A stretch of DNA of 64,000 bases from an uncultured Candidatus Peribacteria bacterium (GTDB taxonomy: Bacteria; Patescibacteriota; Gracilibacteria; UBA1369; LOWO2-01-FULL-3). Under the pieces are notes generated by a model. It saw only the letters and a program-made list of their open reading frames with translations. It searched no databases and was not told the DNA's origin. The stretch is from assembly GCA_964356355.1 (NCBI GenBank), contig CAYHGX010000001.1, positions 68,299 through 132,298 of the forward strand, given 5' to 3'. Positions within the stretch are counted from its first letter, which is position 1. Each line of letters begins with the position of its first letter. Positions 1 through 64,000 of the stretch are shown piece after piece. The position numbers were made by a program, and so were the translations under genes.

Positions 1-81
1 TCTCACAATTATAGCAAATTTTGGGTTAAAGGTCAATCTGTTTGAGGTGAGGGCCGTGCTGGTTGAGGGTATATTTCTTGC

Positions 82-741
82 ATGAAGTTACCTTTGATTT
101 TAGTTAATTTTAAATTGTACGAATCTGCCGTGGGGCAGAGGGCTGTGGAGTTGGCGCAAATTCATGAGAGAGTGGCCAAGGAAACCGGGGCTTCGATTGG
201 TGTGTGTGTGAATGCTTTGGATTTGCATCGAGTGGCTTCGGCCGTGAGTATTCCGGTGTTTGCGCAACATGTGGATCCGGTGGCTTATGGTGGCCATACT
301 GGGCATATATCTCCGGATTTGGTGAAGGGGGCGGGAGCTTATGGAACTTTGGTGAATCATGCTGAATGGAAAATTGAAAATGAATATCTTGAGCGAGTAG
401 TGGCGAGATGCAAGGAGGTGGGGCTTTTTACGGTGGTGTGTGCAGAAACTCCGGAAAGAGCCAGGCAGATTTTGGCTTTTGAGCCCGATTTGATAGCGGT
501 GGAGCCGCCAGATTTGATTGGTGGTGAAATTTCGGTGTCTAAGGCGGAACCTAAAATTATTGAGGAGTGTTTGGAGCTTGTGGGTAAGGGTAGGCTTTTG
601 GTGGGTGCGGGCGTAAAGAATGGTGAGGATGTAAGAATTGCCTTGGAGCTTGGTGCGAGTGGTGTGCTTTTGGCTTCTGGAATTACAAAAGCTGCTGATC
701 CTTATGCGGTTTTGATGGATTTAGTGGGTGGGCTGGGGTGA
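82..741 (+). CDS. tpiA: Triosephosphate isomerase, archaeal-type (short class)
   Basis: This 219-aa ORF is colinear with archaeal TIMs. Shared motifs are LILVNFKLY at the N-terminus, GTLVNHAE, IAVEPPDLIGG..SVSKA and GAGVKNGEDV..LELGASGVLLASG. The length matches the ~220-aa archaeal class rather than the ~250-aa bacterial one. Confidence 0.9.
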   Translation: MKLPLILVNFKLYESAVGQRAVELAQIHERVAKETGASIGVCVNALDLHRVASAVSIPVFAQHVDPVAYGGHTGHISPDLVKGAGAYGTLVNHAEWKIENEYLERVVARCKEVGLFTVVCAETPERARQILAFEPDLIAVEPPDLIGGEISVSKAEPKIIEECLELVGKGRLLVGAGVKNGEDVRIALELGASGVLLASGITKAADPYAVLMDLVGGLG

Positions 742-2091
742 TCGTATTCCTATTAATTTTGCAATTTTCCTGAAAAATGCTTTTACCCTGGACCTGAGGG
801 TTGGTGGCGGAGTTATCTTTTCTACTTCAACTTCAACTTTTGTTCGCTGTGGTTCTTCAATGTTGGAAATCGAGGTGCATCTTCCCACTAGTGTGTAAAA
901 TGGTTCTACTAACCTTAAATCTGGGTCATGTTTGACTGCGATTTTTGCCAGGTCTCGGGCCAGTACGTATTCGTTTTTGGTTCGTTTGTTTGGGTCTAGA
1001 TCTAACAGTTTAGTTATTATTTCTTTGAGTTCTTCGTCGCAATTTAGAGCATCCAGCTTGGTTTTTATAACTTCTCTGAATTTGATTGAGCCTGATGGTT
1101 TTTCTTGGGCGTTTTTTTTAATATTTCCGTATAGGTTAGTTAATGAGAATAAGTGGTATTCATTTAGCAGTGGGGCGAGTTTTTCTTTTGCTTGGTCTAG
1201 GCGTTTTTGTAGTTGCGTGCGGATTTCTTCCGGGTCTTCCGTGAGCCAGAGGGAGTAGATTTCTTCTGGTGTTAATTGTAGTCTTCTTATTGTTTCTTCA
1301 ACTACTTTTTTGTTTGATTCCGGATCGATACGGTCGGCTGAGAGGTAAATGATTTCATCAATATATGAGAGATATGTTGTGAGGTATGGGATTTTGCTAT
1401 GGTCTCTGAGCCATTCGTCATGGTCTGAAATCTTGAACATTCGTTCTGTTTTTAGGCATTCCCAAATTATTATGCCAAGAGCGAACAGGTCGGATTCGCA
1501 TTTGTTTTGAATTAGAAAATAGGCCTCAGGGGCCATGTAGCTTGGGCTACCGATCAATGCTCCTTTTACCTCTTCCAGTGGTTTTTTTTGGTCGCTTGCT
1601 AGTCCGAAATCTAAGATTTTAACGCGTCCTGTGCTGGGTTCAAATACTATGTTGTCGTGTTTGAGATCACGGTGGACAATTCCAAATGAGTGCATTTTGT
1701 TTAGTGCTAGGGCCAATTCAGCGGCTATTTGGGCTATTTCACCTTGGCTTAATGGGCCTAGGTTGTTGACTCTGTCTCTAAGAGTGTAGGAACTTAGCTT
1801 TTCCATTACAATCACGCTTTGAACCCTCTCTTGTCTTTCTTCGCCACGGGCATTTTGGATGGCGAGAGTGGCATTGCGAATGATTTTTTCTACCAGTGGG
1901 AAGGCTGGGTGTCCGCTTAGCGACAATGCTGTGTGGGTTTCATTTTCAAATCTTTGCTGGGTGATTGTGGAGCTGGCAAGGTTGGGTTTGACGAATTTCC
2001 CAACGGTTGGGGGGGCGGGTGGTGGTGTTATTAAATCTACCACTTCTCCCATTCCTCCGCTGTTGAGCTCTCTTGCTGCTAAAGGGGGCAT
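721..2091 (-). CDS. Hanks-type Ser/Thr protein kinase with uncharacterised C-terminal region
   Basis: Kinase motifs are present: Gly-rich loop SGGMGEV, catalytic loop HRDLKHDNIV, DFGLA and SPSYMAPE. The C-terminal ~190 aa has no recognisable domain. Its 3' end overlaps tpiA convergently by 21 nt. Confidence 0.85.
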   Translation of the reverse strand: MPPLAARELNSGGMGEVVDLITPPPAPPTVGKFVKPNLASSTITQQRFENETHTALSLSGHPAFPLVEKIIRNATLAIQNARGEERQERVQSVIVMEKLSSYTLRDRVNNLGPLSQGEIAQIAAELALALNKMHSFGIVHRDLKHDNIVFEPSTGRVKILDFGLASDQKKPLEEVKGALIGSPSYMAPEAYFLIQNKCESDLFALGIIIWECLKTERMFKISDHDEWLRDHSKIPYLTTYLSYIDEIIYLSADRIDPESNKKVVEETIRRLQLTPEEIYSLWLTEDPEEIRTQLQKRLDQAKEKLAPLLNEYHLFSLTNLYGNIKKNAQEKPSGSIKFREVIKTKLDALNCDEELKEIITKLLDLDPNKRTKNEYVLARDLAKIAVKHDPDLRLVEPFYTLVGRCTSISNIEEPQRTKVEVEVEKITPPPTLRSRVKAFFRKIAKLIGIRSPQPTH

Positions 2092-2114
2092 TGGGCATCA
2101 TTACGATGCCGTAT

Positions 2115-3305
2115 TTAATCATGTTTAGGGCGGCTTGTCAATAGTGCCATTTCGGCGAAGAGCATGAGTAGGAATAGCATGTCGTTTTTGAAGAAGGGGG
2201 TGTCGATGAGGCCGTGGATGAGGAAATAAAGACAAATGCAGGCCGCAGGGGTGCGGAGGTTTTTGAGGAGATATACTGTGAAAAGTAGTAAGGCGGCGAG
2301 GCCGGCGATGCCATAATTGAAGATAAAGAGTAGAAAAATATTGTGAGGCTGAAGGACTATGTAGTCGAGGGGTTCGTGGCCGAGGGCTTTTTTGACCGTG
2401 GTGGCGTAATTTTCCTGGAATTGGCCGAGGCCCAGGCCGAAAAGGATACTTTCTTTAGGGTCCTGGAGTAACTGGGCCGAGGTTTGCCAGATTTCACCGC
2501 GTTCGTCTAGGCTGGAGTTGGTGTATTTAAGGGTGGGTAATATTTTCATCTGAAAAATGGTGCCAAAAATGGCTATGGCAATTAGGCTGAGCATGATTTT
2601 CGTGGTTTTGTTTTTTATGATTTCTACTTTGCTCTGAGTGAAAATATAGATGGTGATTACGATAAAGGAGCCAGCGACAGAGCCCATGGAGCGGGTGGCT
2701 AAAATGAGGAGGCCTAGGGTGATGGCGGGGAGAAGGGGCCGAGCGAGCGTAGCGAGCGAGGCATTTTTGGCTTGTAATTTAATTGTTTCGAAGGTGAAAA
2801 ATAGAAAAAATGGTGTGAGGTAGTAGCCAAGATATACGGCGGCATCTAATGGGCCGAGGAGACGGTGGTCTAGGGCTACATTGTGGCCGGTGAGGTTGAA
2901 TATTAACGAGAATAGGCCAAATGCGAGAGCTCCGTAGCCTCCTACTCTTATAAGGTTTTTTCTTTCTTGATCCGTTTTGAAGGTCTCGAGGGAGATAAAG
3001 GTGAGGAGGGCTGCAAAGAAGGTGAATTTCAGATAGTGAAGTAGGTCTGAGCGGTTTTCGATGGGCACTAAGGTGCTAAAAACAATTGCTCCAACTATAA
3101 AAAAGCCAATAACTTTGTATCTGGCCAGATTTTTTATTTTTGTAATAAATTGTCCATTTTTGATCGTTAATATCAAAAAGGCTAAGGTTGCGCTAAAGAT
3201 GAGGATTTCCTGGAGGTTGCTTGGATAGCTGCCAAGGCTGAATCTCACCAGGTAGCTCTGGAGGAAAAATAGATTTAGATAGATGAGGATTTGAAGTACT
3301 CTCAT
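2115..3305 (-). CDS. Polytopic membrane protein, O-antigen ligase/Wzy_C-like
   Basis: The 396-aa ORF has about 10 or more hydrophobic segments and a central loop (..ATRSMGSVAGSF..) resembling the Wzy_C/O-antigen ligase family. The assignment rests on composition and this motif only. Confidence 0.5.
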   Translation of the reverse strand: MRVLQILIYLNLFFLQSYLVRFSLGSYPSNLQEILIFSATLAFLILTIKNGQFITKIKNLARYKVIGFFIVGAIVFSTLVPIENRSDLLHYLKFTFFAALLTFISLETFKTDQERKNLIRVGGYGALAFGLFSLIFNLTGHNVALDHRLLGPLDAAVYLGYYLTPFFLFFTFETIKLQAKNASLATLARPLLPAITLGLLILATRSMGSVAGSFIVITIYIFTQSKVEIIKNKTTKIMLSLIAIAIFGTIFQMKILPTLKYTNSSLDERGEIWQTSAQLLQDPKESILFGLGLGQFQENYATTVKKALGHEPLDYIVLQPHNIFLLFIFNYGIAGLAALLLFTVYLLKNLRTPAACICLYFLIHGLIDTPFFKNDMLFLLMLFAEMALLTSRPKHD

Positions 3306-3317
3306 GTAGAGGAGTCT

Positions 3318-3707
3318 ATGGTATATTTGCCGGGTATGGAAGTAATTATTGGAAAAGTAGTTAGTGGACGGGGTGTTGGGAGGATAATGGGTTTTCCTAC
3401 GCTTAATATTCCTTATAGTGGAGTGCTTTCTGGTGTTTTTGCTGCGAAAGTGAAAATCGGTACTGAAGAGTATTTGGCGGCGGTGAACTTGGGTGGGCGT
3501 CCGACTTTTGATGATGCAGTGCCTTTGTGTGAGGCCTTTTTATTAAATTGTGGAGAGGAGTTTATTGTTGAGGATGAGGTGGAGATAGAGGTGAATTTGT
3601 TGAGAAAGGTGAGGGAAGTTGAGAAGTTTAAAGATATGGACGCTTTGGCGTTGCAGATTTCCAAGGATGTGAAAGAAATTAAAAGTTGGTATAATCTCGA
3701 TATATGA
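3318..3707 (+). CDS. Riboflavin kinase (stand-alone RibF C-terminal-type domain)
   Basis: Motifs are GKVVSGRGVGRIMGFPTLNI, GVF.AKV, NLGGRPTF and an EKF...L..QI..D tail. The start is ambiguous: TTG 3291, ATG 3318 (GGAG only 3 nt upstream) or ATG 3336. The stop overlaps the murE start. Confidence 0.8.
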   Translation: MVYLPGMEVIIGKVVSGRGVGRIMGFPTLNIPYSGVLSGVFAAKVKIGTEEYLAAVNLGGRPTFDDAVPLCEAFLLNCGEEFIVEDEVEIEVNLLRKVREVEKFKDMDALALQISKDVKEIKSWYNLDI

Positions 3708-5008
3708 TGAATTTTTTAAGAAAACTTTTTCCCGAGCGCAGCCCTTTTAGGCTTTTGTATCATAAGCTTATGGGTTTTGTGGCGGCGGTGTGGTATGGCT
3801 TTCCGGCCAATCATATGATTGTGATCGGTGTAACTGGAACCAATGGGAAAACTACGACTGTTAATCTTATTACTAATATTTTGAATGAGGCGGGGTTTAA
3901 GGTGGGAATGAGCTCAACTATTAATTTTCAAATTGGTGATAAAAGGTGGAATAACGATACGAAACAAAGTACTCAGGGGCCTTTTGTGTTGCAGCGAATG
4001 CTGAAGCAGATGTTGAAAAACGGTGTGCGGTACGCGGTAATTGAGGTGACTTCTCATGCGATTGATCAGTCTCGTGTGTATGGTGTGAATTTTGATGTAG
4101 CGTTGATTACTAATGTTACCCCGGATCATGTGGAGTATCATGGTGGATTTAATAATTATTTGAATACTAAGGCTGAGCTTTTCGGAAAGGTGTCCAAGGG
4201 TAAACGAAAATTTGGTATCCAGAAGGTGTTTGTACTCAACAGTGACGATGAATATTATAGTGTTTTTAATCAATTTGTGGCCGATTTGAAGATTACTTAT
4301 GGTTTGAAAAATTCTACTGTTTATGCGGAAAACGTGGTGCAGAAGCCTGAAGGTTCGAAGTTTGTTTTGCATGTGCCCAACAATGCTGTGGAAGTGGAAT
4401 TGGGAATGCCGGGCGAGTTTAATGTGTACAATGCCTTGGCCGCGGCAGCGGCGTGTGTGGCTTTGCAGGTGCCATTGGAAGTTGTGAAAAGGGGGTTGGA
4501 AGGAAGTGGCACTGTGCCTGGAAGATTTGAACATGTGAATGCGGGTCAAAAATTCAGTGTGATAGTGGATTATGCTCATGCTAGTGATGCTTTAGAGAAT
4601 TTGTTGAGTTTGTATCGCAGGTTAACTCCTGGGCGGCTTTTTGCGGTTTATGGTGCAACTGGTGGCGGAAGGGATAAGGGCAAGAGAGCCAGAATGGGTG
4701 AAATTGGTAACGAGTTTGCTGATGTGGTGATACTTACAGATGATGACCCATATAGTGAGGATGAACTACAAATTATAGATCAGCTGGCGCAGGGGGTGAA
4801 ACGCGAAGAAGGTAAGGGGTTTTGGAAGATTCCGGATCGGCGTGAGGCGATTCGTTTGGCGCTTTCTATGGCTAAGGAAGGGGATTGTGTTGTGGTGAGT
4901 GGAAAGGGAGCGGAAGAGGTGATGATGGTGCGTGGAAAAAAGATTAAATGGAGTGATAGGCAAGTAATTACTGAATTGATTAAAAAACCTTTGGAGGTAG
5001 CGATATGA
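3704..5008 (+). CDS. murE: Mur ligase, MurE-like (UDP-MurNAc-tripeptide synthetase) with short N-terminus
   Basis: The P-loop GVTGTNGKTTT lies at residue ~43. Other MurE motifs are TSH, DYAH, GGGRDKGKR and SGKGAEE at the C-terminus. The position of the DNPR motif reads DDPY. Confidence 0.8.
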   Translation: MMNFLRKLFPERSPFRLLYHKLMGFVAAVWYGFPANHMIVIGVTGTNGKTTTVNLITNILNEAGFKVGMSSTINFQIGDKRWNNDTKQSTQGPFVLQRMLKQMLKNGVRYAVIEVTSHAIDQSRVYGVNFDVALITNVTPDHVEYHGGFNNYLNTKAELFGKVSKGKRKFGIQKVFVLNSDDEYYSVFNQFVADLKITYGLKNSTVYAENVVQKPEGSKFVLHVPNNAVEVELGMPGEFNVYNALAAAAACVALQVPLEVVKRGLEGSGTVPGRFEHVNAGQKFSVIVDYAHASDALENLLSLYRRLTPGRLFAVYGATGGGRDKGKRARMGEIGNEFADVVILTDDDPYSEDELQIIDQLAQGVKREEGKGFWKIPDRREAIRLALSMAKEGDCVVVSGKGAEEVMMVRGKKIKWSDRQVITELIKKPLEVAI

Positions 5009-5862
5009 ATGGATTTGTGTTTGTAGATAAGGAAAAGGGTATGACTTCTTTTGACGTGGTGGCTGGTGTTCGGCGGGCTTGTGGAGTGAGGAGAGTGGGA
5101 CATGCGGGGACGTTGGATCCTTTGGCAACAGGCCTATTAATTGTGGCAATTGGTGAAGGTACGAAATTATTGGAGTATTTGCTTGGTCAGGATAAGGAGT
5201 ATTTGGTAAAGGCTCGATTTGGTGCGGTTTCTGATACTTTTGATGCTGAGGGGGATATTACCAATATTTCGAATTCAATGTTGGGACGGGATAATGTGGA
5301 AAAGGCGATGGAGTCTTTTAGAGGGCTTATTTTACAGGTGCCTCCTAGGTACTCAGCTTTAAAGATTGGTGGTAAACGAGCCTGTGACTTGGTGCGTGAA
5401 GGTAAGGAGGTGGAGATGAAGGGTAGAGAGGTGGAGATTTTGGGATTTGAGATAGAAAAATTTAGTTGGCCGGTGGTGGATTTTAGGGTGAAGTGTGGAT
5501 CGGGAACATATATTCGTTCTTTGGTACATGACCTGGGCCAGGCATTGGGCTGTGGAGCTTATGTAGAGGAATTGAGGCGCACTGAAATAGGTGTATTTTC
5601 CTTAGATGATGCGGTTTTACTGGGAGAGCTGAGTAAGAATGTTGAACAGTACGTTCTGGCTCTTGAAGATATCGCTGGGGAATTTTCTAAAATTGAATTG
5701 GTGGCTGAGGAAATGGAGAAACTTGCTGATGGAAGGACCCTTTTGGGCAAGAAAATTGATCAGGGTGGGGTTTTGATGGCTTTCCGTGGAGGTAAATTTG
5801 TTGGTGTATTAGAAAACTCCCCTCAGGGGGGAGTTAAATTTCGCAAGTTGATTGTGGGGTGA
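5005..5862 (+). CDS. truB: tRNA pseudouridine-55 synthase
   Basis: The catalytic motif GHAGTLDPLATGLL is present, followed by a TruB-like core and a PUA-like tail. Its start overlaps the murE stop by 4 nt (ATGA). Confidence 0.9.
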   Translation: MNGFVFVDKEKGMTSFDVVAGVRRACGVRRVGHAGTLDPLATGLLIVAIGEGTKLLEYLLGQDKEYLVKARFGAVSDTFDAEGDITNISNSMLGRDNVEKAMESFRGLILQVPPRYSALKIGGKRACDLVREGKEVEMKGREVEILGFEIEKFSWPVVDFRVKCGSGTYIRSLVHDLGQALGCGAYVEELRRTEIGVFSLDDAVLLGELSKNVEQYVLALEDIAGEFSKIELVAEEMEKLADGRTLLGKKIDQGGVLMAFRGGKFVGVLENSPQGGVKFRKLIVG

Positions 5863-5864
5863 GG

Positions 5865-6122
5865 TTAGGGAGAGAGAGTCTCTGCTATTTCTGTGCGGGT
5901 ATAATGGACTCCTTCTTCTAGGCCTGCGGCATCTGCGAGCTCTTGGGCGTTGGCGGCACCTGCCATGATGGCTTTATAGGCTTTTATAGCTGGAGTTTCG
6001 GTGGCTTGTGCTGGCGACCAGGTTTGTTGGATTGGTTGATTGGCAATTCTTACTACATCTGCTCCGCTATGTATCGATGGGCTAGAGAGGCGTTCTGGAA
6101 AGTTTTTTAATGCTAATGCCAT
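5865..6122 (-). CDS. Hypothetical small protein (weak call)
   Basis: This 85-aa ORF is alone in an otherwise non-coding gap. It has no obvious Shine-Dalgarno sequence and no recognisable motif. Confidence 0.25.
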   Translation of the reverse strand: MALALKNFPERLSSPSIHSGADVVRIANQPIQQTWSPAQATETPAIKAYKAIMAGAANAQELADAAGLEEGVHYTRTEIAETLSP

Positions 6123-6262
6123 TTTAATTTGGTTATATGGTTGATGTATGGCGATCTTAGCAGTAACAGGAGCAAGTGTGAATTAATGGCTAGATGAAGT
6201 TGCCTCTTGTGGGGAAAAGCCTTTTTGTGTAACAATCTTGGGCGATTAGAAAAGTATTCTTT

Positions 6263-7303
6263 ATGATGAATCAATATTTTTGGATAGCGGTTTTTGCCCT
6301 GATCTTGGTGGTTGTTTTAACAGGTTTTGCTTTGAAGTTGTTTCCGCGGTGGGGGTTAATGGATCGTCCTGAAAAATATGGATTGAAGCGTGCGTCGATT
6401 CCTTATTATGGTGGACTGGTGCTTTATCTGGCTTTTTTGGCTTGTGTATTGGCCTTTGTGCCGTTGGAAAGGCACGTTGTGGGGTTGATGAGTGGGGCTA
6501 CTTTGATTGTAGTGGTTGGTTTTTTGGATGATTTGTTTTCTTTAAATCCCTTTATACGACTTTTTGCTCAAGCTGTTGCTGCTTTGTTGCTAGCTTTTTT
6601 TGGAATTGGTATTTTGTCGATCAATTTGCCCTTTTTGGGGGTGTTGGACTTGAATCATTGGATTGTGAATGGAGTGCCGATTTTGGCTGTGTTGTTTACT
6701 ATTTTTTGGGTAATGATGATTGTGAATGCGATGAATTTTGTGGATGGAGTAAGCGGAATTAATAGTGGAGTGAGTGCAGTGGCTGGAATTACGATGTTTT
6801 TTCTTAGTATTAATCCCTTGTTGCACGAGAATTTGGCTTCCCAGCATAGCGTGGCGTTGATTTCTTTGATTTTGGCGATGGTGAGCCTTGGGTATTTGTT
6901 TTTTGACTTTCCTCGGCCGAAAATTTTGATGGGGGATACAGGCAGTACTTTTTTGGGTTTTTTAATTGCGACTTTGGCGATTTTTTCTGGCGGAAAGGTG
7001 GCTACGGCTTTTTTGGTCATTGGGCTGCCAATTTTGGATATGGTTTGGGTGGTTGGGCGTAGGATTTTAAGTGGGCAGAAATTTTGGAAGGGTGATTTAA
7101 AGCATCTTCATCATCGATTAATGGATCGTGGCTTTTCTGAGCGCAAAGTGGTCTTTTTTTATTTAGTGGTAACTGCGGTGTTTGGTTTTTCGGCTGTGCA
7201 CTTGGTGAGTAGTCAGCAGAAGTTTTTTGTATTGATTGCCTTGGTTTTAATGATGTTGCTGTTGGCCTTTTTCCTGATATTTTTGCCAAAGCGGAGCAGG
7301 TAG
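6263..7303 (+). CDS. Glycosyltransferase family 4, WecA/TagO-like undecaprenyl-phosphate sugar-1-phosphate transferase
   Basis: The protein has about 10 TM segments. Motifs are MDRPEKYGLKR..IPYYGG, NAMNFVDGVSGI and DLKHLHHRLMDRGFSE, which match the WecA type rather than the MraY type (no PTMGG or HHHFE). Confidence 0.85.
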   Translation: MMNQYFWIAVFALILVVVLTGFALKLFPRWGLMDRPEKYGLKRASIPYYGGLVLYLAFLACVLAFVPLERHVVGLMSGATLIVVVGFLDDLFSLNPFIRLFAQAVAALLLAFFGIGILSINLPFLGVLDLNHWIVNGVPILAVLFTIFWVMMIVNAMNFVDGVSGINSGVSAVAGITMFFLSINPLLHENLASQHSVALISLILAMVSLGYLFFDFPRPKILMGDTGSTFLGFLIATLAIFSGGKVATAFLVIGLPILDMVWVVGRRILSGQKFWKGDLKHLHHRLMDRGFSERKVVFFYLVVTAVFGFSAVHLVSSQQKFFVLIALVLMMLLLAFFLIFLPKRSR

Positions 7304-7356
7304 TTGTTTGCGGGGAGATTTTGCGCTATAACGTGTAGGCTTTTTAACAAGCTTTA

Positions 7357-9120
7357 ATGGCAGATACGGTTGAAGAAATAAAGGCGAGATTGAGTATTGT
7401 GGACGTTGTTTCACAGTACGTTCAGTTGAAGAAGATGGGGAATAGTTATAAGGGGCTTTGTCCTTTTCATAGTGAGAAAACTCCGAGTTTTGTGGTGAGC
7501 CTGGAGAAGCAAATTTGTCATTGTTTTGGCTGTAATAAGGGTGGGGATATTTTTACCTTTGTACAGGAGTTAGAAGGGGTGAGCTTTTCGGAGGCCCTAG
7601 ATATACTGGCAGATCGTGCCGGAGTGAAGGTGGAAAAGGTGTCGATGGCTAAGGTGAGGGAGAATAAGAGTGAAAAGGATGAATATTATTTTGCTAATGA
7701 ATTGGCTTGTGATTTTTTTGTTAAACATTTAAAGGAGACTAATGATGGTAAAAAGGTGATTGATTATTTGCATCGAAGGGGCCTTAATGATGAGACGATT
7801 GAGGAATTTAGGGTAGGATTTGCTCCCGATAGTTATGATGCGTTGAATGTTTATTTGCAGGAAAAGGGCGTGAGTAAGACGGTTTTGCATAAATCTGGAT
7901 TTGTTTCGGCTAAGAATTTGGCTTCGGATCAGGTTTATGACAAGTTTCGAGGAAGGTTGATGTTTCCGATTATGAATCAGGCGGGCAAGGTGTGTGGTTT
8001 CGGTGGTCGGGCTTTGAAGGCCGACCAGATGCCAAAATACTTAAATTCTCCTGAGAATGTTGTTTATAATAAAAGTCAGATTCTTTTTGGTATGGATAGG
8101 GCGAAGGTGGATGTGAAGAAGGAGGGTTTTGTGGTTCTTGTTGAGGGTTATTTCGATATGATCATGCCTTATCAGGAGGGCGTGCGAAATGTGGTAGCTA
8201 CGTGCGGAACGGCTCTTACTGCGCAACAGGCAAAGCAAATTAAAAAGCTCACGAGTAGTGTTGTTAGTAGTTTCGACAACGATAATGCGGGATTTGAGGC
8301 AACAAAAAGGGCCTATGCTGTGCTTCGGGCTGAGGATATTTCGATGAAATCAGTTGAAAATTTAACAGGTAAGGACCCGGCTGATCAGGTGCGTGAGGAT
8401 GCGGAAAAATTTAGAGGGATGATTAAGGGTGCTCATGATTTTGTGGTGTTCTTGATAGAGAAATTGGCAAAGAGTAATGATGTAAATACATTTGAAGGTA
8501 GAGATGCGATTGTGCGAGAGGTGATGCCTTTTTGTAAGGAAATGGCTGGTACTACGAAGGATCTTTTTGTGAGGGAGTTGGCCTCTAGGCTTAAGATTGG
8601 AGAAAGGGCGCTTTATGAGGAGATTGATAATTATAAGTTGCCGTTAAACCACCCTGCGAGACGTCAATTGGGAGATGGTCCAGTTGAAGCATTGAAATTT
8701 AGTGTTGCTGAAATGATTTTGGCCTTGGTTTTGGAGTTTCCTTTTTTGTTTAAGGATGTAAAAGAAAATATGGGCGAAAAGGATTTTGAGGCTGAGTCTG
8801 AAGATGTTTACAAAGCTCTACTGGATCAGTATAATTCCGCTTGGAAAAATTTCGAGGGCTGGGATTTCGAGAGGCCAGAAATGGCTAACTTGAGACGTAA
8901 AGTAGGGTTGATGAGATTGTACGCAGAGGATAGGTATAGTGTGTTTAATCAGATTGCGCTTGAGCAGGAGATCATAAAACTAATTGACAAGCACAGGGAA
9001 GAGTGCCGAAAGAGCAGAACGGATTTGTTACAAGAGGAGATAATTAAGGCTGAAAACGCGAATGACAAAGAAAAATTGATGCAGCTCCTACGTGAGCAGC
9101 AGGAAATATTATCCAGCTAA
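7357..9120 (+). CDS. dnaG: DNA primase
   Basis: It has a CHC2 zinc finger ([17 protein letters not shown]), a primase core, and a Toprim region (LVEGYFD ... SFDNDNAG). Confidence 0.92.
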
Positions 9121-9130
9121 AAAGCAAATT

Positions 9131-10300
9131 ATGGCTAGAACTACAAAGTTTATCGCACAACCTTCAGATGATCAGTTGGCGAATTTCCCAAAGGAAGTAC
9201 AGGACCTCATCAAAAAGGGTAAAGAACAGGGCTTTGTTACTCATCAGGAATTGCTTAAGGCGATGCCAAATATTGAGGAGGATCTTATTCTTTTGGATGA
9301 GATTTATAGCTTATTTATGGATTTGGGTGTGGAGGTGATTGATACCAAGGATGCGATCATGGTGGAGGATGAAGAGTGGAAGAAGACTGAAGAGGCTGCT
9401 CTTGCAGATGAAATTCCTGATTTAACAGCTTCAGCTAGAAAAGAAAAGAAAACACGTGATGAGGCAGAGTTTAAGGAAATTGCTAATGATTCTATTCGCT
9501 TGTACTTGTGTGAAATTGGCCGTGTGCCACTTTTGAGTGCGAAGGAAGAGGTGGAATTGGCCAAGAGGATTGCAAAGGGTGATCAGAGTGCTAAGAGTAA
9601 GTTGGCCGAGGCCAATTTGAGATTGGTTGTGAGTATTGCGAAAAAGTATATTGGCCGAGGACTTTCTTTCCTTGATCTTATCCAGGAGGGAAATATTGGT
9701 TTGTTTAGGGCTGTTGAGAAGTTTGATCCGCATCGTGGATTTAAGTTTTCAACTTATGCGACTTGGTGGATTCGCCAGGCCATTACACGTGCAATTGCTG
9801 ATCAGGCTCGTACTATTCGTATTCCGGTGCACATGGTGGAGACGATTAATAAGCTTACTCATGCACAACGAAGGTTGGTACAGGAGCTTGGTCGTGAGCC
9901 GCTTGTAGAAGAGCTTGCTGCGGAAATGGATATGGATGTAAAGAAGGTGCGACATATTATCAAGATTTCTCAGGATATTGTTTCACTTGAGGCTCCAGTG
10001 GGGACTGAGGAGGACAGTAAATTGGGTGATTTCATTGAAGATGATGAGGCCCTTTCACCTGCTGAATCTACAAATCGTCAGCTTATTAAGGAGAATATTC
10101 ATGAAATGCTTCAATATCTTTCTCCTCGTGAACGAAAAATCATTGAAATGAGATTTGGGCTTAAGGATGGAGTTGGTCACACTTTGGAAGAAGTTGGTCA
10201 GGAATTCCGGGTGACACGTGAACGTATTCGTCAGATTGAGGCGAAGGTTCTTCAAAAACTTAAAGAGCATCCAACGAGTGTAAAGATTCGTCCGCACTAG
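9131..10300 (+). CDS. rpoD: Primary RNA polymerase sigma factor (sigma-70 family)
   Basis: Region 2 ([34 protein letters not shown]), region 3 and region 4 ([19 protein letters not shown]) are all present. I prefer ATG 9131 to the upstream in-frame start at 9092, which overlaps dnaG. Confidence 0.93.
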
Positions 10301-10341
10301 GCGTTGTTAATGAAATATTAAAATACTATTAATTTATAAAT

Positions 10342-10899
10342 ATGGCTAAAGTAACTACTAAAGGTAAATCTACTAAAAAAGATGATACAGTTGTAACTCA
10401 TGATGAGTTTTTTACTGATGATGGAAAGAAGGCAACCTTGGTGACCAAGGAAGGTTTAGAGAAATTGAATGAAGAATTGGCTTATTTAAAGGGAACTAGA
10501 AGAAAAGAGGTTGCGGCTCGTATTAAAGAGGCAATTTCATTTGGTGATCTTTCTGAAAACTCTGAGTATGAGGAATCTAAAAATGAACAAGCTTTTGTGG
10601 AAGGCCGAATTCTTGAGCTTGAAGAGCAAATTAAGAATGCGAAGATTATTTCTGATCATCATAAAGAGACGCGAACTATTCAGCTTGGTACAACTGTTCA
10701 TTTGAAGCCACTTGGAAAGTCCAAGGAGGAGATGGAAGTTTATACAATTGTAGGTTCAACAGAGGCGGATCCGTTTGGTGGAAAGATTTCAAATGAATCA
10801 CCTGTAGGAAATGCTCTATTGGATAAGCAAAAGGGAGACAAGATCAAGGTGGCTGTGCCTGCTGGATCTGTAGAGTACGAGATCGTAAAGGTTGATTAG
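10342..10899 (+). CDS. greA: Transcription elongation factor GreA with ~30-aa N-terminal extension
   Basis: The coiled-coil carries DLSENSEYEESKNEQ, followed by a C-terminal FKBP-like domain (ISNESPVGNALL.K..GD). Confidence 0.9.
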   Translation: MAKVTTKGKSTKKDDTVVTHDEFFTDDGKKATLVTKEGLEKLNEELAYLKGTRRKEVAARIKEAISFGDLSENSEYEESKNEQAFVEGRILELEEQIKNAKIISDHHKETRTIQLGTTVHLKPLGKSKEEMEVYTIVGSTEADPFGGKISNESPVGNALLDKQKGDKIKVAVPAGSVEYEIVKVD

Positions 10900-10919
10900 T
10901 AGGCTCTTGAGCCGTGGTC

Positions 10920-11348
10920 TTACTTTTTGGCCTTGTTAGGAAGGTAGATTTTTTCCTTCTTTTTTACGTGAACATGTTTGATTTGTTCTACGTTGTGTTT
11001 TTCACGTGGGTAGTCTTTTCTGTATGCTTTTAGAGTTTTGTAGGCAAAAAATGCTAAAAGCAAAATGGCTGCGTAGAACCATAGACGCATGCTAAAGTAG
11101 GGGATTGCCTCATAGCGAACAAGTGAATAAAAGAGAAAGAAAACTGTGAACCAACCGAGGCGTGGAGTTGTTTTTTTGAATAATTTGCGGAAGGCTGGGT
11201 CTGTTTTTTTGAACTTTCGGTAGAGGAAATGCATGACGATTGCTGAAAGGAATAACACAGCAATTAACACTGTTATTGCAGTTAATTGATTAAAGTTGCC
11301 AGGATTGGGGCTGAATACGTAACTGAGGAAAGTTTTGAGTTGATTCAT
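10920..11348 (-). CDS. Small integral membrane protein, unknown function
   Basis: The 142-aa ORF has 3-4 hydrophobic helices. Its start overlaps the lgt stop by 4 nt, which suggests translational coupling. Confidence 0.6.
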   Translation of the reverse strand: MNQLKTFLSYVFSPNPGNFNQLTAITVLIAVLFLSAIVMHFLYRKFKKTDPAFRKLFKKTTPRLGWFTVFFLFYSLVRYEAIPYFSMRLWFYAAILLLAFFAYKTLKAYRKDYPREKHNVEQIKHVHVKKKEKIYLPNKAKK

Positions 11349-12190
11349 TGGTTGGTTTGGTTATTAGGGGATTCGGTGGTTTTAGTTGTTAGCACTTCGC
11401 TGTGTTCGTGCTTGTGCGCTTGATTATATCGAAGGTATAGAAATATGCCAGAGCTAATGAATACTATTAAGCTGAGAATTTGGGGAATGCGGATGTCGAA
11501 AATCATGAGAGTGTCGTCGCCGCGGACAAAGTTTTCTAGGAAGAAAAAGAAGCTATAAAGATTAATGCCGCAAAGGGCGATAAAGCCTTTCTTTTCAAGT
11601 TTTTGTACTTTGGCTTGGTGTTCTAAAAATATTAAAATTCCAACGATTAGTGCGGAGTATAGTAATGCGTAGATTTGAGTTGGGTGAATTGGGACGGCAT
11701 ATTTTATTGCTGGGCTGTCGAAATTTACTGCCCAGGGAAGGGAGCTTTCGTTGCCGTAATTTGTACCATCAAAAAAGGCTCCAAGGTCCCAGATGCCAAT
11801 AGACATAATGAGTGATGGAATTATTGAGTCTAGCCATTTGAAGAAATTCTGGTCATTTTTTTTGCAAAGAATATATAGGTATGCCGCAAAGGCGATGGCT
11901 CCTCCCCAGAGGCTAAGTCCTTTGTCCCAGATGTATAGTGTTGGGAGGATGCTTTGGAGGGAGAAGTCAAAAAAATAATTTTGATAGTTTTCAATTAATG
12001 AAAAAATTCGTGCGCCAAGGAGTGACCAGAGAAATAAGGGAAGAAAGTTTTCTGATAGGAATTGGATTTTCAGTCCGTTGTGAATGGCTCTTCTGATAAT
12101 TGTGTAGAAGAAAATTACAAAAGCAATTGCGAAAAATAGCCAGATTGTGTGAAGAGTGAATAATGGTGTCGAAAAGATGACAGGATTCAT
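11345..12190 (-). CDS. lgt: Prolipoprotein diacylglyceryl transferase
   Basis: This polytopic protein has GGAIAFAAY, WAVNF and the HPTQIYALLYS motif typical of Lgt. Lipobox proteins occur in the window at 18637 and 61077. Confidence 0.85.
   Translation of the reverse strand: MNPVIFSTPLFTLHTIWLFFAIAFVIFFYTIIRRAIHNGLKIQFLSENFLPLFLWSLLGARIFSLIENYQNYFFDFSLQSILPTLYIWDKGLSLWGGAIAFAAYLYILCKKNDQNFFKWLDSIIPSLIMSIGIWDLGAFFDGTNYGNESSLPWAVNFDSPAIKYAVPIHPTQIYALLYSALIVGILIFLEHQAKVQKLEKKGFIALCGINLYSFFFFLENFVRGDDTLMIFDIRIPQILSLIVFISSGIFLYLRYNQAHKHEHSEVLTTKTTESPNNQTNQ
11371..11421 (-). repeat. Copy a of a short dispersed element (core AGCGAAGTGCTAACAAC on the minus strand)
   Basis: The plus-strand sequence is attcggtggttttagTTGTTAGCACTTCGCTgtgttcgtgcttgtgcgcttg. 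It overlaps the last codons of lgt and ends ~25 nt upstream of the next minus-strand gene's start. Confidence 0.55.
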
Positions 12191-12192
12191 GG

Positions 12193-13572
12193 CTAGAAAT
12201 TAAGTAATGAAACGAGGGTGATTAATATGAAAAATGGCGGAATGATGAAGTTTGCAGCTGTGTTTTTTTTGAAGAAGTTTACTTTGATGGCGGTGCTGGC
12301 ATGTAATAGGAAAATAGTGACCAGCAGGTACTTGAAGATGTGACTTTCGTAAATGAGAAAGGTTTTTGGGGTTGAGCTTAGTCCGAAATTTTTTGTGGAA
12401 AGATAGAGGGCGATGAAGTAGTAAGAAACGTAAAAGACTAAGAGCCATCCTGTGAAGGTGTTTACCTCTTCAATAAAGGAGAGTCCAAAGTGTTCTTTTG
12501 GGAGGTTTTCTGTCTCATTATTTTTGGCTTTTCTTTCTTTGAGGATTTCTTTGATTTGTTTTTGGGCTTCTTTTCTTTTTTCCCAAATTGCTTTGATGCT
12601 GCTTTTGGCTTTCTCTTTGTATTCTTTGGTTGGTTCTTTGAAATAGATTTTTATGAATTCAATGATTTGTTTGTTGTAAGATTTGATGTTTTCTCTTAGC
12701 GAAATTACTTCCGGTGGAGTGTAAAATAATTCTTTGATTTCAACGAATATTGTAGCTACTAACTTTTCCCAGAAGTGAGGGTTTGGATTGTTGGCAATGT
12801 GAGATTGAGACCAGTTGGTGATTTTTTCTGTAATATCCTCGTTGAAGGTTTTTTGGTGTTGTCCTTTGTTGAGGTTTTCTAGAAGTTCGCGAGTTTTTAC
12901 TTTTAATTCGAATTCCTTGTCGTTTTTGCCTTTTTCTCTTAGTGATGCTTCTTGTTTTTGAATAAATAGAAGCAGCTCCTCTGCAGTGGACTGGATGTAG
13001 TCTAGATTTGTGCTGTTTTTTATTCTTAGTAGTTTGTCGATGCGTTTATTGATTTCTGCTTTTTGGTCTAGGTCTATTTCTTGTTCAAAATTGTTCAAAA
13101 GGTCGCCGACTTCCTTGAGGATATATTCTATTTTACTTTTGATGAATTCCTCTTTTTTTGTTTCTTCTAGACTTTTAGGAGCTTGAGTGGAGCTTTCGTT
13201 TGTAGTTTCATTAAGTAACTTCAGATGTGGGGCTTTTTTTCTTGCTTCAGAAATTTCTTTTTCGGTTGCCTTTTCGTCCCAGATGGCTGTGACGGTGAGG
13301 TTGTACTCGGTGGTGAGTCTCGCTAGGCCTTCTTCTTCTGTTTGGGCTGGAATAGTTCCCGTAATTAGGCGTGAATTTTTGTCTATAGCTTCGAAAACAA
13401 ATTTCTTAAGTCCGGATTTTCCTTCTTCAACTTTTGTGGTTTCGGATAATGTTAAAATCGAGAATCCGAGATTATTTAGCTCGGTTCTGGCGGTTGCTTC
13501 GTCTGCCGCTTCGACGTTGCCATTTAACTGTTTCCCTTCTTTATTTGCTACCGTGTAACTAAAGATTGGCAT
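12193..13572 (-). CDS. Membrane protein with two N-terminal PilC/GspF-N-like modules, long coiled-coil and C-terminal TM bundle
   Basis: Residues 1-45 (MPIFSYTVANKEGKQLNGNVEAADEATARTELNNLGFSILTLSE) and ~58-100 (FVFEAIDKNSRLITGTIPAQTEEEGLARLTTEYNLTV) resemble the N-terminal cytoplasmic module of type II secretion/type IV pilus platform proteins. The middle is K/E-rich and the C-terminus has 3-4 TM helices. Confidence 0.6.
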   Translation of the reverse strand: MPIFSYTVANKEGKQLNGNVEAADEATARTELNNLGFSILTLSETTKVEEGKSGLKKFVFEAIDKNSRLITGTIPAQTEEEGLARLTTEYNLTVTAIWDEKATEKEISEARKKAPHLKLLNETTNESSTQAPKSLEETKKEEFIKSKIEYILKEVGDLLNNFEQEIDLDQKAEINKRIDKLLRIKNSTNLDYIQSTAEELLLFIQKQEASLREKGKNDKEFELKVKTRELLENLNKGQHQKTFNEDITEKITNWSQSHIANNPNPHFWEKLVATIFVEIKELFYTPPEVISLRENIKSYNKQIIEFIKIYFKEPTKEYKEKAKSSIKAIWEKRKEAQKQIKEILKERKAKNNETENLPKEHFGLSFIEEVNTFTGWLLVFYVSYYFIALYLSTKNFGLSSTPKTFLIYESHIFKYLLVTIFLLHASTAIKVNFFKKNTAANFIIPPFFILITLVSLLNF

Positions 13573-13580
13573 GGTAGGTT

Positions 13581-15197
13581 TTACTTTGTTTGTTTTGCAG
13601 CTTTAATAAAACCTTGAAAAAGTGGATGTGGCCTGTTTGGTCTTGATTTGAATTCTGGGTGAAATTGGCAGCCGACCATAAATGGATGATCTTTTAGTTC
13701 TGCTATTTCTACGAGGTTGTGTTTGGGATTGATGCCGGAAAAGATCATGCCGGCTTTTTCGAGGTCGCTGCGGAATTCGTTGTTGAATTCATAACGATGG
13801 CGGTGGCGTTCGTCGATCATTTCGGATTTATATAGGGAAAAGGTTTTTGTGCCTTTTTGAATTTTGCATGGTTGGGATCCGAGCCTTAGGGTGCCGCCTT
13901 TTTCGCTATCTTTGTGCTGGCCTGGGAGGAAGTGAATAATGTGATTTTTTGTGCCTGCTTTGTTGTCTTCGTCGAATTCTTCTGAGGTGAGTTTGTTGTT
14001 TTGGAGTGAGTGCCTGGCGAATTCAATGGTCATAATCTGCATGCCTAGGCAGAGGCCGAGGTAGGGAATTGAGTTTTCTCTGGCATATTTTGCGGCCATG
14101 ATTTTGCCTTCGGTGCCACGAATGCCAAAGCCTCCTGGTACCAAGATTCCATCGGCAGATTTAAGTGTTTCCCAGCTTTTTTCATCTTTTTCTTCAAGTT
14201 TTTCTGAGGATACCCAGAGTAGCTCCAGGTCGCGTTCTTCGTGGAAGCAGGCGATTTTCAGTGATTCAATTACACTAAGGTAGGCATCGTCGAGGCCGGT
14301 GTATTTGCCTACGAGCGCGATTTTTAGCGGTGCTCTTTTGGCTTTAATTAGATCTACGACTTTTTCCCATTCAGTCATTTTTGGCTTAATGTTGCCAAGT
14401 TTTAATTGGCGGGCGATGAGCTCGGTAATGTTGTAGCTTTGAAGATTGATTGGAACTTCGTAGATGGATTTTACTGTTGCTGCCGGGATTACATATTCTT
14501 CCGGAACATCGCAGAAGAGAGAGATTTTCTTGAGATGTTCTTTTTTAATCGGGGCGTCGGCACGAGCGAGAATTAGGTCGGGTTGGATACCGATTGAGCG
14601 AAGTTCTCGTACTGAGGCCTGGGTTGGTTTGGTTTTTAATTCCTTTGCTGCTCCGAGATATGGGAGGAGTGTAAGATGAACGAAAAATGTATTTTCGGCG
14701 CCAAGTTTGTGGCGTAATTGGCGAATTGCTTCGAGGTAGGGAAGGCCTTCGATGTCGCCAACGGTGCCTCCAATTTCCACCATCATGATGTCGCATCCGC
14801 TTTTGTGGGCAGCGGCAGTGATTTTTTCCTGAATGCCGTCGGTGATGTGCGGGATAATTTGAATTGTGCGTCCGAGGAAGCTGCCTTTGCGCTCTTTTTC
14901 TAGTACTTCGCTGTAGATTTTTCCTGTAGTTACTGAGGAAAGCTTGCTTAAGCTGGTGTCGATAAATCTTTCGTAGTGGCCAAGGTCGAGATCGGTTTCG
15001 CCGCCATCGTCGGTTACGAATACTTCTCCATGCTGAAATGGGCTCATTGTTCCGGGGTCGACGTTGAGGTAAGGATCTAGCTTCTGGGTAAACACTGTAA
15101 GGCCTGATGCCTTGAGAAGTGCCCCGATTGATGCTGATGCGATGCCCTTACCTAATGAACTGCAAACACCTCCAGTTACAAAGATATATTTACACAA
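13581..15197 (-). CDS. pyrG: CTP synthase
   Basis: The match is full length: N-terminal KYIFVTGGV.SSLGKG, a GTVGDIE synthetase domain, and a C-terminal glutamine amidotransferase domain (GLCLGMQ, HRHRYE). Confidence 0.95.
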   Translation of the reverse strand: MCKYIFVTGGVCSSLGKGIASASIGALLKASGLTVFTQKLDPYLNVDPGTMSPFQHGEVFVTDDGGETDLDLGHYERFIDTSLSKLSSVTTGKIYSEVLEKERKGSFLGRTIQIIPHITDGIQEKITAAAHKSGCDIMMVEIGGTVGDIEGLPYLEAIRQLRHKLGAENTFFVHLTLLPYLGAAKELKTKPTQASVRELRSIGIQPDLILARADAPIKKEHLKKISLFCDVPEEYVIPAATVKSIYEVPINLQSYNITELIARQLKLGNIKPKMTEWEKVVDLIKAKRAPLKIALVGKYTGLDDAYLSVIESLKIACFHEERDLELLWVSSEKLEEKDEKSWETLKSADGILVPGGFGIRGTEGKIMAAKYARENSIPYLGLCLGMQIMTIEFARHSLQNNKLTSEEFDEDNKAGTKNHIIHFLPGQHKDSEKGGTLRLGSQPCKIQKGTKTFSLYKSEMIDERHRHRYEFNNEFRSDLEKAGMIFSGINPKHNLVEIAELKDHPFMVGCQFHPEFKSRPNRPHPLFQGFIKAAKQTK

Positions 15198-15346
15198 AAT
15201 CTTTCTTTTTTAATTTTTGCCCTACTGGTTCAATTTAAAGCAATGAAGGTGGAAGTTCAAGCTAAAGTCGTTCGCGAGCTGGATAGAAATTTCTGAAGAT
15301 CAAATTCGGATTCGAACTTTTGCAAATCATTGCTCTCAAAAGCATA

Positions 15347-15604
15347 TCAAATGGCTGTAATTGCAGTGGCGAGGCCGAAGATTATACCGGGGATGTTGCA
15401 GGTAATTAGGGGCCAGTCTTTTTTTGTGCGGAGTGCTCCGTAAAGGATCCAGGCGGTGCAGTTTATAGTTGTGACTATGGGAAGAATGATGGAGCCGGGG
15501 TGTCCAGAAAGGTTTAATTTTAACTGATCGACATAGGAGATATACATGGCGGTGGCGAGGAGCGAGGCGACCCAGCCAATTTTGGTAGTGGTTGATTCTT
15601 TCAT
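15347..15604 (-). CDS. SemiSWEET-type (PQ-loop/MtN3 half-size) sugar transporter
   Basis: The 85-aa protein has three TM helices, matching the size and topology of bacterial SemiSWEETs. Confidence 0.7.
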   Translation of the reverse strand: MKESTTTKIGWVASLLATAMYISYVDQLKLNLSGHPGSIILPIVTTINCTAWILYGALRTKKDWPLITCNIPGIIFGLATAITAI

Positions 15605-15609
15605 TGAGT

Positions 15610-16581
15610 TTAAAGATAGCCGATTTTTTCTTTTACTTTGTCGAGAGTGGCGGCGGCTTTGATCTTAGCTTTTTTGGCGCCTGCGGCGAGGATCTCTTGG
15701 AGGTAGCTTTCCTTTGTGATGATTTGTGTGAACTTTTCTCGGGGTTGCGCGAAGTGCTCGAGGATTTTGGCCAGGAGGAGCTTTTTGGCCTCGCCGTAGC
15801 CGAAGCCGCCGGTGGTGTACTTTTCTGCGAGCTCTTTCTTTTCTTTTGGAGTCGCAAATAGTTGATAGAGGTTGAATACATTGCACGTCGCTGGATCTTT
15901 TGCGTCAGCAACGCCTTTGGAATCGGTAACAATGCCCATGACCTGCTTTTTGAGTTGGGCTTCCGGGGCGAAAATGTCGATTGTGTTGCCATAGGATTTA
16001 CTCATCTTTTGGCCGTCGGTGCCGGGGACTACTGCTACCTCTTTTTTGATGTATGGCTCGGGAAGCTTGAGAGTTTGTCCTCCGAATGTTTGATTGAAGG
16101 TGGTGGCGATGTCGCGGGTCATTTCGATGTGTTGTTTTTGGTCTTGGCCTACCGGGACGAGGTCTGGCTCATATAAGAGAATGTCGGCGGCTTGGAGGAT
16201 AGGGTAGTTGAAAAGTCCAACAGTTACCTCTTTTTTGCCTTTGGCTTTGGCGTCTTTCCAGGCGTGCGCACGTTCGAGAAAGGGGATGTGCACCATGCAA
16301 TCGAGGATCCAGCAGAGCTCGGAGTGTTCGGAAATGGAGGATTGTTTGAAGAAGACTGTTTTTTCTGGGTCGAGGCCGAGGGCGAGATAGGAGGCGGCGA
16401 GTTCGAGGGTTTGGGAGCGCATTAGTGCGGCGTCTTTTACTGTAGTGAGGGCGTGGAGATCGGCGATGAAAAGGTAACATTGATACTCTTTTTGCATTTC
16501 GATGTGCTGGCGCATGGCGCCGAAGTAATTGCCAATGTGTGGCTTGCCGCTGGGTTGAACACCGGATAATACAGTTTTCAT
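15610..16581 (-). CDS. trpS: Tryptophanyl-tRNA synthetase
   Basis: Class I signatures are present: GVQPSGKPHIGNYFGA (HIGH-type) and KMSKS. The length is 323 aa. Confidence 0.95.
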   Translation of the reverse strand: MKTVLSGVQPSGKPHIGNYFGAMRQHIEMQKEYQCYLFIADLHALTTVKDAALMRSQTLELAASYLALGLDPEKTVFFKQSSISEHSELCWILDCMVHIPFLERAHAWKDAKAKGKKEVTVGLFNYPILQAADILLYEPDLVPVGQDQKQHIEMTRDIATTFNQTFGGQTLKLPEPYIKKEVAVVPGTDGQKMSKSYGNTIDIFAPEAQLKKQVMGIVTDSKGVADAKDPATCNVFNLYQLFATPKEKKELAEKYTTGGFGYGEAKKLLLAKILEHFAQPREKFTQIITKESYLQEILAAGAKKAKIKAAATLDKVKEKIGYL

Positions 16582-18575
16582 TAGATTGTGCTTATGGGGT
16601 CAATGTCGATTTTGATTTCTTCGTCGATTATATATTCTTCCGGGAGGAATGTCAGTAGGTCGTGAGGGGGGTGCGCGGCGTCGGTGGATTTTATTAAAAT
16701 GAGATATTGGTATTTGCCGCGCAATTTTGCAATGAAGGCAGGGTAATAGTTGATCTCAAATTTTGAGCTGCGGTCTTGTTGGTGAAGCTTTTCCTTGAGT
16801 GCTGCTACGATCTTCTGGGCTGTTTCTTCACACTTTTTTAGGTTTGGCTTTTGAATGATAATTTTGGCGAGGGTGCTGAATGGGGGATTTTTGAGAATTT
16901 TTCTTTGTGTTGATTCGTATTTAAAGAAGCCATCATAGTCGTGATTTTGGGCGCAGAGGAGGGTGAAATTGGTGGGGTTGTAGGTTTGGATGATAACTTT
17001 TCCTGTGGTGGAGTCCCGGCCGGCACGGCCGGCCACTTGAGTTAGAAGCTGGAAGTTTCTTTCTCCGCTGCGAAAATCTGGAATATTGAGGCCGATGTCG
17101 GCGACAATTACACCAACGAGGTTCACTTGGGGCAAATGTAGGCCTTTGGCTATCATTTGGGTGCCAATAAGAATATCTGCTTGCTGTTTTTTAAAGGTTT
17201 CGTAGATAGTTTTGAAGCTATCTTTTTTGCTGGTAGTGTCTTTGTCGGCTCTTAGAGTTTTGGCTTCAGGGAATAGTTTTTTTACTTCATTTTCAATGCG
17301 CTCGGTGCCTATTCCTAGAAATCTAATGTTGGTACTTTGGCATGATTTGCAGGTAGTTGATGGATCGTATACTTTTCCGCAGTGATGGCAAATAAGGAGG
17401 CTTTTGCTGAAGTTTTTTTCGTGGTAGGTGAGAGGGAGGTCGCAGTCGGTGCATTTTTCGGTGAAGCCACAGTCTCGGCAGACAATAGAGGAGGCAGAGC
17501 CACGGCGGTTGAGAAATAGAATGACCTGTTCTTTTTTTTCTAAGCTTTCCTTTATGGCTTGTTGGAGATCTTCGCTGAAAATGGAGTAGTTGCCTTTTTT
17601 GAATTCTGTGCGGAGGTCTACTATTTCTATTTGTGGTAACGTGGAGGTGCCGATGCGTGAATGGAGATGAATGGTGGAATTTGCGTATTTGGTAGCGGTT
17701 TCGATGGAGGGAGTGGCGCTGCCGAGGACGAGTTTGCATGTTGGGAAGAGCTCTAGTAGTTTCTCGGCTACGGTGTGAGCTTTATAGCGTGGGGCGGTGT
17801 CTTGTTTGTAGGAGTTTTCGTGTTCCTCGTCGATAATAATCAATTTTAGATTTTGAAAGGGGGAGAAAATTGCTGATCTGGATCCAATTATTAGCTTGCT
17901 TTCACCGCTGCGGATGCGTTTCCAGGTGGCACATTTTTCGCCTTCAGCCACTTTGCTATGGATGACTTCGGCTTTTACTCCGAGGGCTTTTTGAAAGTAA
18001 TCGATATTTTGGGGAGTGAGGGCAATCTCTGGAACCATGATGAGTACTTGGCCGTTTTTCTCTATTTGCTCAGCTGCAAGGCGGGTGTAGATCTCTGTTT
18101 TGCCTGAGCCGGTAATTCCGTGTATTAAAAATTTGTTCTCACTGCTTTGTTTTATCTTTCCTAGAGCTGCTTTTTGCTCTTCTGTTAAAGTTCTGGCTTG
18201 CGATCTAAAAACTTGATCATCGCGGCGTTTTCTTCCCCTAAACTCCTTGTTTTCAAGTATTCTCTTTGGGATAAACGTTTTTAAAAGTAGATGTCGAGGG
18301 TAAAAGTAATAATCTGCGAGCCAATCAATGAGTTTTGTTTGTTCGGGACTGAGTAGAGGCAAAATTACGTTGCTAATTGCAAGGGTTTTGAAGTTTGGTT
18401 GAGTATTGTGGAGGTTCCAAATGATTCCGAAGGTGAGCTTATTACGAAGTGAGACTCTTACTGAGGTCCCAATTTCGGCTGGAGCTTCAATTAAAGGCAA
18501 GCTGTAGGTAAGGAGATCATTCTTGGCTCCAATTTTTTGTGGAATGAGGATGTCGGCGAAGGTGTATTTGGGCAT
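16581..18575 (-). CDS. priA: Primosomal protein N' (replication restart helicase)
   Basis: Walker A is GITGSGKTE and the DExH-like box is IIIDEEH. A Cys-rich zinc-binding insertion (CRDCG..CTDCD..CHHCG..CKSC) is present, and helicase motif VI is QVAGRAGR. Confidence 0.92.
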   Translation of the reverse strand: MPKYTFADILIPQKIGAKNDLLTYSLPLIEAPAEIGTSVRVSLRNKLTFGIIWNLHNTQPNFKTLAISNVILPLLSPEQTKLIDWLADYYFYPRHLLLKTFIPKRILENKEFRGRKRRDDQVFRSQARTLTEEQKAALGKIKQSSENKFLIHGITGSGKTEIYTRLAAEQIEKNGQVLIMVPEIALTPQNIDYFQKALGVKAEVIHSKVAEGEKCATWKRIRSGESKLIIGSRSAIFSPFQNLKLIIIDEEHENSYKQDTAPRYKAHTVAEKLLELFPTCKLVLGSATPSIETATKYANSTIHLHSRIGTSTLPQIEIVDLRTEFKKGNYSIFSEDLQQAIKESLEKKEQVILFLNRRGSASSIVCRDCGFTEKCTDCDLPLTYHEKNFSKSLLICHHCGKVYDPSTTCKSCQSTNIRFLGIGTERIENEVKKLFPEAKTLRADKDTTSKKDSFKTIYETFKKQQADILIGTQMIAKGLHLPQVNLVGVIVADIGLNIPDFRSGERNFQLLTQVAGRAGRDSTTGKVIIQTYNPTNFTLLCAQNHDYDGFFKYESTQRKILKNPPFSTLAKIIIQKPNLKKCEETAQKIVAALKEKLHQQDRSSKFEINYYPAFIAKLRGKYQYLILIKSTDAAHPPHDLLTFLPEEYIIDEEIKIDIDPISTI

Positions 18576-18636
18576 TGACTTGTTTGTATTTTCGTTTTAT
18601 AGTGAATTCTTATATTTAGATTTTACTTTAGTAGCA

Positions 18637-20154
18637 ATGAAAAGGTCAATTTTATACTTGGTTTTGGTGCTGATACTGGTGAATATGGGTGGGTGTAGTT
18701 ATTTTGATAAGAAAGAGGATTTGCCTACAGGGAAGGTGCTTCGTGATTTGCCAGTGCGAAGTGAGGTTGATGCTTTTGATTTAAGTGAAGATGGTGGGGA
18801 AATTAGCTTTGAAAAGAGTGGGACTGTGGCTTCTCAGGTGGTTTCATTTGTGTCTCCACAGGCCGTTGGGAGTGTTGTGAAGTTGAATGCTGTTGTTGGA
18901 AATAAGGTGAGAAAGGGCGATTTGCTTGCGGTTTTAGGTGATTCCGCGGCAATTGATATTGCTGATTTGCAAAGAGATACTGCTGGAGGGGCTTTGGATA
19001 TTTCTGAGCAGATCGCAGATGAAAATTCGGTTTTGAGAGCTAATCAGGGCAATGCGGCAAGGTTGGGAGTGGAGACAGCTTGGACGGCTTATCAGCATGC
19101 TCTTAAGTCAAAGCAAGAGTCTCAGGATCTTTTTGAGTTACAGGTTGATAGTGCGAATTTAAATGTGGATAGGGCGAATGAGGCTTATGATAATGCAAAT
19201 GATGCTTATGATGAACTTCAGTCTGAAGTTTCTGATTTAGAGGATGAGATTGCCAATTTGGCTGATGATGATCCTGCTAGAGTTGCTTTGGATACGCAGT
19301 TGGAGGGCATGAATGCTCAGCTGGATCAGTTGGAAAAGGCTATTTCGGCTGCTGATGATGGAGTTACAATGGCTGAAAATGCTGTGGGCATGGTTGAGGA
19401 GGGTTATGATTCTCAGGTGAATCAATTGAATTCTGGAATTGACATGGCATTGAGCCAATATAAGGGTGCCGTGAATCAATATAATGCTGCCGGTATAGGT
19501 AGTGAGACGCAGGCTTTGAGTACCGATTTGCAGCTTTTGCAGGCACAATCTGCTTATAGCATGGCTCAAATTGGGGCTGATAATAAGACTATTACAGCGC
19601 CGATTTCAGGTGTGATTACTGAGGTTTTGGCTAAATTGAGTAATTTGGTGGCTCCGGGTCAGGTGGTGTTTAAGATTGAAAATCCGGAGGAGATGTCGGT
19701 AAAAACGGCGGTCTCCTTAGCGGAGGTGCGATTTTTACAGGTAGATAGTGAGGTACAGATTTTGGCTGGAGATAAGGTGGCGAAGGGTCGAATTGTATCA
19801 ATTAGTCCCGTGTTGAATTCGATGACTCATAAGGTGGATGTGGAGATTGAGGTTTTGGATAAGGGTGTATTTGTAAGTGGGGAATTGGTGAAGATTAAAT
19901 ATCAGGTTTCACGAGGTAGTGCGATTTTTGTCCCATTGGTTGCTGTTGACGTGAGTGCGGAAACTCAATTTGTTAGGGTGATTGATCTGAATGGAAAGGT
20001 GGAATTTAGAAGTGTGAAAATGGGCCAAGTTTTTGGTGATTTTGTGGAGATTTTGTCTGGATTGAGAGGAAATGAGGTGGTGATTAGTAGTCCTTCTTCT
20101 TTCCTTGTTGAAGGGGAAAGGGTGGATGTTAGACCTAAAAAAGTTGCTCGTTAA
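18637..20154 (+). CDS. HlyD/membrane-fusion-protein family efflux adaptor, lipoprotein
   Basis: The signal peptide has a lipobox (LVNMGGC). A lipoyl-like hairpin (VKLNAVVGNKVRKGDLLAVL ... ITAPISGVITEV) flanks a long coiled-coil. I prefer ATG 18637 to the upstream 18523 start, which overlaps priA. Confidence 0.8.
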   Translation: MKRSILYLVLVLILVNMGGCSYFDKKEDLPTGKVLRDLPVRSEVDAFDLSEDGGEISFEKSGTVASQVVSFVSPQAVGSVVKLNAVVGNKVRKGDLLAVLGDSAAIDIADLQRDTAGGALDISEQIADENSVLRANQGNAARLGVETAWTAYQHALKSKQESQDLFELQVDSANLNVDRANEAYDNANDAYDELQSEVSDLEDEIANLADDDPARVALDTQLEGMNAQLDQLEKAISAADDGVTMAENAVGMVEEGYDSQVNQLNSGIDMALSQYKGAVNQYNAAGIGSETQALSTDLQLLQAQSAYSMAQIGADNKTITAPISGVITEVLAKLSNLVAPGQVVFKIENPEEMSVKTAVSLAEVRFLQVDSEVQILAGDKVAKGRIVSISPVLNSMTHKVDVEIEVLDKGVFVSGELVKIKYQVSRGSAIFVPLVAVDVSAETQFVRVIDLNGKVEFRSVKMGQVFGDFVEILSGLRGNEVVISSPSSFLVEGERVDVRPKKVAR

Positions 20155-20163
20155 ATTTTTGTT

Positions 20164-23100
20164 ATGCAGTTGGAGGATAAGAAAAAATTTGATCGAATTG
20201 AGGGAAGTGTATGGTCTTATTTCGTGAAGAAAAGGGCTATTTCTGTGGTGATGGTGATTGCGATTATTATTTTTGGAATTTTTGCGGCGCTTACTTTGCC
20301 ACGTGAAATTCAGCCGGAAATTAATATTCCAATTGCGGTGGTATCTACTGTGCTTCCTGGGGCAAACCCTTCGGACGTGGAATCTTTGCTTACTGAGCCT
20401 TTGGAGAAGGAGATTGCTTCAGTGAGTGATATTAAATCTTTGAGTTCAAGCTCTGGTAGTGGAGTAAGCATGGTGATTTTGGAATTTGAAGCTGGGAGTG
20501 ATTTTGATAAGAGAGTTGAGGACGTGAAGTCTGCTGTGGCAAGAGCAAAAGGGTCTCTTCCTGATGATGCAACTGAGCCGATGGTGATGAAGGCTGAGGC
20601 TAATGGTTTTGCAATTATTACCTTTTCAGTGATGGGTTCTCGAGGGCTTACGGAGCTCACGGATGTGGCTGAAAAGCTTGAGACTGAATTGGAAAAGGTG
20701 AGTGGAGTGTCTAAGTCAAATGTGGTTGGAGCTCAGGTTAAGCAGGTGGAGGTGAGGATTGATCCTGAGAAGGTGAAGGTTTATAGCCTCGATATTATGG
20801 CTGTAGCTAATTTGATTAGAGTGGCGAATGCCAATTTACCTTTGGGCGTGGTGACTATGGATGAGTTGAATTATTCTTTGAGGATTGATAATCGTTTTAC
20901 TAGTCTTGAGGATATTCGCAATTTGCCGTTGATTACTTTTGGTGATGAGGGTCGGACCCAGGTGCTTGTGAAGGATGTGGCAACTGTTAGTGAGGTGTAT
21001 CCAAAGCAAAATGTGATCACGAAGCTTTCGATTGGTGGGGAAAAATCTTTGCCGGCTGTTTCGGTGCAGGTTTATAAGAAATCTGGCGGAAATATTTTGG
21101 CGATTGTGGATGAAACTAAGGTGCTAGTGGAGGAGCTGAAGAAGTCTGGAGAGATTCCGGAGGGGGTGAACATTGGCGTGACAAATGATAATTCTCTTTT
21201 TATTAGGAGTGATTTGGGAGAATTGAGTAAGGATGGGATGGAGACGGGAATTATGATTTTTTTGATTTTATTGATGGCTCTTGGATTTAGAGAGGGGTTG
21301 GTGGCCGGGTTGAGTGTGCCTTTGACTTTTTTGCTTACCTTCGCGGTGATGCAGGCGTTTGGGCTGACGTTGAATTCACTTTCGTTGTTTTCACTTTTGA
21401 TTGGACTGGGAATTACAGTGGATACGGCAATTGTGATTATGCAGGGAATTCATGAGAATTTGAGAAGGGGACATGATGCGGAAACTGCGTCGTTGTTGGC
21501 GGTGGAGACCTATAAATGGCCGTTGATTGTGGGAAGTCTTACGAACATGTTTGCATTTTTTCCGATGCTTTTGGTGAGTGGGATTATGGGGGAGTTTTTG
21601 AAGACAATGCCAATAGTGATTTCGGCTGTTTTGATCGGTTCGTTGGTGTTGAATTTAACAATTATTCCGGCTTTTTCATCTAAGTATTTGCAGGTGGATA
21701 AGGTGAAGAGAGGGGGAACTTTTTTGGAGCGAATTTTTGAGGGAATTGGGCGATGGGTGGATAATAAAGTGAAAGATTTGATTGAGAGTAGGGCTAAGAG
21801 AGTAGTGATGATTTTTGTAACTTTGGCGCTTTTTGTGGCTAGTATGGCTTTGCCGATTACGGGCATGCTTAAGACGGAATTGTTTCCTGCCACTGATCAG
21901 CAGTATTTTATTTTGAATGTGAAGGCTCCGATTGGATTGAAGGTTTCTGAGACTGGAAAGATTGTGGAAGAGATCGAGGCAAAGATTTATGATGTGCCGG
22001 AAATCGAAAATTTTTTAACGATCGTTGGTTCAAGCTCATCTCCGGCGATGACTGAGGGATTTGGAATTGACGGCTCTTCCGAGAGTTCTAATTTGGCCAG
22101 CATTACAGTGAATTTATTGCCGAAGGAGGAGCGTGAGAGAAAGAGTTATGTAGTGGCTGCGGAACTTGAGGAGAGGTTTAAGAGTTTCAAAAAGGCTCAG
22201 GTTACAGTGACTCAGCTCAAGGAGGGGCCTCCAAGTGAGGATCCGATTACAGTGAGATTGGTTGGTAAGAATTTGAATAATTTGCGTGATTTTTCGGGTG
22301 AAATTGAGAAGCTGGTGGGAGGAGTGGTGGGCACTAAGAATATCAAGAATTCTTTGGGAGGTGGTGTGAATGAGTTTAAATATGTGCTCGATAAGGATGC
22401 TTTGAATTTGCATGGGCTTAGTGCGTTGCAGGTTGCGGCTACTATCAGATCTATATTGCAGGGGATTGATCTTGGGAATGTTAAAATAGATGGTGAGGAT
22501 TTGGCCTTTGGTGTGAAGTATGATTTGCCTAAGGAGGAGGGTTATACCAATTTATCTTTGGATGTAATTCAGGATTTTGAGATTAATACTCCGAAAGGTT
22601 ATGCAGTAACTTTGGGTGAGCTTGGGCATTATTATTTTGAACAGAGTGCAAGTGTGATTGGGCGAGAGGATCAGAAGGATGTAGTGAAGGTTACGAGTGG
22701 AGTGGAGGAGGGGTATAATGCCGTGGATTTGACCGCGATAATTGAGGCGAAGATTAAAGAAATGAAGGTGCCAGATGGAATTGAGGTAAAGTTTGGTGGG
22801 GATTTGGCTGATGTGGCCGAGTCTTTTGCTGATCTTTATCGGTCTATGTTTGTGGGAGTGCTTTTGATTTTGTTTGCTTTGGTGGTGCAGTTTAATTCTT
22901 TCAAGCAGCCACTTATTATTTTGATTACTTTGCCGTTGGCTTTAATTGGAGTGTTTCCTGGATTGATGCTTTTGGGCTTGAATCTGTCGTTCCCTGCCTT
23001 TTTGGGAGTGGTGGCACTGGGTGGAATTGTGGTGAATAATGCAATTGTTTTGATTGATAGAATCAATGAAAACCGTGGCAATGGTGTGCCTTTTAAGAGG

Positions 23101-23325
23101 GCGATTGCCGATGCTTCAAGTTCCCGTTTTCAGCCGATCTTTATGACGACATTGAGTAATATCGTGGGGATTTTGCCCTTGGCGATGAGTAATGAATTTT
23201 GGGGAGGTTTGGGTTTTTCTATTGTATTTGGTTTGGCTGTTTCAACTGTGCTTACTCTCGTGGTGATCCCGATGTTTTACTATATGTTTGAAGTGAGAAA
23301 TGCTAGGAAGAACGGGGAATTATAG
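20164..23325 (+). CDS. RND-family efflux transporter (AcrB/AcrD/AcrF-like)
   Basis: The 1053-aa protein has the typical 12-TM architecture with two large extracytoplasmic loops, and AcrB-like N-terminal and TM4 regions. Confidence 0.9.
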   Translation: MQLEDKKKFDRIEGSVWSYFVKKRAISVVMVIAIIIFGIFAALTLPREIQPEINIPIAVVSTVLPGANPSDVESLLTEPLEKEIASVSDIKSLSSSSGSGVSMVILEFEAGSDFDKRVEDVKSAVARAKGSLPDDATEPMVMKAEANGFAIITFSVMGSRGLTELTDVAEKLETELEKVSGVSKSNVVGAQVKQVEVRIDPEKVKVYSLDIMAVANLIRVANANLPLGVVTMDELNYSLRIDNRFTSLEDIRNLPLITFGDEGRTQVLVKDVATVSEVYPKQNVITKLSIGGEKSLPAVSVQVYKKSGGNILAIVDETKVLVEELKKSGEIPEGVNIGVTNDNSLFIRSDLGELSKDGMETGIMIFLILLMALGFREGLVAGLSVPLTFLLTFAVMQAFGLTLNSLSLFSLLIGLGITVDTAIVIMQGIHENLRRGHDAETASLLAVETYKWPLIVGSLTNMFAFFPMLLVSGIMGEFLKTMPIVISAVLIGSLVLNLTIIPAFSSKYLQVDKVKRGGTFLERIFEGIGRWVDNKVKDLIESRAKRVVMIFVTLALFVASMALPITGMLKTELFPATDQQYFILNVKAPIGLKVSETGKIVEEIEAKIYDVPEIENFLTIVGSSSSPAMTEGFGIDGSSESSNLASITVNLLPKEERERKSYVVAAELEERFKSFKKAQVTVTQLKEGPPSEDPITVRLVGKNLNNLRDFSGEIEKLVGGVVGTKNIKNSLGGGVNEFKYVLDKDALNLHGLSALQVAATIRSILQGIDLGNVKIDGEDLAFGVKYDLPKEEGYTNLSLDVIQDFEINTPKGYAVTLGELGHYYFEQSASVIGREDQKDVVKVTSGVEEGYNAVDLTAIIEAKIKEMKVPDGIEVKFGGDLADVAESFADLYRSMFVGVLLILFALVVQFNSFKQPLIILITLPLALIGVFPGLMLLGLNLSFPAFLGVVALGGIVVNNAIVLIDRINENRGNGVPFKRAIADASSSRFQPIFMTTLSNIVGILPLAMSNEFWGGLGFSIVFGLAVSTVLTLVVIPMFYYMFEVRNARKNGEL

Positions 23326-23694
23326 TGAACGGTGAGTTATAGTTGGGTTGTCTAGTGATCCTGATACTGTGATTGAGATGGGTGGAGTAGTATTAACCCT
23401 GAAGGAGCAAATTGCTCCTTGTTCTGGTGTAAAACAATAGGTTATCTCCGTGAAGTAAGTTGGTGGATGTGGTAGGTTTAAGGTAACGAAATAGTTCCAG
23501 GCATGGGTGTGGGCTCTGTTGATTTCCTCTCTGGATAGTGTTCTTACTGGGGATGATGCTCTTTCGTGATGGCCATGGTTATGGTGTGGGTGTCTGTGTC
23601 CGTGTTGGTCGTTGTCATGGTCTGGATTTCGTCTGTGGTGATGTTCTCCATCATATCCTGCGTCAGGGTCACTGATTCTTTCTGGACTACTCAT
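23320..23694 (-). CDS. Histidine-rich small protein, unknown function
   Basis: The 124-aa ORF has an N-terminal ~45 aa that is extremely His/Asp/Asn-rich (GEHHHRRNPDHDNDQHGHRHPHHNHGHHE), followed by an ~75-aa non-repetitive domain. It converges on the RND gene and overlaps its 3' end by 6 nt. Confidence 0.5.
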   Translation of the reverse strand: MSSPERISDPDAGYDGEHHHRRNPDHDNDQHGHRHPHHNHGHHERASSPVRTLSREEINRAHTHAWNYFVTLNLPHPPTYFTEITYCFTPEQGAICSFRVNTTPPISITVSGSLDNPTITHRSL

Positions 23695-23821
23695 TGTTCG
23701 TTTATTATTTTAAGTTTTATTGAATTTGAAAATATAGTTGAAAGGGTTGTGGGTCAATTGTTAAATCTTCGAAGTAAAGATTGGTTTGAATTGCGGCTTG
23801 TGTCCTGATATATTAGCTTTA

Positions 23822-24862
23822 ATGAAAGCTATAATATTAGCAGGGGGTGGAGGGAGCAGGCTTTGGCCTCTTTCAACGCCGGAGCATCCAAAACAGTTTC
23901 AGTGTTTGGTTTCTGAGCATACTATGCTGGAGGAGACTATTGAAAGGTTGGACTTTTTGAGGCCAGAGGATATTTTTGTTGCCATTAATGCGCGGCATTT
24001 GGGGCTTGTGAAAAGCATTTGCCCGATGATTCCTGAGAGAAACATTATTATTGAACCGGAATTAAGGGATACTGCTTCCTGTATTGGATTTGCGGCTGTG
24101 GTAGTGGAAAAACTTTATCCCGGAGAGGTGATGTGTGTGATTTATGCCGATCATTTGATTAAGAATAAGGCGGAGTTTCAGGAAAAGTTGAAGGTGGCGG
24201 AAAAGGTGGCTTTAGAGTCGGGGACTTTAAATATCGTAGAGGTTGTGGCTACCGAACCAAATACTAATTATGGTTATGTTGAGGTAGGGAAGGTGCTTGA
24301 AAATGTTGAAGGGACTGAGGTTTATGAGCTTAAGAGATTTGTTGAAAAGCCTGATTTTGAGACTGCTCAGAAGTTTGTGATGAGTGGGGATTTTTTGTGG
24401 AATACCGGCATTTATGTGTGGAAGACCTCGGTGTTGCTTGAAAAATATCATGAGCATAAGCCGGAAACTTACTCGAAGTTGATGAGGATGGCTGAGGTGT
24501 ATGGGACTCCTGAGCAAGAAGGTGTTGTGGGGGAGCTTTATCCTACCTTGGAAAAGATTTCTATCGATTATGCGATTATGGAGAAGGTGAATCCGAGCGA
24601 GGTGAGGATTATTAAGGCAAATTTGGGTTGGAGTGATATTGGGAATTGGGAAGCAATTTGGCAGACGCTGAATAAAGTGGAGGGTGAGAATGTTGTACGC
24701 GGTAATGTTGATCTACTTAATAGTAAGGGGTGTTTGGTTTATAGTGATGCGGGAAAAAGGGTGATTACAATAGGAATGGAGGACACTATTATTGTGGATA
24801 CTCCTGCGGGGTTGCTTGTCGCTAGGAAAGATCAGTCCAAAAAAATCAAGGACATCTTTTAG
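23822..24862 (+). CDS. manC: Mannose-1-phosphate guanylyltransferase (nucleotidyltransferase domain only)
   Basis: The N-terminus is MKAIILAGGGGSRLWPLS, followed by a GMP-type core (YADH, NTGIYVW, DYAIMEK, WSDIGNW). ATG 23822 is the preferred start. Confidence 0.85.
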   Translation: MKAIILAGGGGSRLWPLSTPEHPKQFQCLVSEHTMLEETIERLDFLRPEDIFVAINARHLGLVKSICPMIPERNIIIEPELRDTASCIGFAAVVVEKLYPGEVMCVIYADHLIKNKAEFQEKLKVAEKVALESGTLNIVEVVATEPNTNYGYVEVGKVLENVEGTEVYELKRFVEKPDFETAQKFVMSGDFLWNTGIYVWKTSVLLEKYHEHKPETYSKLMRMAEVYGTPEQEGVVGELYPTLEKISIDYAIMEKVNPSEVRIIKANLGWSDIGNWEAIWQTLNKVEGENVVRGNVDLLNSKGCLVYSDAGKRVITIGMEDTIIVDTPAGLLVARKDQSKKIKDIF

Positions 24863-24927
24863 CCTTCTCTTTCAAAATAGGCCTGTTTCAACTATACTTC
24901 GCAAGATCAAAATTCTGACTGCTTTTT

Positions 24928-25341
24928 ATGCAAGAGAATCATCAAGTACAAATCAAACTAAAGCCTTGGGGAAGCGAAATATGGTTCGCTCATACTCCTG
25001 AATATGCGGGTAAGATTTTGCGAATTACCAAGGGGCATAGGTATAGTTTGCAATATCATGAACGTAAGAAAGAAACACAATATCTTTATAAGGGCAAGGT
25101 GAAGCTGATTTTTGGTGATAAGGAAAATGAGTTGAAGGAGCGTATTATGGAGGTGGGTGACAAGGTGGACGTGTTACCTTTTACTATTCATAGGCTTGAG
25201 GCACTTGAAGATAGTGAGGTGGTGGAGGTTTCTACACCTGAGTTGGATGACGTGGTGAAGTTGCAGGATGATTATGGCAGAAGTGGCAAAGGAAATGACG
25301 AAAGTTCTGATATAAATTTACATAATATAAATTACAAATAA
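24928..25341 (+). CDS. Cupin-fold protein, small phosphomannose-isomerase-like
   Basis: KPWGSE.W, a LQYHERKKETQY-type His/Glu metal motif and a second cupin motif (FTIHRLE) are present. It lies immediately downstream of manC, as if the bifunctional ManC had been split. Confidence 0.7.
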   Translation: MQENHQVQIKLKPWGSEIWFAHTPEYAGKILRITKGHRYSLQYHERKKETQYLYKGKVKLIFGDKENELKERIMEVGDKVDVLPFTIHRLEALEDSEVVEVSTPELDDVVKLQDDYGRSGKGNDESSDINLHNINYK

Positions 25342-25352
25342 TCCCGTTTATC

Positions 25353-28300
25353 ATGAAAAAATTCTTATCTTGGAAAATAATTCTGATTCTAGTTGTAACT
25401 CTGGTGCTGGGCTTTTTTGATTTACCGGATAATATTCAAACAAAGCTTGTGCCTTTTACTCCTGAATCAATAGTGAAGGCTAAGATTGTTCTTGGTTTGG
25501 ATATGCAGGGTGGAAGTCAGCTTGATTATAAGGTTGATTTGAGAAAGGTGGCCGTTGCTGATCAGAAGGATATTTTAGATGGTGTAGAGACCATTATTGA
25601 GAAACGTGTAAATGGACTTGGTGTGGCTGAGCCTAATATTTATCAGTCTGATATTGCAGGTGAGAAGCATATTATTGTGGAGTTGGCGGACAGTGGAGTT
25701 GTAACTCAAGAGGATACTGATAAGTATCTTGGTGTTGGAAAGTTGGTGGCTGATCTGTCTGATGATGAAAGGAAAACTGTTGGTTTGGAAAAAGCAAAAG
25801 AGACTGTGGGCAAAACGATTCAGTTGGAATTTAAAGAGCAGAGAGATCCAAGTGATGTTGATCCAAATGAGGCTGAGAAGATCAAGGGGCAGGCTCAGGC
25901 CGCGTTGGATAGAGTGAAGAAGGGAGATGATTTTTCAGTTGTAGGACAGGAGGAAATGCAGGCTTATCCAGGTAAGGTTACTTATAATAAATCTGATTTC
26001 ATTTTTGAAAGTAAGTTGAGTAATAAAGAGAAGGATATAGTTTTGAAGTTTAAAAAAGGAGAGTTTAGTTCAGATCTTTCTGAGGCAGGTGGGAATATTA
26101 CAATTGATCAAACTACCGGTAGTGCAGTGGAGGATAAGGGCTATATGATGTACAAACTGGATGATGTTAAGGATGAAGTTAAGGATAAAAAGCAGGTAGT
26201 TGCGGAACATATTTTGATTGCATACAAGGGGGCTGATAGCGCAGCTGCAGGGGTGGTAAGAAGTGATGCTGATGCTAAGAAGTTGGCTGATGAGGTGCTG
26301 GCAAAGGTTAAGGCTGATGGAAGTTTTGAAGATTTGGCGAAGCAGTATTCTGATGATGCTAGTAATAAGGATGATGGTGGTAAGTTGAAGGATCCGATTG
26401 CTGCGAATGGTAAATATGTTTTTGATTTTGAGGACGCTGGTTTGAAGCAACTTAATAAGGCTGGAGATATTACCAGTGTTGTTAAGACTAAGTTTGGTTA
26501 TCATATTATTAAAGCGGTTGCAGTTAATACTGATGTGAAGGAGAAGCAGTATCAGTATGAATCTATTTTCTTTTCTACTACACCGGATCCTTGGAAGGAA
26601 ACTGGTTTGACTGGTGAGCAGTTTGTGAGAGCGGATACCGCTGTGAATAATCTTTTCCAGCCATATATTACAATTCAATTTAACGATGAAGGTGCTAAGT
26701 TGTTTGAAGAAATAACTGGAAGAAATGTAGGTAAGCCTGTTGCGGTTTTCGTTGGGGGTGAGCTGATTTCTTCTCCAAATGTGAATGAGAAAATTGCTGG
26801 AGGTCAGGCTCAAATTACTGGTCAGTTTACAAATGAAGAGGCTGAGGCTCTTAAGAGAAACTTGAATACAGGTGCTATTCCGGCGCCAATTGTGCTGACT
26901 GGTGAATATACTATTGGAGCGACTCTGGGTAAGGAGGCACTTGATCAAAGTGTGAAGGCTGGTTTTATTGGTGTATTCTTGGTGGTGCTCTTTATGATTG
27001 CTTATTATCGTTTGCCAGGTTTATTGGCGAGTTTGGCCTTGGTTTCTTATGGTGCAATTTTGCTTTTCTTGGTGAAGGCGCATTTGAGTATTGGTCTTTC
27101 TATTGGCATCGCTTTGGTGGTGTTTGCCTTCCTGGTAACGCGTGTAGTGAACAGTAAGGAGGCCGGTGTGGAGAAGTTTTTGTCTTTTGCTTTAAGCTGT
27201 GTGGCGTTCTTCTTTATGACTTATATGTTGAAGAGTGGAGTGGTGGTGACTGTGGCTGGTATGGCCGGTATTATTATGTCATTTGGTATGGCGGTAGATG
27301 CTAATATCTTGATTTTTGAAAGACTTAAGGAGGAATTGAGAACTGGTAAAACTTTAAGTAATGCTGTTGATACTGCGTTTGTTAGAGCTTGGAGTGCGAT
27401 TCGCGATTCAAACTTCTCTACTCTTATTACTTGTGCGATTTTGTTTTACTTCGGTAGTTCTATCGTTAGAGGGTTTGCCTTTAACTTGATTGCTGGTGTG
27501 CTTGTATCTATGTTTACGGCTATTACAATTACTAGAACTTTGCTTAAAGGATTTATTGGCAGCAAAATTGCTCAGAATCTTAAGAATTTTGGTTTCCAGG
27601 GAAATAAGGAAATTACTCATATTGGTTTCATGAAGAGAAGTAATACTTTGTTTGGTATTTCAGGAGGTTTAGCTGTTGTGGCTGTGATCGCAATTGCCGT
27701 TTATGGTTTGAATCTTGGAATTGATTTCAAAGGTGGAACGTTGCAGGAATTTAAATTTTCTGAACCAGTTGTGAAGGAAAAATTAGTAGGGGCTTTGAGT
27801 GAAATTGCTCCAGATTTCAAGGATGCTGATTTGACAGGTGCCCAGGTGATCGAAAGTGGTGAAAACTCATTTGTTGTTAAGACTAAATATCTTACTTCTG
27901 ATATTCATGAGCAAATAACAACGAAATTAAAGGATAGACTTCCTGCTTTTACTCAGCCAAGGTTTAATACGATTGGTCCGGTTATTGGAGCGACTTTGTT
28001 GAACAAGGCTATAGTGGCCTGTGTTTTTGCACTTGTGATGATTATTCTTTATCTAGCTTTTGCTTTCCGCAAAATTCCAAAAGAGGTGAGTCCTTGGAGA
28101 TTTGGTGTTTCTGCCGTGATTGCGTTGGTGCATGATATTGTGATTGTTGCTGGTGTGTTTGCGGTACTTGGTCACTTTGCTAATGTGGAAATTAACGCTC
28201 TCTTTATAACGGCTGTTTTGACTGTATTTGGTTATTCTGTGCATGACAGTATTGTGGTGTTGGATAGATTGAGAGAGAATTTGCTTCATGCGCCTGCAGG

Positions 28301-28538
28301 TGAAACTTTAGATGAAACTGCGAATAAGGCTTTGAATCAGACCCTTGGACGTTCATTGAACACTTCAGTTTCAGTGTTGCTTTCTTTGATTGCGGTTTTG
28401 ATTTTCGGAAGTAGTTCAATTTTCTACTTTGTGTTGGCTTTGACTATTGGTATTTTCATTGGTACTTATTCCTCAATTTTCTTGGCAACTCCATTGGTTG
28501 TTGTGTGGAATAATTGGGCTACGAAGAGAGGTAAATAA
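25353..28538 (+). CDS. secDF: SecD-SecF fusion protein with parvulin-type PPIase insertion in the SecD periplasmic head
   Basis: SecD motifs are LGLDMQGG and EKRVNGLGVAEP.I..S, with a TM bundle carrying MAVDANILIFERLKEE. The SecF half has GIDFKGG and YSVHDSIVVLDRLREN. Residues ~282-389 form a clear rotamase domain (VVAEHILI...FEDLAKQYSDD...GGKL...FGYHIIKAV). Confidence 0.9.
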   Translation: MKKFLSWKIILILVVTLVLGFFDLPDNIQTKLVPFTPESIVKAKIVLGLDMQGGSQLDYKVDLRKVAVADQKDILDGVETIIEKRVNGLGVAEPNIYQSDIAGEKHIIVELADSGVVTQEDTDKYLGVGKLVADLSDDERKTVGLEKAKETVGKTIQLEFKEQRDPSDVDPNEAEKIKGQAQAALDRVKKGDDFSVVGQEEMQAYPGKVTYNKSDFIFESKLSNKEKDIVLKFKKGEFSSDLSEAGGNITIDQTTGSAVEDKGYMMYKLDDVKDEVKDKKQVVAEHILIAYKGADSAAAGVVRSDADAKKLADEVLAKVKADGSFEDLAKQYSDDASNKDDGGKLKDPIAANGKYVFDFEDAGLKQLNKAGDITSVVKTKFGYHIIKAVAVNTDVKEKQYQYESIFFSTTPDPWKETGLTGEQFVRADTAVNNLFQPYITIQFNDEGAKLFEEITGRNVGKPVAVFVGGELISSPNVNEKIAGGQAQITGQFTNEEAEALKRNLNTGAIPAPIVLTGEYTIGATLGKEALDQSVKAGFIGVFLVVLFMIAYYRLPGLLASLALVSYGAILLFLVKAHLSIGLSIGIALVVFAFLVTRVVNSKEAGVEKFLSFALSCVAFFFMTYMLKSGVVVTVAGMAGIIMSFGMAVDANILIFERLKEELRTGKTLSNAVDTAFVRAWSAIRDSNFSTLITCAILFYFGSSIVRGFAFNLIAGVLVSMFTAITITRTLLKGFIGSKIAQNLKNFGFQGNKEITHIGFMKRSNTLFGISGGLAVVAVIAIAVYGLNLGIDFKGGTLQEFKFSEPVVKEKLVGALSEIAPDFKDADLTGAQVIESGENSFVVKTKYLTSDIHEQITTKLKDRLPAFTQPRFNTIGPVIGATLLNKAIVACVFALVMIILYLAFAFRKIPKEVSPWRFGVSAVIALVHDIVIVAGVFAVLGHFANVEINALFITAVLTVFGYSVHDSIVVLDRLRENLLHAPAGETLDETANKALNQTLGRSLNTSVSVLLSLIAVLIFGSSSIFYFVLALTIGIFIGTYSSIFLATPLVVVWNNWATKRGK

Positions 28539-28560
28539 TGGATTTATAACTTTGAAATTT

Positions 28561-28591
28561 TGGAGCCAGATGATATTATCCTCTGGCTCCA
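28561..28591 (+). terminator. Hairpin downstream of secDF (possible terminator)
   Basis: There is a perfect 10-bp inverted repeat, TGGAGCCAGA/TCTGGCTCCA, with an 11-nt loop. The following T-tract is weak (ttgtg). Confidence 0.4.
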
Positions 28592-28601
28592 TTGTGAATA
28601 T

Positions 28602-28678
28602 GCACCCTTAGCTCAACTGGATAGAGCGTTGGTCTTCGGAACCAAAGGTTACAGGTTCGATTCCTGTAGGGTGCACCA
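28602..28678 (+). tRNA. tRNA-Arg (anticodon TCG), CCA encoded
   Basis: A hand-folded cloverleaf works. The acceptor stem is GCACCCT/AGGGTGC and the D arm is GCTC..GAGC. The anticodon stem is TTGGT/ACCAA with loop CT-TCG-GA. The T arm is ACAGG-TTCGATT-CCTGT, with discriminator A plus CCA. Total length is 77 nt. Confidence 0.9.
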
Positions 28679-29003
28679 AGAAAACCAGAAAGCACGCATC
28701 TTCGCTTTCATCTGCAAAAATCTCTCAAACACGTACGGTTTGTACGCTTATTTCAAGATTTTTTTGTTTCAAGCAAATCTGCATATTACCTTAGGCTGCG
28801 GTGGATGCGGGATTGGTTATAGATCATGCAGACGGTGGCTAGGACGAGCGTTTGAATGGCTTCGCGTAGAGCGTCTTCTTGGGGGATGAATTGTGAGTTT
28901 TCTGGGTGCATGAGTCTTACTTAGGTTGTTACTATACGCTATTTTTGCCGATTGTCAATGGCGGTTTTGGTGCAAATTTTGGGGAAGTTGTTATATTGGC
29001 TGC

Positions 29004-29693
29004 ATGTATAAATTGGTACTTCTTAGGCACGGTGAAAGCACTTGGAATATGGAGAATCGGTTCACTGGTTGGACTGATGTGGATTTGAGCGTGAAGGGTA
29101 GAAATGAGGCTAGGGTCGCTGGTGAGATGTTGAAAAGGGATGGGGTTGTTTTTGATGTGGCTTTTACCTCTTTGCAGAAGAGAGCTATAGATACGATGGA
29201 AATTGCGATGGGGATTTTGGGTGGAAATCCCGAGGTGGTGAAATCCTGGAAATTGAATGAACGTCACTATGGTGCATTGCAGGGGTTGAATAAGGCGGAA
29301 ACGGCTGAAAAGTATGGTGATGAACAGGTTCATATTTGGCGCAGGAGTTATGATGTGAGGCCGCCGGCGTTGACTGAAGATGATGAACGTTATCCGGGAA
29401 ATGATCCAGCTTACAAAGATTTCCCAAAGGCGGATTTGCCTTTAACTGAGTCGTTAAAGGATACTGTGGAGAGGGTTATTCCTTATTATGAGAATAAGAT
29501 TTTGCCGTTGATGAAGAGTGGAAAGAGATTGATTATTGTGGCTCATGGTAATAGTTTGCGAGCTTTAGTGAAGCACCTTGATCATATTTCTGATGAGAAA
29601 ATTCCAGAATTAAATATTCCTACTGGCGTGCCTTTAGTGTATGAGTTTGATGAAGATTTTAGGCCGGTGAAGCACTATTATCTTGGTGCTTAA
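29004..29693 (+). CDS. gpmA: 2,3-bisphosphoglycerate-dependent phosphoglycerate mutase
   Basis: The N-terminus is [21 protein letters not shown]. Other motifs are ERHYGALQG and a HGNSLRAL His-phosphatase motif. I prefer ATG 29004 to the upstream in-frame 28926. Confidence 0.93.
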
Positions 29694-29695
29694 TT

Positions 29696-30466
29696 TTATA
29701 GGAGGAAAAGAGATTGATACCAGTTGATGAGTTTTTCGCTGTAGGCTAGGGAAATTGTGAGTCCGATAATTAGGAATGGGCCAAAAGGAAGGAGTGTTTT
29801 GCCTGTAGCTTTTTTAAATGCCATGAGACTAATCCCAACAATTGAGCCAAGTACATAGGCAAGGAAGAGAGCAATGCCTCCGTTTGTGAGTCCTAATGTG
29901 GTACCAAGTAGCAGGCCGAGGCGAATGTCTCCACCTCCGATCCAGCGACCGCGCGAAAGAATGAATTGTAATGCGAAGAATCCACCGATGATAAAGGCAC
30001 CGATGAGCATAGATTTTGGTTCAACTATTTTAAGTGCCCAATTTCCTAGTAAGGTAAGGAAAATAGCCGGTAAGCTGTAGCTGTCTGGAATTTCTTTATA
30101 GCGAAGATCGTAGAAAAATATGCCGATTAAGAGAGTGAAGAGGAGGCCATAAAAGGCGAGAAAGGGGATTTTAGTGATACCAAAATTTAGCATTATTATG
30201 AGATAGGAAAGGCCAGTGGTGAGCTCGATGAGTGGGTAATAGGTGGAAATTGATTTTTTGCATTTTGCGCATTTACCATTGAGAAAGAGATAGCTGAAAA
30301 TTGGAACTAGGTGATACCAGTTTAACTTTTTTTTGCAATTTGGACAGATGGAACGGCCCATGATGAAGCCTTTTTTCTTGCTATGGAGTCGGTAATTGAT
30401 TGCACCCAAAAAACTGCCGATGCAGGTGCCAAAGATGAATGCTAATGTTGCAAAAATTGTATTCAT
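29696..30466 (-). CDS. pilD: Prepilin (type IV leader) peptidase, A24 family
   Basis: It has an N-terminal DiS_P_DiS-type Cys motif (CPNCKKKL...CAKCKK), a polytopic body and a GGGD-type aspartyl active-site motif (IGGGDIRL). Confidence 0.85.
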   Translation of the reverse strand: MNTIFATLAFIFGTCIGSFLGAINYRLHSKKKGFIMGRSICPNCKKKLNWYHLVPIFSYLFLNGKCAKCKKSISTYYPLIELTTGLSYLIIMLNFGITKIPFLAFYGLLFTLLIGIFFYDLRYKEIPDSYSLPAIFLTLLGNWALKIVEPKSMLIGAFIIGGFFALQFILSRGRWIGGGDIRLGLLLGTTLGLTNGGIALFLAYVLGSIVGISLMAFKKATGKTLLPFGPFLIIGLTISLAYSEKLINWYQSLFLL

Positions 30467-31911
30467 GGGTTTTGGGTGAGTGATTGAGATGAAAAATATT
30501 GATCAAGTTCTGGTTGGGAGAGTTGCTTGAGACGAGTGGAAGCGAGTGCCGCAATTGAAGTGCCTTGGCTTACGGAAAATGCTTTTTCATAGAATTGTTT
30601 TGCGAGTGTGGTGTTGCCTTGTTTTTCGTAGTACCAGCCGAAATTTAGAAATGCTGCATCGAAATTTGGTTGAAGATTTAATGCTTGAGTTAGATATTTT
30701 TCTGCGAGGTCATAGTTGCCTGCGGCGGTGTTGGCCCAGCCAACGAGGTTGTAACTCATTGCTTGATCCGGATGATATTTAACCGCTATGTTTGCCAAGG
30801 CGATGGCGTTTATTGGAGTGTTTAATTTTTCAATATTTAGCCAGATTGCTCGAATAAAAATGTCGAGATTGCCCGGATTGGCTGCTATTACTTTTTCATA
30901 ACTTTGAGCTGATTTTTGAAATTCTTGTTGGATTAAATAGATATCTCCGAGTTTTAAGTTTAATTGGTCTTTGGGTGTGTATCCTGCCTTGTCGGCTTGT
31001 TTGAGATAGCCTTCGGCATGTTTTAAGTCATTGGCTGAAAAATAGGCGAGTCCTAAATAAAAGAGGGTTTCAGGTTTTGTGGAATCTAAGGCTTTTGCTT
31101 TGAGGAAACTGTCAATTGCGTCTTGAGGCTTGTTGGTAGCTAGATAGCAATAACCAAGTACGATCCAGGCATCACGGTAGTTGTTTTTTTGAGTTATGAT
31201 GTCAAATAGTAGTGGAATAGCGCTTTCAAATTGATGATTTTGCGCGAGTGATTTTGCGAGTAAAAGCTGTAGGAATACTTGTTCTGCTTCGGAATAGAAT
31301 TCAAATGTGTTGAAGGCATCGAGATATTTTTGAGCAGTTTTGCCGGCTTGTTTGAATTCTTTTTTTGCCGTGGGAAAGTCTTTATATAGAATTAGTATTT
31401 CGCCTCTTAGTTGGGCAACCTGTGGAAGATTTTCCGGTAATTTCCAGACGTAATTTTTTGCGTCTTCGATTCTGCGAAGGTTGAGTAGCGAATGTACTGT
31501 GCCGCTTTTTATGTTTAGATTTTCTGGGCTTAGAGTTTCTGCTTTTAAATATGCATTGAGAGCTTTCTCATATTGACTTACTGCGGTGTAGCTTTGAGCC
31601 AGGCTTAATAGTGGGATTGTAGAATTGGGGTTTGTTTTAACTGCGTTTTCAAAATTTGTGATGGCGGTGATGTAGTCTCCTTGTTCGTACGCTGATTTTC
31701 CTTTAGCTAAATAGCCGTTGTAGTCTGGGGAGCTAATGGTTTCTGTTGGTTGAGTTGGTGGTGTTGTTGTTTGAGTTGAAGTTTCAACTGGAGGTGTTTC
31801 GGTAATAACTTCTGGAATTTCTACTGCAGTTCGGGGACTTAAAAATGTGAAAACAATTAGCGTTGCGCCAGCGATGATAATTACCCATAAAAATGCGGTG
31901 AGTGTTCTCAT
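30463..31911 (-). CDS. TPR-repeat protein with N-terminal membrane anchor
   Basis: An N-terminal TM helix and a Thr/Pro-rich linker are followed by about 10 or more TPR-like repeats (recurrent A..Y..A...P....A...LG pattern). Its start and stop are coupled to neighbouring genes by 4-nt overlaps. Confidence 0.8.
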   Translation of the reverse strand: MRTLTAFLWVIIIAGATLIVFTFLSPRTAVEIPEVITETPPVETSTQTTTPPTQPTETISSPDYNGYLAKGKSAYEQGDYITAITNFENAVKTNPNSTIPLLSLAQSYTAVSQYEKALNAYLKAETLSPENLNIKSGTVHSLLNLRRIEDAKNYVWKLPENLPQVAQLRGEILILYKDFPTAKKEFKQAGKTAQKYLDAFNTFEFYSEAEQVFLQLLLAKSLAQNHQFESAIPLLFDIITQKNNYRDAWIVLGYCYLATNKPQDAIDSFLKAKALDSTKPETLFYLGLAYFSANDLKHAEGYLKQADKAGYTPKDQLNLKLGDIYLIQQEFQKSAQSYEKVIAANPGNLDIFIRAIWLNIEKLNTPINAIALANIAVKYHPDQAMSYNLVGWANTAAGNYDLAEKYLTQALNLQPNFDAAFLNFGWYYEKQGNTTLAKQFYEKAFSVSQGTSIAALASTRLKQLSQPELDQYFSSQSLTQNP

Positions 31912-32408
31912 TGGTTTTGAAGTGCTAACTGTTTAATAAGTGCGAGTGAATTTGATAGGCAAATTGCTAGGGCTACGGCATCTGCTGCATCGTCGGGTTT
32001 TGGTATTTGATTTAAATTTAGGATCATTTTCACCATTTGTTGGACCATTTTTTTGTCGGCTTTTCCATATCCGCAAATGGACATTTTCATTTCTAGTGGG
32101 GTGTATTCTTGCAGAGAGATATTGTGTTCTGTGAGTTTTTGAAGAATTACTCCGCGTGCTTGAGCAACTGAAATTGCGGTTTTTACGTTGGTTTTGAAAA
32201 AGAGTTTTTCAACTGCAGCGTAGCTTGGTTGATATTTTTTTATGATAAATTCTAGGTCTTGGGCGATCTCTTGGAGGCGGTTTGCTGCTGGTGAATTTTT
32301 ATCTGTTTTGATACAACCATAGGTGATTAATTTCATGTTTCCATTAATGTTTTCTAGGATTGCGAATCCTGTTGTGGCTGTGCCTGGATCAATTCCAATG
32401 ATGCGCAT
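31908..32408 (-). CDS. ruvC: Crossover junction endodeoxyribonuclease RuvC
   Basis: The N-terminus is MRIIGIDPGTATTGFAIL and the length is ~166 aa. The C-terminal catalytic region reads DAADAVALAI. Confidence 0.92.
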   Translation of the reverse strand: MRIIGIDPGTATTGFAILENINGNMKLITYGCIKTDKNSPAANRLQEIAQDLEFIIKKYQPSYAAVEKLFFKTNVKTAISVAQARGVILQKLTEHNISLQEYTPLEMKMSICGYGKADKKMVQQMVKMILNLNQIPKPDDAADAVALAICLSNSLALIKQLALQNQ

Positions 32409-32410
32409 TT

Positions 32411-33805
32411 TTAAATTTTTAGTGTAGAAATTTGTAGCGATCGTGGGCCTTTAGCGCGGATAAAAATAATTTTGCTTTTCTTTTTGATAAGTTTTTTAAT
32501 TTCTTTTTCAGGTTCTGTCATCGGGACTGTGATGATTTCATTTATGCCCCAAGTGAGCTGAAGCATGCGGGCAACTTTTTCGTTGTCGCAGATGGTAATG
32601 ATGTTGGTGTATGGTCTGAATTTGGCTAGATTGATTGCTTCTTGTCCGTCTGGAGAATGAACAACAAGGAAGTTTGCTTTTGTTTCTAGTGCAATGTCGC
32701 AAGCATTTAGAAGTGTGGAATTGGCGATTGAAAGGTATTTCGTAAGGGTGATTTCCTCTATTAGTTCTGGATTTTTTTGCAGTTCTTTTTCAACGTCGAT
32801 AATTACGCGACTTAAAATGTTTACAGCTTTTATTGGGTATTTGCCCGTTGCAGTTTCGTTTGAAAGCATGATGGCATCGGTATGATCGAGTACGGCATTG
32901 GCTGCATCGGAAATTTCTGCGCGTGTGGGACGGGAATTTGTAACCATTGAAAGTAAAACTTCGGTGGCAGTGATGACGGGTTTTCCAAATTTGTTAGAAA
33001 GATGAATAATGCGCTTTTGGATAATGGGGACGTGCTCCAGTGGAATATCTGTTCCTAAGTCGCCGCGTGCTACCATTACTCCATCAGATATTTTGATGAT
33101 TTCCTCAAGATTTTTTATGGCTTCGTGTCGTTCTATTTTGGCGATTATTGGAGTTTCTGCTCCGTTTTCTTTGAGAAAAGTTTGAAGATCTTGGATGTCC
33201 TTTTTGTTTTTAACAAAGGATAAAGCTACGAAGTCGACGTCGTTTTTGATTCCAAATAATGCATCTCTTTTATCTTTGTCTGTAAGGGTTTTTGCTTTGA
33301 TAGTGCCGTTTGGCAGGGCTAGTCCGTTGTGTGTTTTGATGATTCCCGGAGTGAGAACTTTTGCGATGATGGTGGTTTTCTCAACCTTTAAAACTTTTGT
33401 TTCTACTTCGCCATCATTTAAAAGAAGGATGTGATTTTTTTTGCAGTCTTTTACTATGTCTTTATATGCTACGGGGATGATTGTTTCTTTGTGATTTTTT
33501 CTGCCGATGATTGGTGCAATTGTGTAGGTAATGATTTCGTTTTTTTCTAATTTCATTCCTTCTTTGGGGAGTTCGCCGAGACGAATTTTGGGGCCTTGAA
33601 GATCTTGAAGAATGGCGATTCTAAGTCCGGTTTCTTTTTCTGCGGCATGGATATTGTCGATTAATTTTTGATGTTCTTCATAGGTGCCGTGTGAGAAATT
33701 TAATCGCGCTACATTCATGCCGTTTTCTGCGAGAGCCTTGATGGCCTCTTTAGTGCTGCACGCAGGGCCGAGGGTGGCGACGATTTTTGTTTTTTTTTGG
33801 TACAT
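32411..33805 (-). CDS. pyk: Pyruvate kinase
   Basis: Motifs are KTKIVATLGPA, NVARLNFSHG, MVARGDLG and a C-terminal regulatory domain. Confidence 0.93.
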   Translation of the reverse strand: MYQKKTKIVATLGPACSTKEAIKALAENGMNVARLNFSHGTYEEHQKLIDNIHAAEKETGLRIAILQDLQGPKIRLGELPKEGMKLEKNEIITYTIAPIIGRKNHKETIIPVAYKDIVKDCKKNHILLLNDGEVETKVLKVEKTTIIAKVLTPGIIKTHNGLALPNGTIKAKTLTDKDKRDALFGIKNDVDFVALSFVKNKKDIQDLQTFLKENGAETPIIAKIERHEAIKNLEEIIKISDGVMVARGDLGTDIPLEHVPIIQKRIIHLSNKFGKPVITATEVLLSMVTNSRPTRAEISDAANAVLDHTDAIMLSNETATGKYPIKAVNILSRVIIDVEKELQKNPELIEEITLTKYLSIANSTLLNACDIALETKANFLVVHSPDGQEAINLAKFRPYTNIITICDNEKVARMLQLTWGINEIITVPMTEPEKEIKKLIKKKSKIIFIRAKGPRSLQISTLKI

Positions 33806-33820
33806 AGGTGAGGGGAGTTG

Positions 33821-33880
33821 GCACCTTGCTATGGCGCTCGGTGGGTTAAGTTGTTAGCACTTCGCTTCGCTCGCGCTTGG
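33821..33880 (-). repeat. Copy b of the same element, in the glmS-pyk intergenic region
   Basis: The plus-strand sequence is gcaccttgctatggcgctcggtgggttaagTTGTTAGCACTTCGCTtcgctcgcgcttgg. It shares a 16-nt identical core with copy a and aligns with copy c across the whole element. Confidence 0.6.
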
Positions 33881-33885
33881 AAAGT

Positions 33886-35664
33886 TTATTTTACAGTGAC
33901 TGATTTTGCCAGGTTTCTTGGCTTGTCTGGATCGTTTTTGCGGAGGACGGCGAGCTGGTAGGAGAGGATTTGAATAGGGATTATATTAACTATTGGTGAA
34001 GTTTGGCCGGTGTCGGGGACACGAATCCAGTAGTCGAAGACTTCATGTTTTTCTGGAGAGATGCCGATGATATATCCGCCGCGAGCTTTTACTTCTGTGG
34101 CGTTGGAGATCATTTCTTTTTTTGTATCATCGTTTGGTACGAGTGCGATTACCGGAGTGTTCTTGGAGATCAGTGCGAGTGGGCCGTGCTTGAGTTCGCC
34201 TCCTGCGAAGCCTTCGGCGTGGATGTAGGAAACCTCTTGTAGCTTGATTGCGGACTCAAGTGCGATGGGGTAATTTTTGCCGCGGCCAATGATATACATG
34301 GATTCTACATGCTTAATTTTTTTCGCAACTTTCATAATGTGGTCTACGTAGCGCGGATTCAACATGTCGTTTATTTGGCTTGCCGTAGAGATGAGGAGCT
34401 CTTTGCCTTTTTCGATTCCGCCGTCGCAGGCGTAGGCTAGAAGTGTGAGAATTGCGATTTGTGAGGTAGTGGCTTTAGTGGAGGCCACTGCTTTTTCTGG
34501 GCCGGCTTTGATGGGAACGACGATATCTGACTCCCGGGACATCGTGGAATTTTCAACATTTATAATGGAGGCAACTTTTACCTTTTTTGATTTTGCCACT
34601 TCAATGGCTTCAAGAGTGTCGGCTGTTTCTCCGGACTGGGAAACGGCGATCATTAAAGTTTTGGGTGTGAGGAAATCTTTGTTTTTTCCAAACTCGGATC
34701 CAAAGCTGAAATTCACATGTTTTTTGGAGATTTCGGCGAAGAGATATTCTGCCACCATACAAACTTTTCCGGCGGTGCCGCAGCCCACGAGGTAGGTGCC
34801 GAAGGCTTTTTTGATTTCTGCGGCAAGTTGGTTTATTACTTTTGGGTCTTGGTTTATGGCGCGATTTAGTGTGTCTTTTTGTTCCATGATTTCTTTGATC
34901 ATGAAGTGTGCAAAGTCTCCTTTTTCGGCACTTTCAATGTCCCAGTCAATTTCAATGATACGTTTTTTAACCTCTTTTTTTTCTTTGATGTCGAAGAATT
35001 TTAGGCCTTTGTTATTGATGGTGACGAGCTGGTTGTCGTCGAGATAGATAACTTTTTTAGTGTATGGGAGGAAGGCTGGAATGTCGGAGGCTATGAAGAA
35101 TTCTTTGTTGTTTTCTCCCACTCCAATGATTAGTGGAGAGCCTTTTCTGGCAGCAATGATTTGGTCACTCTCTTGCCCTATAACGATGATTGCATAGCGT
35201 CCTTCAATATCTGCGGTAGCGAGTTTTACGCTCTCTTCAAGTGAGTTGCTTTTGTGATATTCTTCGATGAGATGGGCGATTACTTCGGTGTCAGTTTCAG
35301 AGATAAATTTGTGTCCTTTCTTCTGAAGTTTCTTTTTGAATTCGAGGTAATTTTCGAAAATGCCGTTGTGTACCAGGACGATTTTTTTATCGGCTGAAGA
35401 GTGGGGGTGAGCATTTTTTTTAGTAACTCCACCGTGCGTGGCCCAGCGTGAATGCCCAATTGCCAGATTGGAGGATTTGAAATTAAAATCTTTGACTTTG
35501 ATGTCTCCGATTTTGCCAACGTCTTTTTTTATTTCGATGCCTTCGGAGGTTTTGTAGGCGATGCCCCAGGAATCATAGCCACGATATTCCAAAGATTTGA
35601 GGCCTTTGATGACGATTTCTGCCGCGTTTTTGCGCGGTCCTAAATAGGTGAAAATTCCACACAT
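33886..35664 (-). CDS. glmS: Glutamine--fructose-6-phosphate aminotransferase (isomerising)
   Basis: The N-terminal nucleophile is MCGIF. Two SIS domains (SQSGETADT) are present, with the C-terminal ..AKSVTV(K/E) signature. Confidence 0.95.
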   Translation of the reverse strand: MCGIFTYLGPRKNAAEIVIKGLKSLEYRGYDSWGIAYKTSEGIEIKKDVGKIGDIKVKDFNFKSSNLAIGHSRWATHGGVTKKNAHPHSSADKKIVLVHNGIFENYLEFKKKLQKKGHKFISETDTEVIAHLIEEYHKSNSLEESVKLATADIEGRYAIIVIGQESDQIIAARKGSPLIIGVGENNKEFFIASDIPAFLPYTKKVIYLDDNQLVTINNKGLKFFDIKEKKEVKKRIIEIDWDIESAEKGDFAHFMIKEIMEQKDTLNRAINQDPKVINQLAAEIKKAFGTYLVGCGTAGKVCMVAEYLFAEISKKHVNFSFGSEFGKNKDFLTPKTLMIAVSQSGETADTLEAIEVAKSKKVKVASIINVENSTMSRESDIVVPIKAGPEKAVASTKATTSQIAILTLLAYACDGGIEKGKELLISTASQINDMLNPRYVDHIMKVAKKIKHVESMYIIGRGKNYPIALESAIKLQEVSYIHAEGFAGGELKHGPLALISKNTPVIALVPNDDTKKEMISNATEVKARGGYIIGISPEKHEVFDYWIRVPDTGQTSPIVNIIPIQILSYQLAVLRKNDPDKPRNLAKSVTVK

Positions 35665-35775
35665 AATATATTGTTAAATCTTATTGATTTTAGTTGATTT
35701 TAGCCCTTTTGTGGAGGAGGATTGGTTGACAAATTGGTAAAGAGGACTAGTATCGTTTTCTTAAGGATTTTTAAT

Positions 35776-36084
35776 ATGGAGGTTGGGAGTGAAAATGAGG
35801 GTTTGAGTGAGGAGGAAGTGTCTTTGTTGATGAATTTGGAACGGTTAATTGGGGTGAGATATAGTGATCAGGTGTATAGAGTTTATTTTGAAAAGATGGT
35901 TGCCGGTGATAAAATTTATGTTTCGTGTTCGGTGGTTTCACTTAAAGCGGATCCTATTAGTATGAAATATCATACCGTGGGTGGGTTTTATGATTTGAAG
36001 AATAATTGTTTTATTCGTCGACGTGGTGAATCGGAAAGTTCTGAGTTTAGGGCTTTTTTGAATGCTTATGAGCCTATTGAGTAG
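35776..36084 (+). CDS. Hypothetical protein
   Basis: The ~102-aa ORF starts at ATG 35776, preceded by AAGGA 8 nt upstream. The track ORF starts at TTG 35722. No recognisable motif. Confidence 0.4.
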   Translation: MEVGSENEGLSEEEVSLLMNLERLIGVRYSDQVYRVYFEKMVAGDKIYVSCSVVSLKADPISMKYHTVGGFYDLKNNCFIRRRGESESSEFRAFLNAYEPIE

Positions 36085-36090
36085 TTTCTT

Positions 36091-37164
36091 TTAGATTTGT
36101 TTCGAGATTTTGGTGAGATTTTTGTTGCTGTTTTTTGTAATGAGGAGCATGTCTTCGATGCGAACGCCGAATTCTCCTGGAAGATAAATGCCTGGTTCGA
36201 TGGTAATGATTTGGTTTTCCTTGAGCGGTTTTGTGTACTTTTCGGAGAGGGCAGGTGATTCGTGAATATCAAGGCCGATGCCGTGGCCGCCGGAGTGGCC
36301 GTACATTTCTCCGTAGCCGGCTTTTTCGATAATGCTGCGTCCAAGGTGATCGGCTTCGGCTCCTGTGAGGCCAGCCTTAATGCCTTTGATGCTGGCGAGT
36401 TGGGCTTCGAGTACAAGATTGTAAATTTCTTTTTGCTTGGGAGTGGGTGGTGCGGTGAAGATCATGCGGGTCATGTCGCTGCAATAGTTGTCGTATTTCA
36501 TGCCCATGTCGATGAGAATGATGTCGCCTTTTTTTAGCTTGGTGCGGGTGGGGTCGTGGTGTGGGCGAGCGGAGTGAGCGCCGAAGGCTACAATTGGATC
36601 GAAGGATACATCGTTGGCACCAAATTCTATGCCAAGTTGGCGGATTCCCCAGGCTATTTCAAGTTCGGTTATTGGTCTACTGGAAAGGGTCGGAAGTGCT
36701 TCCTGTATAATATTCTTGATCGCGAGGAAGACTTTTTCGTTTATACGTTGGCTTTTTGTGGTCTTGGCAATTTCGTCCGGAGTTTTGATTTCGCGTTTGG
36801 TCTCAATGTCACCGGCGATGTTTATGAATTTAATTTTTTGACCGGGCAGACGACAAAGTTTTTGATATTTTTTGAATTGAGAAAGTGTGAGGTCGTTCTC
36901 ATCGATGCCGATGGTTGTGATGGAATGTTTTTTGAGAAGTTTTTGCCAGTGGAGTTTTACTTGTTCGGGATTTTTCCAAAGTTTGGTGATGTCTACGAGT
37001 TCGATGTTTTTATAGATGCTGTCTTTGGCGCGCTCGATGTAACGGAAGTCGGTGAAGAGGTAGGTTTTGGATTTTGTTTGCAGAAGGAAACCGGAGGAGC
37101 CGGTGAAGTTGGATAGATATTGGATGTTGGATTTGTTGGTGATGAGATTGGCTTGATTTTGCAT
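36091..37164 (-). CDS. M24-family Xaa-Pro aminopeptidase/dipeptidase
   Basis: A creatinase/prolidase N-domain is followed by a pita-bread core with metal ligands in DMG..Y..Y.SD.TR, HGGGHGIG.D.HE and EPG.Y..G..G.RIED contexts. Confidence 0.85.
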   Translation of the reverse strand: MQNQANLITNKSNIQYLSNFTGSSGFLLQTKSKTYLFTDFRYIERAKDSIYKNIELVDITKLWKNPEQVKLHWQKLLKKHSITTIGIDENDLTLSQFKKYQKLCRLPGQKIKFINIAGDIETKREIKTPDEIAKTTKSQRINEKVFLAIKNIIQEALPTLSSRPITELEIAWGIRQLGIEFGANDVSFDPIVAFGAHSARPHHDPTRTKLKKGDIILIDMGMKYDNYCSDMTRMIFTAPPTPKQKEIYNLVLEAQLASIKGIKAGLTGAEADHLGRSIIEKAGYGEMYGHSGGHGIGLDIHESPALSEKYTKPLKENQIITIEPGIYLPGEFGVRIEDMLLITKNSNKNLTKISKQI

Positions 37165-37249
37165 GTGTGGAAGTTTTATAGTGCGCTCTTATATTAACAA
37201 TATTATGGCGTTAGGTGCAGCAAGAAATTTAGGAGAAGGGGGTGATTCG

Positions 37250-38011
37250 ATGAGAGAGGAGTTGCGCATGCAGTATGAGGGGAGAGTTGCAAATACTTTG
37301 AAGCGCTATCCAGAAGGATTGGAGCCACCGGGCTTTGACCAGTTAGTTCTTGAGGAGCAAACATTGCAGGCAATTGGGCATATGGAAAATCCGGCCTTGC
37401 TTTTGTATATTAATAGAAAGCCTTGGGATATTGCGGGGCAAATTGGTTGTAAAAAGGATTTTGGAGCACCATTTCTACTTGGTGGCTTTTTTATAAATCC
37501 GGGCTTGGTTGATCGAGGAAGGGTAACGTCTGGTTTTCCAGTTTTCATATATGAGCGGGATTTGCCTCATGGTGGTGCGGTTTCTTATTATCCAAGGAGA
37601 ACCGAGCTTCAAATGTATGATGGGCAATGGCGAGCCCAAGTGGCGGATGCGGGAGAGGGGGATGGTGTGATTTTTGAATATCCTGAACGCGTTGTGACTA
37701 GGAGTGAGTTAGATTTTTCGGCTTCACATGAATTATTAAAGCAAGGATTGCAGCCAATGGGGGATCTAGCTGATTACTTGGAGTTGGTGAAATCTTGTAA
37801 GGCAAATGGTGAAAACATTGATTTGGGTGCAACTAATTTTACGGCTTTAGGATCTGTGAGAAACCGGGATTTTGGTACTGATATAGTTTCTGCCTATGTG
37901 GACAGTGATGGGCAGGTGAAAGTTTCTAATGTTGGAGGAAATCACATAGCCCAGAAGATTAAAAAACGCGGATTGGTGGATATTCCGATTCTGGATAGGT
38001 TTGCGATTTAA
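37250..38011 (+). CDS. Hypothetical protein
   Basis: This long ORF has ordinary composition. I prefer ATG 37250, which has a purine-rich AGGAGAAGGGGGTG upstream, to the 37163 start that abuts the divergent peptidase gene. No recognisable domain. Confidence 0.5.
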   Translation: MREELRMQYEGRVANTLKRYPEGLEPPGFDQLVLEEQTLQAIGHMENPALLLYINRKPWDIAGQIGCKKDFGAPFLLGGFFINPGLVDRGRVTSGFPVFIYERDLPHGGAVSYYPRRTELQMYDGQWRAQVADAGEGDGVIFEYPERVVTRSELDFSASHELLKQGLQPMGDLADYLELVKSCKANGENIDLGATNFTALGSVRNRDFGTDIVSAYVDSDGQVKVSNVGGNHIAQKIKKRGLVDIPILDRFAI

Positions 38012-38094
38012 GTTTCATCTCTGTGGACGTTGTCCCAGGGGCCAGTTTTTTGGAGGCCAAATGGCTTGAATTAGCCCTTGTTTCTGGCGAAATC

Positions 38095-38108
38095 TCTGCG
38101 CGCGCAGA
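38095..38108. terminator. Perfect 14-nt GC palindrome between convergent genes (possible bidirectional terminator)
   Basis: TCTGCGCGCGCAGA is self-complementary and is flanked by A/T-rich sequence. It lies between the 3' ends of the ORFs at 37250-38011 (+) and 38129-38770 (-). Confidence 0.35.
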
Positions 38109-38128
38109 CATTTAATATATTTTAAAAC

Positions 38129-38770
38129 TTATTTGTTAGTGTCAGGTATGTAGTTGCCATCTGTGTCCATGAAGCCGCTATCGAGGAGGATTTGTCTGAT
38201 TTCTTTCCGTGGTGGAGCGACGTAATTTGGATCATCCCATTGGGCGAGAGGTAGAGGTTCGCCTTCTTTGAAGGCGTAGCGTTGTTCGATTTCTTTTGTT
38301 AAGGCTGGTCCTGATAGACCTTCTGCGAGGCAGTCTGCAATTACTCTTTTTAATTCTTCGTGATGGTTTACATTGATTTTTTGTAAGGCTACCGCTCCGC
38401 TTTTATAGGCGCGACTTCCTGCATCGTAGTGTATTGCTAGTATTCCGTGTTTGTCTCCTGGGTTGTTTGAAAGTACAAAAATGGGGATGCCTTCGTTCAT
38501 TCTTTGTTGCATTGCTGGTACTAATCGGTCTGGTAATGCGCCGCTAGCAAAAGCGACAAAAATGATAGCTTGAGATTGTTCGGTTCTGGCTAGAAATTCG
38601 CCGGCATTTAAAAAAGGATCGCACATAAAGGCGGGGAACCGTGGATCGGAGGTTTCAACTTGTTCTTTTGTGGGTATGCCTAATGCAGCTCTAACTTTCT
38701 CAGTGTTGGCTTTTACTTTGGGGATGATTTCTTTGAAAGGCCTTATGTCCGTGAATGCATTATAGCACAA
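38129..38770 (-). CDS. Hypothetical protein; central part resembles an asparaginase/GatD C-terminal domain
   Basis: The pattern AIIFVAFASGALP...GIPIFVLSNNP..G......Y..G......GAV is reminiscent of the C-terminal alpha/beta domain of L-asparaginases. No N-terminal catalytic Thr motif is present. The only in-frame start at the 5' end is TTG. Confidence 0.4.
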   Translation of the reverse strand: MCYNAFTDIRPFKEIIPKVKANTEKVRAALGIPTKEQVETSDPRFPAFMCDPFLNAGEFLARTEQSQAIIFVAFASGALPDRLVPAMQQRMNEGIPIFVLSNNPGDKHGILAIHYDAGSRAYKSGAVALQKINVNHHEELKRVIADCLAEGLSGPALTKEIEQRYAFKEGEPLPLAQWDDPNYVAPPRKEIRQILLDSGFMDTDGNYIPDTNK

Positions 38771-38800
38771 GAGTCAATTCTGACAAGCGCCTGTGGTTGC

Positions 38801-40608
<1,808 letters not shown>

Positions 40609-40624
40609 TTAGTAAATTAAAGTA

Positions 40625-41314
40625 TTAGATCTTTACTGCCTCGTCGATGGCATCTACGGGAGAGAGTAATGTGTTTTGTACTTTGGAGAAGGCTCCGGTG
40701 ATGCTGGTGATGATTTTAGTGAAAAATCCTGCTACTTTGCCTGCGGTGATATTGATGGCTGGTCCCAGCAGAGGGATTTTTGCAATTTGAGATCTTACTA
40801 TTTCAAGGTTTTTGCTAAGGCCGCGTTCAGCGATGTCATGAATGGCTTGGATTGGTATTTTGAATGCGTTTCCGGCGGCGCGTGCTAGTGAAGTTATAAT
40901 TTTTAATGGTTTTTTGAGAAAGCCAACAGGGTCTGAGAGTGTTTTGATTGGTTGAAGTACGGCTCCAACGGTTCCTGCTACTGCGGCTTCGGCGGCGTTG
41001 CCGATGGGGGCTGCGACGTCGAGGGCCCGGCGGGCAATGTTGCCTGCCGTGGCGTCTAGTGCGTTGCCGGCAATGGCAAATGGACTTTCGATAAGGCTGT
41101 ATTCTTCCTGATCTGCAAGTTGATATCTAAGAGCTGTGCGGATTTGTTCGTCAATATTGCGAATTCCTGTTGCGGCACCGTTGCCGGTATTGAGGATGCC
41201 ATCTCTAAGAATTGTGAACTTAGATCTGTCCTCGGAAGCTTCTGGAGCTTGGGGTGGGCACTGTGGGGCAGCTGGTGCTGCTTGTTCTGGTTGTGATTCT
41301 GGTGCTTCGGGCAT
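40625..41314 (-). CDS. Hypothetical protein with Pro/Ala/Gln-rich N-terminus and recurrent AGNA/AGxV motifs
   Basis: The 229-aa ORF has a low-complexity N-terminus (PEAPESQPEQAAPAAPQCPPQAPE) and an Ala/Gly/Ile-rich body. No recognisable domain. Confidence 0.5.
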   Translation of the reverse strand: MPEAPESQPEQAAPAAPQCPPQAPEASEDRSKFTILRDGILNTGNGAATGIRNIDEQIRTALRYQLADQEEYSLIESPFAIAGNALDATAGNIARRALDVAAPIGNAAEAAVAGTVGAVLQPIKTLSDPVGFLKKPLKIITSLARAAGNAFKIPIQAIHDIAERGLSKNLEIVRSQIAKIPLLGPAINITAGKVAGFFTKIITSITGAFSKVQNTLLSPVDAIDEAVKI

Positions 41315-41371
41315 TTGTAAAAATCAAAAGTATTCTTGATTATAGGAGCTTTTTTGAATTTGTCAAATGTA

Positions 41372-42427
41372 TTAACAAAATGCATCGACAAGGACTATTG
41401 CGGCCATGGCTTCGGCGACTGGGATGATTCTTGGGGCGAGGCAGGAGTCGTGGCGGCCGAGGGTGGTGATATCGGCGTTTTTGAAAGAGGAGTTGATGGT
41501 GTGGAGGGGCTTGGAAATGCTTGGAACTGGTTTTATGGCTAAGCGCATTACGATATCTTCACCAGTGGAGATTCCTCCAAGGATGCCGCCGGAGTGGTTG
41601 GAAAGAAATTTGACTTTGCCTTTTTCTGAGCGCATTTGATCGTTGTTTTGGCTGCCTTTGAGGTTTACGACGTTAAATCCTTCGCCGATTTCAAAGCCTT
41701 TAACTGCTCCAATGGACATCATGGCTTTAGCAAGTTTGGCGCTGAGTTTATCGAAAACAGGATCTCCGAGTCCTTTTGGTGGATTTTTGATGACGATTTC
41801 GATGATGGCGCCGAGGGAATCGGCTTCTTTCATGCGGGCTTGTTCAATTAATTTGATCATCCTAGGAGCGATGTTGCTGTCTGCACAGCGGACTTCGTTT
41901 TTTTCGATAAATGATTTGTCGAAGGATTTGGCTTTAACATTGCCAACTTGGATGGTGTGGCCGAAGATTTCGGTTTTATTTGTTAGCTTTAAGAGCTTTT
42001 TGGCGATGGCCCCGGCCATAACGCGACAAATGGTTTCGCGGCCTGAGGAGCGCCCGCCGCCACGATAATCGCGGTGGCCATATTTAAGGTCGTAGGTGAA
42101 GTCGCTGTGGCCGGGCCGGTACAGGTCTTTAATTTTACTGTAATCCTGGCTGCGAGTGTCTTTGTTGTGAACAATTATGGAGATTGGGGTGCCGGTGGTG
42201 AGTCCTTCAAAAACACCGGAAAGAATTTCCACTTGGTCTTCTTCGCGGCGGGTGGTTGAGATTTTAGAAAATGCTGCCGGGCGCCGGCGGTCTACCTCTT
42301 TTTGAATATCTTTTTCGCTTAATTCCAGCCCTGTAGGGCAGCCGTCAATTACTACACCTAAAGCTTTTCCATGGGATTCGCCCCAGGTGGTAACTTTAAA
42401 ATTGTGGCCAAAGGTGTTTCCGGGCAT
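41372..42427 (-). CDS. aroC: Chorismate synthase
   Basis: The N-terminus is MPGNTFG..F.VTTWGESHG.ALG.VIDGCP.G. Other motifs are RPGHSD, GGGRSSGRET and SGGILGGIS. Confidence 0.93.
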   Translation of the reverse strand: MPGNTFGHNFKVTTWGESHGKALGVVIDGCPTGLELSEKDIQKEVDRRRPAAFSKISTTRREEDQVEILSGVFEGLTTGTPISIIVHNKDTRSQDYSKIKDLYRPGHSDFTYDLKYGHRDYRGGGRSSGRETICRVMAGAIAKKLLKLTNKTEIFGHTIQVGNVKAKSFDKSFIEKNEVRCADSNIAPRMIKLIEQARMKEADSLGAIIEIVIKNPPKGLGDPVFDKLSAKLAKAMMSIGAVKGFEIGEGFNVVNLKGSQNNDQMRSEKGKVKFLSNHSGGILGGISTGEDIVMRLAIKPVPSISKPLHTINSSFKNADITTLGRHDSCLAPRIIPVAEAMAAIVLVDAFC

Positions 42428-42515
42428 GGGGAAGGGTTAGATATAATTAGAATAGCATCGCTTGTTTTGGTGGCCTTTTACTTTGGGTTGACATTTCTGC
42501 TTCTCGTGGTAAGAT

Positions 42516-43142
42516 GTGCCTCTTTTAATAAACTATATGCAGGAAGGTCCCCAATTGCCAGCATGGCTAGTAGCTGAACGCGGAGAGACGATGCAGTTGA
42601 TTGATAAGATATTACAGAGGCCTGACTTAGCTCAATGTGTTGTTCAGGCTGAAAATCCATATCCTAATGAGCAGATTCGATATGAATACAGGAATGGAAA
42701 TAGAGTTTATACGATTATAGTTTTTGGAGAATCGAATTATTCGAGAGAAAAGCCTGCTTTTGCACCTCACTATATGTTTGAAGCTAGGATTGATAACGGT
42801 ACTCCTTATAATCCAAGTGATGGAGATGTGAAGGCTGATGTTGATTTTGCAGGTCGTCGTAGGTTTGAGTTTTATTATCCTCCTAAACCTGGGGAAAGGT
42901 TTTCATATAGGGATGATCGACAAGATAATACTCATGGAAATAGTCCTGAGATTTTGTATTGGCAAGAAGAGCTAATGGGAAAGACGGGAAGTCAGGCTCT
43001 TATGGAGATATTGAAGCAATTTGAATCGGCTCCAGCTTCTGAGGAGGTTCCGCGTTCAGCTATGGTTAAAATACAGGCTTTTGTTGATGTGTTACGAAGC
43101 GCTGTTGGGTATAGACCGCGATATGATAAGCCGAAGAGATAG
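42516..43142 (+). CDS. Hypothetical protein
   Basis: The ~208-aa ORF has ordinary composition and no recognisable domain. Alternative starts are at 42537 and 42591. Confidence 0.45.
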   Translation: MPLLINYMQEGPQLPAWLVAERGETMQLIDKILQRPDLAQCVVQAENPYPNEQIRYEYRNGNRVYTIIVFGESNYSREKPAFAPHYMFEARIDNGTPYNPSDGDVKADVDFAGRRRFEFYYPPKPGERFSYRDDRQDNTHGNSPEILYWQEELMGKTGSQALMEILKQFESAPASEEVPRSAMVKIQAFVDVLRSAVGYRPRYDKPKR

Positions 43143-43219
43143 ATTAATGGGGGGGTGTAACTAAAAAACTGCCTTTGGGTTATTCCAAGGGCAGTTTTAA
43201 ATTGTATTAGGTTTCTGGT

Positions 43220-43507
43220 TTACGCTTCGTCAGTAGCTGTTTCTTCGGCTACGTCCTCTTCTTCGCCTTTTTTAACTTTCTTTACTTTCTTTTCGGCTTC
43301 GGATTGAGCTTTTTTCATCTTGGCTACGAACTTATCAACACGTCCGGATGTATCTACTAGTTTCTGTTTGCCGGTGTAGAAAGGGTGGCAGGCTGAGCAG
43401 ATTTCAGTGCTGAAGTCTTTGCCTAGAGTGGAGCCAGCTTTGAACTCGCCGCCGCAAAGGCATTTGAAAGTGATTTCTGTGTATTTTGGGTGAATTTCTG
43501 ATTTCAT
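43220..43507 (-). CDS. rpmE: 50S ribosomal protein L31 with K/E-rich C-terminal tail
   Basis: MKSEIHPKY...C.CG.......ST......[22 protein letters not shown] matches L31. I chose ATG 43507 because the longer track ORF (to 43573) adds non-homologous residues and overlaps the upstream gene. Confidence 0.9.
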
Positions 43508-43526
43508 AATGGAGATAGGATAATGT

Positions 43527-43593
43527 TGCCTCGCTACGGCGCAGGCGCGCTCGGCGGGTTTATTTGTTAGCACTTTGCTGCGCTTCGCGCTTA
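43527..43593 (-). repeat. Copy c of the same element, upstream of rpmE
   Basis: The plus-strand sequence is ttgcctcgctacggcgcaggcgcgctcggcgggtttatTTGTTAGCACTTTGCTgcgcttcgcgcttag. It overlaps the last codons of the surface-protein gene and ends ~20 nt upstream of the rpmE start. Confidence 0.6.
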
Positions 43594-44804
43594 GTGCTGT
43601 GAATATACTTAAAGTATACTAGTAATGCAAGTAAAATTATGATTAGAGAGAGTATCAGCTCTTTGTAAAGTCCAAGGTTTAAAACTGAAACTTGAAAGTT
43701 TTTGGTCACTTCTTCTCCATTGGAATCTTTTATTGTGAGTTTAACCTTGTGTTCTCCTGTTTTTTTGAATGTGTAATTTAGGGCGTTGCCTTCTCTTTGA
43801 ATTTTGTCGTCAATTGTCCAGCTGTAGCTAACTATTTGCCCATCTTCATCAATGGAAGGAGTGGCATCAAAGGTGTAATTTTCAAATACTCCAATTTTAT
43901 CGGTTTCTTTTTTCAGGATGATTTTTGGTGCTTTGTTTATGGGGAAGGGATCTTCTTTGTCTGGAAGGCTGTCATTGTCGTCGTCGATGTCGAGGTTGTT
44001 GCCGATGGAATCATTGTCGGTATCAAGGGTTTCATTTGGATCAAGAGGGAAGGCGTCGTTTTTGTCGTTGGTACCATCTCCATCAGTATCGGCTTTAAGG
44101 GGATCAGTTCCAGAATTTGTTTCATCAATATCGCTAACTTCGTCATTGTCATCATCGGTGTCTGCTATGTTGCCGATGCCATCTTTGTCGGTATCGAGAG
44201 TTTCATTTGCATCTAGAGGCATGTCGTCGAATTTGTCTGGTACGCCGTCTCCATCGTCATCTAGGTCGGCGTTGTCTCCTTTTCCGTCTCCGTCTGTGTC
44301 ATATTGCTCTTTGCTGTTGAGAGGAAAGGCGTCTTTGGTGTCTTCAACTCCATCGCCGTCGTCATCTAGGTCGGCACTATTGGCAATTCCATCATGATCG
44401 GTGTCTTGGATAACGAAGATTTCGCTAACGATCCAATTGTTGGAGGGGTCGTCGATTTCTGGTTGCCATGGAAAAATTTTGACTGCAATTTTGTGGTTTC
44501 CGGCGGTTGGTGTCCAGTCTATAAAGGTGCCATCTGTGTTGCCTTTGTAGATGGAGACTGCTTGGTCACCGCCAATCTGCTTACTGTTGTCGTAAAAACG
44601 AACAACGCCGAGGAGGTCCTTGGTGCTGTTGTTTTTTGTGCTTGAATAGATTCTGATTGGTGAGCCTTCTAGGAACTTATCTGTTGAGAAGGTGATTTTC
44701 TCGCTGTTGATGGAGATGTCTCCGCTAAATGCTGCATAGGCTACTTGTGTAAAAGCGAGTAGAAATGCAGGAATAAGACCTAGTTTTCGTATTTTTATTT
44801 TCAT
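43560..44804 (-). CDS. Secreted, C-terminally anchored surface protein: CARDB-like domain, thrombospondin type-3 Ca-binding repeats, PKD domain
   Basis: The signal peptide reads ..AFTQVAYA. About 8 DxDxDGxxDxxD-type repeats follow ([22 protein letters not shown] and similar). A PKD-like segment ([18 protein letters not shown]) and a C-terminal TM helix complete the protein. Confidence 0.8.
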
Positions 44805-47443
44805 TATGAACTGATTAGTTCTTGTTGGTTTTCTTCAACTTCTGGTACTACATAGCCATCTTCGCCTTCTTCGATAACGTCGATGACGGAGATTCCGGCT
44901 ACTTTATCGGCAGGCTTTAGGCGCATTAGGTAAACACCTTGAGTGGCGCGGCCTTGAGAAGGGATATTCTTTACGTGTAGGCGAATTACTTGTCCTGATT
45001 TTGAGATCATGATGAGATCGGCGTTGGTGTTGGTTTCAATGATTTTGGCGCCAATGATTTTGCCGGTTTTTGTGGTGATGTTTGCGGTCTTAACTCCACT
45101 ACCTCCACGTGATTGGAAGCGGTAATCGGTAACTTTGGTCATCTTTCCGAGACCGTTTTCCATGATTACGAGCAGTTCTGCGGTTTCTGGTGCTTTGATG
45201 GCATCCATTTCCACTACTTCATCGCTGCCTTTGAGGCGGATTCCACGAACTCCAATTGAAGGACGGCCCATTGGGCGGCAATCTTCTTCGTTGAAGCGGA
45301 TGCATTTGCCTTCGCGACTTACTAGGATGATTTCGTCTTTATCTCCAACTTCACGGATCCATTCAAGTGAATCTTCGGGGCGAAGCTTGATGGCGATCAG
45401 TCCGGTTTTTCTTACATTTCCGAAGTCTTCAACTGGGGTTTTTTTGATTGTACCCATCTTTGTGGCCATGAATAGATATTTGCCACTGAATTTTTCGCCT
45501 GTAGAAAGGATGGCAGTAACGTGTTCGTCATCTTGTAGTTGTAGTAGATTTACGATGGCCTGGCCTTTTGCTGTACGGGAGGCCATTGGGATTTCGTATA
45601 CTGGAAGTTTGAAGACGCGTCCTTTATTAGTGAAGTAGAGGAGTTCATCGTGATTTTGAGTTTTCTTGATGAGTTTGATTTCGTCCTCTTCTTTGGTGGT
45701 GCCGCCGATTATGCCTTTTCCTCCGCGGTGTTGGCTGCGGAAGGTGTTGGTTGGAATGCGCTTGATGTAGTTTTCACGGCTGAGCATTACGATTACCGGT
45801 TCGTTTGGAATTGTGTCTTTTTGGGAAATGCTGTTGATAGCATGTGGAACGATTTCGGTTCTGCGCGGATCGGCATATTTTTCTTTCATTTCAGCCATTT
45901 CCTCCTGCATAATTTTGAGAACTTTGTTGACGTCGGCCAGAATTCCTTCTAGGTGCATAATAAGGGCGATTTTTTCTGCTAGTTCATCTTCGATTTTTTT
46001 GCGCTCAAGACCTGCGAGAGTTTGTAGACGCATGTCGAGAATGGCTTTACCTTGAAGCTCTGAGAGTTTGAATTTTTTCATCAGTTGCTCGAGGGCTTCT
46101 TCTTTGTCTGCTGATTTGCGAATAACGGCGATCACTTCATCGATATGATCGAGGGCGATTTTCAGTCCTTCGAGGATGTGGGCCCTGGCTTTAGCCATTT
46201 TTAGCTCGTATTCGGTGCGTCGTGTGATAACTACTTTTCGGTGAGTGATGAAGTGCTCAAGTACCTGTTTAAGGTCTAGTAGATGCGGTTGAATTTCGTC
46301 TACGAGTGCGATCATGTTCATGTTGAACGATGATTGAAGCTGTGTGAATTTGAAAAGTTGGTTGAGGATTTTTTTAGGATAACTATCTTTTTTGAGCTCG
46401 ATCATAATTCTCATACCGTCTTTGTTGGACTCGTCTCTGATATCGGTGATGCCAACTACCTTTTTATCGCGAACTAGTTCGGCAATTTTGGTGATGAGGT
46501 TGGCTTTGTTTACTTGGTAGGGGATTTCGCTAACGATGATTTCGAATTTGCCGTTTTTTCTTTCTCTGATGTCGGTGCGGCCACGAACTACCATGCCGCC
46601 GCGGCCTGTAGTGTAGGCGGTGCGGACGTCATCGATGTTGTAGAGGATGCCTCCAGTTGGGAAATCGGGACCTTTAATGAATTCCATGAGTTCTGGAATT
46701 GTGGCTTCGGGATTTTTTGAGAGGTGAATTAGGCCGTCGATAACCTCTCCAAGATTGTGTGGAGGGATGTTTGTGGCCATACCAACGGCAATACCGGTAG
46801 AACCGTTGAGGAGTAGTTGTGGGAGCTTGGTAGGAAGAACGGTAGGTTCTAGGTGACGGCCATCGTAGTTTTCTCTCCAGCTAACTGTTTCTTTTTCAAT
46901 ATCTGTGAGCATTTCGTCCGTGATTTTTTCCATTTTGGCCTCGGTATAACGCATGGCCGCTGCGCTGTCACCGTCGATGGAACCAAAGTTTCCTTGTCCT
47001 CTTACTAGGGTGTAACGCATGGCGAAATCTTGGGCCATACGAACCATTGAGTCATAAACTGCGGAATCGCCGTGGGGATGATATTTACCCAACACTTCAC
47101 CGACAACGGTGGCGGATTTTCGGAAGGAGGCTGAGGAGCGAAGACCCATTTCATTCATGGCGTGCAGGATTCTGCGGTGAACTGGTTTCATGCCGTCTCT
47201 GACGTCTGGAAGGGCTCTGGACACGATTACGCTCATGGCATATTCGAGGTAGCTGGTTTCCATTTCGTCGGAGATGTTACGTGGGCGGAGGCCTTCGTGA
47301 TTGGTGAAAAGATCGCCTTCGAGGGCGGTTTCAGTGGAGGAGTTTACGGATTCGGAGTTGTCCTCTGATTCTTGGTTTTCTAGATTTTCGTCGTTTTGAT
47401 TTTCCTCTTCTTGATCTTCTGGATTGGTATTTTCGTCTGACAC
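44804..47443 (-). CDS. gyrA: DNA gyrase subunit A with ~45-aa acidic N-terminal extension
   Basis: Motifs are [26 protein letters not shown], the active-site region AAMRYTE and the QRRGG-like GyrA box (SQHRGGKG). C-terminal beta-pinwheel repeats are present. Confidence 0.95.
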
Positions 47444-47515
47444 GGGAAGGTTGGTTAGAAATTTTCTGGGTGGATATTATCATAAAAACTTGGGTTGCGA
47501 AAATGGGGAATGTGG

Positions 47516-47543
47516 TTGACTTTGTGCGCTAATATGGTAAAGT
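47516..47543 (+). promoter_or_regulatory. Putative sigma-70-type promoter of cassette 1
   Basis: TTGACT-N16-TAAAGT is preceded by TGg (extended -10). The same architecture recurs at 48294, and similar architectures recur at 49373 and 59036. Confidence 0.45.
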
Positions 47544-47874
47544 GTGCGTCTGTGATTTTTGAAAAGTGGGCGTTCAAGATTTTAGGGATGAAGGTTTTCG
47601 TGGAAATTTTTTCCCTGAGGGTTTGACTTCGGGTTCGTTTCTTGGCTTGTAGAAGAGCTGTCTGCTGATTTCAGCGGATTGGTGCATTCTCGCTGGATAA
47701 CGATTTTGACAAGAAGGTAATAAGAAGAATTTTTGGGTTTGGTCTGTTTTGCTGGGGGCTAAGAGATTGTTATGGAAATCGTGGAGACGATTTTGTAGCA
47801 GTTTGCTAGACCCCGGCAAATCAACAGCCGGCGGCATGAGCGGGTTAGGAGCCCGCGTTTCGAAGGAGTTTGCC
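47544..47874 (+). repeat. Leader module copy 1 (AT-rich, ~330 nt), paralogous to 48322-48661
   Basis: It is colinear with copy 2 through conserved blocks: TTTAGGGATGAAG, TTTTCCCTG.GGTTTGACT, GTA.AAGAGCT, CGATTTTGACAA.AAGGT.ATA and TTAGACCCCGGCAA.T..ACAGCCGG.GGC. Both copies have a GCGGG..CCCGC hairpin just before the Shine-Dalgarno sequence. Confidence 0.7.
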
Positions 47875-48096
47875 ATGTATGGTAATCGTCTTCCGCTCGC
47901 TGTGCGTGTGATCGATGGGGACCGGGTGGTCCCCACCGATATAGTCGAGGTGCTCGGCCCGGTCCTGGGTGCCGTGGTGGGGGTGGCCATCCGGCCCACG
48001 GAGCGCGGCGAGCAGTCCCAAAAGTGGGTCTGCGGTTACGATCCCACCAAGGCCTGCTCGGTGGGTCCGAGCTGCCGCGCCGCGCGCCGCGGCTGA
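47875..48096 (+). CDS. Small high-GC ORF P1 (73 aa, 3 Cys near C-terminus), unknown function
   Basis: AAGGAG lies 7 nt upstream of the ATG. Third-codon-position G+C is 45/50 by hand count over 47944-48093, against 30/50 at second positions, which is the periodicity expected of a high-GC coding sequence. The peptide is MYGNRLPLAVRVIDGDRVVPTDIVEVLGPVLGAVVGVAIRPTERGEQSQKWVCGYDPTKACSVGPSCRAARRG. I recognise no homologue. Confidence 0.45.
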   Translation: MYGNRLPLAVRVIDGDRVVPTDIVEVLGPVLGAVVGVAIRPTERGEQSQKWVCGYDPTKACSVGPSCRAARRG

Positions 48097-48190
48097 TTTC
48101 CTAGGATCGCTACGATGCCAGGGCCACTCTTCGGCCCATTCGCGGCGCTGTTAACGTTCCTAGGCCAATCCGCACCACCCCGGCCTCTGC

Positions 48191-48256
48191 AGACCAGCCC
48201 CCGGCCGCACTCTCACGAGCGCGCGCCGGGGGCTGGTCTTGCACTTTTTTCTTTTT
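48191..48256 (+). terminator. Rho-independent terminator of cassette 1
   Basis: The 15-bp perfect stem is AGACCAGCCCCCGGC/GCCGGGGGCTGGTCT (48191-48205 and 48225-48239). It is followed by tgcacTTTTTTcTTTTT. Confidence 0.7.
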
Positions 48257-48293
48257 ACCTTCTTGTGTCTTCTAATTTAGTTGGCTTTCACCA

Positions 48294-48321
48294 TTGACTT
48301 TTTCAGTGAATATGCTACAGT
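48294..48321 (+). promoter_or_regulatory. Putative sigma-70-type promoter of cassette 2
   Basis: TTGACT-N16-TACAGT is preceded by TGc (extended -10). It is positionally equivalent to the cassette 1 promoter. Confidence 0.45.
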
Positions 48322-48661
48322 CTTCAGCTTTAGTTATTTGAAATGCAGGAAAATGTTTAGGGATGAAGTTCTTAACGCTTGAGGGCGTAGATAAGAGTTT
48401 TTCCCTGGAGGTTTGACTCTAGGATCGCATCTGGGTTTGTAAAAGAGCTATTGGCTGCTTTGGCGGCTGATCGGTGACTTTTCGCCCCCTTCGCGATTTT
48501 GACAACAAGGTGATAGAAAATTTTTAAATTGGTCTTGGCTGATTGCAGGGGTTTACGAGTTTCTTAGATGATCGTTTTATGGGCGATTTATAAGAGACTG
48601 TTAGACCCCGGCAATTGACAGCCGGAGGCGAGTGCGGGCGTAGGCCCGCGGAGATGTGCAG
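48322..48661 (+). repeat. Leader module copy 2, paralogous to 47544-47874
   Basis: It has the same conserved blocks and hairpins as copy 1, in the same order and with a similar total length. Confidence 0.7.
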
Positions 48662-48850
48662 ATGAAGGTTGCTCTTGTGGACTTCCGTGGTCAGGTGGTC
48701 GCGGTCGTGGAGTTCGTGATGATTCCGATGGGGCTGAGCGAGCCTCTGCGTGAGCGAGAAGGGCGCGATGTGCGGCCCGAGCCGCTGTGCGTGAATCCTC
48801 GTTGCCCGATCCATGGCGCCCGCAGTCAGCGGCCCGACAGCCACAACTGA
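48662..48850 (+). CDS. Small high-GC ORF P2 (62 aa, CxxxxC near C-terminus), unknown function
   Basis: GGAG lies 8 nt upstream of ATG 48662, and an in-frame GTG at 48656 is also possible. GC3 is high by eye. The peptide is MKVALVDFRGQVVAVVEFVMIPMGLSEPLREREGRDVRPEPLCVNPRCPIHGARSQRPDSHN. Confidence 0.45.
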   Translation: MKVALVDFRGQVVAVVEFVMIPMGLSEPLREREGRDVRPEPLCVNPRCPIHGARSQRPDSHN

Positions 48851-48855
48851 TCGTC

Positions 48856-48912
48856 TCGCGCCCGCGGCTTCACAGCCGCGGGCGCGATGAAGTGATCTTC
48901 TTCTTTTCTACT
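48856..48912 (+). terminator. GC-rich hairpin with interrupted T-rich tail after P2 (possibly leaky terminator)
   Basis: The 14-bp stem is TCGCGCCCGCGGCT/AGCCGCGGGCGCGA with a 4-nt loop (48856-48887). The tail is tgaagtgatcTTcTTcTTTTcT. Confidence 0.5.
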
Positions 48913-48972
48913 TCCGTTTCGAAAATCCCGGGGTTTTCTCGGGTGGTGTGCGGTCGGCCGACGACTGCGATC

Positions 48973-49230
48973 ATGGAGTGTGACATGGATTTCCGGAACT
49001 TGGAGCTGATGTTTGGAGCGATGAATGGCTTCGGGCGCGGCATGCTTGCCCATGCGGCGGAGCTCCGTATGGCCCGGGAGCGCGCGCTGGCGCGCGTCCC
49101 CGGCGCGGGCTTCGGGCCGAGTCTGCCGAGCGCGCGCCCGGCCGCCGACCGTCCGGTGCCGCCCTGCAACGCGTGGCAGCTGACCGCCCAGTCCTGGGCC
49201 GGTCAGCGCCACAGCATGAGCTGCCTCTGA
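48973..49230 (+). CDS. Small high-GC ORF P3 (85 aa, 2 Cys in the C-terminal third plus 1 near the N-terminus), unknown function
   Basis: It has a high-GC3 reading frame but no clear Shine-Dalgarno sequence or promoter of its own. It may be read through from cassette 2. An alternative ATG lies at 48985. Confidence 0.35.
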   Translation: MECDMDFRNLELMFGAMNGFGRGMLAHAAELRMARERALARVPGAGFGPSLPSARPAADRPVPPCNAWQLTAQSWAGQRHSMSCL

Positions 49231-49250
49231 GGCGGCTCACCCCGGCCAAA

Positions 49251-49320
49251 GGGGCGGCGGAATGAGGTTCGGGTTTCAAAGCCCCCTCGTCTCCGCCGCC
49301 CCTTAGGCATTTTCTTTTTC
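49251..49320 (+). terminator. Rho-independent terminator after P3
   Basis: The 11-bp outer stem is GGGGCGGCGGA/TCCGCCGCCCC (49251-49261 and 49292-49302) with further inner pairing. It is followed by ttaggcaTTTTcTTTTTc. Confidence 0.6.
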
Positions 49321-49372
49321 TATCACTTTGTTGTTTTCTCTTTTGATGGGTTGTTCTCTTGGTGGCTTGGCC

Positions 49373-49401
49373 TTGTGTTTTGGGCTGTTTTTTGGTAGAA
49401 T
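49373..49401 (+). promoter_or_regulatory. Putative promoter of the VirB4-like gene
   Basis: TTGTGT-N17-TAGAAT is preceded by TGg, about 35 nt upstream of the ATG at 49438. Confidence 0.4.
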
Positions 49402-49437
49402 AATGAGATTTAAAAGACAAAAACAAAGACCAAAACT

Positions 49438-51699
49438 ATGGCTAATGTATTTACAGACGATAAGGCGAAGAGTGATTCTGTGGCCGCTGGGGCTCCGAGT
49501 TGGCTTAAAGATGCCGATGTGATGGTGCCTGGAGCGGGAATTGCTGATGTGGCGCCTGCGGTTGCTCCTTCAAAGGACTATGAGGGTTCTTTGCCTCAGT
49601 TTCACGATGAAAAACCTACCGCAACTCAGTTGGGAGTTGATCCTGCCTCTTGGGTAGTGATTGAAAGTGCTGATAAACAGGCGGCGGAGAAAATGATGGC
49701 TGCGGGTCTTGATCCTAAAACTGGAAGGTTAATGGCGGCTTCGCAGGCTGTTGTTGAGGGAGATGATACTGGAGAAAAAAAGCTAGTAGTTGAGGGAAAC
49801 AAGGATAAAGATGGAGTACTTGGTACTTTGAAAAAATTATTTAGTTTTGGTGTGAAAAGGCCTCAGGTAGAGGGAGTGGCTGGAGCTGCGGTTCCGGTGG
49901 CTACTAAAATTGATCCTTCTGGGAAATTGACGGTTGATGAGAAGAAGAAATTTATGGAGGCTGAGAAAATCTATCAGGAGGGCTTGGCGGCGATTAAAGA
50001 TTTGATTGCGCCGGCTTCCATGGAGATTCAGTATGATAAATTGCGAGTAGATGGCATGTATTGCCAATCATTTTATGTATTTGCTTATCCTCGTTATTTG
50101 GATGCTAACTGGCTCTCTCCGGTGATCAATTTCGACGTAACAATGGATATAAGCCAATTTATCTATCCGATCAACTCGGGAGATATTATGAAGATTCTGC
50201 GCAAGAAAGTTGCACAGATGCAGTCGAGTATGCGTATGAATGCGGAAAAAGGGCATGTGCGTGATCCAGCTATTGAGACGGCTTTGGAAGATGCTGAGTC
50301 TTTGCGAACAGATATTCAGCGCGGACAGGAGAAGTTTTTCCAATTTGCACTCTATTTTACGGTTTACGCTACCAGTGAAAAGAAGCTGGAGAAGGTGGCG
50401 AAGCAGCTTGAGAGCCTTTTGGCAGGTAAATTGGTGCTTACAAAACGTGCGCAGCTACAGGCTGAACATGGTTTTAATTCTTCGATTCCGATTTGTTTGG
50501 ATCAACTTTATACGATTCGAAATATGAATACTGGGCCGCTTTCAAGTACATTTCCGTTTACCTCTTCAGATCTTACCTCTGATAAGGGTATTTTGTATGG
50601 AATTAACCGTCACAATGACAGCTTGATTATATTTGATCGGTTTGCCCTGGAGAATGCTAATAGTGTGGTGTTTGCCAAGTCCGGTGCGGGTAAGTCTTAT
50701 GCCGTGAAGTTGGAGATTTTGCGTCAGATGATGATGGGTACCGACGTGATCGTGATCGATCCGGAAAATGAGTATGAGGCGCTGGCCAATACGGTTGGTG
50801 GCTCTTATTTAAGGCTTAGTTTGAACAGTGATCGTAGAATTAATCCTTTTGATTTGCCGCGGCCGATTGAGGGTGATGATAACAAGCCTGGCGATTTATT
50901 GCGCTCTGGAATTATTAATTTGCATGGTTTGATGAACTTGATGCTGGGTAAGCTTACACCTGAAGAGGAGAGCATCCTGGATCGGGCTTTGATTGATGTG
51001 TATGCGCTAAAAGGCATTACAATGGAGACCGTGGATCCTTCGGTTTTTGAGCCCCCGACGATGGAGGATTTATACCAGATCTTGAGCTCCTTGGAGGGGG
51101 CGACTGGGCTAACTCAAAGGCTTTCTAAATATACTACAGGTTCTTATTCCGGAATTTTCAATAAGCCTACTAATGTGGATCTCTCAACCGGCATGATGGT
51201 GTTCTGTATTCGTGACCTTGAGGACGCACTTCGGCCGATTGCGATGTATATTATTTTGAACTATATCTGGAATAGCGTTCGCAGCGAGCTCAAGAAGAGA
51301 ATTCTGGTTATAGATGAGGCCTGGACGATGATGCAGCATGAGGATAGTGCAAAATTTTTGAACGGACTAGTGAAGAGAGCAAGAAAATATTACCTGGGAG
51401 TGTCAACAATTACTCAGGACGTGGAAGATTTCTTAAAGAGTGAGTATGGTAAGCCAATTATTACCAACTCCTCGATGCAGTTGCTTTTGAAACAGTCGCC
51501 TTCAGCTGTGGAGATGCTGGGGCATATTTTCAATCTTACCGATGGGGAGAAGTATGTGCTCCTTAATAGTGGTGTGGGGCAGGGCCTATTCTTTGCCGGC
51601 CAGAAGCACGTGGCAGTGCAGGTGATTGCCTCATTTACTGAGAATAAAATAGTGACTACGAACCCTGAAGAGGTGATTAAGGCCAGGGAGCAGGCTTAA
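49438..51699 (+). CDS. virB4: VirB4/TrbE/CagE-family type IV secretion-like ATPase
   Basis: Walker A is FAKSGAGKSY and Walker B is ILVIDEAW. The conserved VirB4 context includes FPF...L, NPFD and YYLGVSTITQ. The ~190-aa N-terminal region is Ala/Gly/Val/Lys-rich and has no recognisable domain. Confidence 0.85.
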   Translation: MANVFTDDKAKSDSVAAGAPSWLKDADVMVPGAGIADVAPAVAPSKDYEGSLPQFHDEKPTATQLGVDPASWVVIESADKQAAEKMMAAGLDPKTGRLMAASQAVVEGDDTGEKKLVVEGNKDKDGVLGTLKKLFSFGVKRPQVEGVAGAAVPVATKIDPSGKLTVDEKKKFMEAEKIYQEGLAAIKDLIAPASMEIQYDKLRVDGMYCQSFYVFAYPRYLDANWLSPVINFDVTMDISQFIYPINSGDIMKILRKKVAQMQSSMRMNAEKGHVRDPAIETALEDAESLRTDIQRGQEKFFQFALYFTVYATSEKKLEKVAKQLESLLAGKLVLTKRAQLQAEHGFNSSIPICLDQLYTIRNMNTGPLSSTFPFTSSDLTSDKGILYGINRHNDSLIIFDRFALENANSVVFAKSGAGKSYAVKLEILRQMMMGTDVIVIDPENEYEALANTVGGSYLRLSLNSDRRINPFDLPRPIEGDDNKPGDLLRSGIINLHGLMNLMLGKLTPEEESILDRALIDVYALKGITMETVDPSVFEPPTMEDLYQILSSLEGATGLTQRLSKYTTGSYSGIFNKPTNVDLSTGMMVFCIRDLEDALRPIAMYIILNYIWNSVRSELKKRILVIDEAWTMMQHEDSAKFLNGLVKRARKYYLGVSTITQDVEDFLKSEYGKPIITNSSMQLLLKQSPSAVEMLGHIFNLTDGEKYVLLNSGVGQGLFFAGQKHVAVQVIASFTENKIVTTNPEEVIKAREQA

Positions 51700-51727
51700 G
51701 CCTTTCAGTATTAGCCTTTCTTGCCCC

Positions 51728-51756
51728 TTGTTATTTTCTGGGAATTATTGTATAAT
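51728..51756 (+). promoter_or_regulatory. Putative promoter of the 74-aa ORF
   Basis: TTGTTA-N17-TATAAT (51728-51733 and 51751-51756) lies ~30 nt upstream of ATG 51788. Confidence 0.45.
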
Positions 51757-51787
51757 GTAGTTAAATACATTTTTAACAAAAACAAAA

Positions 51788-52012
51788 ATGAATACAAAAG
51801 TACACAGTTATGCAAATGTGCATCCAATGGTGGTGTTTTGGATCGGCTTGCTAACAGGTGCTATCATCGTTGGTTTATCGTTCTTTTATAGAACACTAGT
51901 ACCGGCTGATTACAATTCTTCACTGTTTAGTTATCCAACTTACAGTACAAACTTGAAGACAAGTCTTAGTCCTACTTATAGTCCAATTTCAATTACTCAG
52001 CCAATGGGCTAA
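51788..52012 (+). CDS. Small single-pass membrane protein, unknown function
   Basis: The 74-aa ORF has one hydrophobic helix (VVFWIGLLTGAIIVGLSFFY) and a Ser/Thr/Tyr/Pro-rich tail. A consensus-like promoter lies upstream. Confidence 0.45.
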   Translation: MNTKVHSYANVHPMVVFWIGLLTGAIIVGLSFFYRTLVPADYNSSLFSYPTYSTNLKTSLSPTYSPISITQPMG

Positions 52013-52037
52013 AGGTGTGGATTAAATTGTATCGTAG

Positions 52038-52070
52038 AAGAGTGAGTAGTTAAGGCTATTCACTCTTTTT
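52038..52070. terminator. Hairpin between convergent genes (possible bidirectional terminator)
   Basis: The 8-bp stem is AAGAGTGA/TCACTCTT with a 14-nt loop, followed by TTT. It overlaps the stop codon of the minus-strand 1490-aa gene. Confidence 0.45.
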
Positions 52071-55000
52071 ATGCTGGGAAGTGACGTGAGCTGATTGTAG
52101 CTGTCAACATTGCTTCGAGTTCATCCGGGTCTGCCAATTTTTTTAATTTAGCCTTGAGTATATTTCTCTTAACTGTTTTTCCGTTTTCTGTGGTTTCTGC
52201 TTCTATTAGTCTATCAAATTCTGTGGCTATTTCTGCCCGTTTTTCCCTGAATAATTCAATTAATGAGCGGAATCCTTCGAATTTTCTTTCAACTTGGCCG
52301 GAGTTGTCTACATGTCTAAAGTTTTCATCTTGAATTCTGGTGATTCCACGTGTAATTGATATGTTTGTTAGGGCGGGGAAGCTTGTCAGATAGTATCCAG
52401 GTTTTTCTGAGTCTTTTAATTCGGGGATTAGAGTACCTTGGAGATCCTGATCTGTAATATTTAGTGTTTCGATGAATTCCAAGATCATGGCAATGCTTGG
52501 TAGGATATAGTAGCTGAATTCACCTGAAGGGTCTTTGGTAAAGTATCCTTCCATCTTAGGGGTGTTGAAATAGGCGAAATCTTCCAGGGCATCTTTTAGG
52601 TATGGTATCATTTCATCTTTGATACGCTTAAATTCTTTAGCTCTATTTGGATTTGCGCTGGCTGTAATTAGCTCCTGATTGTAGGTTTGCACAAGTAGGC
52701 TTACTGCTCTAATTCTTCCAAAATGTAAAAGTAGATGGTATTTATCGTTTGGGTCTACGTTTTTAATAAGTGGAAAGCCTTCTTCATTGCAGGTAGTGAT
52801 TGCTTGTGAAATTTTTTGTCTATTGAAAGCATTTGTAGGTAGTGGTTCTGTTTCTGCGGTATTTGTTTCGTCGGGATATTTTGTTTTGCTGGTTGCCATC
52901 ATTAAAAGTGCTAACATTTTTTGGTAGGCAAAGCGTGCAGCTTGGCGCGATAGTCCAATCTGATTGCTAATTCTCCAGTTTTCGCCGTAGCCTATTGCAG
53001 CTCTTTCATATTCTCCGCAATAGTCGTAGGTTTGGGCCAATAATTCCAGGAATGCTACGTCATCGATGGGGTCGAAAATTAGTGGATTGGTTTCTCGGGC
53101 TTGTCTTATTGCATCTAATTCGTGACGTAAATTAATGAGAATTTTAGTTTCTTTTTGATTGAATAATGAGGGATCTACGGCGCCATCATCATCTATACTT
53201 TGGCGGGTTTTTGGTTTACGAACAGTGCATTCGAATAGATATCTTTGATATAGCAATTTAATTTTGGCGTAGGTTTTTGGATCTGATTTGGCTATTTCCT
53301 GTATTTCAGGTTTTTCTAGCGAATATTTTTGAAGCCATCCTTCAAGGGCGGCTACGATATTTGATATGTTACTTACTTCATCTCCGTGATCGCAGGCTCG
53401 AGCCTCATGTTGCATTTCAATTGTGAGTAGGTCTCCAGGGGTGTAATTTCCACGACTATCTTGGATTTTTTTGAAATATGAGTTCATCTTGACTCTTTTT
53501 TCTGCGTTTCGAATTTGAGATTCTTCCATTGAGGCCATGCGGAAGCCCATTTTGTAGGCTTCTAAAAGTTTTGGGTTTTCTGGATCTTGGGTATTGGTGC
53601 AGATTGCTTCCAATGTGTCGATTGCAGCGTGGACTCTTGCGAATTGACCGAGATTGGCTCCGCTTTCGATGTAGGTGAGGAGTGCGGATTTGATCAATAT
53701 AATCATTTCTTCGGTGGTGGACTGTTCTTCTTCTGATTTTCCTGAAAGTACGATGGGGTGCTCTTGTAGTTCTTGGATTAATTTTGCAGCTGCGGTTTTG
53801 GCTTTTGGATCTAGATTGCAAAGAATGGCTGAGGCGTGTGCTAATCCTTTGGCATATTGTCTGCCTTCGTGGTCTTTTTCTAGTACGGTAGTTGCTTTTC
53901 TTGTGTAGGCAGCCCAAACTTTGCGGTGAGCTTTGTTTCTGAGGGTTGAGGTTTCGGTTGCGGCTTGGAGCCAGCTGAATTTTACTTCATCTGGAACATT
54001 TGAGTCGGCCGATATTCTGCCATAGTGTTTGAAAACTAGTTTCTGTTTTTCTTGAGGAGGGATTGAGTCCTTGATGGCTTCGCCAATTGTTTCATTTGAA
54101 AGTTCATAGGCTGTGGTGATGCCATTGTTATCTACGATTTTAGTGAGGTAGTCTTGTTTTATTAGTAGATCTATTATTGCAATGGCCTCTCCGCCGATTT
54201 TTCCTGTTTCTTCGGCAGTGATCTCGAGTAATCTTCTTACGGTAAATGGGGTGCCGGTCATGGCAACTAATCGAAGAATAGAGAGGATTTTTGGTTCAAG
54301 TTTTATGATTCTGTTTCTTTCATGTTGGATTAGATCTTCTTGGTTGTTGATTTTTTGAAGTTCCTCGAGTGCTGCGTTGGTAAGTCCAATTTCATTTTCT
54401 CCGTAGGTGAGAAACTTATCTGGATTTCTTAAGAGAATGTTTATTAAGCTGGTGAATCCCCATGGAGTTTGGATTTTATTTGCTAGCATTAGGTGCCAAT
54501 CGTTGGTAAAGGTTTTTCTTTCGCCGGTTGTGCTATTTAGACACTTTTCTTCTGGAAGTGAGTAGAAAACGTAGTCTGCGGCAGTTTGTGGATCTTGTAA
54601 ATTGAGTTTTGGCGTGCCGGTTTTTTCATCTTGGAGCCAAATTGTTTTGACAGCTTTGGGACCAAAGGAAGATCCAAGATTGGCTTCCATGGCGGTTTGT
54701 TTTGTAGATTTAAATCTATCTTCTGGCCTCATGGTGGCAATGATGCGGCATTGGGTTTCTCTTAGTACTGTTTCCATGATTTTCATGATGTGTTCATCGG
54801 AGTGGGCGTCGATGTGGTGCATATCATCTAGGACGATGGGGAAAGAACCAAAAATTTGTTCAAATGCACTGATGGCACCGATGATCTTTGATACTAATTC
54901 ATGAGGTTTTGTTTGTGCTAAGTGTAGTCTTTCTCCGGGAGAAAGGCTGCATATTTGCTGTAGCGGAGCGAGCAGTGCTTTATATTGATCTGCTTTTGCA

Positions 55001-56541
55001 AGGTCCTTTATTTTACTTTTTGCAAAGGCATCGAGCTGTTCAATAATATTGATCAGGGCCATGCCGGGGAGCTTCTCGCAGGCTGGGTCGATGCTAAGGA
55101 TCATCGCGCCTGGGTTCTCTTTCATTAGTTCATCCAAAATACGTGATTTTCCGATACCGGCTTTACCTTTTATTATGGTTAGTTTCGTTCTGCTTTTTGG
55201 GCCAGTTCCTTCTCTTAATTCTTCTAAAACATCCTGTTGTCCGATGAGTTTTCTAGGGCCTCCACCTACTCTAAGAGTGGCTTCTCTGACAACGTCTAGA
55301 ATGCGGTAGTATTTTGTGCCGGGTATTTTTTCTACTTTTAATTGTGAAGTAGTGTTTTCGCGGCTCCTTAGTTGTTTTTCATAGGTTTCTTCATCGATAA
55401 TATAGTCGGCCTTGTTTTCTCCTTCACCTAGCTTTGACCATTGGATAAGCTCTTGTGTGGAGAGGTAGTCGTTCATTTTCAATCCTTCTTCGGATTGAGA
55501 AAGCGTTCCTTTTCCAAAGCGGAGATGGGCTTTCCCTTGAGTTTTTTTGCGTATACCTAGTCCAAAATTTTCCAAAAAACCGCTGGCGCGTTCTTGTAGT
55601 GCGATGATTACAATGTTGTCCATGCTATCTTTTTTGACAATAAAGCCATCAGAGCGGGAAATTGCCGCGATATCATTTAGGATGTGGACGATATGGGGGA
55701 AGCCAAAATTGCTACCTTGAAGGATTATATGTGGATTGATCACTAAGTAACTGACGCTGCCAGTGGCATTGGTTTCTTTTTCGTTGGGCTTTTTTTCTTC
55801 TTCTTTTAGTGAGTTGATTGTTCTTGTTGATGTGTTTAGGTCTGGTCCAAATTTTTTGGCAGTGGTTGGAAGGAATCCATCTAATGAATAACTTGTGACT
55901 GGGTCATTGTCTCTGGTGCCAATTGTTAAAGATTGTCTGTGGGCAGCCACTTTTCCAGGTTTTGGTACGTCTAGTGTCTCTCTGTAAAGTGTTGGGTTGC
56001 AAGCAATAAATGTGGAGCCGATTCTTAATACTAAGTGCCCTTTGGGATCAATAGTAGTAGTTACTTTTGATTCAATATTAAGATCGGTTAGAGCCTGGTA
56101 AACAAGTAATGCATTTATGTGGCTTGGGATGAGTTCTTGAATAGTGACGATGTCGTCCTGGTCGTTCATTATGGCGCCGTGATCCGTGTTTAGGCTTAAT
56201 CCAAGCCTGTTCAGGGCGGTTTGAACTACGGGAAGGTTTTCTCTTTTGAAACTGATGCGCATTATTTGATATTGCTCTGGAGTAATACTTAATGAATGAG
56301 GATCATGAAGGTGGCAGATAGCGAGAGGTTGAAGGTGTGGAGAGAGTTTTTGCACCTCTTCAGCTAAAATCATCGATCCCTCTGTTAATTGAGTGGAAAT
56401 TTCAGAGACTATTGTTGTTTTAAAAGGATCAACATCTGGTTTGCTGTAGAGATCTGGTCCCTTTGTATTGATAGGGGCGAACTCAAGATCTCTTCTTGTT
56501 GGTATGGCAATTGGGCTAATTCTTGAATCTGGGCTGGCCAT
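52069..56541 (-). CDS. Large STAND/AAA_16-like P-loop NTPase with unassigned ~440-aa N-terminal region and long helical-repeat C-terminus
   Basis: The protein is 1490 aa. Walker A is IIKGKAGIGKSRILDEL and Walker B-like is FPIVLDDMHHID. About 800 aa of helix-rich, TPR-like sequence follows. I recognise no motif in the N-terminal 440 aa. Confidence 0.75.
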   Translation of the reverse strand: MASPDSRISPIAIPTRRDLEFAPINTKGPDLYSKPDVDPFKTTIVSEISTQLTEGSMILAEEVQKLSPHLQPLAICHLHDPHSLSITPEQYQIMRISFKRENLPVVQTALNRLGLSLNTDHGAIMNDQDDIVTIQELIPSHINALLVYQALTDLNIESKVTTTIDPKGHLVLRIGSTFIACNPTLYRETLDVPKPGKVAAHRQSLTIGTRDNDPVTSYSLDGFLPTTAKKFGPDLNTSTRTINSLKEEEKKPNEKETNATGSVSYLVINPHIILQGSNFGFPHIVHILNDIAAISRSDGFIVKKDSMDNIVIIALQERASGFLENFGLGIRKKTQGKAHLRFGKGTLSQSEEGLKMNDYLSTQELIQWSKLGEGENKADYIIDEETYEKQLRSRENTTSQLKVEKIPGTKYYRILDVVREATLRVGGGPRKLIGQQDVLEELREGTGPKSRTKLTIIKGKAGIGKSRILDELMKENPGAMILSIDPACEKLPGMALINIIEQLDAFAKSKIKDLAKADQYKALLAPLQQICSLSPGERLHLAQTKPHELVSKIIGAISAFEQIFGSFPIVLDDMHHIDAHSDEHIMKIMETVLRETQCRIIATMRPEDRFKSTKQTAMEANLGSSFGPKAVKTIWLQDEKTGTPKLNLQDPQTAADYVFYSLPEEKCLNSTTGERKTFTNDWHLMLANKIQTPWGFTSLINILLRNPDKFLTYGENEIGLTNAALEELQKINNQEDLIQHERNRIIKLEPKILSILRLVAMTGTPFTVRRLLEITAEETGKIGGEAIAIIDLLIKQDYLTKIVDNNGITTAYELSNETIGEAIKDSIPPQEKQKLVFKHYGRISADSNVPDEVKFSWLQAATETSTLRNKAHRKVWAAYTRKATTVLEKDHEGRQYAKGLAHASAILCNLDPKAKTAAAKLIQELQEHPIVLSGKSEEEQSTTEEMIILIKSALLTYIESGANLGQFARVHAAIDTLEAICTNTQDPENPKLLEAYKMGFRMASMEESQIRNAEKRVKMNSYFKKIQDSRGNYTPGDLLTIEMQHEARACDHGDEVSNISNIVAALEGWLQKYSLEKPEIQEIAKSDPKTYAKIKLLYQRYLFECTVRKPKTRQSIDDDGAVDPSLFNQKETKILINLRHELDAIRQARETNPLIFDPIDDVAFLELLAQTYDYCGEYERAAIGYGENWRISNQIGLSRQAARFAYQKMLALLMMATSKTKYPDETNTAETEPLPTNAFNRQKISQAITTCNEEGFPLIKNVDPNDKYHLLLHFGRIRAVSLLVQTYNQELITASANPNRAKEFKRIKDEMIPYLKDALEDFAYFNTPKMEGYFTKDPSGEFSYYILPSIAMILEFIETLNITDQDLQGTLIPELKDSEKPGYYLTSFPALTNISITRGITRIQDENFRHVDNSGQVERKFEGFRSLIELFREKRAEIATEFDRLIEAETTENGKTVKRNILKAKLKKLADPDELEAMLTATISSRHFPA

Positions 56542-56651
56542 AGGGCTGGTTTATTTTTAAGGGGTTATCCTAACATTTTTGAGGAAATAGGCAAGTGGAA
56601 TTGAAAAAGTGGTGGTTTTGTGTTATAATTTGAAGATTAATTTGATCTTAA

Positions 56652-59027
56652 ATGAGTGATCTTGGTAGGCAAAATTTGGCGGCGCGGATCTTTAAAGGGG
56701 TGATTTTCGCCTTGATTTCTTTTGGAATGGTGGGTGGAAATTTTTTGATAGAGGGAAAGGCTTATCAGGAGGCGCCAAAAACTGAGGGAAAGCTGGTTGC
56801 TTTTGATTATGGGAAGGATAATTTAATTGGAGAAGATGGAATTATCAGATTTGATACTGAGGTGCCAAAGCCGGATATGCAGGTGGTAAAGGCTGAAAAT
56901 GGATATGTTTTTAATTTGAAAAATGGTCATTTTTGGGGAAATTTTAGGCTGAGCGATGATGGTGTTGCAATTGTCTCCGACAGAGTGGTTGTTGTACCTG
57001 ATCATGCTGTTTTTGATGCTTCTTTCGTGAGTGGCAAATTGGAGCTGGCTGTGTATTCCGGCGATGTTTATTTGGGATTTTTGCCTGAGGGGGTTGATGT
57101 GAAAGAGCAGGTCGATGCTTATAGTGGGGTGTTTATGAATCGTTTATTGGTGGCTCAGGGGAACAAAGTTACAGTAACGATGTCTAAGGTTACTGATCAA
57201 ATTAGGCCGCTTTTGTATTCTAAGTTGGTGAAGGAGTTTAAATATATTCAGATTTCTGCTGAGCAGCGTCAAGGGCCTTGGGTGTTGAAGAATCTGGCTT
57301 TTGATACACAGAATCGAGAAAATCGAAAGCATCAATTTGAGTCAGAGGTGATTTTGCGTGGTTCGAGTGCCAGTGAGGGGTTTGTGGCGAGTATTTTGCA
57401 ATGGACACAGGCTAATCTTACTTTTATTCCCGATAAGCGTCAGAAAATTCAGTTGAGAAGGCTCTTTGCTTATTTGGAGGATGCCATCTATTATGCGAAG
57501 TCGGGAGATTTGGAGCAAACAAAGCAATATCTTAATGATTTTGACGTTTATATTACTGATGTGGAGTTTACCTCTGGTGAGGAAAATGGGTTTCATCATT
57601 ATTTTGAGGAATATGTGAAGGGTTTGAATGTTTTTGAGCCTGGTGATGCCTATTATGAGGTTGAGAAATTTTTATTAAATAAACAGTTTTTTTCTAAGGA
57701 TCAGCAGGGGCTGGTGGTTGCGGCTTTTTGGCAGGATGTGTATGAGGCGATTGGGAAAAATGAGGTAGCTGCTCGTGAGTCGTTGGACAATTATTACAAC
57801 TATTTGGATAAGTATTTAGTTATTTTAGAAGGTGGCGATCAGGCCTATTATCAAAATTATTTAGCTTATCAGAATCAGCTTTTTGATAATTTGTTGTTAA
57901 AATATCCGGTCTTTTATCAAGATTCGTATTTTGCGATTAAAGATGCTTTAGAAATGCGTTATTTGGCTTTGTTCCAGGGCCATGACAAGGAGGAGATGAG
58001 TCAGGATTTTATCAGTGAAAAGATTGATTTCCTTAGAAGGGTGAAGAAATTTTTCTTTGATGGGTCAATTCAGATCGTTGATGCGAAAAAGGTATTTTCA
58101 AGGCTGATTGCTGAGATTGACGCCTTGATGCCTAAAGATAAGGGTGAGGTGGCAGTAATTGCGCTTTTTGAGTCTCGACTTAAGGATATTGCTGATTTCT
58201 GGGGGTATTTAAGTAGTCCTCAGTACCAAACAAAGGCGAGTGGAGTGACAGAGGAGGATAGATATAATACCTATTTAAAGGAAAAGGATAAGATTTGGAG
58301 TTTTGTGAATATTCGGGAGGATGTGTTGGGTGAAAAAATTCAGAAATCAATGACAGTTGCGGATGTGAAGGACGAGGTGATAAAGCAATTGATGATTTCC
58401 CAGGGGGTTTCGAGCGTTGAGGTTGGGGAGATTAAGGACGCTGGAGATAGGTATATTGATGTAAACTTAGTGATTAGTGGTTATCCGGTGAAGGCGGTGT
58501 ATGATCGCGTGACTACTTTAGTGAAGGAGGTAACGGCTTATGATAAGGATATTTCTAAGGGTAGTGTGAAGGTGGAGGCCTTGTTGGCTGTGTTGCAGGA
58601 TAAATTTGCGGATTTGGCTAAAGATAGTTTGGCAGCCAAGGATGAAGGGGTTTCAATTGAGAGTACAGCGCAGAGGTATGCGCGGGTGTATATTGCGAAG
58701 GTGCTTGCTGATGAGGGATTTGTGGTTGAAATGAAAAATGTGAGTTTGGTGGATGAGGAAAAGGCCATTTATCGGGTACAGGAAATTACTTTATTGGCTA
58801 ATGAGGCGATGGTGGTAACCTTTGATTTGGATATGAAGGGCGAGGTTGTGACTAATCTTTTTGTGATGAATAAGGGCGAGCCGCAGCTAATTGATGGTGC
58901 TTTTACGTTGGCCGAGCTAAAGGCTTTTATTCAGGCTGATGGCAAGATTGATAAGGGAGAGCCGTTGGTAGATGGTGGTGCGGCGAATCCAAGTGGGCCT
59001 AGTGCTGGTGGAAAGGTGTCGAGGTAA
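56652..59027 (+). CDS. Membrane-anchored hypothetical protein (791 aa)
   Basis: After an N-terminal TM helix (VIFALISFGMVGGNFLI) comes a beta-rich segment faintly FecR-like (GYVFNLKNGHFWGNF...VVVVPDHAVFDASF..GKLELAVYSGDVYLG). A long helical region and a Gly/Ala/Pro tail complete the protein. Confidence 0.6.
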   Translation: MSDLGRQNLAARIFKGVIFALISFGMVGGNFLIEGKAYQEAPKTEGKLVAFDYGKDNLIGEDGIIRFDTEVPKPDMQVVKAENGYVFNLKNGHFWGNFRLSDDGVAIVSDRVVVVPDHAVFDASFVSGKLELAVYSGDVYLGFLPEGVDVKEQVDAYSGVFMNRLLVAQGNKVTVTMSKVTDQIRPLLYSKLVKEFKYIQISAEQRQGPWVLKNLAFDTQNRENRKHQFESEVILRGSSASEGFVASILQWTQANLTFIPDKRQKIQLRRLFAYLEDAIYYAKSGDLEQTKQYLNDFDVYITDVEFTSGEENGFHHYFEEYVKGLNVFEPGDAYYEVEKFLLNKQFFSKDQQGLVVAAFWQDVYEAIGKNEVAARESLDNYYNYLDKYLVILEGGDQAYYQNYLAYQNQLFDNLLLKYPVFYQDSYFAIKDALEMRYLALFQGHDKEEMSQDFISEKIDFLRRVKKFFFDGSIQIVDAKKVFSRLIAEIDALMPKDKGEVAVIALFESRLKDIADFWGYLSSPQYQTKASGVTEEDRYNTYLKEKDKIWSFVNIREDVLGEKIQKSMTVADVKDEVIKQLMISQGVSSVEVGEIKDAGDRYIDVNLVISGYPVKAVYDRVTTLVKEVTAYDKDISKGSVKVEALLAVLQDKFADLAKDSLAAKDEGVSIESTAQRYARVYIAKVLADEGFVVEMKNVSLVDEEKAIYRVQEITLLANEAMVVTFDLDMKGEVVTNLFVMNKGEPQLIDGAFTLAELKAFIQADGKIDKGEPLVDGGAANPSGPSAGGKVSR

Positions 59028-59035
59028 ATTTTCTC

Positions 59036-59064
59036 CTGACAAGTTTTTTCCTTTATGGTAGAGT
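59036..59064 (+). promoter_or_regulatory. Putative gyrB promoter
   Basis: CTGACA-N17-TAGAGT is preceded by TGg (extended -10), about 30 nt upstream of ATG 59097. Confidence 0.45.
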
Positions 59065-59078
59065 TCTGCCGCTTTTAA

Positions 59079-61019
<1,941 letters not shown>

Positions 61020-61076
61020 GTCATACGGCTCGTGCAGAAGCTCCTTGTTTCCTTGTATGTTATCTAACAAATATAT

Positions 61077-62189
61077 ATGAAAAAACTGCTCTTACTTTTG
61101 TTGAGTGCTGTGGTTTTTAGTGGTTGTGTGGGGGTGGAAACTAAGGAGACTATTGGGTGTGCTTTACCTCCTGATGCGAATGGACAGCCGAATGTGGGCT
61201 GTGAATTGCCGAATGTTGCGGATCCATCTGCGATTGTTCCTCCTCTAGCAGTACCGGTGGTAAGTGTCACTGAGCCTCGTGATTATCTTTTTACGGCAAG
61301 TTCCACTTTGGTAGACGATACGAATATTGGCTTTAACTATGAGCCGGCGATGGTGTCGGATGGGGATTTTTCTACGGCTTGGTGCAGGGCGTCTGGCGAT
61401 ACTAAACCTTCGATTGTTTTTGATTTTTCACGCCCGGTGAAGGCGGATAAGTTTGGAATTGTGCCGGGCTTTGCGAGGGATGAAAAAATTTACAAACAGA
61501 ATAATCGCATAAAGAAGGCAACTTTGTTGTTTGATGATAAGGATCCGATGGAGGTCGAGTTTAAGGATGAATATGGCATGCAATTTTTGGTTTTGGATGG
61601 CAAGGAGTTTTCAAAAATTAAATTGGTGATAGATGATGTGTACAAGGGAAATAAATATGATGATACTTGTATTTCGGAGTGGGATTTTGCGAGTGATTAT
61701 GTGCAAAAGGGGGATAGTGCTGCAGCAATGAATTTTTACGTGAAGGAGAAGAAGGCTGATGCGTTGAGGCCATATGATATAATAAATGTTGTGGATTTTT
61801 CTATGGATCCACCTGATAAGTGCGGTAATCCTGTGAGGGGTTATTCTGATCCGGCTAGTGCGGAGGCTGGTTATGCTATGCTTTGGGATTTGCCTGTTTA
61901 TTTAAGTGCATCTGTTAATGAATTTGGTAGGGAGGGCGATAAAGTTGAGGTGCGATGGTATAGTGATCAGTTGAAGCTAGTTGGAGATGACGTTGTTCAT
62001 CAAGGATATATTTTAGAAACGGTGCAGAAAGATGTTCCAGTTATTAAAGCTTGTGATGGAAAATTGTATGTGCACACAAGCTTATATGACTTTTCACATA
62101 ATAACTTGATGTGGGATGGTAAGGATAAGGCTGAGATTTATTCTCAGGGCAAATTTGTGGGATTTGGCTATTTTAATTTGAGTCAGTAA
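61077..62189 (+). CDS. Lipoprotein with galactose-binding/discoidin-like domain
   Basis: The signal peptide has a lipobox (LSAVVFSGC). The segment DGDFSTAWC...IVFDF...V..DKFGIVPGF.....Y..NNRIKKATLLFDD resembles NAD-glycohydrolase-associated or F5/8-type-C-like beta-sandwich domains. Confidence 0.65.
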   Translation: MKKLLLLLLSAVVFSGCVGVETKETIGCALPPDANGQPNVGCELPNVADPSAIVPPLAVPVVSVTEPRDYLFTASSTLVDDTNIGFNYEPAMVSDGDFSTAWCRASGDTKPSIVFDFSRPVKADKFGIVPGFARDEKIYKQNNRIKKATLLFDDKDPMEVEFKDEYGMQFLVLDGKEFSKIKLVIDDVYKGNKYDDTCISEWDFASDYVQKGDSAAAMNFYVKEKKADALRPYDIINVVDFSMDPPDKCGNPVRGYSDPASAEAGYAMLWDLPVYLSASVNEFGREGDKVEVRWYSDQLKLVGDDVVHQGYILETVQKDVPVIKACDGKLYVHTSLYDFSHNNLMWDGKDKAEIYSQGKFVGFGYFNLSQ

Positions 62190-62268
62190 TTTCCTTGATT
62201 TTATTGAGTTTGCCGCTATAATCCGTGTGCTTTTAAATTTTAAACTACCCTGAAAGGAGGTGAAATAT

Positions 62269-62475
62269 ATGAGAGTAATTATTTGGAAAAATGAGAAAGA
62301 ATCAAGTGAAAGAGCGATAACTCGCTTTAATAAGAAGGTTCAGGCTAGCCGAAAACTCCTTAAAGTTCGTGGCGAGCGTTATCATAAAAGATCTGTTAGC
62401 AGACTAAAACAGAGAGCTGCAGCTACTATGAGAGAATTCTATAGAGCTAAGAGAGAAAAGAGTAAGTTCTACTAG
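62269..62475 (+). CDS. rpsU: 30S ribosomal protein S21
   Basis: AAAGGAGG lies 8 nt upstream of ATG 62269. The 68-aa basic protein has the S21 pattern (V...NE....A..RF.KKV......L...R.R..Y.K.S..RK....AA). Confidence 0.9.
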   Translation: MRVIIWKNEKESSERAITRFNKKVQASRKLLKVRGERYHKRSVSRLKQRAAATMREFYRAKREKSKFY

Positions 62476-62477
62476 GT

Positions 62478-62601
62478 GAACTTCTGAAAATTAATATTTA
62501 CGTTGTTGTCGGAAAATCTTGATCCTCATGTACCTGTGGTACACTGCGGTCAAGATTTTCCTGCCGCCTAGTAAATATTTGATTTTGAGAAGTTCTTTTT
62601 T
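62478..62601 (+). terminator. Compound ~118-nt hairpin plus T6 tract downstream of rpsU
   Basis: The outer arms are GAACTTCTGAAAATTAATATTTAC (62478-62501) and GTAAATATTTGATTTTGAGAAGTTC (62571-62595). The inner arms are GGAAAATCTTGATC and GGTCAAGATTTTCC. The apical stem is GTACC/GGTAC, and TTTTTT follows. Confidence 0.6.
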
Positions 62602-62612
62602 AATCTAAAACT

Positions 62613-63473
62613 GTGAAAATTAAGGAAATAATTGAGGGGGCGAAAGGTATGATGGGCGAAAATGGCTCAGTTTTGGATATTGAGCTGATTTTGGCTCATG
62701 CGATGGGGGTGGAGAGGAGCTATTTGCTGGCGCATGATGATGAAGAGATTGATGAGGGAGATTTGGCGATGTTTAATTTGTATTTGAAGAGGGTGGTGGG
62801 GGGCGAACCGGTGGCCTATATTACCAACGAGAAGGAATTTTTCGCCCACAATTTTTTTGTCGATAGTCGTGTGCTGATTCCTCGTCCGGAAACGGAAATG
62901 ATTGTGGATGAGGCGTTGCGGTATTTGCAGACGATGGATGATATTGGTCGAAGGTTTAAGCTTTTGGACGTTGGAACGGGAAGCGGTTGTATACCGTTAT
63001 CTATTTTGAAAACTTTTGAAGGTCGTGGGGAAATTGCGCGAGTGGATATGGTAGATGTTTCGGTGGAGGCTTTGGAGGTGGCACGCATAAATGCTGAACA
63101 ATTTTTGCTGGAAGATCAGGTGGAGATTTTTGAAAGTGATTTGTTGGAAAATATTGAAGATGGAGAGTTTTATGATGTGATTACTGCTAATTTGCCTTAC
63201 ATTGGTGAGGTGGAAAATCGACATGTTGCGGTAGAAACTGAGAAGTTTGAGCCTGGATTAGCATTGTTTGGTGGTGATGACGGGCTGGAGTTGTACAATA
63301 AAATGTTTCAGCAGGTTTTGGCTAAGGGGGTTAGATTTGGAGTGTTTATAGGGGAGTTTGGTTTTGGGCAGGGAAAGGGTATAGCCGAGTTGTTGAGTAA
63401 GTATTTTGATCAAAAATGGGAGATAAAAGAAGACTTGGCGGGAATCGAAAGAATCTTTATTGTAAGAGCATAA
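62613..63473 (+). CDS. prmC: Release-factor glutamine N5-methyltransferase (HemK/PrmC)
   Basis: The SAM motif is LLDVGTGSGCI. The catalytic tetrapeptide position reads NLPY, where the family consensus is NPPY. It lies next to prfA. The start is GTG 62613, with internal ATGs at 62649 and 62652 also possible. Confidence 0.85.
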   Translation: MKIKEIIEGAKGMMGENGSVLDIELILAHAMGVERSYLLAHDDEEIDEGDLAMFNLYLKRVVGGEPVAYITNEKEFFAHNFFVDSRVLIPRPETEMIVDEALRYLQTMDDIGRRFKLLDVGTGSGCIPLSILKTFEGRGEIARVDMVDVSVEALEVARINAEQFLLEDQVEIFESDLLENIEDGEFYDVITANLPYIGEVENRHVAVETEKFEPGLALFGGDDGLELYNKMFQQVLAKGVRFGVFIGEFGFGQGKGIAELLSKYFDQKWEIKEDLAGIERIFIVRA

Positions 63474-63483
63474 ATTTAACCAT

Positions 63484-64000
63484 ATGTTGGAAAAGCTAGA
63501 AAAATTTGAAAAGGAATTTCTGGAAATTCAAGCGCAATTGTCTGAACCGGATGTGGTGAATGATCAGGTTCGTTATAAAACTTTGTCACGACGCTATAAG
63601 GAAATTGCCAAGGTGGCTTCGATGGCCAGTGAATATCGTGATGCGGTGAAAACGAAAGAGGAATCTGACTTGATGCTTAAAGAGGAGAAGGATAGTGAGA
63701 TGAGAGAGTTGGCGAAGGTTGAGATGGAAGAAGCTGAAGCGAAAATTGCTAGGCTTGAAGAGAAGGCGGTGGTAGAGCTTTTGCCGAAGGATCCAAACGA
63801 TTCCAAGGATTGTATTATTGAAGTGCGTGCTGGCGCAGGTGGAGATGAGGCAGCGCTTTTTGGCGGGGAATTGGCACGGATGTATTTGAGATTTGCGGAG
63901 CAAAATAATTTTAAAGTTGAGTTGATCAGTAGAAGTGAAGGTGCAACGGGTGGCGTGAAGGAAATGATTTTTGCTGTGCGTGGTGAAAATGCTTATGGAA
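63484..64000 (+). CDS. prfA: Peptide chain release factor 1 (5' partial, runs off window)
   Basis: My own translation from ATG 63484 gives MLEKLEKFEKEFLEIQAQLSEPDVVNDQVRYKTLSRRYKEI...LLPKDPNDSKDCIIEVRAGAGGDEAALFGGELARMYLRFAE, which is typical of RF1. There is no stop before the window ends, so it is absent from the ORF track. Confidence 0.9.
   Translation, partial: MLEKLEKFEKEFLEIQAQLSEPDVVNDQVRYKTLSRRYKEIAKVASMASEYRDAVKTKEESDLMLKEEKDSEMRELAKVEMEEAEAKIARLEEKAVVELLPKDPNDSKDCIIEVRAGAGGDEAALFGGELARMYLRFAEQNNFKVELISRSEGATGGVKEMIFAVRGENAYG

Follow-up and report, generated by a model that had tools for sequence, protein, structure and literature searches.

Two tandem segments in the genome of an uncultivated Peribacteria (CPR) bacterium, lying between gyrA and a conjugation-type ATPase gene, are on balance probably paralogous copies of a cis-acting 5'-leader RNA family that is lineage-specific and conserved in structure. 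The family is previously undescribed and nothing in Rfam 15 corresponds to it. We propose that each copy has a sigma-70-type extended -10 promoter of its own, from which the leader and one or two very small, fast-evolving, GC3-rich protein genes would be transcribed together, up to a strong intrinsic terminator. The leader would comprise, in order, a 5' domain, a 25-35-bp near-perfect hairpin (P4) and lineage-specific GC hairpins at the Shine-Dalgarno sequence (SD); within the 5' domain, P1 with a variable tip would be followed by hairpin H, which presents UUUGAC, by the P2 closing stem around P3, and by the unpaired UUUUGACAACAAGG. Such a leader would act in cis on the translation and/or stability of the downstream mRNA. 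To judge by its anatomy, the 5' domain may be a platform bound by a protein or RNA that recognises two UUUGAC motifs, and P4 may be a processing or stability element of the double-strand-specific (RNase III) type. The module lies in a slot of variable content, flanked by gyrA and a VirB4-like ATPase gene, and would have been duplicated in the lineage of the window, the 64-kb stretch of DNA that was analysed. Transcription start, co-transcription and any processing are predictions from sequence.

The slot and its contents are as follows:

44804-47443, minus strand: gyrA, divergently oriented, on the left of the slot (Pfam DNA_topoisoIV and DNA_gyraseA_C)
47516-47543, plus strand: promoter 1, TTGACT-N16-TAAAGT with an extended -10 TG (promoter scan; start of the inter-module homology)
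47550-47874, plus strand: leader 1, a predicted 5' UTR of about 325 nt (fold -119.8 kcal/mol, z = -5.2)
47875-48096, plus strand: ORF1, an orphan of 73 aa and 68% GC (GC1/2/3 = 0.74/0.53/0.79)
48191-48252, plus strand: terminator 1, a 15-bp GC stem then a T-run (read from the sequence)
48294-48321, plus strand: promoter 2, TTGACT-N16-TACAGT with an extended -10 TG (promoter scan, module alignment)
48328-48661, plus strand: leader 2, a predicted 5' UTR of about 334 nt (fold -130.8 kcal/mol, z = -5.4)
48662-48850, plus strand: ORF2, a GC-rich orphan of 62 aa (GC1/2/3 = 0.76/0.44/0.74)
48857-48886, plus strand: GC hairpin 3' of ORF2, lacking an adjacent T-run: either a weak terminator or a point of read-through (read from the sequence)
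48973-49230, plus strand: ORF3, 85 aa, about 71% GC with windows up to 0.79 (GC1/2/3 = 0.69/0.58/0.87)
49250-49320, plus strand: terminator 3, a long GC stem then a T-run (read from the sequence)
49438-51699, plus strand: VirB4-like conjugal-transfer ATPase, the right flank of the slot, with its own promoter (NCBIfam NF045971, Pfam)

The VirB4-like ORF scored 373.6 bits against NCBIfam NF045971 (CD1110 family; cutoff 325), and 64 of 80 Peribacteria loci have the divergent gyrA/virB4 pair. The locus sequence is identical in six contigs, which come from three or more studies; since the locus was assembled independently in these studies, an assembly chimera could be ruled out. Searching phage and plasmid collections by blastn with the 2-kb locus gave no match.

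A local alignment bore out the colinearity of the two segments that had been described in a first-pass annotation: 47516-47857 and 48294-48650 are identical at 251 of 327 aligned columns (76.8%, or 67.5% with gaps counted), with a score of 118, compared with 21.9 ± 2.3 and a maximum of 31 in 200 shuffles. The homology runs from the -35 hexamer to the GCGGG..CCCGC hairpin and ends right before the SD, in a MAFFT alignment as well. The same annotation had pointed to paired TTGACT-N16-TA(A/C)AGT promoters with an extended -10 TG, which proved to be the two top plus-strand matches in a promoter scan, and to a series of shared sequence blocks, all of which were located; its estimate of leader length (~325-335 nt) agrees with the values of about 325 and 334 nt obtained here. 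Both leaders fold far more stably than shuffled sequences (z about -5.3). The promoter scan revealed no promoter-like site between leader and ORF in either copy and none ahead of ORF3, which probably belongs to the second transcription unit and is co-transcribed with ORF2. An internal promoter at the conserved TTGACA was ruled out, as no member has a -10 element there. Between leader and ORF, the sole terminator-like match falls on hairpin H of copy 1, and neither copy 2 nor the orthologues have its T-run.

Within the leaders we identified the features below; R1 is a covariance model of the 5' domain (P1, H, P2, P3 and UUUUGACAACAAGG) with both window copies in its seed alignment.

47569-47735, plus strand: conserved 5' domain of leader 1, with P1, hairpin H, the P2 closing stem and P3 (as a seed member of R1, 119.8 bits, E = 6.6e-28)
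47614-47633, plus strand: hairpin H of leader 1, CCUGAGG-GUUUGA-CUUCGGG, with the loop motif UUUGAC
47704-47717, plus strand: near-invariant motif UUUUGACAAGAAGG of leader 1, the second UUUGAC, common to all members and predicted to be mostly single-stranded
47737-47835, plus strand: P4 of leader 1, a long imperfect hairpin whose 3' strand carries the annotated blocks TAGACCCCGGC and ACAGCCGG (-44.8 kcal/mol, z = -6.4)
47840-47856, plus strand: SD-proximal hairpin of copy 1, GCGGGU-UAGGA-GCCCGC (read from the sequence)
47863-47868, plus strand: SD of copy 1, AAGGAG (read from the sequence)
48344-48528, plus strand: conserved 5' domain of leader 2, including hairpin H and UUUUGACAACAAGG (as a seed member of R1, 121.3 bits, E = 2.8e-28)
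48404-48423, plus strand: hairpin H of leader 2
48497-48510, plus strand: near-invariant, apparently unpaired motif UUUUGACAACAAGG of leader 2
48532-48629, plus strand: P4 of leader 2, a long hairpin (-48.6 kcal/mol, z = -8.3)
48634-48649, plus strand: SD-proximal hairpin of copy 2, GCGGGC-GUAG-GCCCGC (read from the sequence)

Two hairpins had been placed directly before the SD in the first-pass annotation. The GCGGG(U/C) hairpins are indeed present in both copies, the U.G to C-G difference included. The sequence of the other, CCGGC/GCCGG, is also there, but as the main fold it is not supported: more likely it belongs to the long hairpin, on its 3' strand. Blocks TTAGACCCCGGCAA and ACAGCCGG are the predicted 3' strands of one long hairpin, with GCTGGGGGCTAA / GGTCTG as their upstream partners. 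The annotation had further noted a mini-ORF in each leader. Both exist as written in the window copies, but their conservation as a uORF did not hold up: the ATG position reads ATA in seven orthologues (L010, L043, L007, L089, L090, L091 and L093), L029 has an ATG there with a longer frame and a different end, and L024 is without the region. A leader-peptide attenuator was ruled out on the ground that the uORF start is not conserved among orthologues. What is conserved at this site is the stem with a variable loop that had been offered as an alternative.

The leader recurs in other species, in the same slot. Nine further contigs gave strong R1 matches of 89-179 bits (L007, L010, L029, L043, L089, L090, L091, L092 and L093) and L024 gave a weak, partial one (25 bits), whereas the rest of the 1.28 Mb of related loci and of the 64-kb window yielded no credible match. 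Every match whose flanks are present sits between gyrA on the minus strand and virB4 on the plus strand, and a small GC-rich ORF with a strong terminator follows the leader in all eight strong-match contigs that have downstream sequence; the small protein P0008 is common to L092 and L093, and P0005 to L090 and L091. The orthologues carry promoters of the form TTGACT-N16/17-TATGAT or TACTAT. Both window copies score with R1, for which the orthologues set beside them reach 147-179 bits, and likewise combine the gyrA/virB4 slot with the long hairpin, the GC-rich ORF and the terminator. A pattern scan of metagenome_contigs yielded one true new member, L089, together with two chance matches inside a carboxyltransferase-like gene; the same scan of viral_contigs gave no match. 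Sequence comparison indicates that the module has been duplicated in the lineage of the window, yet that the leader is not private to the window. The family, whose leaders are 330-460 nt long, is restricted to a single Peribacteria subclade and a single slot in the genome. L043 and L007 are closely related, and between them the leader (76% identity) diverges as fast as the ORF (75%), so that constraint on the leader is seen only at larger distance.

At that distance, structure has been retained. We counted 21 pairs changed on both sides, where shuffles gave 8.0-8.1 ± 2 (0/500) and slid controls 3-9; the counts draw on some five independent lineages, in an alignment that had been fitted to the model. 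In this alignment 92.7-92.9% of cells are paired, and P3 has double changes at 13 of its 16 pairs. Hairpin H is present in all 11 sequences that span the region, with 96.8% of cells paired and supporting changes in the form of an extra G.U pair in copy 2, A-U for C-G in L024 and U.G to C-G in L090; helices 1 and 3 of our first model are rich in G.U pairs and compete with it. This covariation supports a multi-helix 5' domain. Downstream of it, a 25-35-bp hairpin (P4) occurs in every lineage with unrelated sequence; those of L029, L010 and L043 have z = -7 to -9, and over all the P4 hairpins z runs from -6.4 to -9.2. The GC hairpins abutting the SD are lineage-specific, and we found in the leader no conserved SD-sequestering helix or terminator/antiterminator pair.

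Scanned against Rfam 15 (4227 models) at gathering and at permissive thresholds, even at E = 10, the window and the orthologous loci matched no family and yielded only sub-threshold miRNA-like hairpins. The T-box model did not match, and the downstream genes are orphan mini-ORFs, not aminoacyl-tRNA or amino-acid genes. In the literature on CPR or Peregrinibacteria structured RNAs we found nothing relevant. None of the outcomes that the first-pass annotation had listed against its own reading was encountered, among them the want of further copies or covariation and an Rfam assignment. The leaders share with riboswitches and structured cis-regulatory leaders a covariation-backed conserved structure upstream of a gene. 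Like the Cis-reg leaders of Rfam and orphan riboswitch candidates, the family is a promoter-proximal multi-helix RNA found across species with compensatory changes; as with these, it always lies directly upstream of the same kind of gene, with which it is apparently co-transcribed, and stands in tandem in one genome. It differs from them in lacking an Rfam match, in that no expression platform could be recognised, in preceding orphan mini-proteins rather than metabolic or transport genes, and in its length of 330-460 nt, its 25-35-bp perfect-type hairpin and its restriction to one subclade and slot. The autoregulatory leaders of E. coli pnp and rnc are 5' leaders processed by RNase III. They too have a long near-perfect hairpin between promoter and SD, whose structure is kept while the sequence drifts; they share no sequence homology with the family, whose hairpin follows a separate conserved 180-nt domain and would be cleaved only by prediction. 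RNA-based regulation in the small CPR/Patescibacteria genomes is almost unstudied, and this family offers a concrete, testable candidate for a regulatory RNA: a covariation-supported leader of 330-460 nt, without Rfam counterpart, tied to one slot beside a VirB4-type ATPase. If the leader were an ordinary stability element, it would still be a new RNA family for the annotation of Peribacteria genomes.

The genes behind the leaders are orphans. ORF1 found itself alone in a protein search; ORF3 found itself and repeat-protein artefacts in an exhaustive HMMER search and had no match, itself included, in a word-index protein search; ORF2 and ORF3 had no entry in an exact cluster look-up, where gene callers took other start codons. 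The small ORFs gave no match in Pfam, NCBIfam or PHROGs. Their GC3 (0.60-0.87) lies above that of their genomes (0.26-0.48), with GC3 exceeding GC1 and GC2 in eight of nine payload frames read correctly and GC2 lowest in all nine. Because of this GC3 periodicity, the in-frame indels between the L043 and L007 payloads and the DGG.A.P.W motif conserved across orthologous payloads, these ORFs are judged to be coding. They evolve at about the neutral rate, with no third-position bias: differences between L043 and L007 are spread 21/18/23 over the codon positions, with 32 non-synonymous and 14 synonymous codons. As predicted by AlphaFold2 at low overall confidence, the DGG family (pLDDT 61) has a beta-hairpin and a C-terminal helix, with a disordered N-terminus.

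The leading alternative concerns the origin of these payloads, and is an evolutionary reading rather than a mechanism. It holds that the whole module (promoter, leader, ORF and terminator) was duplicated in tandem, and that the payloads are not plugged-in cassettes but DGG.A.P.W paralogues that diverged past recognition under diversifying selection; we give it close to an even chance. The payload ORFs had been described as non-homologous, and BLASTP indeed detects no similarity between them (E = 1.1); nor did ORF1-3 match the DGG.A.P.W family behind orthologous leaders significantly by hhalign or BLASTP (E = 0.3-1.1). Moreover, at leader identities of 68-77% the ORFs would be expected still to align, since in L043 and L007 leader and ORF diverge equally, yet the payload ORFs do not. 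Nevertheless, the near-neutral evolution seen in the orthologous-leader ORFs, together with a weak RP..(D/E).G....W/C motif shared by the payload proteins, suggests that extremely diverged paralogy may apply; C-terminal Cys pairs are common to ORF1-3, P0008 has already lost DGG despite a nearly identical leader, and diversification of ORF3 is ongoing.

A second possibility, which we think improbable, is an independent trans-acting RNA of ~200-330 nt that merely lies upstream of small ORFs and whose UUUGAC pairs with, or recruits a protein to, distant targets. Conservation does peak in the 5' domain, far from the SD, while the SD-adjacent region is lineage-specific, and the two near-invariant, apparently unpaired motifs have no cis complement (none is conserved for UUUGAC or ACAAGG). 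Against this, no conserved terminator separates leader and ORF, the T-run of copy-1 hairpin H not being kept; the ORFs have no promoter of their own; and a small ORF follows the leader in each of the eight strong-match contigs where downstream sequence is present.

The GC-rich ORF-plus-hairpin units could also be cassettes, mobile or captured, whether of integron-like or MITE-like kind or recently transferred, that were inserted behind a promoter and leader already in place; we consider this very unlikely. Several observations invite the idea: the units form sharply delimited islands of 64-79% GC and GC skew near zero in a genome of 43% GC with strong skew, the gyrA/virB4 slot of other lineages contains unrelated insertions, and a long imperfect palindrome ends each unit. 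Integron cassette arrays similarly hold tandem small ORFs of odd composition, each with an imperfect palindrome, in a variable slot. Here, however, each module has its own promoter and 330-nt leader, and the window is without an integrase: a scan of its 48 principal ORFs of 120 aa or more revealed neither a recombinase domain (the IntI test) nor any integrase, transposase or reverse transcriptase. Read by eye, the palindromes at the 3' ends consist of GC stems with a T-run after them; we noticed no RYYYAAC/GTTRRRY cores in them, and on this reading they look more like ordinary intrinsic terminators than attC sites. The units have no other copies in the window and no donor homologue in 5.8 billion or 1.84 billion proteins or in phage or plasmid DNA, and high GC3 persists in all orthologues at saturated divergence, which argues against recent transfer.

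Still less probable is a type I toxin-antitoxin-like system in the style of hok/Sok, where a folded mRNA restrains a small toxin, with a leader ORF and an antisense RNA. The resemblance lies in a long, highly folded mRNA with a strong terminator ahead of a very small ORF, in the mini-ORFs of the two window copies and in the hydrophobic N-terminal helix of the L010 payload; yet ORF1-3 and most orthologues are not hydrophobic and the payloads are no membrane toxins, the uORF start is not conserved, the minus-strand promoter-like sites fall at non-equivalent positions in the two copies, so that no antisense promoter is conserved, and the family occupies one fixed slot instead of scattered copies. 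Conservation at the DNA level, with TTGAC boxes and inverted repeats as protein sites controlling divergent gyrA and small-ORF promoters, has equally little to commend it: three such boxes (-35, hairpin H and block C) do stand ~85-105 bp apart in both copies of a site adjoining the gyrA promoter region, but the compensatory double changes keep helices in a strand-specific, RNA-like manner that includes G.U pairs, the conserved region lies wholly downstream of the predicted start site, and in no member does a -10 element follow the internal TTGACA.

Beyond the cis-acting leader that we favour, a bolder and quite speculative extension is that the leader is a dedicated platform for diversifying small effector or signal peptides tied to the adjacent VirB4 machinery of an episymbiotic CPR bacterium, its GC3-rich payloads being turned over by a localised process. 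GC-biased gene conversion, targeted hairpin-templated mutagenesis or the recurrent acquisition of sequence coded for a high-GC partner would be candidates for this turnover, of which a compensatory 11-substitution hairpin patch in ORF3 could be a snapshot. The payloads are odd in their own right, as orphan mini-proteins with GC-rich synonymous sites in AT-rich genomes across species, one of them with a hypervariable, Cys-bounded loop; an explanation of what maintains such a composition and such variability might bring to light, in uncultivated symbionts, a local process of mutation or recombination or else a function in host interaction.

ORF3 is a third GC-rich ORF, beyond the coordinates covered by the first-pass annotation, and contains the following feature:

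49169-49206, plus strand: hypervariable patch of 38 nt in ORF3, in a loop between two Cys residues

Dense substitutions confined to a short C-terminal segment are also typical of the variable regions of diversity-generating retroelements (DGRs) and of pherotype-like peptide alleles. A DGR origin was rejected: pattern searches (N at variable sites), short-word BLAST, a YxDD scan and Pfam, all run on the 64-kb window, detected no template repeat and no reverse transcriptase, and the alleles seen number only two. That the palindromic patch had simply been inverted was ruled out by the asymmetric positions of the mismatches. In the AlphaFold2 model of ORF3 (pLDDT 70), a long N-terminal helix precedes the poorly defined variable loop. 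Between the two haplotypes, 11 of 12 differences over 12.5 kb fall in the patch; the substitutions are mostly non-synonymous, and both alleles retain the RNA hairpin.

The similarity proposed in the first-pass annotation between two tandem segments of the window proved significant: positions 47516-47857 and 48294-48650 are identical in 251 of 327 aligned columns, with a local alignment score of 118 against 21.9 ± 2.3 in shuffles (maximum 31). As described there, the similarity runs from the -35 hexamer to the GC hairpin ahead of the Shine-Dalgarno (SD) sequence, and past the start codons of the two modules there is no alignment. Its two promoters were the top plus-strand promoter-like sites of the region in a promoter scan, and its shared blocks, both SD-proximal hairpins and both mini-ORFs were found where it had placed them. 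An assembly artefact was ruled out, as the locus is present in 6 contigs from at least three studies at 99.2-99.9% identity. Judged from the sequence, the locus comprises two transcription units rather than two leaders alone:

44804-47443, minus strand: gyrA, the left flank, divergent from the VirB4-like gene
Unit 1, plus strand: promoter 1, 325-nt leader, ORF1 (73 aa), strong terminator at 48191-48252
Unit 2, plus strand: promoter 2, 334-nt leader, ORF2 (62 aa), GC hairpin, ORF3 (85 aa), strong terminator at 49250-49320
49438-51699, plus strand: VirB4-like conjugal-transfer ATPase gene (NCBIfam NF045971, above cutoff)

The GC hairpin between ORF2 and ORF3 has no adjacent T-run, and ORF3 has no promoter of its own in the promoter scan.

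These modules occupy the 2.0-kb gap separating gyrA from the VirB4-like gene, in core chromosomal DNA of an uncultivated Peribacteria/Peregrinibacteria (CPR) bacterium. The VirB4-like protein has relatives solely in MAGs of this group (65-82% identity over the best-matching segment). The scan covered the window's 48 main ORFs with a length of 120 aa or more, and each is either housekeeping (including tpiA, dnaG, rpoD, greA, pyrG, priA, secDF, ruvABC, tgt, aroC, gyrA and gyrB) or without a Pfam match, and no reverse transcriptase, recombinase or transposase was found among them. Of 80 Peribacteria loci, 64 have the divergent gyrA-virB4 pair, with the two genes usually less than 400 nt apart. 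In some lineages the gap holds unrelated insertions of 1.1-3.4 kb (loci L007-L086, with virB4 at about 10001 in most), among them a probable methyltransferase gene, judged by sequence motif (L011), a gene resembling by eye a GGDEF diguanylate cyclase (L018), and other small ORFs. This makes the slot a variable one, occupied in one subclade by the leader module, which the window's lineage carries twice.

Relatives were sought first with an HMM and next with the covariance model R1 (182 positions, 44 pairs), both derived from the conserved 5' part of the leader. Matches were found in GTDB MAGs (contigs L029, L010, L043 and L007), a JGI metagenome (L089) and ENA/Logan (L090, L091, L092 and L093), with a weak match in L024; no further credible match was present in 1.28 Mb from the 80 related loci or in the rest of the window. 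The leader thus forms a family with orthologues in other Peribacteria contigs rather than a private duplication. Where flanks exist, it always lies between gyrA (minus) and virB4 (plus).

When 12 sequences were aligned on the basis of R1, 92.9% of cells were paired, and 21 pairs had changed on both sides, compared with 8.1 ± 2.0 in shuffles (0 of 500) and 3-9 with partners slid, figures that draw on only about five independent lineages and an alignment fitted to the model. Helices 1 and 3 of the alifold model are rich in G.U pairs, and a hairpin, H (CCUGAG-GUUUGA-CUCRGG), competes with them. H is kept in all sequences covering the region and is supported by a G.U pair added on both strands in copy 2, a C-G to A-U change in L024 and a U.G to C-G change in L090. 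We revised the model to four elements: the P1 inner stem, H, the 5-bp closing stem P2 (CCUGU/ACAGG, CCUGC/GCAGG, CCUAC/GUAGG or AUCGC/GCGAU) and the hairpin P3. This gave 92.7% pairing, double changes in 21 of 35 pairs and a covariation score of 0.334 versus 0.180. That the conserved elements are instead operators acting at the DNA level is less consistent with the data than a cis-acting leader RNA. All members carry, downstream of the near-invariant UUUUGACAACAAGG, a near-perfect hairpin of 25-35 bp, P4, whose sequence is unrelated between members (z = -6.4 to -9.2). The blocks TTAGACCCCGGCAA and ACAGCCGG of the window form the 3' strands of P4 in the predicted fold. The CCGGC-loop-GCCGG hairpin put forward earlier represents an alternative fold at best; the SD-adjacent GCGGG..CCCGC hairpin is real, but confined to the window's lineage.

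The mini-uORF was rejected as a family feature: its start ATG is ATA in seven orthologues, its frame ends differently in L029, and L024 lacks the region. The conserved feature there is a stem whose tip varies and, in L043 and L093, bears an extra sub-hairpin. A separate 17-codon uORF occurs at the leader 3' ends of L043 (about 8925-8985), L007 (about 838-891), L090 and L093. It begins at the conserved CCGGUAUG and passes through a hairpin, in a reading frame that varies between species. Its UGA stop lies within the GUGAGG SD of the main ORF in L043, L007 and L090, and in L093 the two ORFs are fused in frame; translational coupling is possible.

The payload behind orthologous leaders is a rare family of small proteins (80-106 aa) with a DGG.A.P.W motif, represented by five clusters in 5.8 billion proteins, all from Peribacteria. 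ORF1-3 show no significant similarity to this family or to one another, and protein database searches found neither homologues nor a family match. Despite this orphan status, their sequences indicate that they are coding. GC2 was lowest in 9 of 9 correctly read payload frames and GC3 highest in eight of them, and in every species with the module payload GC3 (0.60-0.87) exceeded that of neighbouring genes (0.26-0.48):

47875-48250, 48662-48900 and 48973-49310: GC3-rich payload regions of the window
L029 9322-9640, L043 8999-9520, L007 901-1440 and L089 (minus strand): GC3-rich payload regions of orthologues

The leaders are native in composition (~42% GC, G+T-rich; the window is ~43% GC), while sharp-edged islands of 64-79% GC with a skew of about zero, lacking the strong GC skew of the genome, are formed by the ORFs together with their 3' ends. 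Strand-compositional bias in the window is unusually strong: independent of coding strand, skew is positive in all 500-nt bins (about +0.1 to +0.55) except 48001-48500, which falls in the islands. As skew does not switch across the window, it holds no replication origin.

Coding is also indicated by payload indels that are in frame between L043 and L007, and by well-placed SD sequences. In the same pair, differences by codon position number 21/18/23: the proteins evolve about neutrally, and extreme divergence of paralogous payloads is therefore possible. The payloads share a faint RP-(D/E).G....W/C motif, as well as C-terminal pairs of Cys residues. Leader and ORF are, however, equally diverged between L043 and L007, implying that the window's ORFs should still align had they been duplicated with their leaders. 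High GC3 is kept in each species despite saturated divergence, and no homologue was identified as a donor.

ORF3 also varies between strains. Over 12.5 kb, the window and contig L003 differ at 12 sites, 11 of them in a 38-nt stretch inside ORF3 (49169-49206). These change 8 of the 13 residues N66-Q78, inside the Cys65-Cys84 loop, and turn the peptide from PPC-NAWQLTAQSWAGQ-RHSMSC into PPC-TEWQVSSQAWGGY-RHSMSC. Since the window's allele is also found in the more diverged strain L001, the allele does not track the strain tree. SNPs between L001 and the window fall in short patches (for example 42626-42751, 50349-50445, 51844-51910 and 58622-58685), spaced by multiples of three and mostly synonymous, which resemble tracts brought in by recombination. 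The ORF3 patch is therefore most simply explained by recombination together with diversifying selection; targeted or hairpin-templated mutagenesis is also possible. The two alleles adopt one and the same hairpin fold (-34.2 and -28.9 kcal/mol). No template repeat or reverse transcriptase for the patch was found within the 64-kb window.

Taken together, the data give good support to a leader RNA family that is new and conserved in structure, tandem-duplicated in the window and in physical linkage with small genes that evolve fast. For a structured cis-regulatory 5' leader, the payload class is unusual; the phylogenetic range is narrow. The leader probably influences translation or stability in cis. 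Its 5' domain, which contains two UUUGAC motifs, is a possible binding platform, and P4 resembles the substrates of double-strand-specific nucleases. No conserved cis complement to the UUUGAC motifs was found in the family, and no expression platform could be defined in the leader. A trans-acting RNA, a locus resembling type I toxin-antitoxin systems, or mobile cassettes would each be less consistent with the data than this cis-acting leader.

Elsewhere in the window, the stretch from virB4 to gyrB includes two large ORFs: 52069-56541 (minus; 1490 aa), with AAA_16 as its only domain, and 56652-59027 (plus; 791 aa). Neither matched NCBIfam or PHROG, and the 791-aa protein also had no Pfam match. 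A 42-nt minus-strand repeat, 69-86% identical (11373-11414, 33838-33879 and 43551-43592), occurs three times, each time at or just beyond the 3' end of a different, unrelated gene (lgt, a glmS-like gene and that of a PKD-repeat protein); in two of these it codes for the final residues (..RSANN*, ..QSANK*). It may be a shared 3'-end element.

Follow-up and report, generated by a model that had tools for sequence, protein, structure and literature searches.

In Patescibacteria, small VirB2-like genes of highly divergent sequence stand in arrays beside virB4 at type IV secretion system (T4SS) loci, and the T4SS is essential to epibiotic growth in these bacteria (PMC12102498, PMC12857230, PMC10633639). 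Here we describe a locus that shares with these pilin arrays small, mutually unrelated genes that adjoin a CD1110-type virB4 of a CPR bacterium, together with rapid evolution; it lies in a 64-kb stretch of DNA that was analysed as a whole (the window), and the open reading frame (ORF) found at the same place in a sister species (L011) may have two Gly-rich hydrophobic helices (model pLDDT 42). The three ORFs of the window, P1, P2 and P3, nevertheless differ from VirB2-like pilins in giving no match to TrbC/VirB2 (PF04956) or T4SS_pilin (PF18895), in lacking both the two-helix pattern and a signal peptide, and in their foreign GC content and codon usage, and neither the long structured leader of each unit nor the helix closing 5′ to 3′ end is described for the arrays.

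Precursors such as prgQ of pCF10 and those of the RRNPP type, with their C-terminal mature peptide and strain-specific pherotypes, lie upstream of Gram-positive conjugation/T4SS operons. Our locus resembles them in its small ORFs and strong terminators upstream of co-directional MPF-FATA-type T4SS genes, in a variable C-terminus and in an allele uncoupled from strain, but no co-varying receptor gene lies within 12–15 kb, and P3 is longer and not recognisable as a secreted precursor. With integron cassettes it shares small orphan ORFs, deviant GC, hairpin ends and exchange at one chromosomal site; unlike them, it lacks attC cores (the perfect GC stems have no GTTRRRY) and, within the window, an integrase; promoter and leader come with each unit, and the flanking repeats are inverted and pair-specific. 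Retrons also place a1/a2 inverted repeats around a structured RNA, whereas here the enclosed 0.5–0.8 kb appears to be coding and no reverse transcriptase gene is adjacent in the window.

A GC-rich island in two units between gyrA and virB4

The jump in composition to which the sequence-only reading had drawn attention is present in the GC profile, where GC rises from about 0.40–0.48 to 0.64–0.75 at 47.8–48.25 kb and again at 48.6–49.3 kb. The block is not the continuous ~1.5 kb that had been described, being split by 350 bp of native composition (48250–48600, GC 0.35–0.47) that form the leader of a second unit. No second comparable island occurs in the window or in another ~30 kb of this genome. 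The entire 2-kb gyrA–virB4 spacer, both junctions included, recurs at 99.1–99.4% identity (~99.3%) in four contigs that were assembled independently and come from separate runs, which rules out an artefact and refutes the assembly chimera that had been considered.

The spacer consists of two tandem units, at ~47516–48266 and ~48294–49334, each laid out as a sigma-70-like promoter, a structured leader of ~320 nt, a GC-rich payload with Shine-Dalgarno (SD) sites, GC hairpins and a T-rich tail; P1 is the payload of unit 1, and P2 and P3 are that of unit 2. The features are as follows.

47516–47543, plus strand: promoter-like site of unit 1 (TTGACT, 16 nt, TGgTAAAGT), at the same aligned position as the sites of unit 2 and L011
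47550–47708, plus strand: leader part A of unit 1, with two conserved hairpin domains to which the block TTTTTCCCTGAGGGTTTGACT belongs; ~75% identity with unit 2
47709–47729, plus strand: a1 arm of unit 1, purine-rich and SD-like (ACAAGAAGGTAATAAGAAGAA); inverted repeat of 21 nt, 90% complementary
47730–47874, plus strand: leader part B of unit 1, with one long hairpin plus two short GC hairpins (block TAGACCCCGGC..ACAGCCGG); z = −4.4
47875–48096, plus strand: P1, 73 aa, stop TGA; GC1/2/3 = 0.73/0.54/0.78, third-position A 3%, p = 0.0016
48097–48239, plus strand: P1 3′ UTR, two CCTAGG palindromes and a 15-bp perfect GC hairpin (48191–48239); z = −6.8
48246–48266, plus strand: a2 arm of unit 1, the T-rich tail that complements a1 (inverted repeat, MFE fold, duplex energy)
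48294–48321, plus strand: promoter-like site of unit 2 (TTGACT, 16 nt, TGcTACAGT), from a promoter scan and alignment with unit 1 and L011
48328–48501, plus strand: leader part A of unit 2; z = −3.1; 88% identity over 235 nt with the L011 leader
48502–48520, plus strand: a1 arm of unit 2 (ACAACAAGGTGATAGAAAA, including the SD-like AAGGTGAT); inverted repeat of 19 nt, 95% complementary
48521–48661, plus strand: leader part B of unit 2; z = −8.5, covariation with unit 1
48662–48850, plus strand: P2, 62 aa, 2 Cys (LCVNPRCPIHG), stop TGA; GC1/2/3 = 0.75/0.44/0.73, third-position A 3%
48856–48920, plus strand: GC hairpin (48856–48887, 14-bp perfect), then a T-rich stretch; z = −4.3
48985–49230, plus strand: P3, 81 aa (alternative start 48973), stop TGA; third-position A 1%, GC3 0.86 to 0.88
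49169–49206, plus strand: patch of P3 that is hypervariable, two alleles differing at 11 nucleotides (NAWQLTAQSWAGQ vs TEWQVSSQAWGGY)
49245–49308, plus strand: 17-bp GC hairpin with ATTTTCTTTTT directly after it (terminator-like); z = −5.7
49316–49334, plus strand: a2 arm of unit 2 (TTTTCTATCACTTTGTTGT), immediately ahead of the virB4 promoter and retained in L011 and L012
49438–51699, plus strand: VirB4/TraC-like type IV secretion ATPase (Pfam P-loop_TraG, AAA_10, DUF87, TraC_F_IV)

The sequence-only reading contained neither the paralogous, promoter-bearing leaders nor the long-range inverted repeats (47709–47729 with 48246–48266, and 48502–48520 with 49316–49334).

Strong structure is confined to the untranslated regions, whose folding z-scores run from −4 to −8.5, against −2.5, +1.2 and −1.4 for the coding sequences of P1, P2 and P3; unit 1 as a whole folds with z = −8.45. 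The leader hairpins appear to carry compensatory changes, although the evidence is thin: across three or four related sequences in all, the consensus fold of part A has five pairs with both sides changed, and part B, conserved between the two units, has six. Covariance models gave only sub-threshold chance matches to Rfam over 47400–49500, and the one sequence of the window to pass a gathering score is a tRNA-Arg at 28602.

Directly downstream of unit 2, and in the same direction, lies virB4, so placed that P1–P3 are 200–1560 bp upstream of it; its homologues in Peregrinibacteria and Gracilibacteria are named VirB4-like, CD1110 family. We infer the tie between P1–P3 and the T4SS from adjacency and orientation only.

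Coding potential and provenance of the payloads

All three plus-strand ORFs are present as first described, and P1–P3 are indeed mutually unrelated by sequence comparison. The codon periodicity that had been claimed for P1 is significant, with a GC3 of 0.78 over the whole ORF rather than 0.90; P3 does end at 49230, and its start is more likely ATG 48985, with GGAG 6 nt upstream, than 48973. Base composition depends on codon position in each ORF (chi-square, p = 0.0016, 0.00013 and 0.0015 for P1, P2 and P3), while the P1 3′ UTR, taken as a control, has no such periodicity (p = 0.43). SD sites are visible upstream of the payload ORFs (GAAGGAG at 47862–47868 for P1, GGAG at 48650–48653 for P2), and P1 was called as a gene in independent assemblies. 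At payload composition a 73-codon open frame is calculated to arise in ~20% of cases, so that ORF length alone is no evidence of coding; the statistical marks of translated genes borne by P1–P3 support translation, those for P1 and P2 being periodicity and SD sites, with no comparator sequence. The GC hairpins noted earlier are likewise real (15 bp at 48191–48239, 14 bp at 48856–48887, 17 bp at 49245–49308), each with T-rich sequence after it, and the T-rich stretch behind the P2 hairpin resembles a degenerate a2.

P1 has one hydrophobic GxxxGxxxG segment (residues 23–39) and a C-terminal tail with three Cys; P2 is marginal in hydropathy; P3 has no hydrophobic segment and is made up of a helical N-terminal part, a Pro-rich linker and a Cys-bracketed C-terminal loop. 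AlphaFold models are uninformative (pLDDT 44, and the 42 of the L011 ORF). Homologues of P1–P3 were absent from 5.8 billion proteins, save for the P3 motif in the sister species, and neither Pfam, searched up to E = 1 and E = 10 with P1–P3, the L011 ORF and neighbouring small ORFs, nor NCBIfam and known precursor families (NHLP, Nif11, lanthipeptide and others), searched with P1–P3, returned a match. A RiPP-like role, one of the possibilities raised at the outset, would fit the hypervariable Cys-bracketed C-terminus of P3, but no maturation enzyme, protease, transporter or precursor family was found by Pfam in the 64-kb window, whose annotation shows housekeeping genes only.

The payloads (65–75% GC) stand apart from the leaders, which have native GC in both units. 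Third-position A makes up 1–3% of P1–P3 and 27% of native genes, all three ORFs stop at TGA (7 of 40 among native stops), and the strong genomic G>C skew is missing. These features are what remains of the earlier suggestion of a recent high-GC donor: neither a donor nor a homologue of the payloads was found among 5.8 billion proteins, phages or plasmids, and what supports acquisition from such a donor is composition only. In L011, a leader 88% identical and the a2 arm are kept, while a different and otherwise unrelated high-GC ORF lies between them. Because the corresponding position in the sister species is occupied by another high-GC payload, one recent transfer does not suffice as an explanation, and simple horizontal transfer does not account for the persistence of high GC in both species. 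The most plausible reading of the high GC is that foreign gene material of high-GC type has repeatedly been replaced at the gyrA–virB4 site.

What the two payloads share is a C-x2-W-x6-W-x-G-x-RHS motif in the C-terminus of P3 and in the L011 ORF (Smith-Waterman score 56; shuffled sequences score 28 ± 4.4, 0 of 500 reaching 56), whose codons have changed synonymously in L011, keeping the protein level. On comparison with related genomes, the spacer is kept in near-identical assemblies and the gap is shorter in more distant relatives, measuring just 161–513 bp where VirB4 is 72–76% identical. On these comparisons, the spacer content is best explained as a lineage-specific insertion in a Peregrinibacteria-like CPR bacterium, and the payload has evidently been replaced at the same site, as the comparison with L011 indicates.

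Predicted pairing of the unit ends and variation between strains

Each a1 arm finds its best partner across the whole spacer in its own a2. For unit 1, a1 is predicted to form a duplex of −25.2 kcal/mol with its own a2 and of −14.4 with that of unit 2; for unit 2 the values are −27.2 with its own and −15.5 with that of unit 1. The pairing appears in the MFE folds of both units and is retained in L011 and L012; the a2 of unit 2 reads ATCACCTTG in relatives, a form that resembles an anti-Shine-Dalgarno sequence. In L011, a1 (AAGGTGAT) is the actual SD of the payload ORF, 6 nt separating it from the start codon ATG; in the window each a1 arm precedes the ribosome-binding site of P1 or P2 by 130–150 nt and leaves it uncovered. 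The a2 of unit 2 lies downstream of a canonical terminator, so that pairing with a1 in RNA needs read-through, and the inverted repeats may also act at the DNA level.

Near-identical strains differ at 12–13 positions over 12–15 kb, all of them inside P1, P2 and P3. Eleven fall within 38 bp of P3, with the remaining flank identical; P2 differs once (48807 C>T, Pro to Leu), and the extra differences in P1 and P2 are both C>T on the plus strand. Within the patch, eight codons change non-synonymously and one synonymously around a fixed scaffold; outside the C-terminal loop the two known alleles of P3 are identical. The free positions of the scaffold look as if they had been rewritten as one event, judging from two alleles and one distant relative. 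One assembly (L001) that is 0.74% diverged carries the window's allele, and the allele is thus uncoupled from strain relatedness.

Competing explanations for the locus

We tentatively favour, at somewhat less than an even chance, an account in which fast-diversifying small proteins linked to the T4SS are made from panhandle mRNAs by two promoted units with foreign payloads. The nearest competitor holds that P3 is the variable region of a diversity-generating retroelement (DGR) served by a reverse transcriptase and template elsewhere, with adenine-specific mutagenic retrohoming and the downstream hairpin aiding recognition, which we consider unlikely but worth keeping in view. DGRs are enriched in CPR bacteria (general reference PMC8144416). 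Like their variable regions, P3 combines a short C-terminal patch of multiple substitutions, an invariant scaffold and a hairpin downstream (39 bp from the patch) in a CPR genome, and 11 substitutions in 38 bp at the end of the ORF amid kilobases of unchanged flank have a one-step look; codons for the scaffold Cys, Trp, Gly and Arg contain no A, and three invariant A's in the patch and three A's among 22 variable bases fit random replacement at template adenines. Yet only two alleles are known from which adenine specificity could be judged, third codon positions are among the variable sites, the patch is far shorter than usual variable regions, and P3, with 81 aa, falls short of the size that the C-type lectin fold usual in DGR targets requires. 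Within ~100 kb neither a reverse transcriptase (looked for in the 40 large ORFs that the window contains and in the genes called up to 10 kb on either side) nor a template-like copy of the patch and its flanks was found, and 49150–49230 in either allele has no second copy in the window, L001, L011, L012 and L028–L030. A type I toxin–antitoxin-like locus, in which membrane-active peptides would be made from a stable mRNA silenced by a hok-like a1/a2 fold-back and an antisense antidote, is rather improbable. Many type I loci are tandemly duplicated, as this one is, and hok/sok and AapA1/IsoA1 also have a small ORF on a structured mRNA whose 3′ element pairs with a 5′ element, here a helix from long structured 5′ UTR to 3′ end that in L011 covers the SD itself; the hydrophobic segment of P1 and the two helices of the L011 ORF point the same way. 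The pairing is, however, clear of the ribosome-binding sites of P1 and P2, minus-strand promoter-like sites lie at non-equivalent positions in the two units with no conserved antisense promoter, P3 is not hydrophobic and P2 marginally so, and toxins are usually conserved between copies, whereas P1–P3 are unrelated; the foreign GC and the hypervariable patch would be left unexplained.

We would give about as little weight to the view that the payloads are captured high-GC DNA, functionless and decaying, whose clustered differences reflect relaxed constraint and recombination. Foreign composition and codon usage, the lost strand skew and the orphan status of the proteins suit it, as does the C>T direction of the extra differences in P1 and P2, which is that of the genome's own bias and would be drift towards host composition. 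Hairpins without an adjacent U tract, as found here, are typical of high-GC bacteria. Against it, the payloads are placed exactly behind promoters, leaders and SD sites that are native and conserved, and ahead of a conserved a2, the sister species keeps this platform with a different payload and the P3 motif at the protein level, and eight non-synonymous changes to one synonymous around a fixed scaffold indicate selection or targeting rather than decay; 2 kb of junk kept at 99.3% in four samples also seems unlikely in a small, streamlined CPR genome. GC islands in AT-rich genomes are frequently structured RNAs, and the fold of unit 1 together with the chance expectation for open frames of this length lends something to the idea, also entertained by the sequence-only reading, that the GC-rich parts are non-coding RNAs with incidental reading frames. 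RNA structure is part of the picture, but for the coding parts this idea is unsupported and very improbable, given the ordinary z-scores of the ORFs, with the excess structure in the UTRs, a strong codon-position bias in three of three ORFs and none in the UTR control, the conservation of the P3 C-terminus as protein and the lack of an Rfam family match. Slighter still is the prospect that a1 and a2 are the ends of invertible segments forming phase-variable switches that would bring one or the other strand of the payload behind the leader promoter: 19–21-bp inverted repeats do enclose 516 and 795 bp of DNA close behind a promoter, and gene conversion during inversion could maintain matching within pairs, but the orientation is the same in the window and in the L001, L002, L003 and L005 assemblies, RuvABC-type proteins apart no integrase, invertase or recombinase occurs in the window, periodicity and SD sites favour plus-strand frames only, and the repeats differ between units, which is unexpected for sites of one enzyme.

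On the account of T4SS-linked proteins that we prefer, each unit would be transcribed from its own promoter of native composition through the conserved, structured 5′ UTR of ~320 nt into payload genes of foreign composition, each with its own SD and GC-hairpin end. In read-through or full-length transcripts the a2 tail would pair with the purine-rich, SD-like a1 of its own leader to form a panhandle, and this helix could control mRNA stability, processing (as an RNase III-type substrate) or ribosome access. The patch may be rewritten from a template, either by gene conversion over short tracts or through a DGR in trans. The products would be small proteins, exported, at the surface or in the membrane, that work with the neighbouring T4SS upon an external partner, whether host, prey or competitor, and would be under diversifying selection. 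The only differences seen between otherwise identical strains sit in these three orphan GC-rich mini-genes.

A two-unit array between gyrA and virB4

The 1,994-bp spacer between gyrA and the gene for a VirB4/TraC-like type IV secretion ATPase contains the whole finding: two consecutive units, each composed of a promoter-like site, a leader, a GC-rich payload of one or two small open reading frames (P1 in unit 1, P2 and P3 in unit 2), a hairpin and a T-rich repeat arm (a2) that mirrors a purine-rich arm (a1) in the leader. Outside it, the 64-kb window carries ordinary core-chromosome genes (tpiA, a murein ligase gene, dnaG, rpoD, greA, pyrG, trpS, priA and an RND pump, together with secDF, ruvABC, pyk, glmS, tgt, aroC and gyrB), with no reverse transcriptase, peptide-modifying enzyme or recombinase in its annotation except the Ruv proteins, and the standard genetic code leaves its genes intact. 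Judged by the names of its closest VirB4 and GyrA homologues, the organism belongs among the Peregrinibacteria/Gracilibacteria of the CPR; a search by GyrA for further members of the lineage returned a best homologue of ≤78% identity.

Features of the gyrA–virB4 region (window positions)
44804-47443, minus: gyrA, flanking the spacer
47516-47543, plus: promoter-like site of unit 1
47709-47729 with 48246-48266: a1 and a2 of unit 1 (21 nt, 90% complementary)
47875-48096, plus: P1
48294-48321, plus: promoter-like site of unit 2
48502-48520 with 49316-49334: a1 and a2 of unit 2 (19 nt, 95% complementary)
48662-48850, plus: P2
48985-49230, plus: P3
49438-51699, plus: VirB4/TraC-like type IV secretion ATPase gene, flanking the spacer

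Two stretches, 47.8-48.25 kb and 48.6-49.3 kb, reach a GC content of 0.64-0.75, up from about 0.40-0.48, with no comparable island elsewhere in the window or in about 30 kb more from the same genome. A sequence-only reading of this DNA had described one abrupt high-GC block; the jump is real, but 350 bp of native composition part the two stretches. The next-highest GC in the window, 0.57, is a local maximum at 39501-40000 inside tgt, and the top GC3 among native genes, 0.66, lies far under the payload values. Strand skew across the window is extreme (G 0.279 versus C 0.153; T 0.33 versus A 0.238), keeps its sign over 1-64000 whatever the gene orientation, with a monotonically climbing cumulative GC skew, and within the window the G/C skew vanishes only in the high-GC payloads.

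Codon composition of native genes and payloads
GC3: mean 0.44 in 40 native genes; 0.73-0.86 in P1-P3
Third-position A: mean 0.27 in 40 native genes; 0.01-0.03 in P1-P3
Stop codons: TAA 25, TAG 8 and TGA 7 in 40 native genes; TGA in 3/3 of P1-P3

The VirB4 protein is encoded on contigs of several independent assemblies, and the whole spacer, including both composition boundaries, recurs at 99.1-99.4% identity in four (Logan SRR24858484, ENA ERZ4201065, Logan ERR3856788 and Logan ERR3856789), which rules out the assembly chimera that the sequence-only reading had raised.

Each GC-rich stretch is preceded by a leader of native composition. The two leaders are paralogous (about 75% identical when the spacer halves are aligned) and begin at a promoter-like site in the same aligned position (TTGACT, 16 nt, extended -10 TGnTAnAGT), a -10 of like type (TGgTAgAAT) being found in the virB4 promoter region. 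Downstream follow part A with two conserved hairpin domains, a1, part B (a long hairpin and two short GC hairpins), a Shine-Dalgarno sequence and the reading frame. Consensus folding revealed five pairs changed on both sides in part A (three sequences) and six in part B (two sequences); the leaders have no match in Rfam. After each payload come a perfect GC hairpin and a2, the reverse complement of its own unit's a1. The a1/a2 pairs of the two units differ at several positions, with changes matched on both arms, such that cognate duplexes reach -25.2 and -27.2 kcal/mol versus -14.4 and -15.5 kcal/mol when swapped; across the spacer, the best partner of each a1 is its own a2. The closing helix appears in both whole-unit minimum free energy folds (z = -8.45 for unit 1).

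We regard the leader with its unit-specific 5'-3' closing helix as a hitherto undescribed RNA element, resembling hok/AapA1 in the 5'-3' fold-back of the mRNA. Exact-pattern scans for the most conserved leader block gave 5 matches in GTDB genomes and 12 in JGI metagenomes, all by chance (unrelated taxa, no other leader features), and a second block had none in JGI metagenomes; related sequences number three or four, and the element family is very narrow or fast-diverging. Miniature inverted-repeat elements (MITEs), transposon terminal repeats and integration att sites were rejected because the repeats are inverted, pair-specific and embedded in a larger duplicated unit. To our eye, the T-rich sequence that follows the P2 hairpin resembles a degenerate a2, and P3 may thus be what is left of a third unit.

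Both leaders also contain a short upstream frame starting ATGAAG (47585-47626, encoding MKVFVEIFSLRV, and 48361-48417, encoding MKFLTLEGVDKSFSLEV, each up to its stop) and ending in the conserved block GGTTTGA. This MK[VF]... frame is probably not a conserved coding feature, since a 2-nt deletion cuts its version in the sister-species contig L011 (111-140) to 9 codons.

Coding signatures and searches for relatives

Although frame length gives no evidence at the composition of the payloads, P1, P2 and P3 each have a Shine-Dalgarno site at the usual distance. The sequence-only reading had recognized P3 as a plus-strand frame from 48973; the better start is the ATG at 48985, with GGAG 6 nt upstream, yielding 81 aa. 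Base usage depends on codon position in P1, P2 and P3 (chi-square p = 0.0016, 0.00013 and 0.0015) and does not in the P1 3' UTR used as a control (p = 0.43), bearing out the earlier claim, made for P1, of genuine high-GC coding periodicity. The coding parts fold ordinarily (z = -2.5, +1.2 and -1.4 for P1, P2 and P3), while strong structure is seen in part B of the leaders and in the hairpin regions at the 3' side (z = -4.3 to -8.5). RNA structure thus belongs to the untranslated parts, and the suggestion of structured RNA with incidental reading frames is not supported for the periodic, ordinarily folding coding parts. Additionally, the last 17-22 residues of P3 resemble the C-terminus of the L011 payload ORF, which occupies the corresponding locus (Smith-Waterman score 56 versus 28 ± 4.4 in shuffles, with 0/500 shuffles reaching 56), and the residues in common use different codons (GGT/GGC, CGC/CGT, AGC/TCC). 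From the Shine-Dalgarno sites, codon-position bias, ordinary folding of the coding sequences and the C-terminus held in common with L011, we conclude that P3 is translated, and very probably P1 and P2 as well.

P1 combines a single hydrophobic GxxxGxxxG segment with a tail containing three Cys, and P3, which would be soluble, has a 20-residue Cys-bracketed loop. P1 and P2, despite their equivalent positions in units 1 and 2, are unrelated; descent as diverged paralogues was rejected, their similarity not exceeding that of shuffles. AlphaFold models were unusable (pLDDT 44 for P1 and 42 for the L011 ORF).

A search of concatenated P1, P2 and P3 against 5.8 billion proteins matched solely the window's own ORF. 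Full phmmer of P3 against 1.84 billion representatives recovered only itself and three repeat proteins, which we take as spurious because their scores add up 5-53 copies of one very weak match, worth about 8 bits apiece. These proteins (P0248, P0249 and P0250) are giant, up to 5084 aa with 53 repeats of ...AGYDPAKPSSKPVVCRLRPCEAFKQ..., every repeat weakly matching P3 residues 41-76, and look like translated satellite DNA; the motif GYDPTK is also present in P1. Sequence searches of Pfam, NCBIfam, PADLOC and PDB gave no match for P1-P3, and blastn and tblastn found nothing in phage and plasmid collections. Of the proposed acquisition from a high-GC donor, the foreign composition stands, but no donor or homologue emerged among the 5.8 billion proteins, phages and plasmids.

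Variation among strains and sister species

The most striking result is the clustering of strain differences. Against the window, three contigs with a near-identical locus (L002, L003 and L005) show 12-13 changed positions over 4.8-14.7 kb, all inside the small ORFs; the covered part of gyrA, all of virB4 and the genes for a 1490-aa and a 791-aa protein are identical, as is gyrB in L002.

Differences from the window in L002, L003 and L005
49169-49206: patch in P3, 11 differences in 38 bp
48807: P2, C>T, Pro to Leu
48090: P1, C>T, synonymous, L002 only

The patch converts PPC-NAWQLTAQSWAGQ-RHSMSCL (window) into PPC-TEWQVSSQAWGGY-RHSMSCL through eight non-synonymous codon changes and one synonymous, leaving unchanged a scaffold of Cys, Trp, Gln, Trp, Gly and Arg-His-Ser. 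The strain L001 is 0.74% diverged over 20 kb, yet has the P3 allele of the window; with L001 as outgroup, the second allele was apparently born in one event, in a lineage otherwise identical to the window. L001 also carries a 3-nt insertion (TGG) just past the P1 stop (window 48098, L001 9.7 kb) and two T>C changes (48186 and 48188) beside the P1 hairpin. Another contig, L004 (run ERR3856787), starts at 49207, one base past the hypervariable patch, as would fit co-existing alleles breaking the assembly graph.

In the sister species the payload has been swapped at the same site. L011 (VirB4 86% identical) has a leader directly upstream of virB4, 88% identical to that of unit 2 up to a1, followed by a wholly different payload of 65% GC, a 176-aa ORF that encodes two Gly-rich hydrophobic helices and ends like P3. 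Beyond that ORF come a GC hairpin, a matching a2 and the virB4 promoter, which is conserved. Its a1 (AAGGTGAT) is the Shine-Dalgarno sequence of the payload ORF and its a2 (ATCACCTTG) resembles the anti-Shine-Dalgarno end of 16S rRNA, so that the 3' element would mask the ribosome-binding site. In L012 (VirB4 89% identical) only the hairpin, a2 and promoter are visible at the contig start. Why high-GC codon usage persists at this site in both species is not readily explained; possible causes are repeated replacement from a high-GC pool, selection on the nucleic acid itself, and biased gene conversion.

Relatives with VirB4 72-76% identical keep the gyrA-virB4 synteny with a gap of just 161-221 bp, save one of 513 bp holding a normal-GC 74-aa ORF; given these short gaps, the 2-kb array is an insertion in one narrow lineage. 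Small genes may land at this position more generally. In the more distant L015 (VirB4 73% identical), a normal-GC 74-aa ORF in the gap (5639-5863, plus) has its own promoter-like site and hairpin.

Genes related to type IV secretion (T4SS) are bracketed by gyrA and gyrB (44804-61019): virB4, a 74-aa membrane ORF, a minus-strand 1490-aa AAA_16 protein and a 791-aa protein without Pfam match, an arrangement kept in relatives with VirB4 72-89% identical. The 74-aa ORF (51788-52012, plus), directly 3' of virB4, has one strong hydrophobic helix (residues ~14-33), a tail rich in Ser/Thr/Tyr/Pro and no family match; L011 and L012 have a 70-74-aa ORF at its position, and more distant relatives a 72-101-aa ORF past an intervening protease gene. 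Close to these genes, after gyrB, a 370-aa protein (61077-62189, plus) contains an NAD-glycohydrolase translocation F5/8 type C domain (PF25302), which is a domain type of secreted proteins that deliver toxins.

Proposed working and rival readings

The promoter of each unit would drive an mRNA whose 5' UTR is long and structured, and which the a1/a2 helix would close into a panhandle. The helix could serve as an RNase III-type processing site, an RNA stabilizer or, as the L011 geometry suggests, a limit on ribosome access. Because a2 of unit 2 lies just past a canonical terminator, pairing there would need read-through transcripts, and read-through could couple the units to virB4 expression. 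The P3 loop changed without compensating change in the 12-15 kb flanks, so its partner probably lies outside the cell (on the surface of a host, prey or competitor) or is specified by a distant gene.

The most economical reading, which we favour tentatively, is that the payloads are rapidly diversifying small proteins associated with the T4SS, given the place of the units in front of an essential-type T4SS gene and the known arrays of very divergent small VirB2-like genes that Patescibacteria keep beside virB4 (PMC12102498, PMC12857230, PMC10633639). In the single species tested genetically, the T4SS and such small variable 'pilin' genes are essential (PMC12102498, PMC12857230, PMC10633639). 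The likeness lies in small divergent genes beside virB4; unlike VirB2-like pilins, P1-P3 have neither a profile match nor the two-helix pattern. Clustered hypervariation at the C-terminal end recalls pherotype peptides and the targets of diversity-generating retroelements, and the pattern of the P3 rewrite fits such a retroelement acting in trans; since the window and 10 kb on each side hold no reverse transcriptase, template repeat or silent donor copy, we consider this unlikely. The patch could alternatively have come by short-tract gene conversion from a pool of unseen alleles.

Other known systems differ in their parts. The RiPP-like cores once suggested have no peptide-modifying enzyme in the window and match no known precursor family; the locus lacks the reverse transcriptase of retrons and the attC and integrase of integrons, and the assemblies and window show neither the second orientation nor the invertase of invertons. 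For type I toxin-antitoxin systems no defining feature was shown to fail; the products are mixed in hydrophobicity (P1 is hydrophobic, P3 is not), and P1 and P2, placed alike in their units, are unrelated. We file the locus with T4SS-adjacent variable small-protein loci; its RNA platform and composition are hitherto undescribed.

On a far more speculative reading, which we think very improbable, the locus would be dedicated to expressing and delivering genes that follow the codon usage of a high-GC partner organism, and would thus be the bacterial equivalent of T-DNA or effector cassettes. The promoters and leaders would be native, and the payloads transcribed from them would retain host-like GC3, stops and terminators, since it is in or on a high-GC host cell, reached via the adjacent essential T4SS, that their products or the nucleic acid itself would act. 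Swaps of payload at the site bounded by a1/a2 would recur, and some targeted mechanism would rewrite the P3 contact loop.

CPR/Patescibacteria rely on other cells. Here, three orphan mini-genes of strikingly foreign composition stand directly before virB4 and hold every difference seen among the near-identical strains; if their products are specificity determinants or effectors, they would provide a concrete, testable handle on the evolution of host range in the CPR.

Follow-up and report, generated by a model that had tools for sequence, protein, structure and literature searches.

Defence and non-defence clades of STAND proteins are interspersed, and TPR-like sensors predominate in them (PMC12803255, PMC13581612). 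The described proteins closest to the one presented here are the AAA_16-TPR signalling STANDs (P0003-P0010), which carry a class III cyclase, Ser/Thr kinase or Trans_reg_C domain at the N-terminus and whose clade includes the MalT/AfsR-like regulators. They share with the present family a homologous nucleotide-binding domain (NBD), helical domain, winged-helix domain (WHD) and first TPRs, the motifs G.AG.GKS, hhhDD/EDhH(H/W)xD and RPE, and an output-type domain placed N-terminal to the NTPase. However, the N-terminal domains of this family are unrelated to theirs by every sequence test, and the family lacks an HTH, has a gene for a small membrane protein as its neighbor, and is lineage-confined, patchy, often duplicated and very fast-evolving. 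The other obvious comparison is with Avs/AVAST and bacterial NLR-like defence proteins, which likewise combine a variable N-terminal module, a STAND NTPase and a large helical repeat sensor, and which also resemble the family in their accessory distribution, rapid sensor divergence and, in some genomes, proximity to R-M, PARIS or CRISPR systems. Contrary to these proteins, the family matches no Avs or NLR model of PADLOC, has no known effector fold, is accompanied by a separate gene for a small membrane protein rather than carrying a fused effector, and shows no sign of horizontal spread beyond one lineage, being absent from the IMG/VR viral contigs.

The gene lies at positions 52069-56541, stop codon included, on the minus strand of the 64,000-nucleotide stretch of DNA analysed here (the window). 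It is real and intact, starts with ATG and encodes 1,490 amino acids. A chance reading frame is far excluded by its length of 4.5 kb in DNA of 42% GC, its conservation in about 50 relatives and its intact catalytic motifs; the "MAS" start and the full length are also kept in a homologue with 51% identity. In a lake metatranscriptome, exact-match contigs map both to this gene and to its small partner gene. The host is an uncultured freshwater Peregrinibacterium, a member of the CPR. Upstream, a divergent intergenic region of 110 bp (56542..56651) is common to the STAND gene and to the gene of U791 (56652-59027, plus strand), a conserved 791-aa membrane-anchored protein outside the STAND/small-protein module.

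The tripartite layout noticed in the preliminary description, with an N-terminus of its own, an NTPase and helical TPR-like repeats, holds at each level. The Pfam model AAA_16 covers residues 432-585 at 35.8 bits (E 1.4e-8), above the cut-off of 32.6 bits, and the whole NBD spans residues 427-620 (54682..55263, minus strand) according to Pfam, hhalign and motif alignment. It includes the pre-P-loop element GGPxxLIG, a Walker A motif (GKAGIGKS, residues 459-466), a Walker B motif (IVLDDMHHID, residues 569-578) and the segment ATMRPED (602-608), which ends in the RPE(D/E) element (605-608); the P-loop signature of the STAND superfamily (Walker A GxxxxGK[ST], Walker B hhhhDD/E) is therefore present in this protein. 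About 50 family members keep the Walker A, Walker B and RPEE motifs, and the NTPase core is intact and under purifying selection.

The NBD is followed by the helical and winged-helix domains typical of STAND modules (residues 621-850; 53992..54681, minus strand), found with hhalign and in the best-modelled part of the AlphaFold2 predictions (pLDDT 70-79). In the alignment with AAA_16-TPR proteins, this stretch falls opposite their "...YLFKHAL.R..AY..L" region, and the winged helix is predicted at residues ~750-815 with the order HHH-EE. Residues 851-1490 (52072..53991, minus strand) are predicted to form an alpha-helical TPR-like solenoid, presumably the sensor, and few other stretches differ as much between orthologues. 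Altogether, some 850 aa after the NTPase are predicted as helical repeats of TPR-like type with a winged-helix insert. The model of this region is of low confidence (pLDDT 50), and in Foldseek it retrieves TPR proteins, with LGN at the top, and other alpha-solenoid proteins only, at TM values of 0.1-0.3; relatives show sporadic Pfam TPR matches. When a profile of 28 family members was compared with the cyclase/kinase/HTH-AAA_16-TPR proteins by hhalign, the match reached a probability of 99.1% (E 8e-19, 629 columns). The aligned part starts at residue 427 with the NBD, crosses the helical domain and the winged helix, and extends into the repeats. These signalling proteins are the only outside matches of the family profile, and the comparison establishes, at the level of sequence profiles, that the NBD-helical-WHD-TPR module is homologous to that of signalling STANDs.

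The N-terminal region is of a different nature. Its leader (residues 1-60; 56362..56541, minus strand) is rich in Pro, Asp and Thr, weakly conserved and probably disordered (AlphaFold2 pLDDT <35). Two putative alpha/beta domains follow. Domain D1 (residues ~80-190; 55972..56304, minus strand) has the predicted order beta-alpha-beta-alpha-beta, yields weak ferredoxin-like hints in Foldseek, and is missing from the shorter "a"-type paralogues of the family. Domain D2 (residues ~255-360; 55462..55779, minus strand) is found family-wide and carries the motif C.YL.ID ... S.DF.IT.D..GNLVIIAL.ER.GG ... lG.G, with R318 invariant and G345 nearly so; its predicted order is beta-alpha-beta-beta-alpha-beta. 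The AlphaFold2 model of the whole region is of low confidence (pLDDT 35).

The preliminary description had found this region unassignable and devoid of nuclease, TIR, SIR2, protease or kinase motifs, and profile searches agree, assigning it to no housekeeping or regulatory domain either. Residues 1 to ~425 have zero matches in Pfam, NCBIfam, PADLOC and PDB sequences, and nuclease, protease, SIR2, TIR and TM effector domains were all absent from the Pfam, NCBIfam and PDB sequence searches. Sub-sequences of the region do not match the class III cyclase homology domain (PF00211) in Pfam even at E<=10, and hhalign gives D1 and D2 a probability below 1% against cyclase domains. An exhaustive HMMER search of 1.84 billion representative proteins recovered the D1/D2 region in only ~28 proteins, nearly all of which have 1,200-1,600 aa and likewise carry it N-terminally. 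As judged by these searches, the predicted domains D1 and D2 are private to this STAND family.

The second component of the locus, just outside the stretch covered by the preliminary description, is new here. It is a plus-strand gene (51788..52012) that converges on the 3' end of the STAND gene and encodes a single-pass membrane protein of 74 aa. All family members examined, except one, have such a gene at their 3' end, coding for a protein of 70-140 aa. The conserved core reads HP.v.FW.GlLTGA..VgL.FFYR..P.DY.S, and is followed by a tail rich in Ser, Thr and Pro that ends in a conserved motif, ITQPMG in the window, with the consensus phi-(P/G)-(T/D)-P-x-G-(G/N) at the extreme C-terminus. Among 88 loci searched, the HMM of the small protein matches STAND-bearing loci only. 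Conversely, all four of the homologues chosen from long contigs are followed by a convergent gene for a Walker A/B protein of 1,275-1,850 aa in differing genomic contexts, and the two genes stay paired in unrelated surroundings. In a second strain, 10 of the 12 coding SNPs of the small gene are synonymous. The stop codons of the two genes are separated by an 8-bp inverted repeat (AAGAGTGA / TCACTCTT) that has a loop of 14 nt and a run of T after it (52038..52067); this may be a terminator common to both genes, and one RNA contig (51964-52114) spans it.

So far, the family is known from Peregrinibacteria and related Patescibacteria only. Eighty Peregrinibacteria loci were compared, each with a conserved gyrA-VirB4-like-(S41 peptidase)-U791-gyrB block. 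The family is present in ~10 of them (L004, L006, L007, L008, L015, L016, L019/L089, L026, L040 and probably L022), mostly in a single variable slot flanked by core genes; this slot is empty in 9 loci and holds the S41 peptidase alone in ~35. The slot neighbors are envelope-related (S41/SLH peptidase, VirB4-like ATPase and the membrane-anchored U791). The cassette also occurs elsewhere, beside MFS transporters, queuosine and pentose-phosphate genes, type IV pilus genes or ThrRS. Uniform synteny with core genes, named in the preliminary description as a sign against defence, is thus partly seen in the often common slot, but presence is patchy, and the slot also receives R-M/PARIS and Cas12a.

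At least eight loci (L004, L007, L040, L084, L085, L089, L092 and L093) carry tandem STAND paralogues, of which the "a" type has a short N-terminus and the "b" type has D1 and D2 wherever its N-terminus is available (L084, L093). These divergent pairs bear a resemblance, and only that, to the paired sensor/helper NLRs of plants; by contrast, neither paralogue has lost its Walker A/B motifs, and only one copy is present in the window genome. The family diverges about tenfold faster than its neighbors: between the window and L001, the STAND proteins share 53% amino acid identity (dN 0.39) and the VirB4-like proteins 96% (dN 0.035). Between L004 and L040, gyrA, the VirB4-like gene and the S41 gene keep 96%, 95% and 85% identity, whereas STAND-a keeps 63% and its residues 1100-1400 merely 29-37%, which makes this part of the C-terminal solenoid hypervariable in that one pair of a-type orthologues. 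U791 is likewise fast-evolving (61% identity). Positive selection cannot be claimed from the gene-wide dN/dS of 0.12-0.2 because dS is saturated.

Known defence genes accompany the family in a few loci, and most of the loci examined have none in the region. In L019/L089, the order is VirB4-like, type I R-M with PARIS, S41, STAND, small gene, STAND and U791, with the R-M genes and PARIS (an AriAB fusion, E 4.5e-111) one gene away from a STAND gene. The same variable region holds CRISPR-Cas12a in L054 and an unrelated AAA_16 STAND that fills the slot in L021, while in L088 a mad3-like ATPase lies two genes from the STAND gene. On this point, the preliminary description is supported to the extent that the gene is accessory, fast-evolving and placed in a region where some relatives carry known defence systems.

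The NLR-like AAA_16-TPR STAND and the convergent small membrane-protein gene are best explained as a two-gene cassette that most likely acts in biological conflict, against phages or other invaders (probability roughly 0.4). With moderate confidence, it can be regarded as a lineage-private conflict module outside the known Avs families. Placing the protein in one of the Avs/AVAST or bNACHT families already described, with an effector of known type, has the overall N-effector/NTPase/repeat layout in its favor (the preliminary description had named Avs) and is otherwise largely refuted: PADLOC returns no family for the 1,490-aa protein and no consistent subset among its 28 relatives, with scattered, near-threshold, non-Avs matches in single members, Pfam finds no effector domain, and the NTPase falls in the AAA_16-TPR clade. 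That same clade lends some weight to the MalT/AfsR alternative, of which the NTPase-WHD-TPR homology has stood; nevertheless, a MalT/LuxR/AfsR-type transcription factor is very improbable, given that neither end of the protein holds an HTH (GerE, Trans_reg_C or other), as already noted from the sequence, and that one insignificant HTH_92 match is all that appears among the 28 relatives.

The closest outside relatives of the family are signalling or regulatory STANDs rather than known immune ones, which counts against defence, as do the absence of any PADLOC match and of a recognizable effector domain, the low confidence of both AlphaFold2 models and the small number of loci with defence genes close by. 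A non-immune signalling STAND is a tentative alternative, in which the small membrane protein would pass on a signal from the envelope or from cell contact for the TPR region to sense, and D1/D2 would act as a module for output or ligand binding specific to the lineage, possibly of diverged cyclase-homology or ferredoxin-like origin. The output domain of the signalling clade sits at the same N-terminal position, the order predicted for D2 and the weak Foldseek hints (PII, ACT, RAM) in the sole moderately modelled N-terminal part point the same way, and the confinement to one lineage and the frequent single slot beside envelope genes fit a physiological role specific to the lineage no less well than defence. 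Against it stand the lack of similarity between D1/D2 and cyclase domains, the R-M/PARIS and Cas12a insertions adjoining in relatives, and a combination of patchiness, tandem duplication, tenfold divergence and hypervariable solenoid that is unusual for housekeeping signalling. It is improbable that the cassette is a host-interaction factor of episymbiosis, made of a fast-evolving cytoplasmic regulator coupled to a small protein exposed on the surface, and acting together with the VirB4-like, S41 and U791 surface machinery. The frequent site between the VirB4-like/S41-SLH peptidase genes and fast-evolving U791 would suit such a role, and the Ser/Thr/Pro-rich tail and terminal motif resemble an extracellular or processed peptide; yet the flanking genes are conserved in ~70 loci without the cassette, which is also found apart from them, and both facts make it independent of that machinery.

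For the conflict cassette, the C-terminal solenoid would bind the trigger, which could be a protein of foreign origin or some change undergone by the small membrane protein. Short terminal peptides like phi-(P/G)-(T/D)-P-x-G-(G/N) are of the kind bound by TPR domains, although an interaction with this tail may be sterically impossible because the topology of the small protein is predicted ambiguously. Binding would free the STAND protein from autoinhibition, NTP-dependent oligomerization would come next, and the clustered D1/D2 domains would then give the output, be it a new enzymatic or binding activity or an action on the membrane via the partner. The small protein may itself be the effector, and convergent orientation is unusual for functional partners, which speaks against a two-gene module. 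A fuller version, unlikely as a whole, holds that the cassette is an undescribed CPR immune module with D1/D2 as a new effector fold, in which the STAND guards or acts through the small protein, the hypervariable TPR solenoid reads its C-terminal peptide, and the a/b paralogues form a sensor/helper pair.

The genomes of CPR/Patescibacteria are tiny, and the 4.5-9 kb spent on a fast-evolving STAND cassette suggest a lineage-specific sensing or immunity strategy missed by catalogues such as PADLOC. The family supplies two uncharacterized N-terminal domains seen nowhere else in 1.8 billion representative proteins, as well as natural a/b paralogue pairs and a strictly linked small membrane protein with a conserved peptide at its end; for a STAND protein, such a partner would be out of the ordinary. 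If the cassette is defensive, NLR-like immunity extends to episymbiotic ultra-small bacteria and may gain a new effector type; if it serves signalling, D1/D2 would equip the AAA_16-TPR switch with a new kind of output module.

The STAND gene is a single unbroken ORF of 1,490 codons on the minus strand (window 52069-56541), beginning with an ATG. Its product carries a Walker A motif (GKAGIGKS, residues 459-466), a Walker B motif (IVLDDMHHID, residues 569-578) and, after the latter, an ATMRPED motif (residues 602-608). The sole Pfam family recognised is AAA_16, whose match to residues 432-585 (E 1.4e-8) passes the gathering score; NACHT and nSTAND3 match the P-loop below threshold, and nothing usable for this protein was returned by PADLOC or NCBIfam. 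The part that follows the NTPase is predicted by AlphaFold2 to be all-helical, with a winged-helix element at about residues 750-815 (low confidence, mean pLDDT 50), and the only Foldseek matches to this model are generic ones to TPR proteins (LGN) and alpha-solenoids. The AlphaFold2 models were built from two sequences and are hints rather than evidence, that of residues 431-1490 (pLDDT 50) leaving the NBD unfolded. ORF, motifs, Pfam and AlphaFold2 agree with the layout given in the preliminary description: the P-loop NTPase is preceded by some 430 aa of unknown nature and followed by a long, helical C-terminal part.

Relatives of this protein are rare. A word-indexed search of 5.8 billion proteins returned, also when queried with the family profile, the STAND itself and one homologue (P0002, 51% identical), which lies on an 8.7-kb contig (L001) with the same gene order as the window. 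A pattern scan of GTDB with the two-sequence alignment found no relatives, and the family was reached via synteny and an exhaustive HMMER search. Among 80 loci anchored on the neighbouring VirB4-like gene, tblastn detected homologues 22-29% identical in L004, L006, L007, L008, L016, L026 and L040, and a contig-end fragment in L015. A profile of residues 1-450 of the two closest sequences, searched exhaustively against 1.84 billion cluster representatives, matched 28 proteins at E ≤ 1e-3; since nearly all of these (1,200-1,600 aa) hold the matched region at their own N-terminus, the N-terminal region is private to the family. Essentially all of some 50 members, and both partners in tandem pairs, have kept Walker A (G.AG.GKS), Walker B (hhhDDhHHxD) and RPEE intact, which marks them as working NTPases.

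Pfam finds AAA_16 in 25 and AAA_22 in 22 of the 28 members, NACHT, NB-ARC, NPHP3_N and TPR sporadically, and no domain N-terminal to the NTPase; PADLOC gives no consistent match across them, and the family profiles match nothing among PDB sequences beyond the P-loop. Outside the family, these profiles match only AAA_16+TPR proteins with an N-terminal class III cyclase, Ser/Thr kinase or Trans_reg_C domain. Profile-profile comparison of the 28 members with eight such proteins (hhalign) gives a probability of 99.1% (E 8e-19) over 629 aligned columns, spanning the pre-P-loop 'GGPDxLIG', Walker A and B, RPEE, the helical domain, the winged helix ('YLFKHAL...') and the first repeats. Judged from this profile match, the family is a divergent offshoot within the clade of AAA_16-TPR signalling STANDs, in which the other proteins carry their output domain at the position held here by the alpha/beta domains D1 and D2. 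The likening to a described Avs family finds no support, as defining features were looked for and are absent (no PADLOC match); a MalT/LuxR-type regulator had already been doubted and is likewise unsupported, with no HTH found.

The N-terminal alignments divide into a leader, D1, a variable linker and D2. The leader (about 60 residues) is poorly conserved, and D1 (residues ~80-190) is missing from the shorter 'a'-type paralogues. D2 (residues ~255-360) is common to the whole family, reads C.YL.ID ... S.DF.IT.D..GNLVIIAL.ER.GG ... lG.G with an invariant R318, and has a 'GRD.T' element (R394) after it. On visual inspection, D2 resembles the beta1-alpha1-beta2-beta3-alpha2-beta4 arrangement of the palm domains of the cyclase/GGDEF type, and cyclases are also what the nearest relatives carry. 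The idea that D1 and D2 are degenerate tandem cyclase-homology domains was rejected at the sequence level, as hhalign of their sub-alignments (up to 28 sequences) against the cyclase domains of signalling STANDs outside the family (P0003-P0010) gave a probability below 1%, so that any likeness would be one of fold. D1 and D2 show no similarity to each other either (hhalign, probability <1%). N-terminal sub-sequences have no Pfam match at E ≤ 10 and none in NCBIfam or PADLOC, nor do the family profiles match PDB sequences here. In the AlphaFold2 model of this region (pLDDT 35, two-sequence input), about 80 residues resemble ferredoxin-like folds (PII-like, ACT/RAM, EF-G) in Foldseek, at a non-significant E ≥ 0.07. 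The N-terminus thus looks like two small alpha/beta domains, which are possibly ferredoxin-like. The nuclease, TIR, SIR2, protease, kinase and HTH motifs said to be missing from it gave no sign in profile or structure searches, and the Foldseek check proposed earlier gave a hint of TPR/solenoid likeness for the C-terminus and no assignment for the N-terminus.

Overlooked in the preliminary description was a small gene on the opposite strand (51788-52012, plus strand), which lies 56 bases past the STAND stop codon and encodes, in 74 codons, a single-pass membrane protein. Such a gene stands at the 3' end of the family members in every inspected locus but L026. An HMM of its core motif (HP.v.FW.GlLTGA..VgL.FFYR..P.DY.S), run over the ORFs in all six frames of the window and of 88 loci, matched family-bearing loci only, sometimes with two tandem copies, and gave no match among about 65 loci without a family member; the sole ambiguous locus is L022, whose contig stops right after the small gene. 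Two tandem copies lie downstream of the STAND in the locus of the closest homologue (L001, 7162-7604), and L004, L007 and L040 also have two. Approached from the other side, four of four small genes on long contigs, chosen regardless of context, are directly followed by a convergent gene for a protein of 1,275-1,850 aa with family-type Walker A and B motifs. The surroundings of the pair vary widely and include the usual VirB4/S41 slot, genes of queuosine and pentose-phosphate metabolism, genes for type IV pili or for MFS transporters, and ThrRS with a PrsW protease. The STAND and the small gene therefore behave as a cassette.

The small proteins have no Pfam family. In the 5.8-billion database they make up 158 clusters or more, all of them hypothetical proteins of 70-140 aa, with named sources in Peregrinibacteria, Gracilibacteria or Patescibacteria. 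Ser, Thr and Pro abound in their tails. Of 119 members, about half have P-x-G no more than four residues from the end, and these read phi-(P/G)-(T/D/S)-P-x-G-(G/N), often in two copies (for instance ..FPTPPGG, ..LPTPTGN and ..IGDPSGN; the protein of the window has ITQPMG). Their topology is ambiguous from sequence, K+R being nearly balanced across the two sides (mean 1.7 on the N-terminal versus 1.3 on the C-terminal side).

The cassette lies in a conserved neighbourhood, in which gyrA (44804-47443, minus strand), the VirB4/TraG-like ATPase gene (49438-51699, plus), the gene for the 791-aa protein U791 with its N-terminal membrane anchor (56652-59027, plus) and gyrB (59097-61019, plus) surround it, prmC also flanking the region. 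Adjoining gyrB is the gene for a 370-aa protein (61077-62189, plus) with an 'NAD glycohydrolase translocation F5/8 type C' domain (NADase_transloc; PF25302, E 2e-21). A search of GTDB genomes with the VirB4-like protein gives 190 relatives; the 80 best of them (65-82% identity) are labelled almost without exception as Peregrinibacteria, Peribacteria, Gracilibacteria or Patescibacteria, so that the window comes from a CPR bacterium. Across these 80 loci the order gyrA, VirB4-like, S41 peptidase (SLH-PDZ), U791, gyrB is kept. VirB4-like is directly followed by U791 in nine, the peptidase alone lies between them in about 35, and one or two family STANDs lie between peptidase and U791 in about ten. 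Within the sub-lineage to which the window is nearest, loci with the STAND alternate with loci that lack it, and the gene is therefore accessory. Functional dependence on VirB4-like, S41 or U791 was rejected, as those genes are kept without the cassette and the cassette also occurs elsewhere.

Other features of these loci were also recorded. In L021 the S41-U791 slot holds an unrelated 1,496-aa AAA_16 protein (14232-18719, minus strand), which shows no resemblance to the family in BLAST and lacks a small partner gene. U791 has no Pfam or PADLOC family, is lineage-wide, directly precedes gyrB in some 50 of 80 Peregrinibacteria loci, and diverges fast (61-62% identity where VirB4-like has 96%). 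Between gyrA and VirB4-like (47444-49437), about 2 kb without a credible ORF reach a GC content of 64-78% in places, against about 42% elsewhere, and contain a direct repeat (260 nt, its copies 70% identical and 790 nt apart) as well as three palindromic stretches. This DNA has no meaningful Rfam match and, its last ~45 nt excepted, is not conserved in other Peregrinibacteria loci; it could be a structured RNA or a mobile remnant. GC skew is very strong and uniformly positive over 1-64000 (0.12-0.45 per 2-kb bin) and cumulative skew monotonic; this persists over minus-strand genes, which puts the entire window on a single replichore of unusually large strand asymmetry.

The STAND is the fastest-evolving gene of its neighbourhood. 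Between the window and L001 it retains 53% amino acid identity (dN 0.39), compared with 62% for U791 (dN 0.30) and 96% for VirB4-like (dN 0.035). At least eight loci hold tandem pairs of divergent paralogues (~25% identical), an 'a' type with a short N-terminus and a 'b' type in which all copies with an available N-terminus have D1 and D2. For one such pair, compared between L004 and L040, identity is 63% for STAND-a (dN 0.28), 80% for STAND-b (dN 0.127), 85% for S41 (dN 0.084), 95% for VirB4-like (dN 0.029) and 96% for gyrA, and residues 1100-1400 in the solenoid of STAND-a are just 29-37% identical. Gene-wide dN/dS is 0.12-0.2 for the family versus 0.02-0.08 for neighbours, ratios that are indicative only, dS being saturated (1-2.4); they indicate relaxed or diversifying evolution, short of proof of positive selection. 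Diversification by a DGR or by repeats was rejected, as no direct, inverted or tandem repeats and no template/variable pairs involve the STAND, and so was a phage origin, neither protein having relatives on IMG/VR viral contigs.

The window sequence is present in public freshwater lake and groundwater metagenome runs. A near-identical strain from another lake study (run X4) has 19 differences over 5 kb, 13 of which crowd into a 150-nt stretch at the small gene (window 51761-51910), and 10 of the 12 coding changes in that gene are synonymous. This clustering of mostly synonymous changes shows that the small gene is genuine and under constraint, and that a short recombination tract has entered it. 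Strain-level replacement of the STAND N-terminal region was rejected, the apparent signal consisting of gaps in thin coverage and of spurious matches 35 nt long; X4, over its complete contig, has just 6 SNPs in the STAND gene. A lake metatranscriptome (run X10) holds exact 151-nt contigs at the 3'-end junction (51964-52114) and inside the STAND (54521-54671), which suggests expression, DNA carry-over being an alternative source. The former contig spans the inverted repeat that separates the stop codons of the two genes, which means that at least one transcript continues past it. A further X10 contig lies on U791 (58713-58861, two mismatches).

A link to defence is suggestive. In L019 and L089 the order is VirB4-like, HsdM, RhuM, HsdS, a PARIS AriAB fusion (PADLOC E 4.5e-111), HsdR, S41, STAND, small gene, STAND, U791, a type I R-M operon with embedded PARIS thus lying between VirB4-like and S41 beside the STAND array (L019, 12449-21447). 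In a Peribacteria MAG (L054), VirB4-like is followed by an inserted Cas12a locus (RuvC_1, REC1 and PI domains), and in L088 a mad3-like ABC ATPase lies two genes from the STAND. The L054 insertion (8464-14882), a Cas12a (Cpf1) gene followed by three ORFs of 220, 180 and 321 aa, occupies the same variable region as the cassette. Homologues can therefore be found near defence genes, as had been asked, but in a few loci only, and the argument is one of guilt by association.

The reading ranked first, with a probability of roughly 40%, is that of an NLR-like conflict sensor. An intact STAND switch, a private N-terminus and a strictly linked membrane-protein gene fit prokaryotic conflict systems, as do the accessory and duplicated status, the very fast divergence and its concentration in the solenoid of one orthologue pair, and a variable region that also takes in R-M, PARIS and CRISPR. 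The solenoid would bind a trigger, the NTPase would drive oligomerisation, and the clustered D1/D2 domains or the membrane partner would execute the response. The conserved terminal peptide of the partner is of the kind typically bound by TPR domains, which makes a guard or tether model attractive, with the ambiguous topology of the small protein as a caveat. The main rival, less probable, is a non-immune signalling STAND like the closest relatives of the family, with a lineage-specific output or ligand-binding N-terminus. In the literature, defence and non-defence STAND clades are interspersed and TPR-like sensors predominate (PMC12803255, PMC13581612), a finding with which the facts of this family agree. 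A role in episymbiotic host interaction is improbable, and the remaining probability is spread across other or unknown functions.

The bare finding is of moderate interest, because STAND proteins with unassigned N-termini are common and the NTPase clade is known. Its interest is raised by the private N-terminal domains and the paralogue pairs, by the strict cassette of a STAND and a small membrane protein with a conserved terminal motif, and by its setting in ultra-small CPR genomes.
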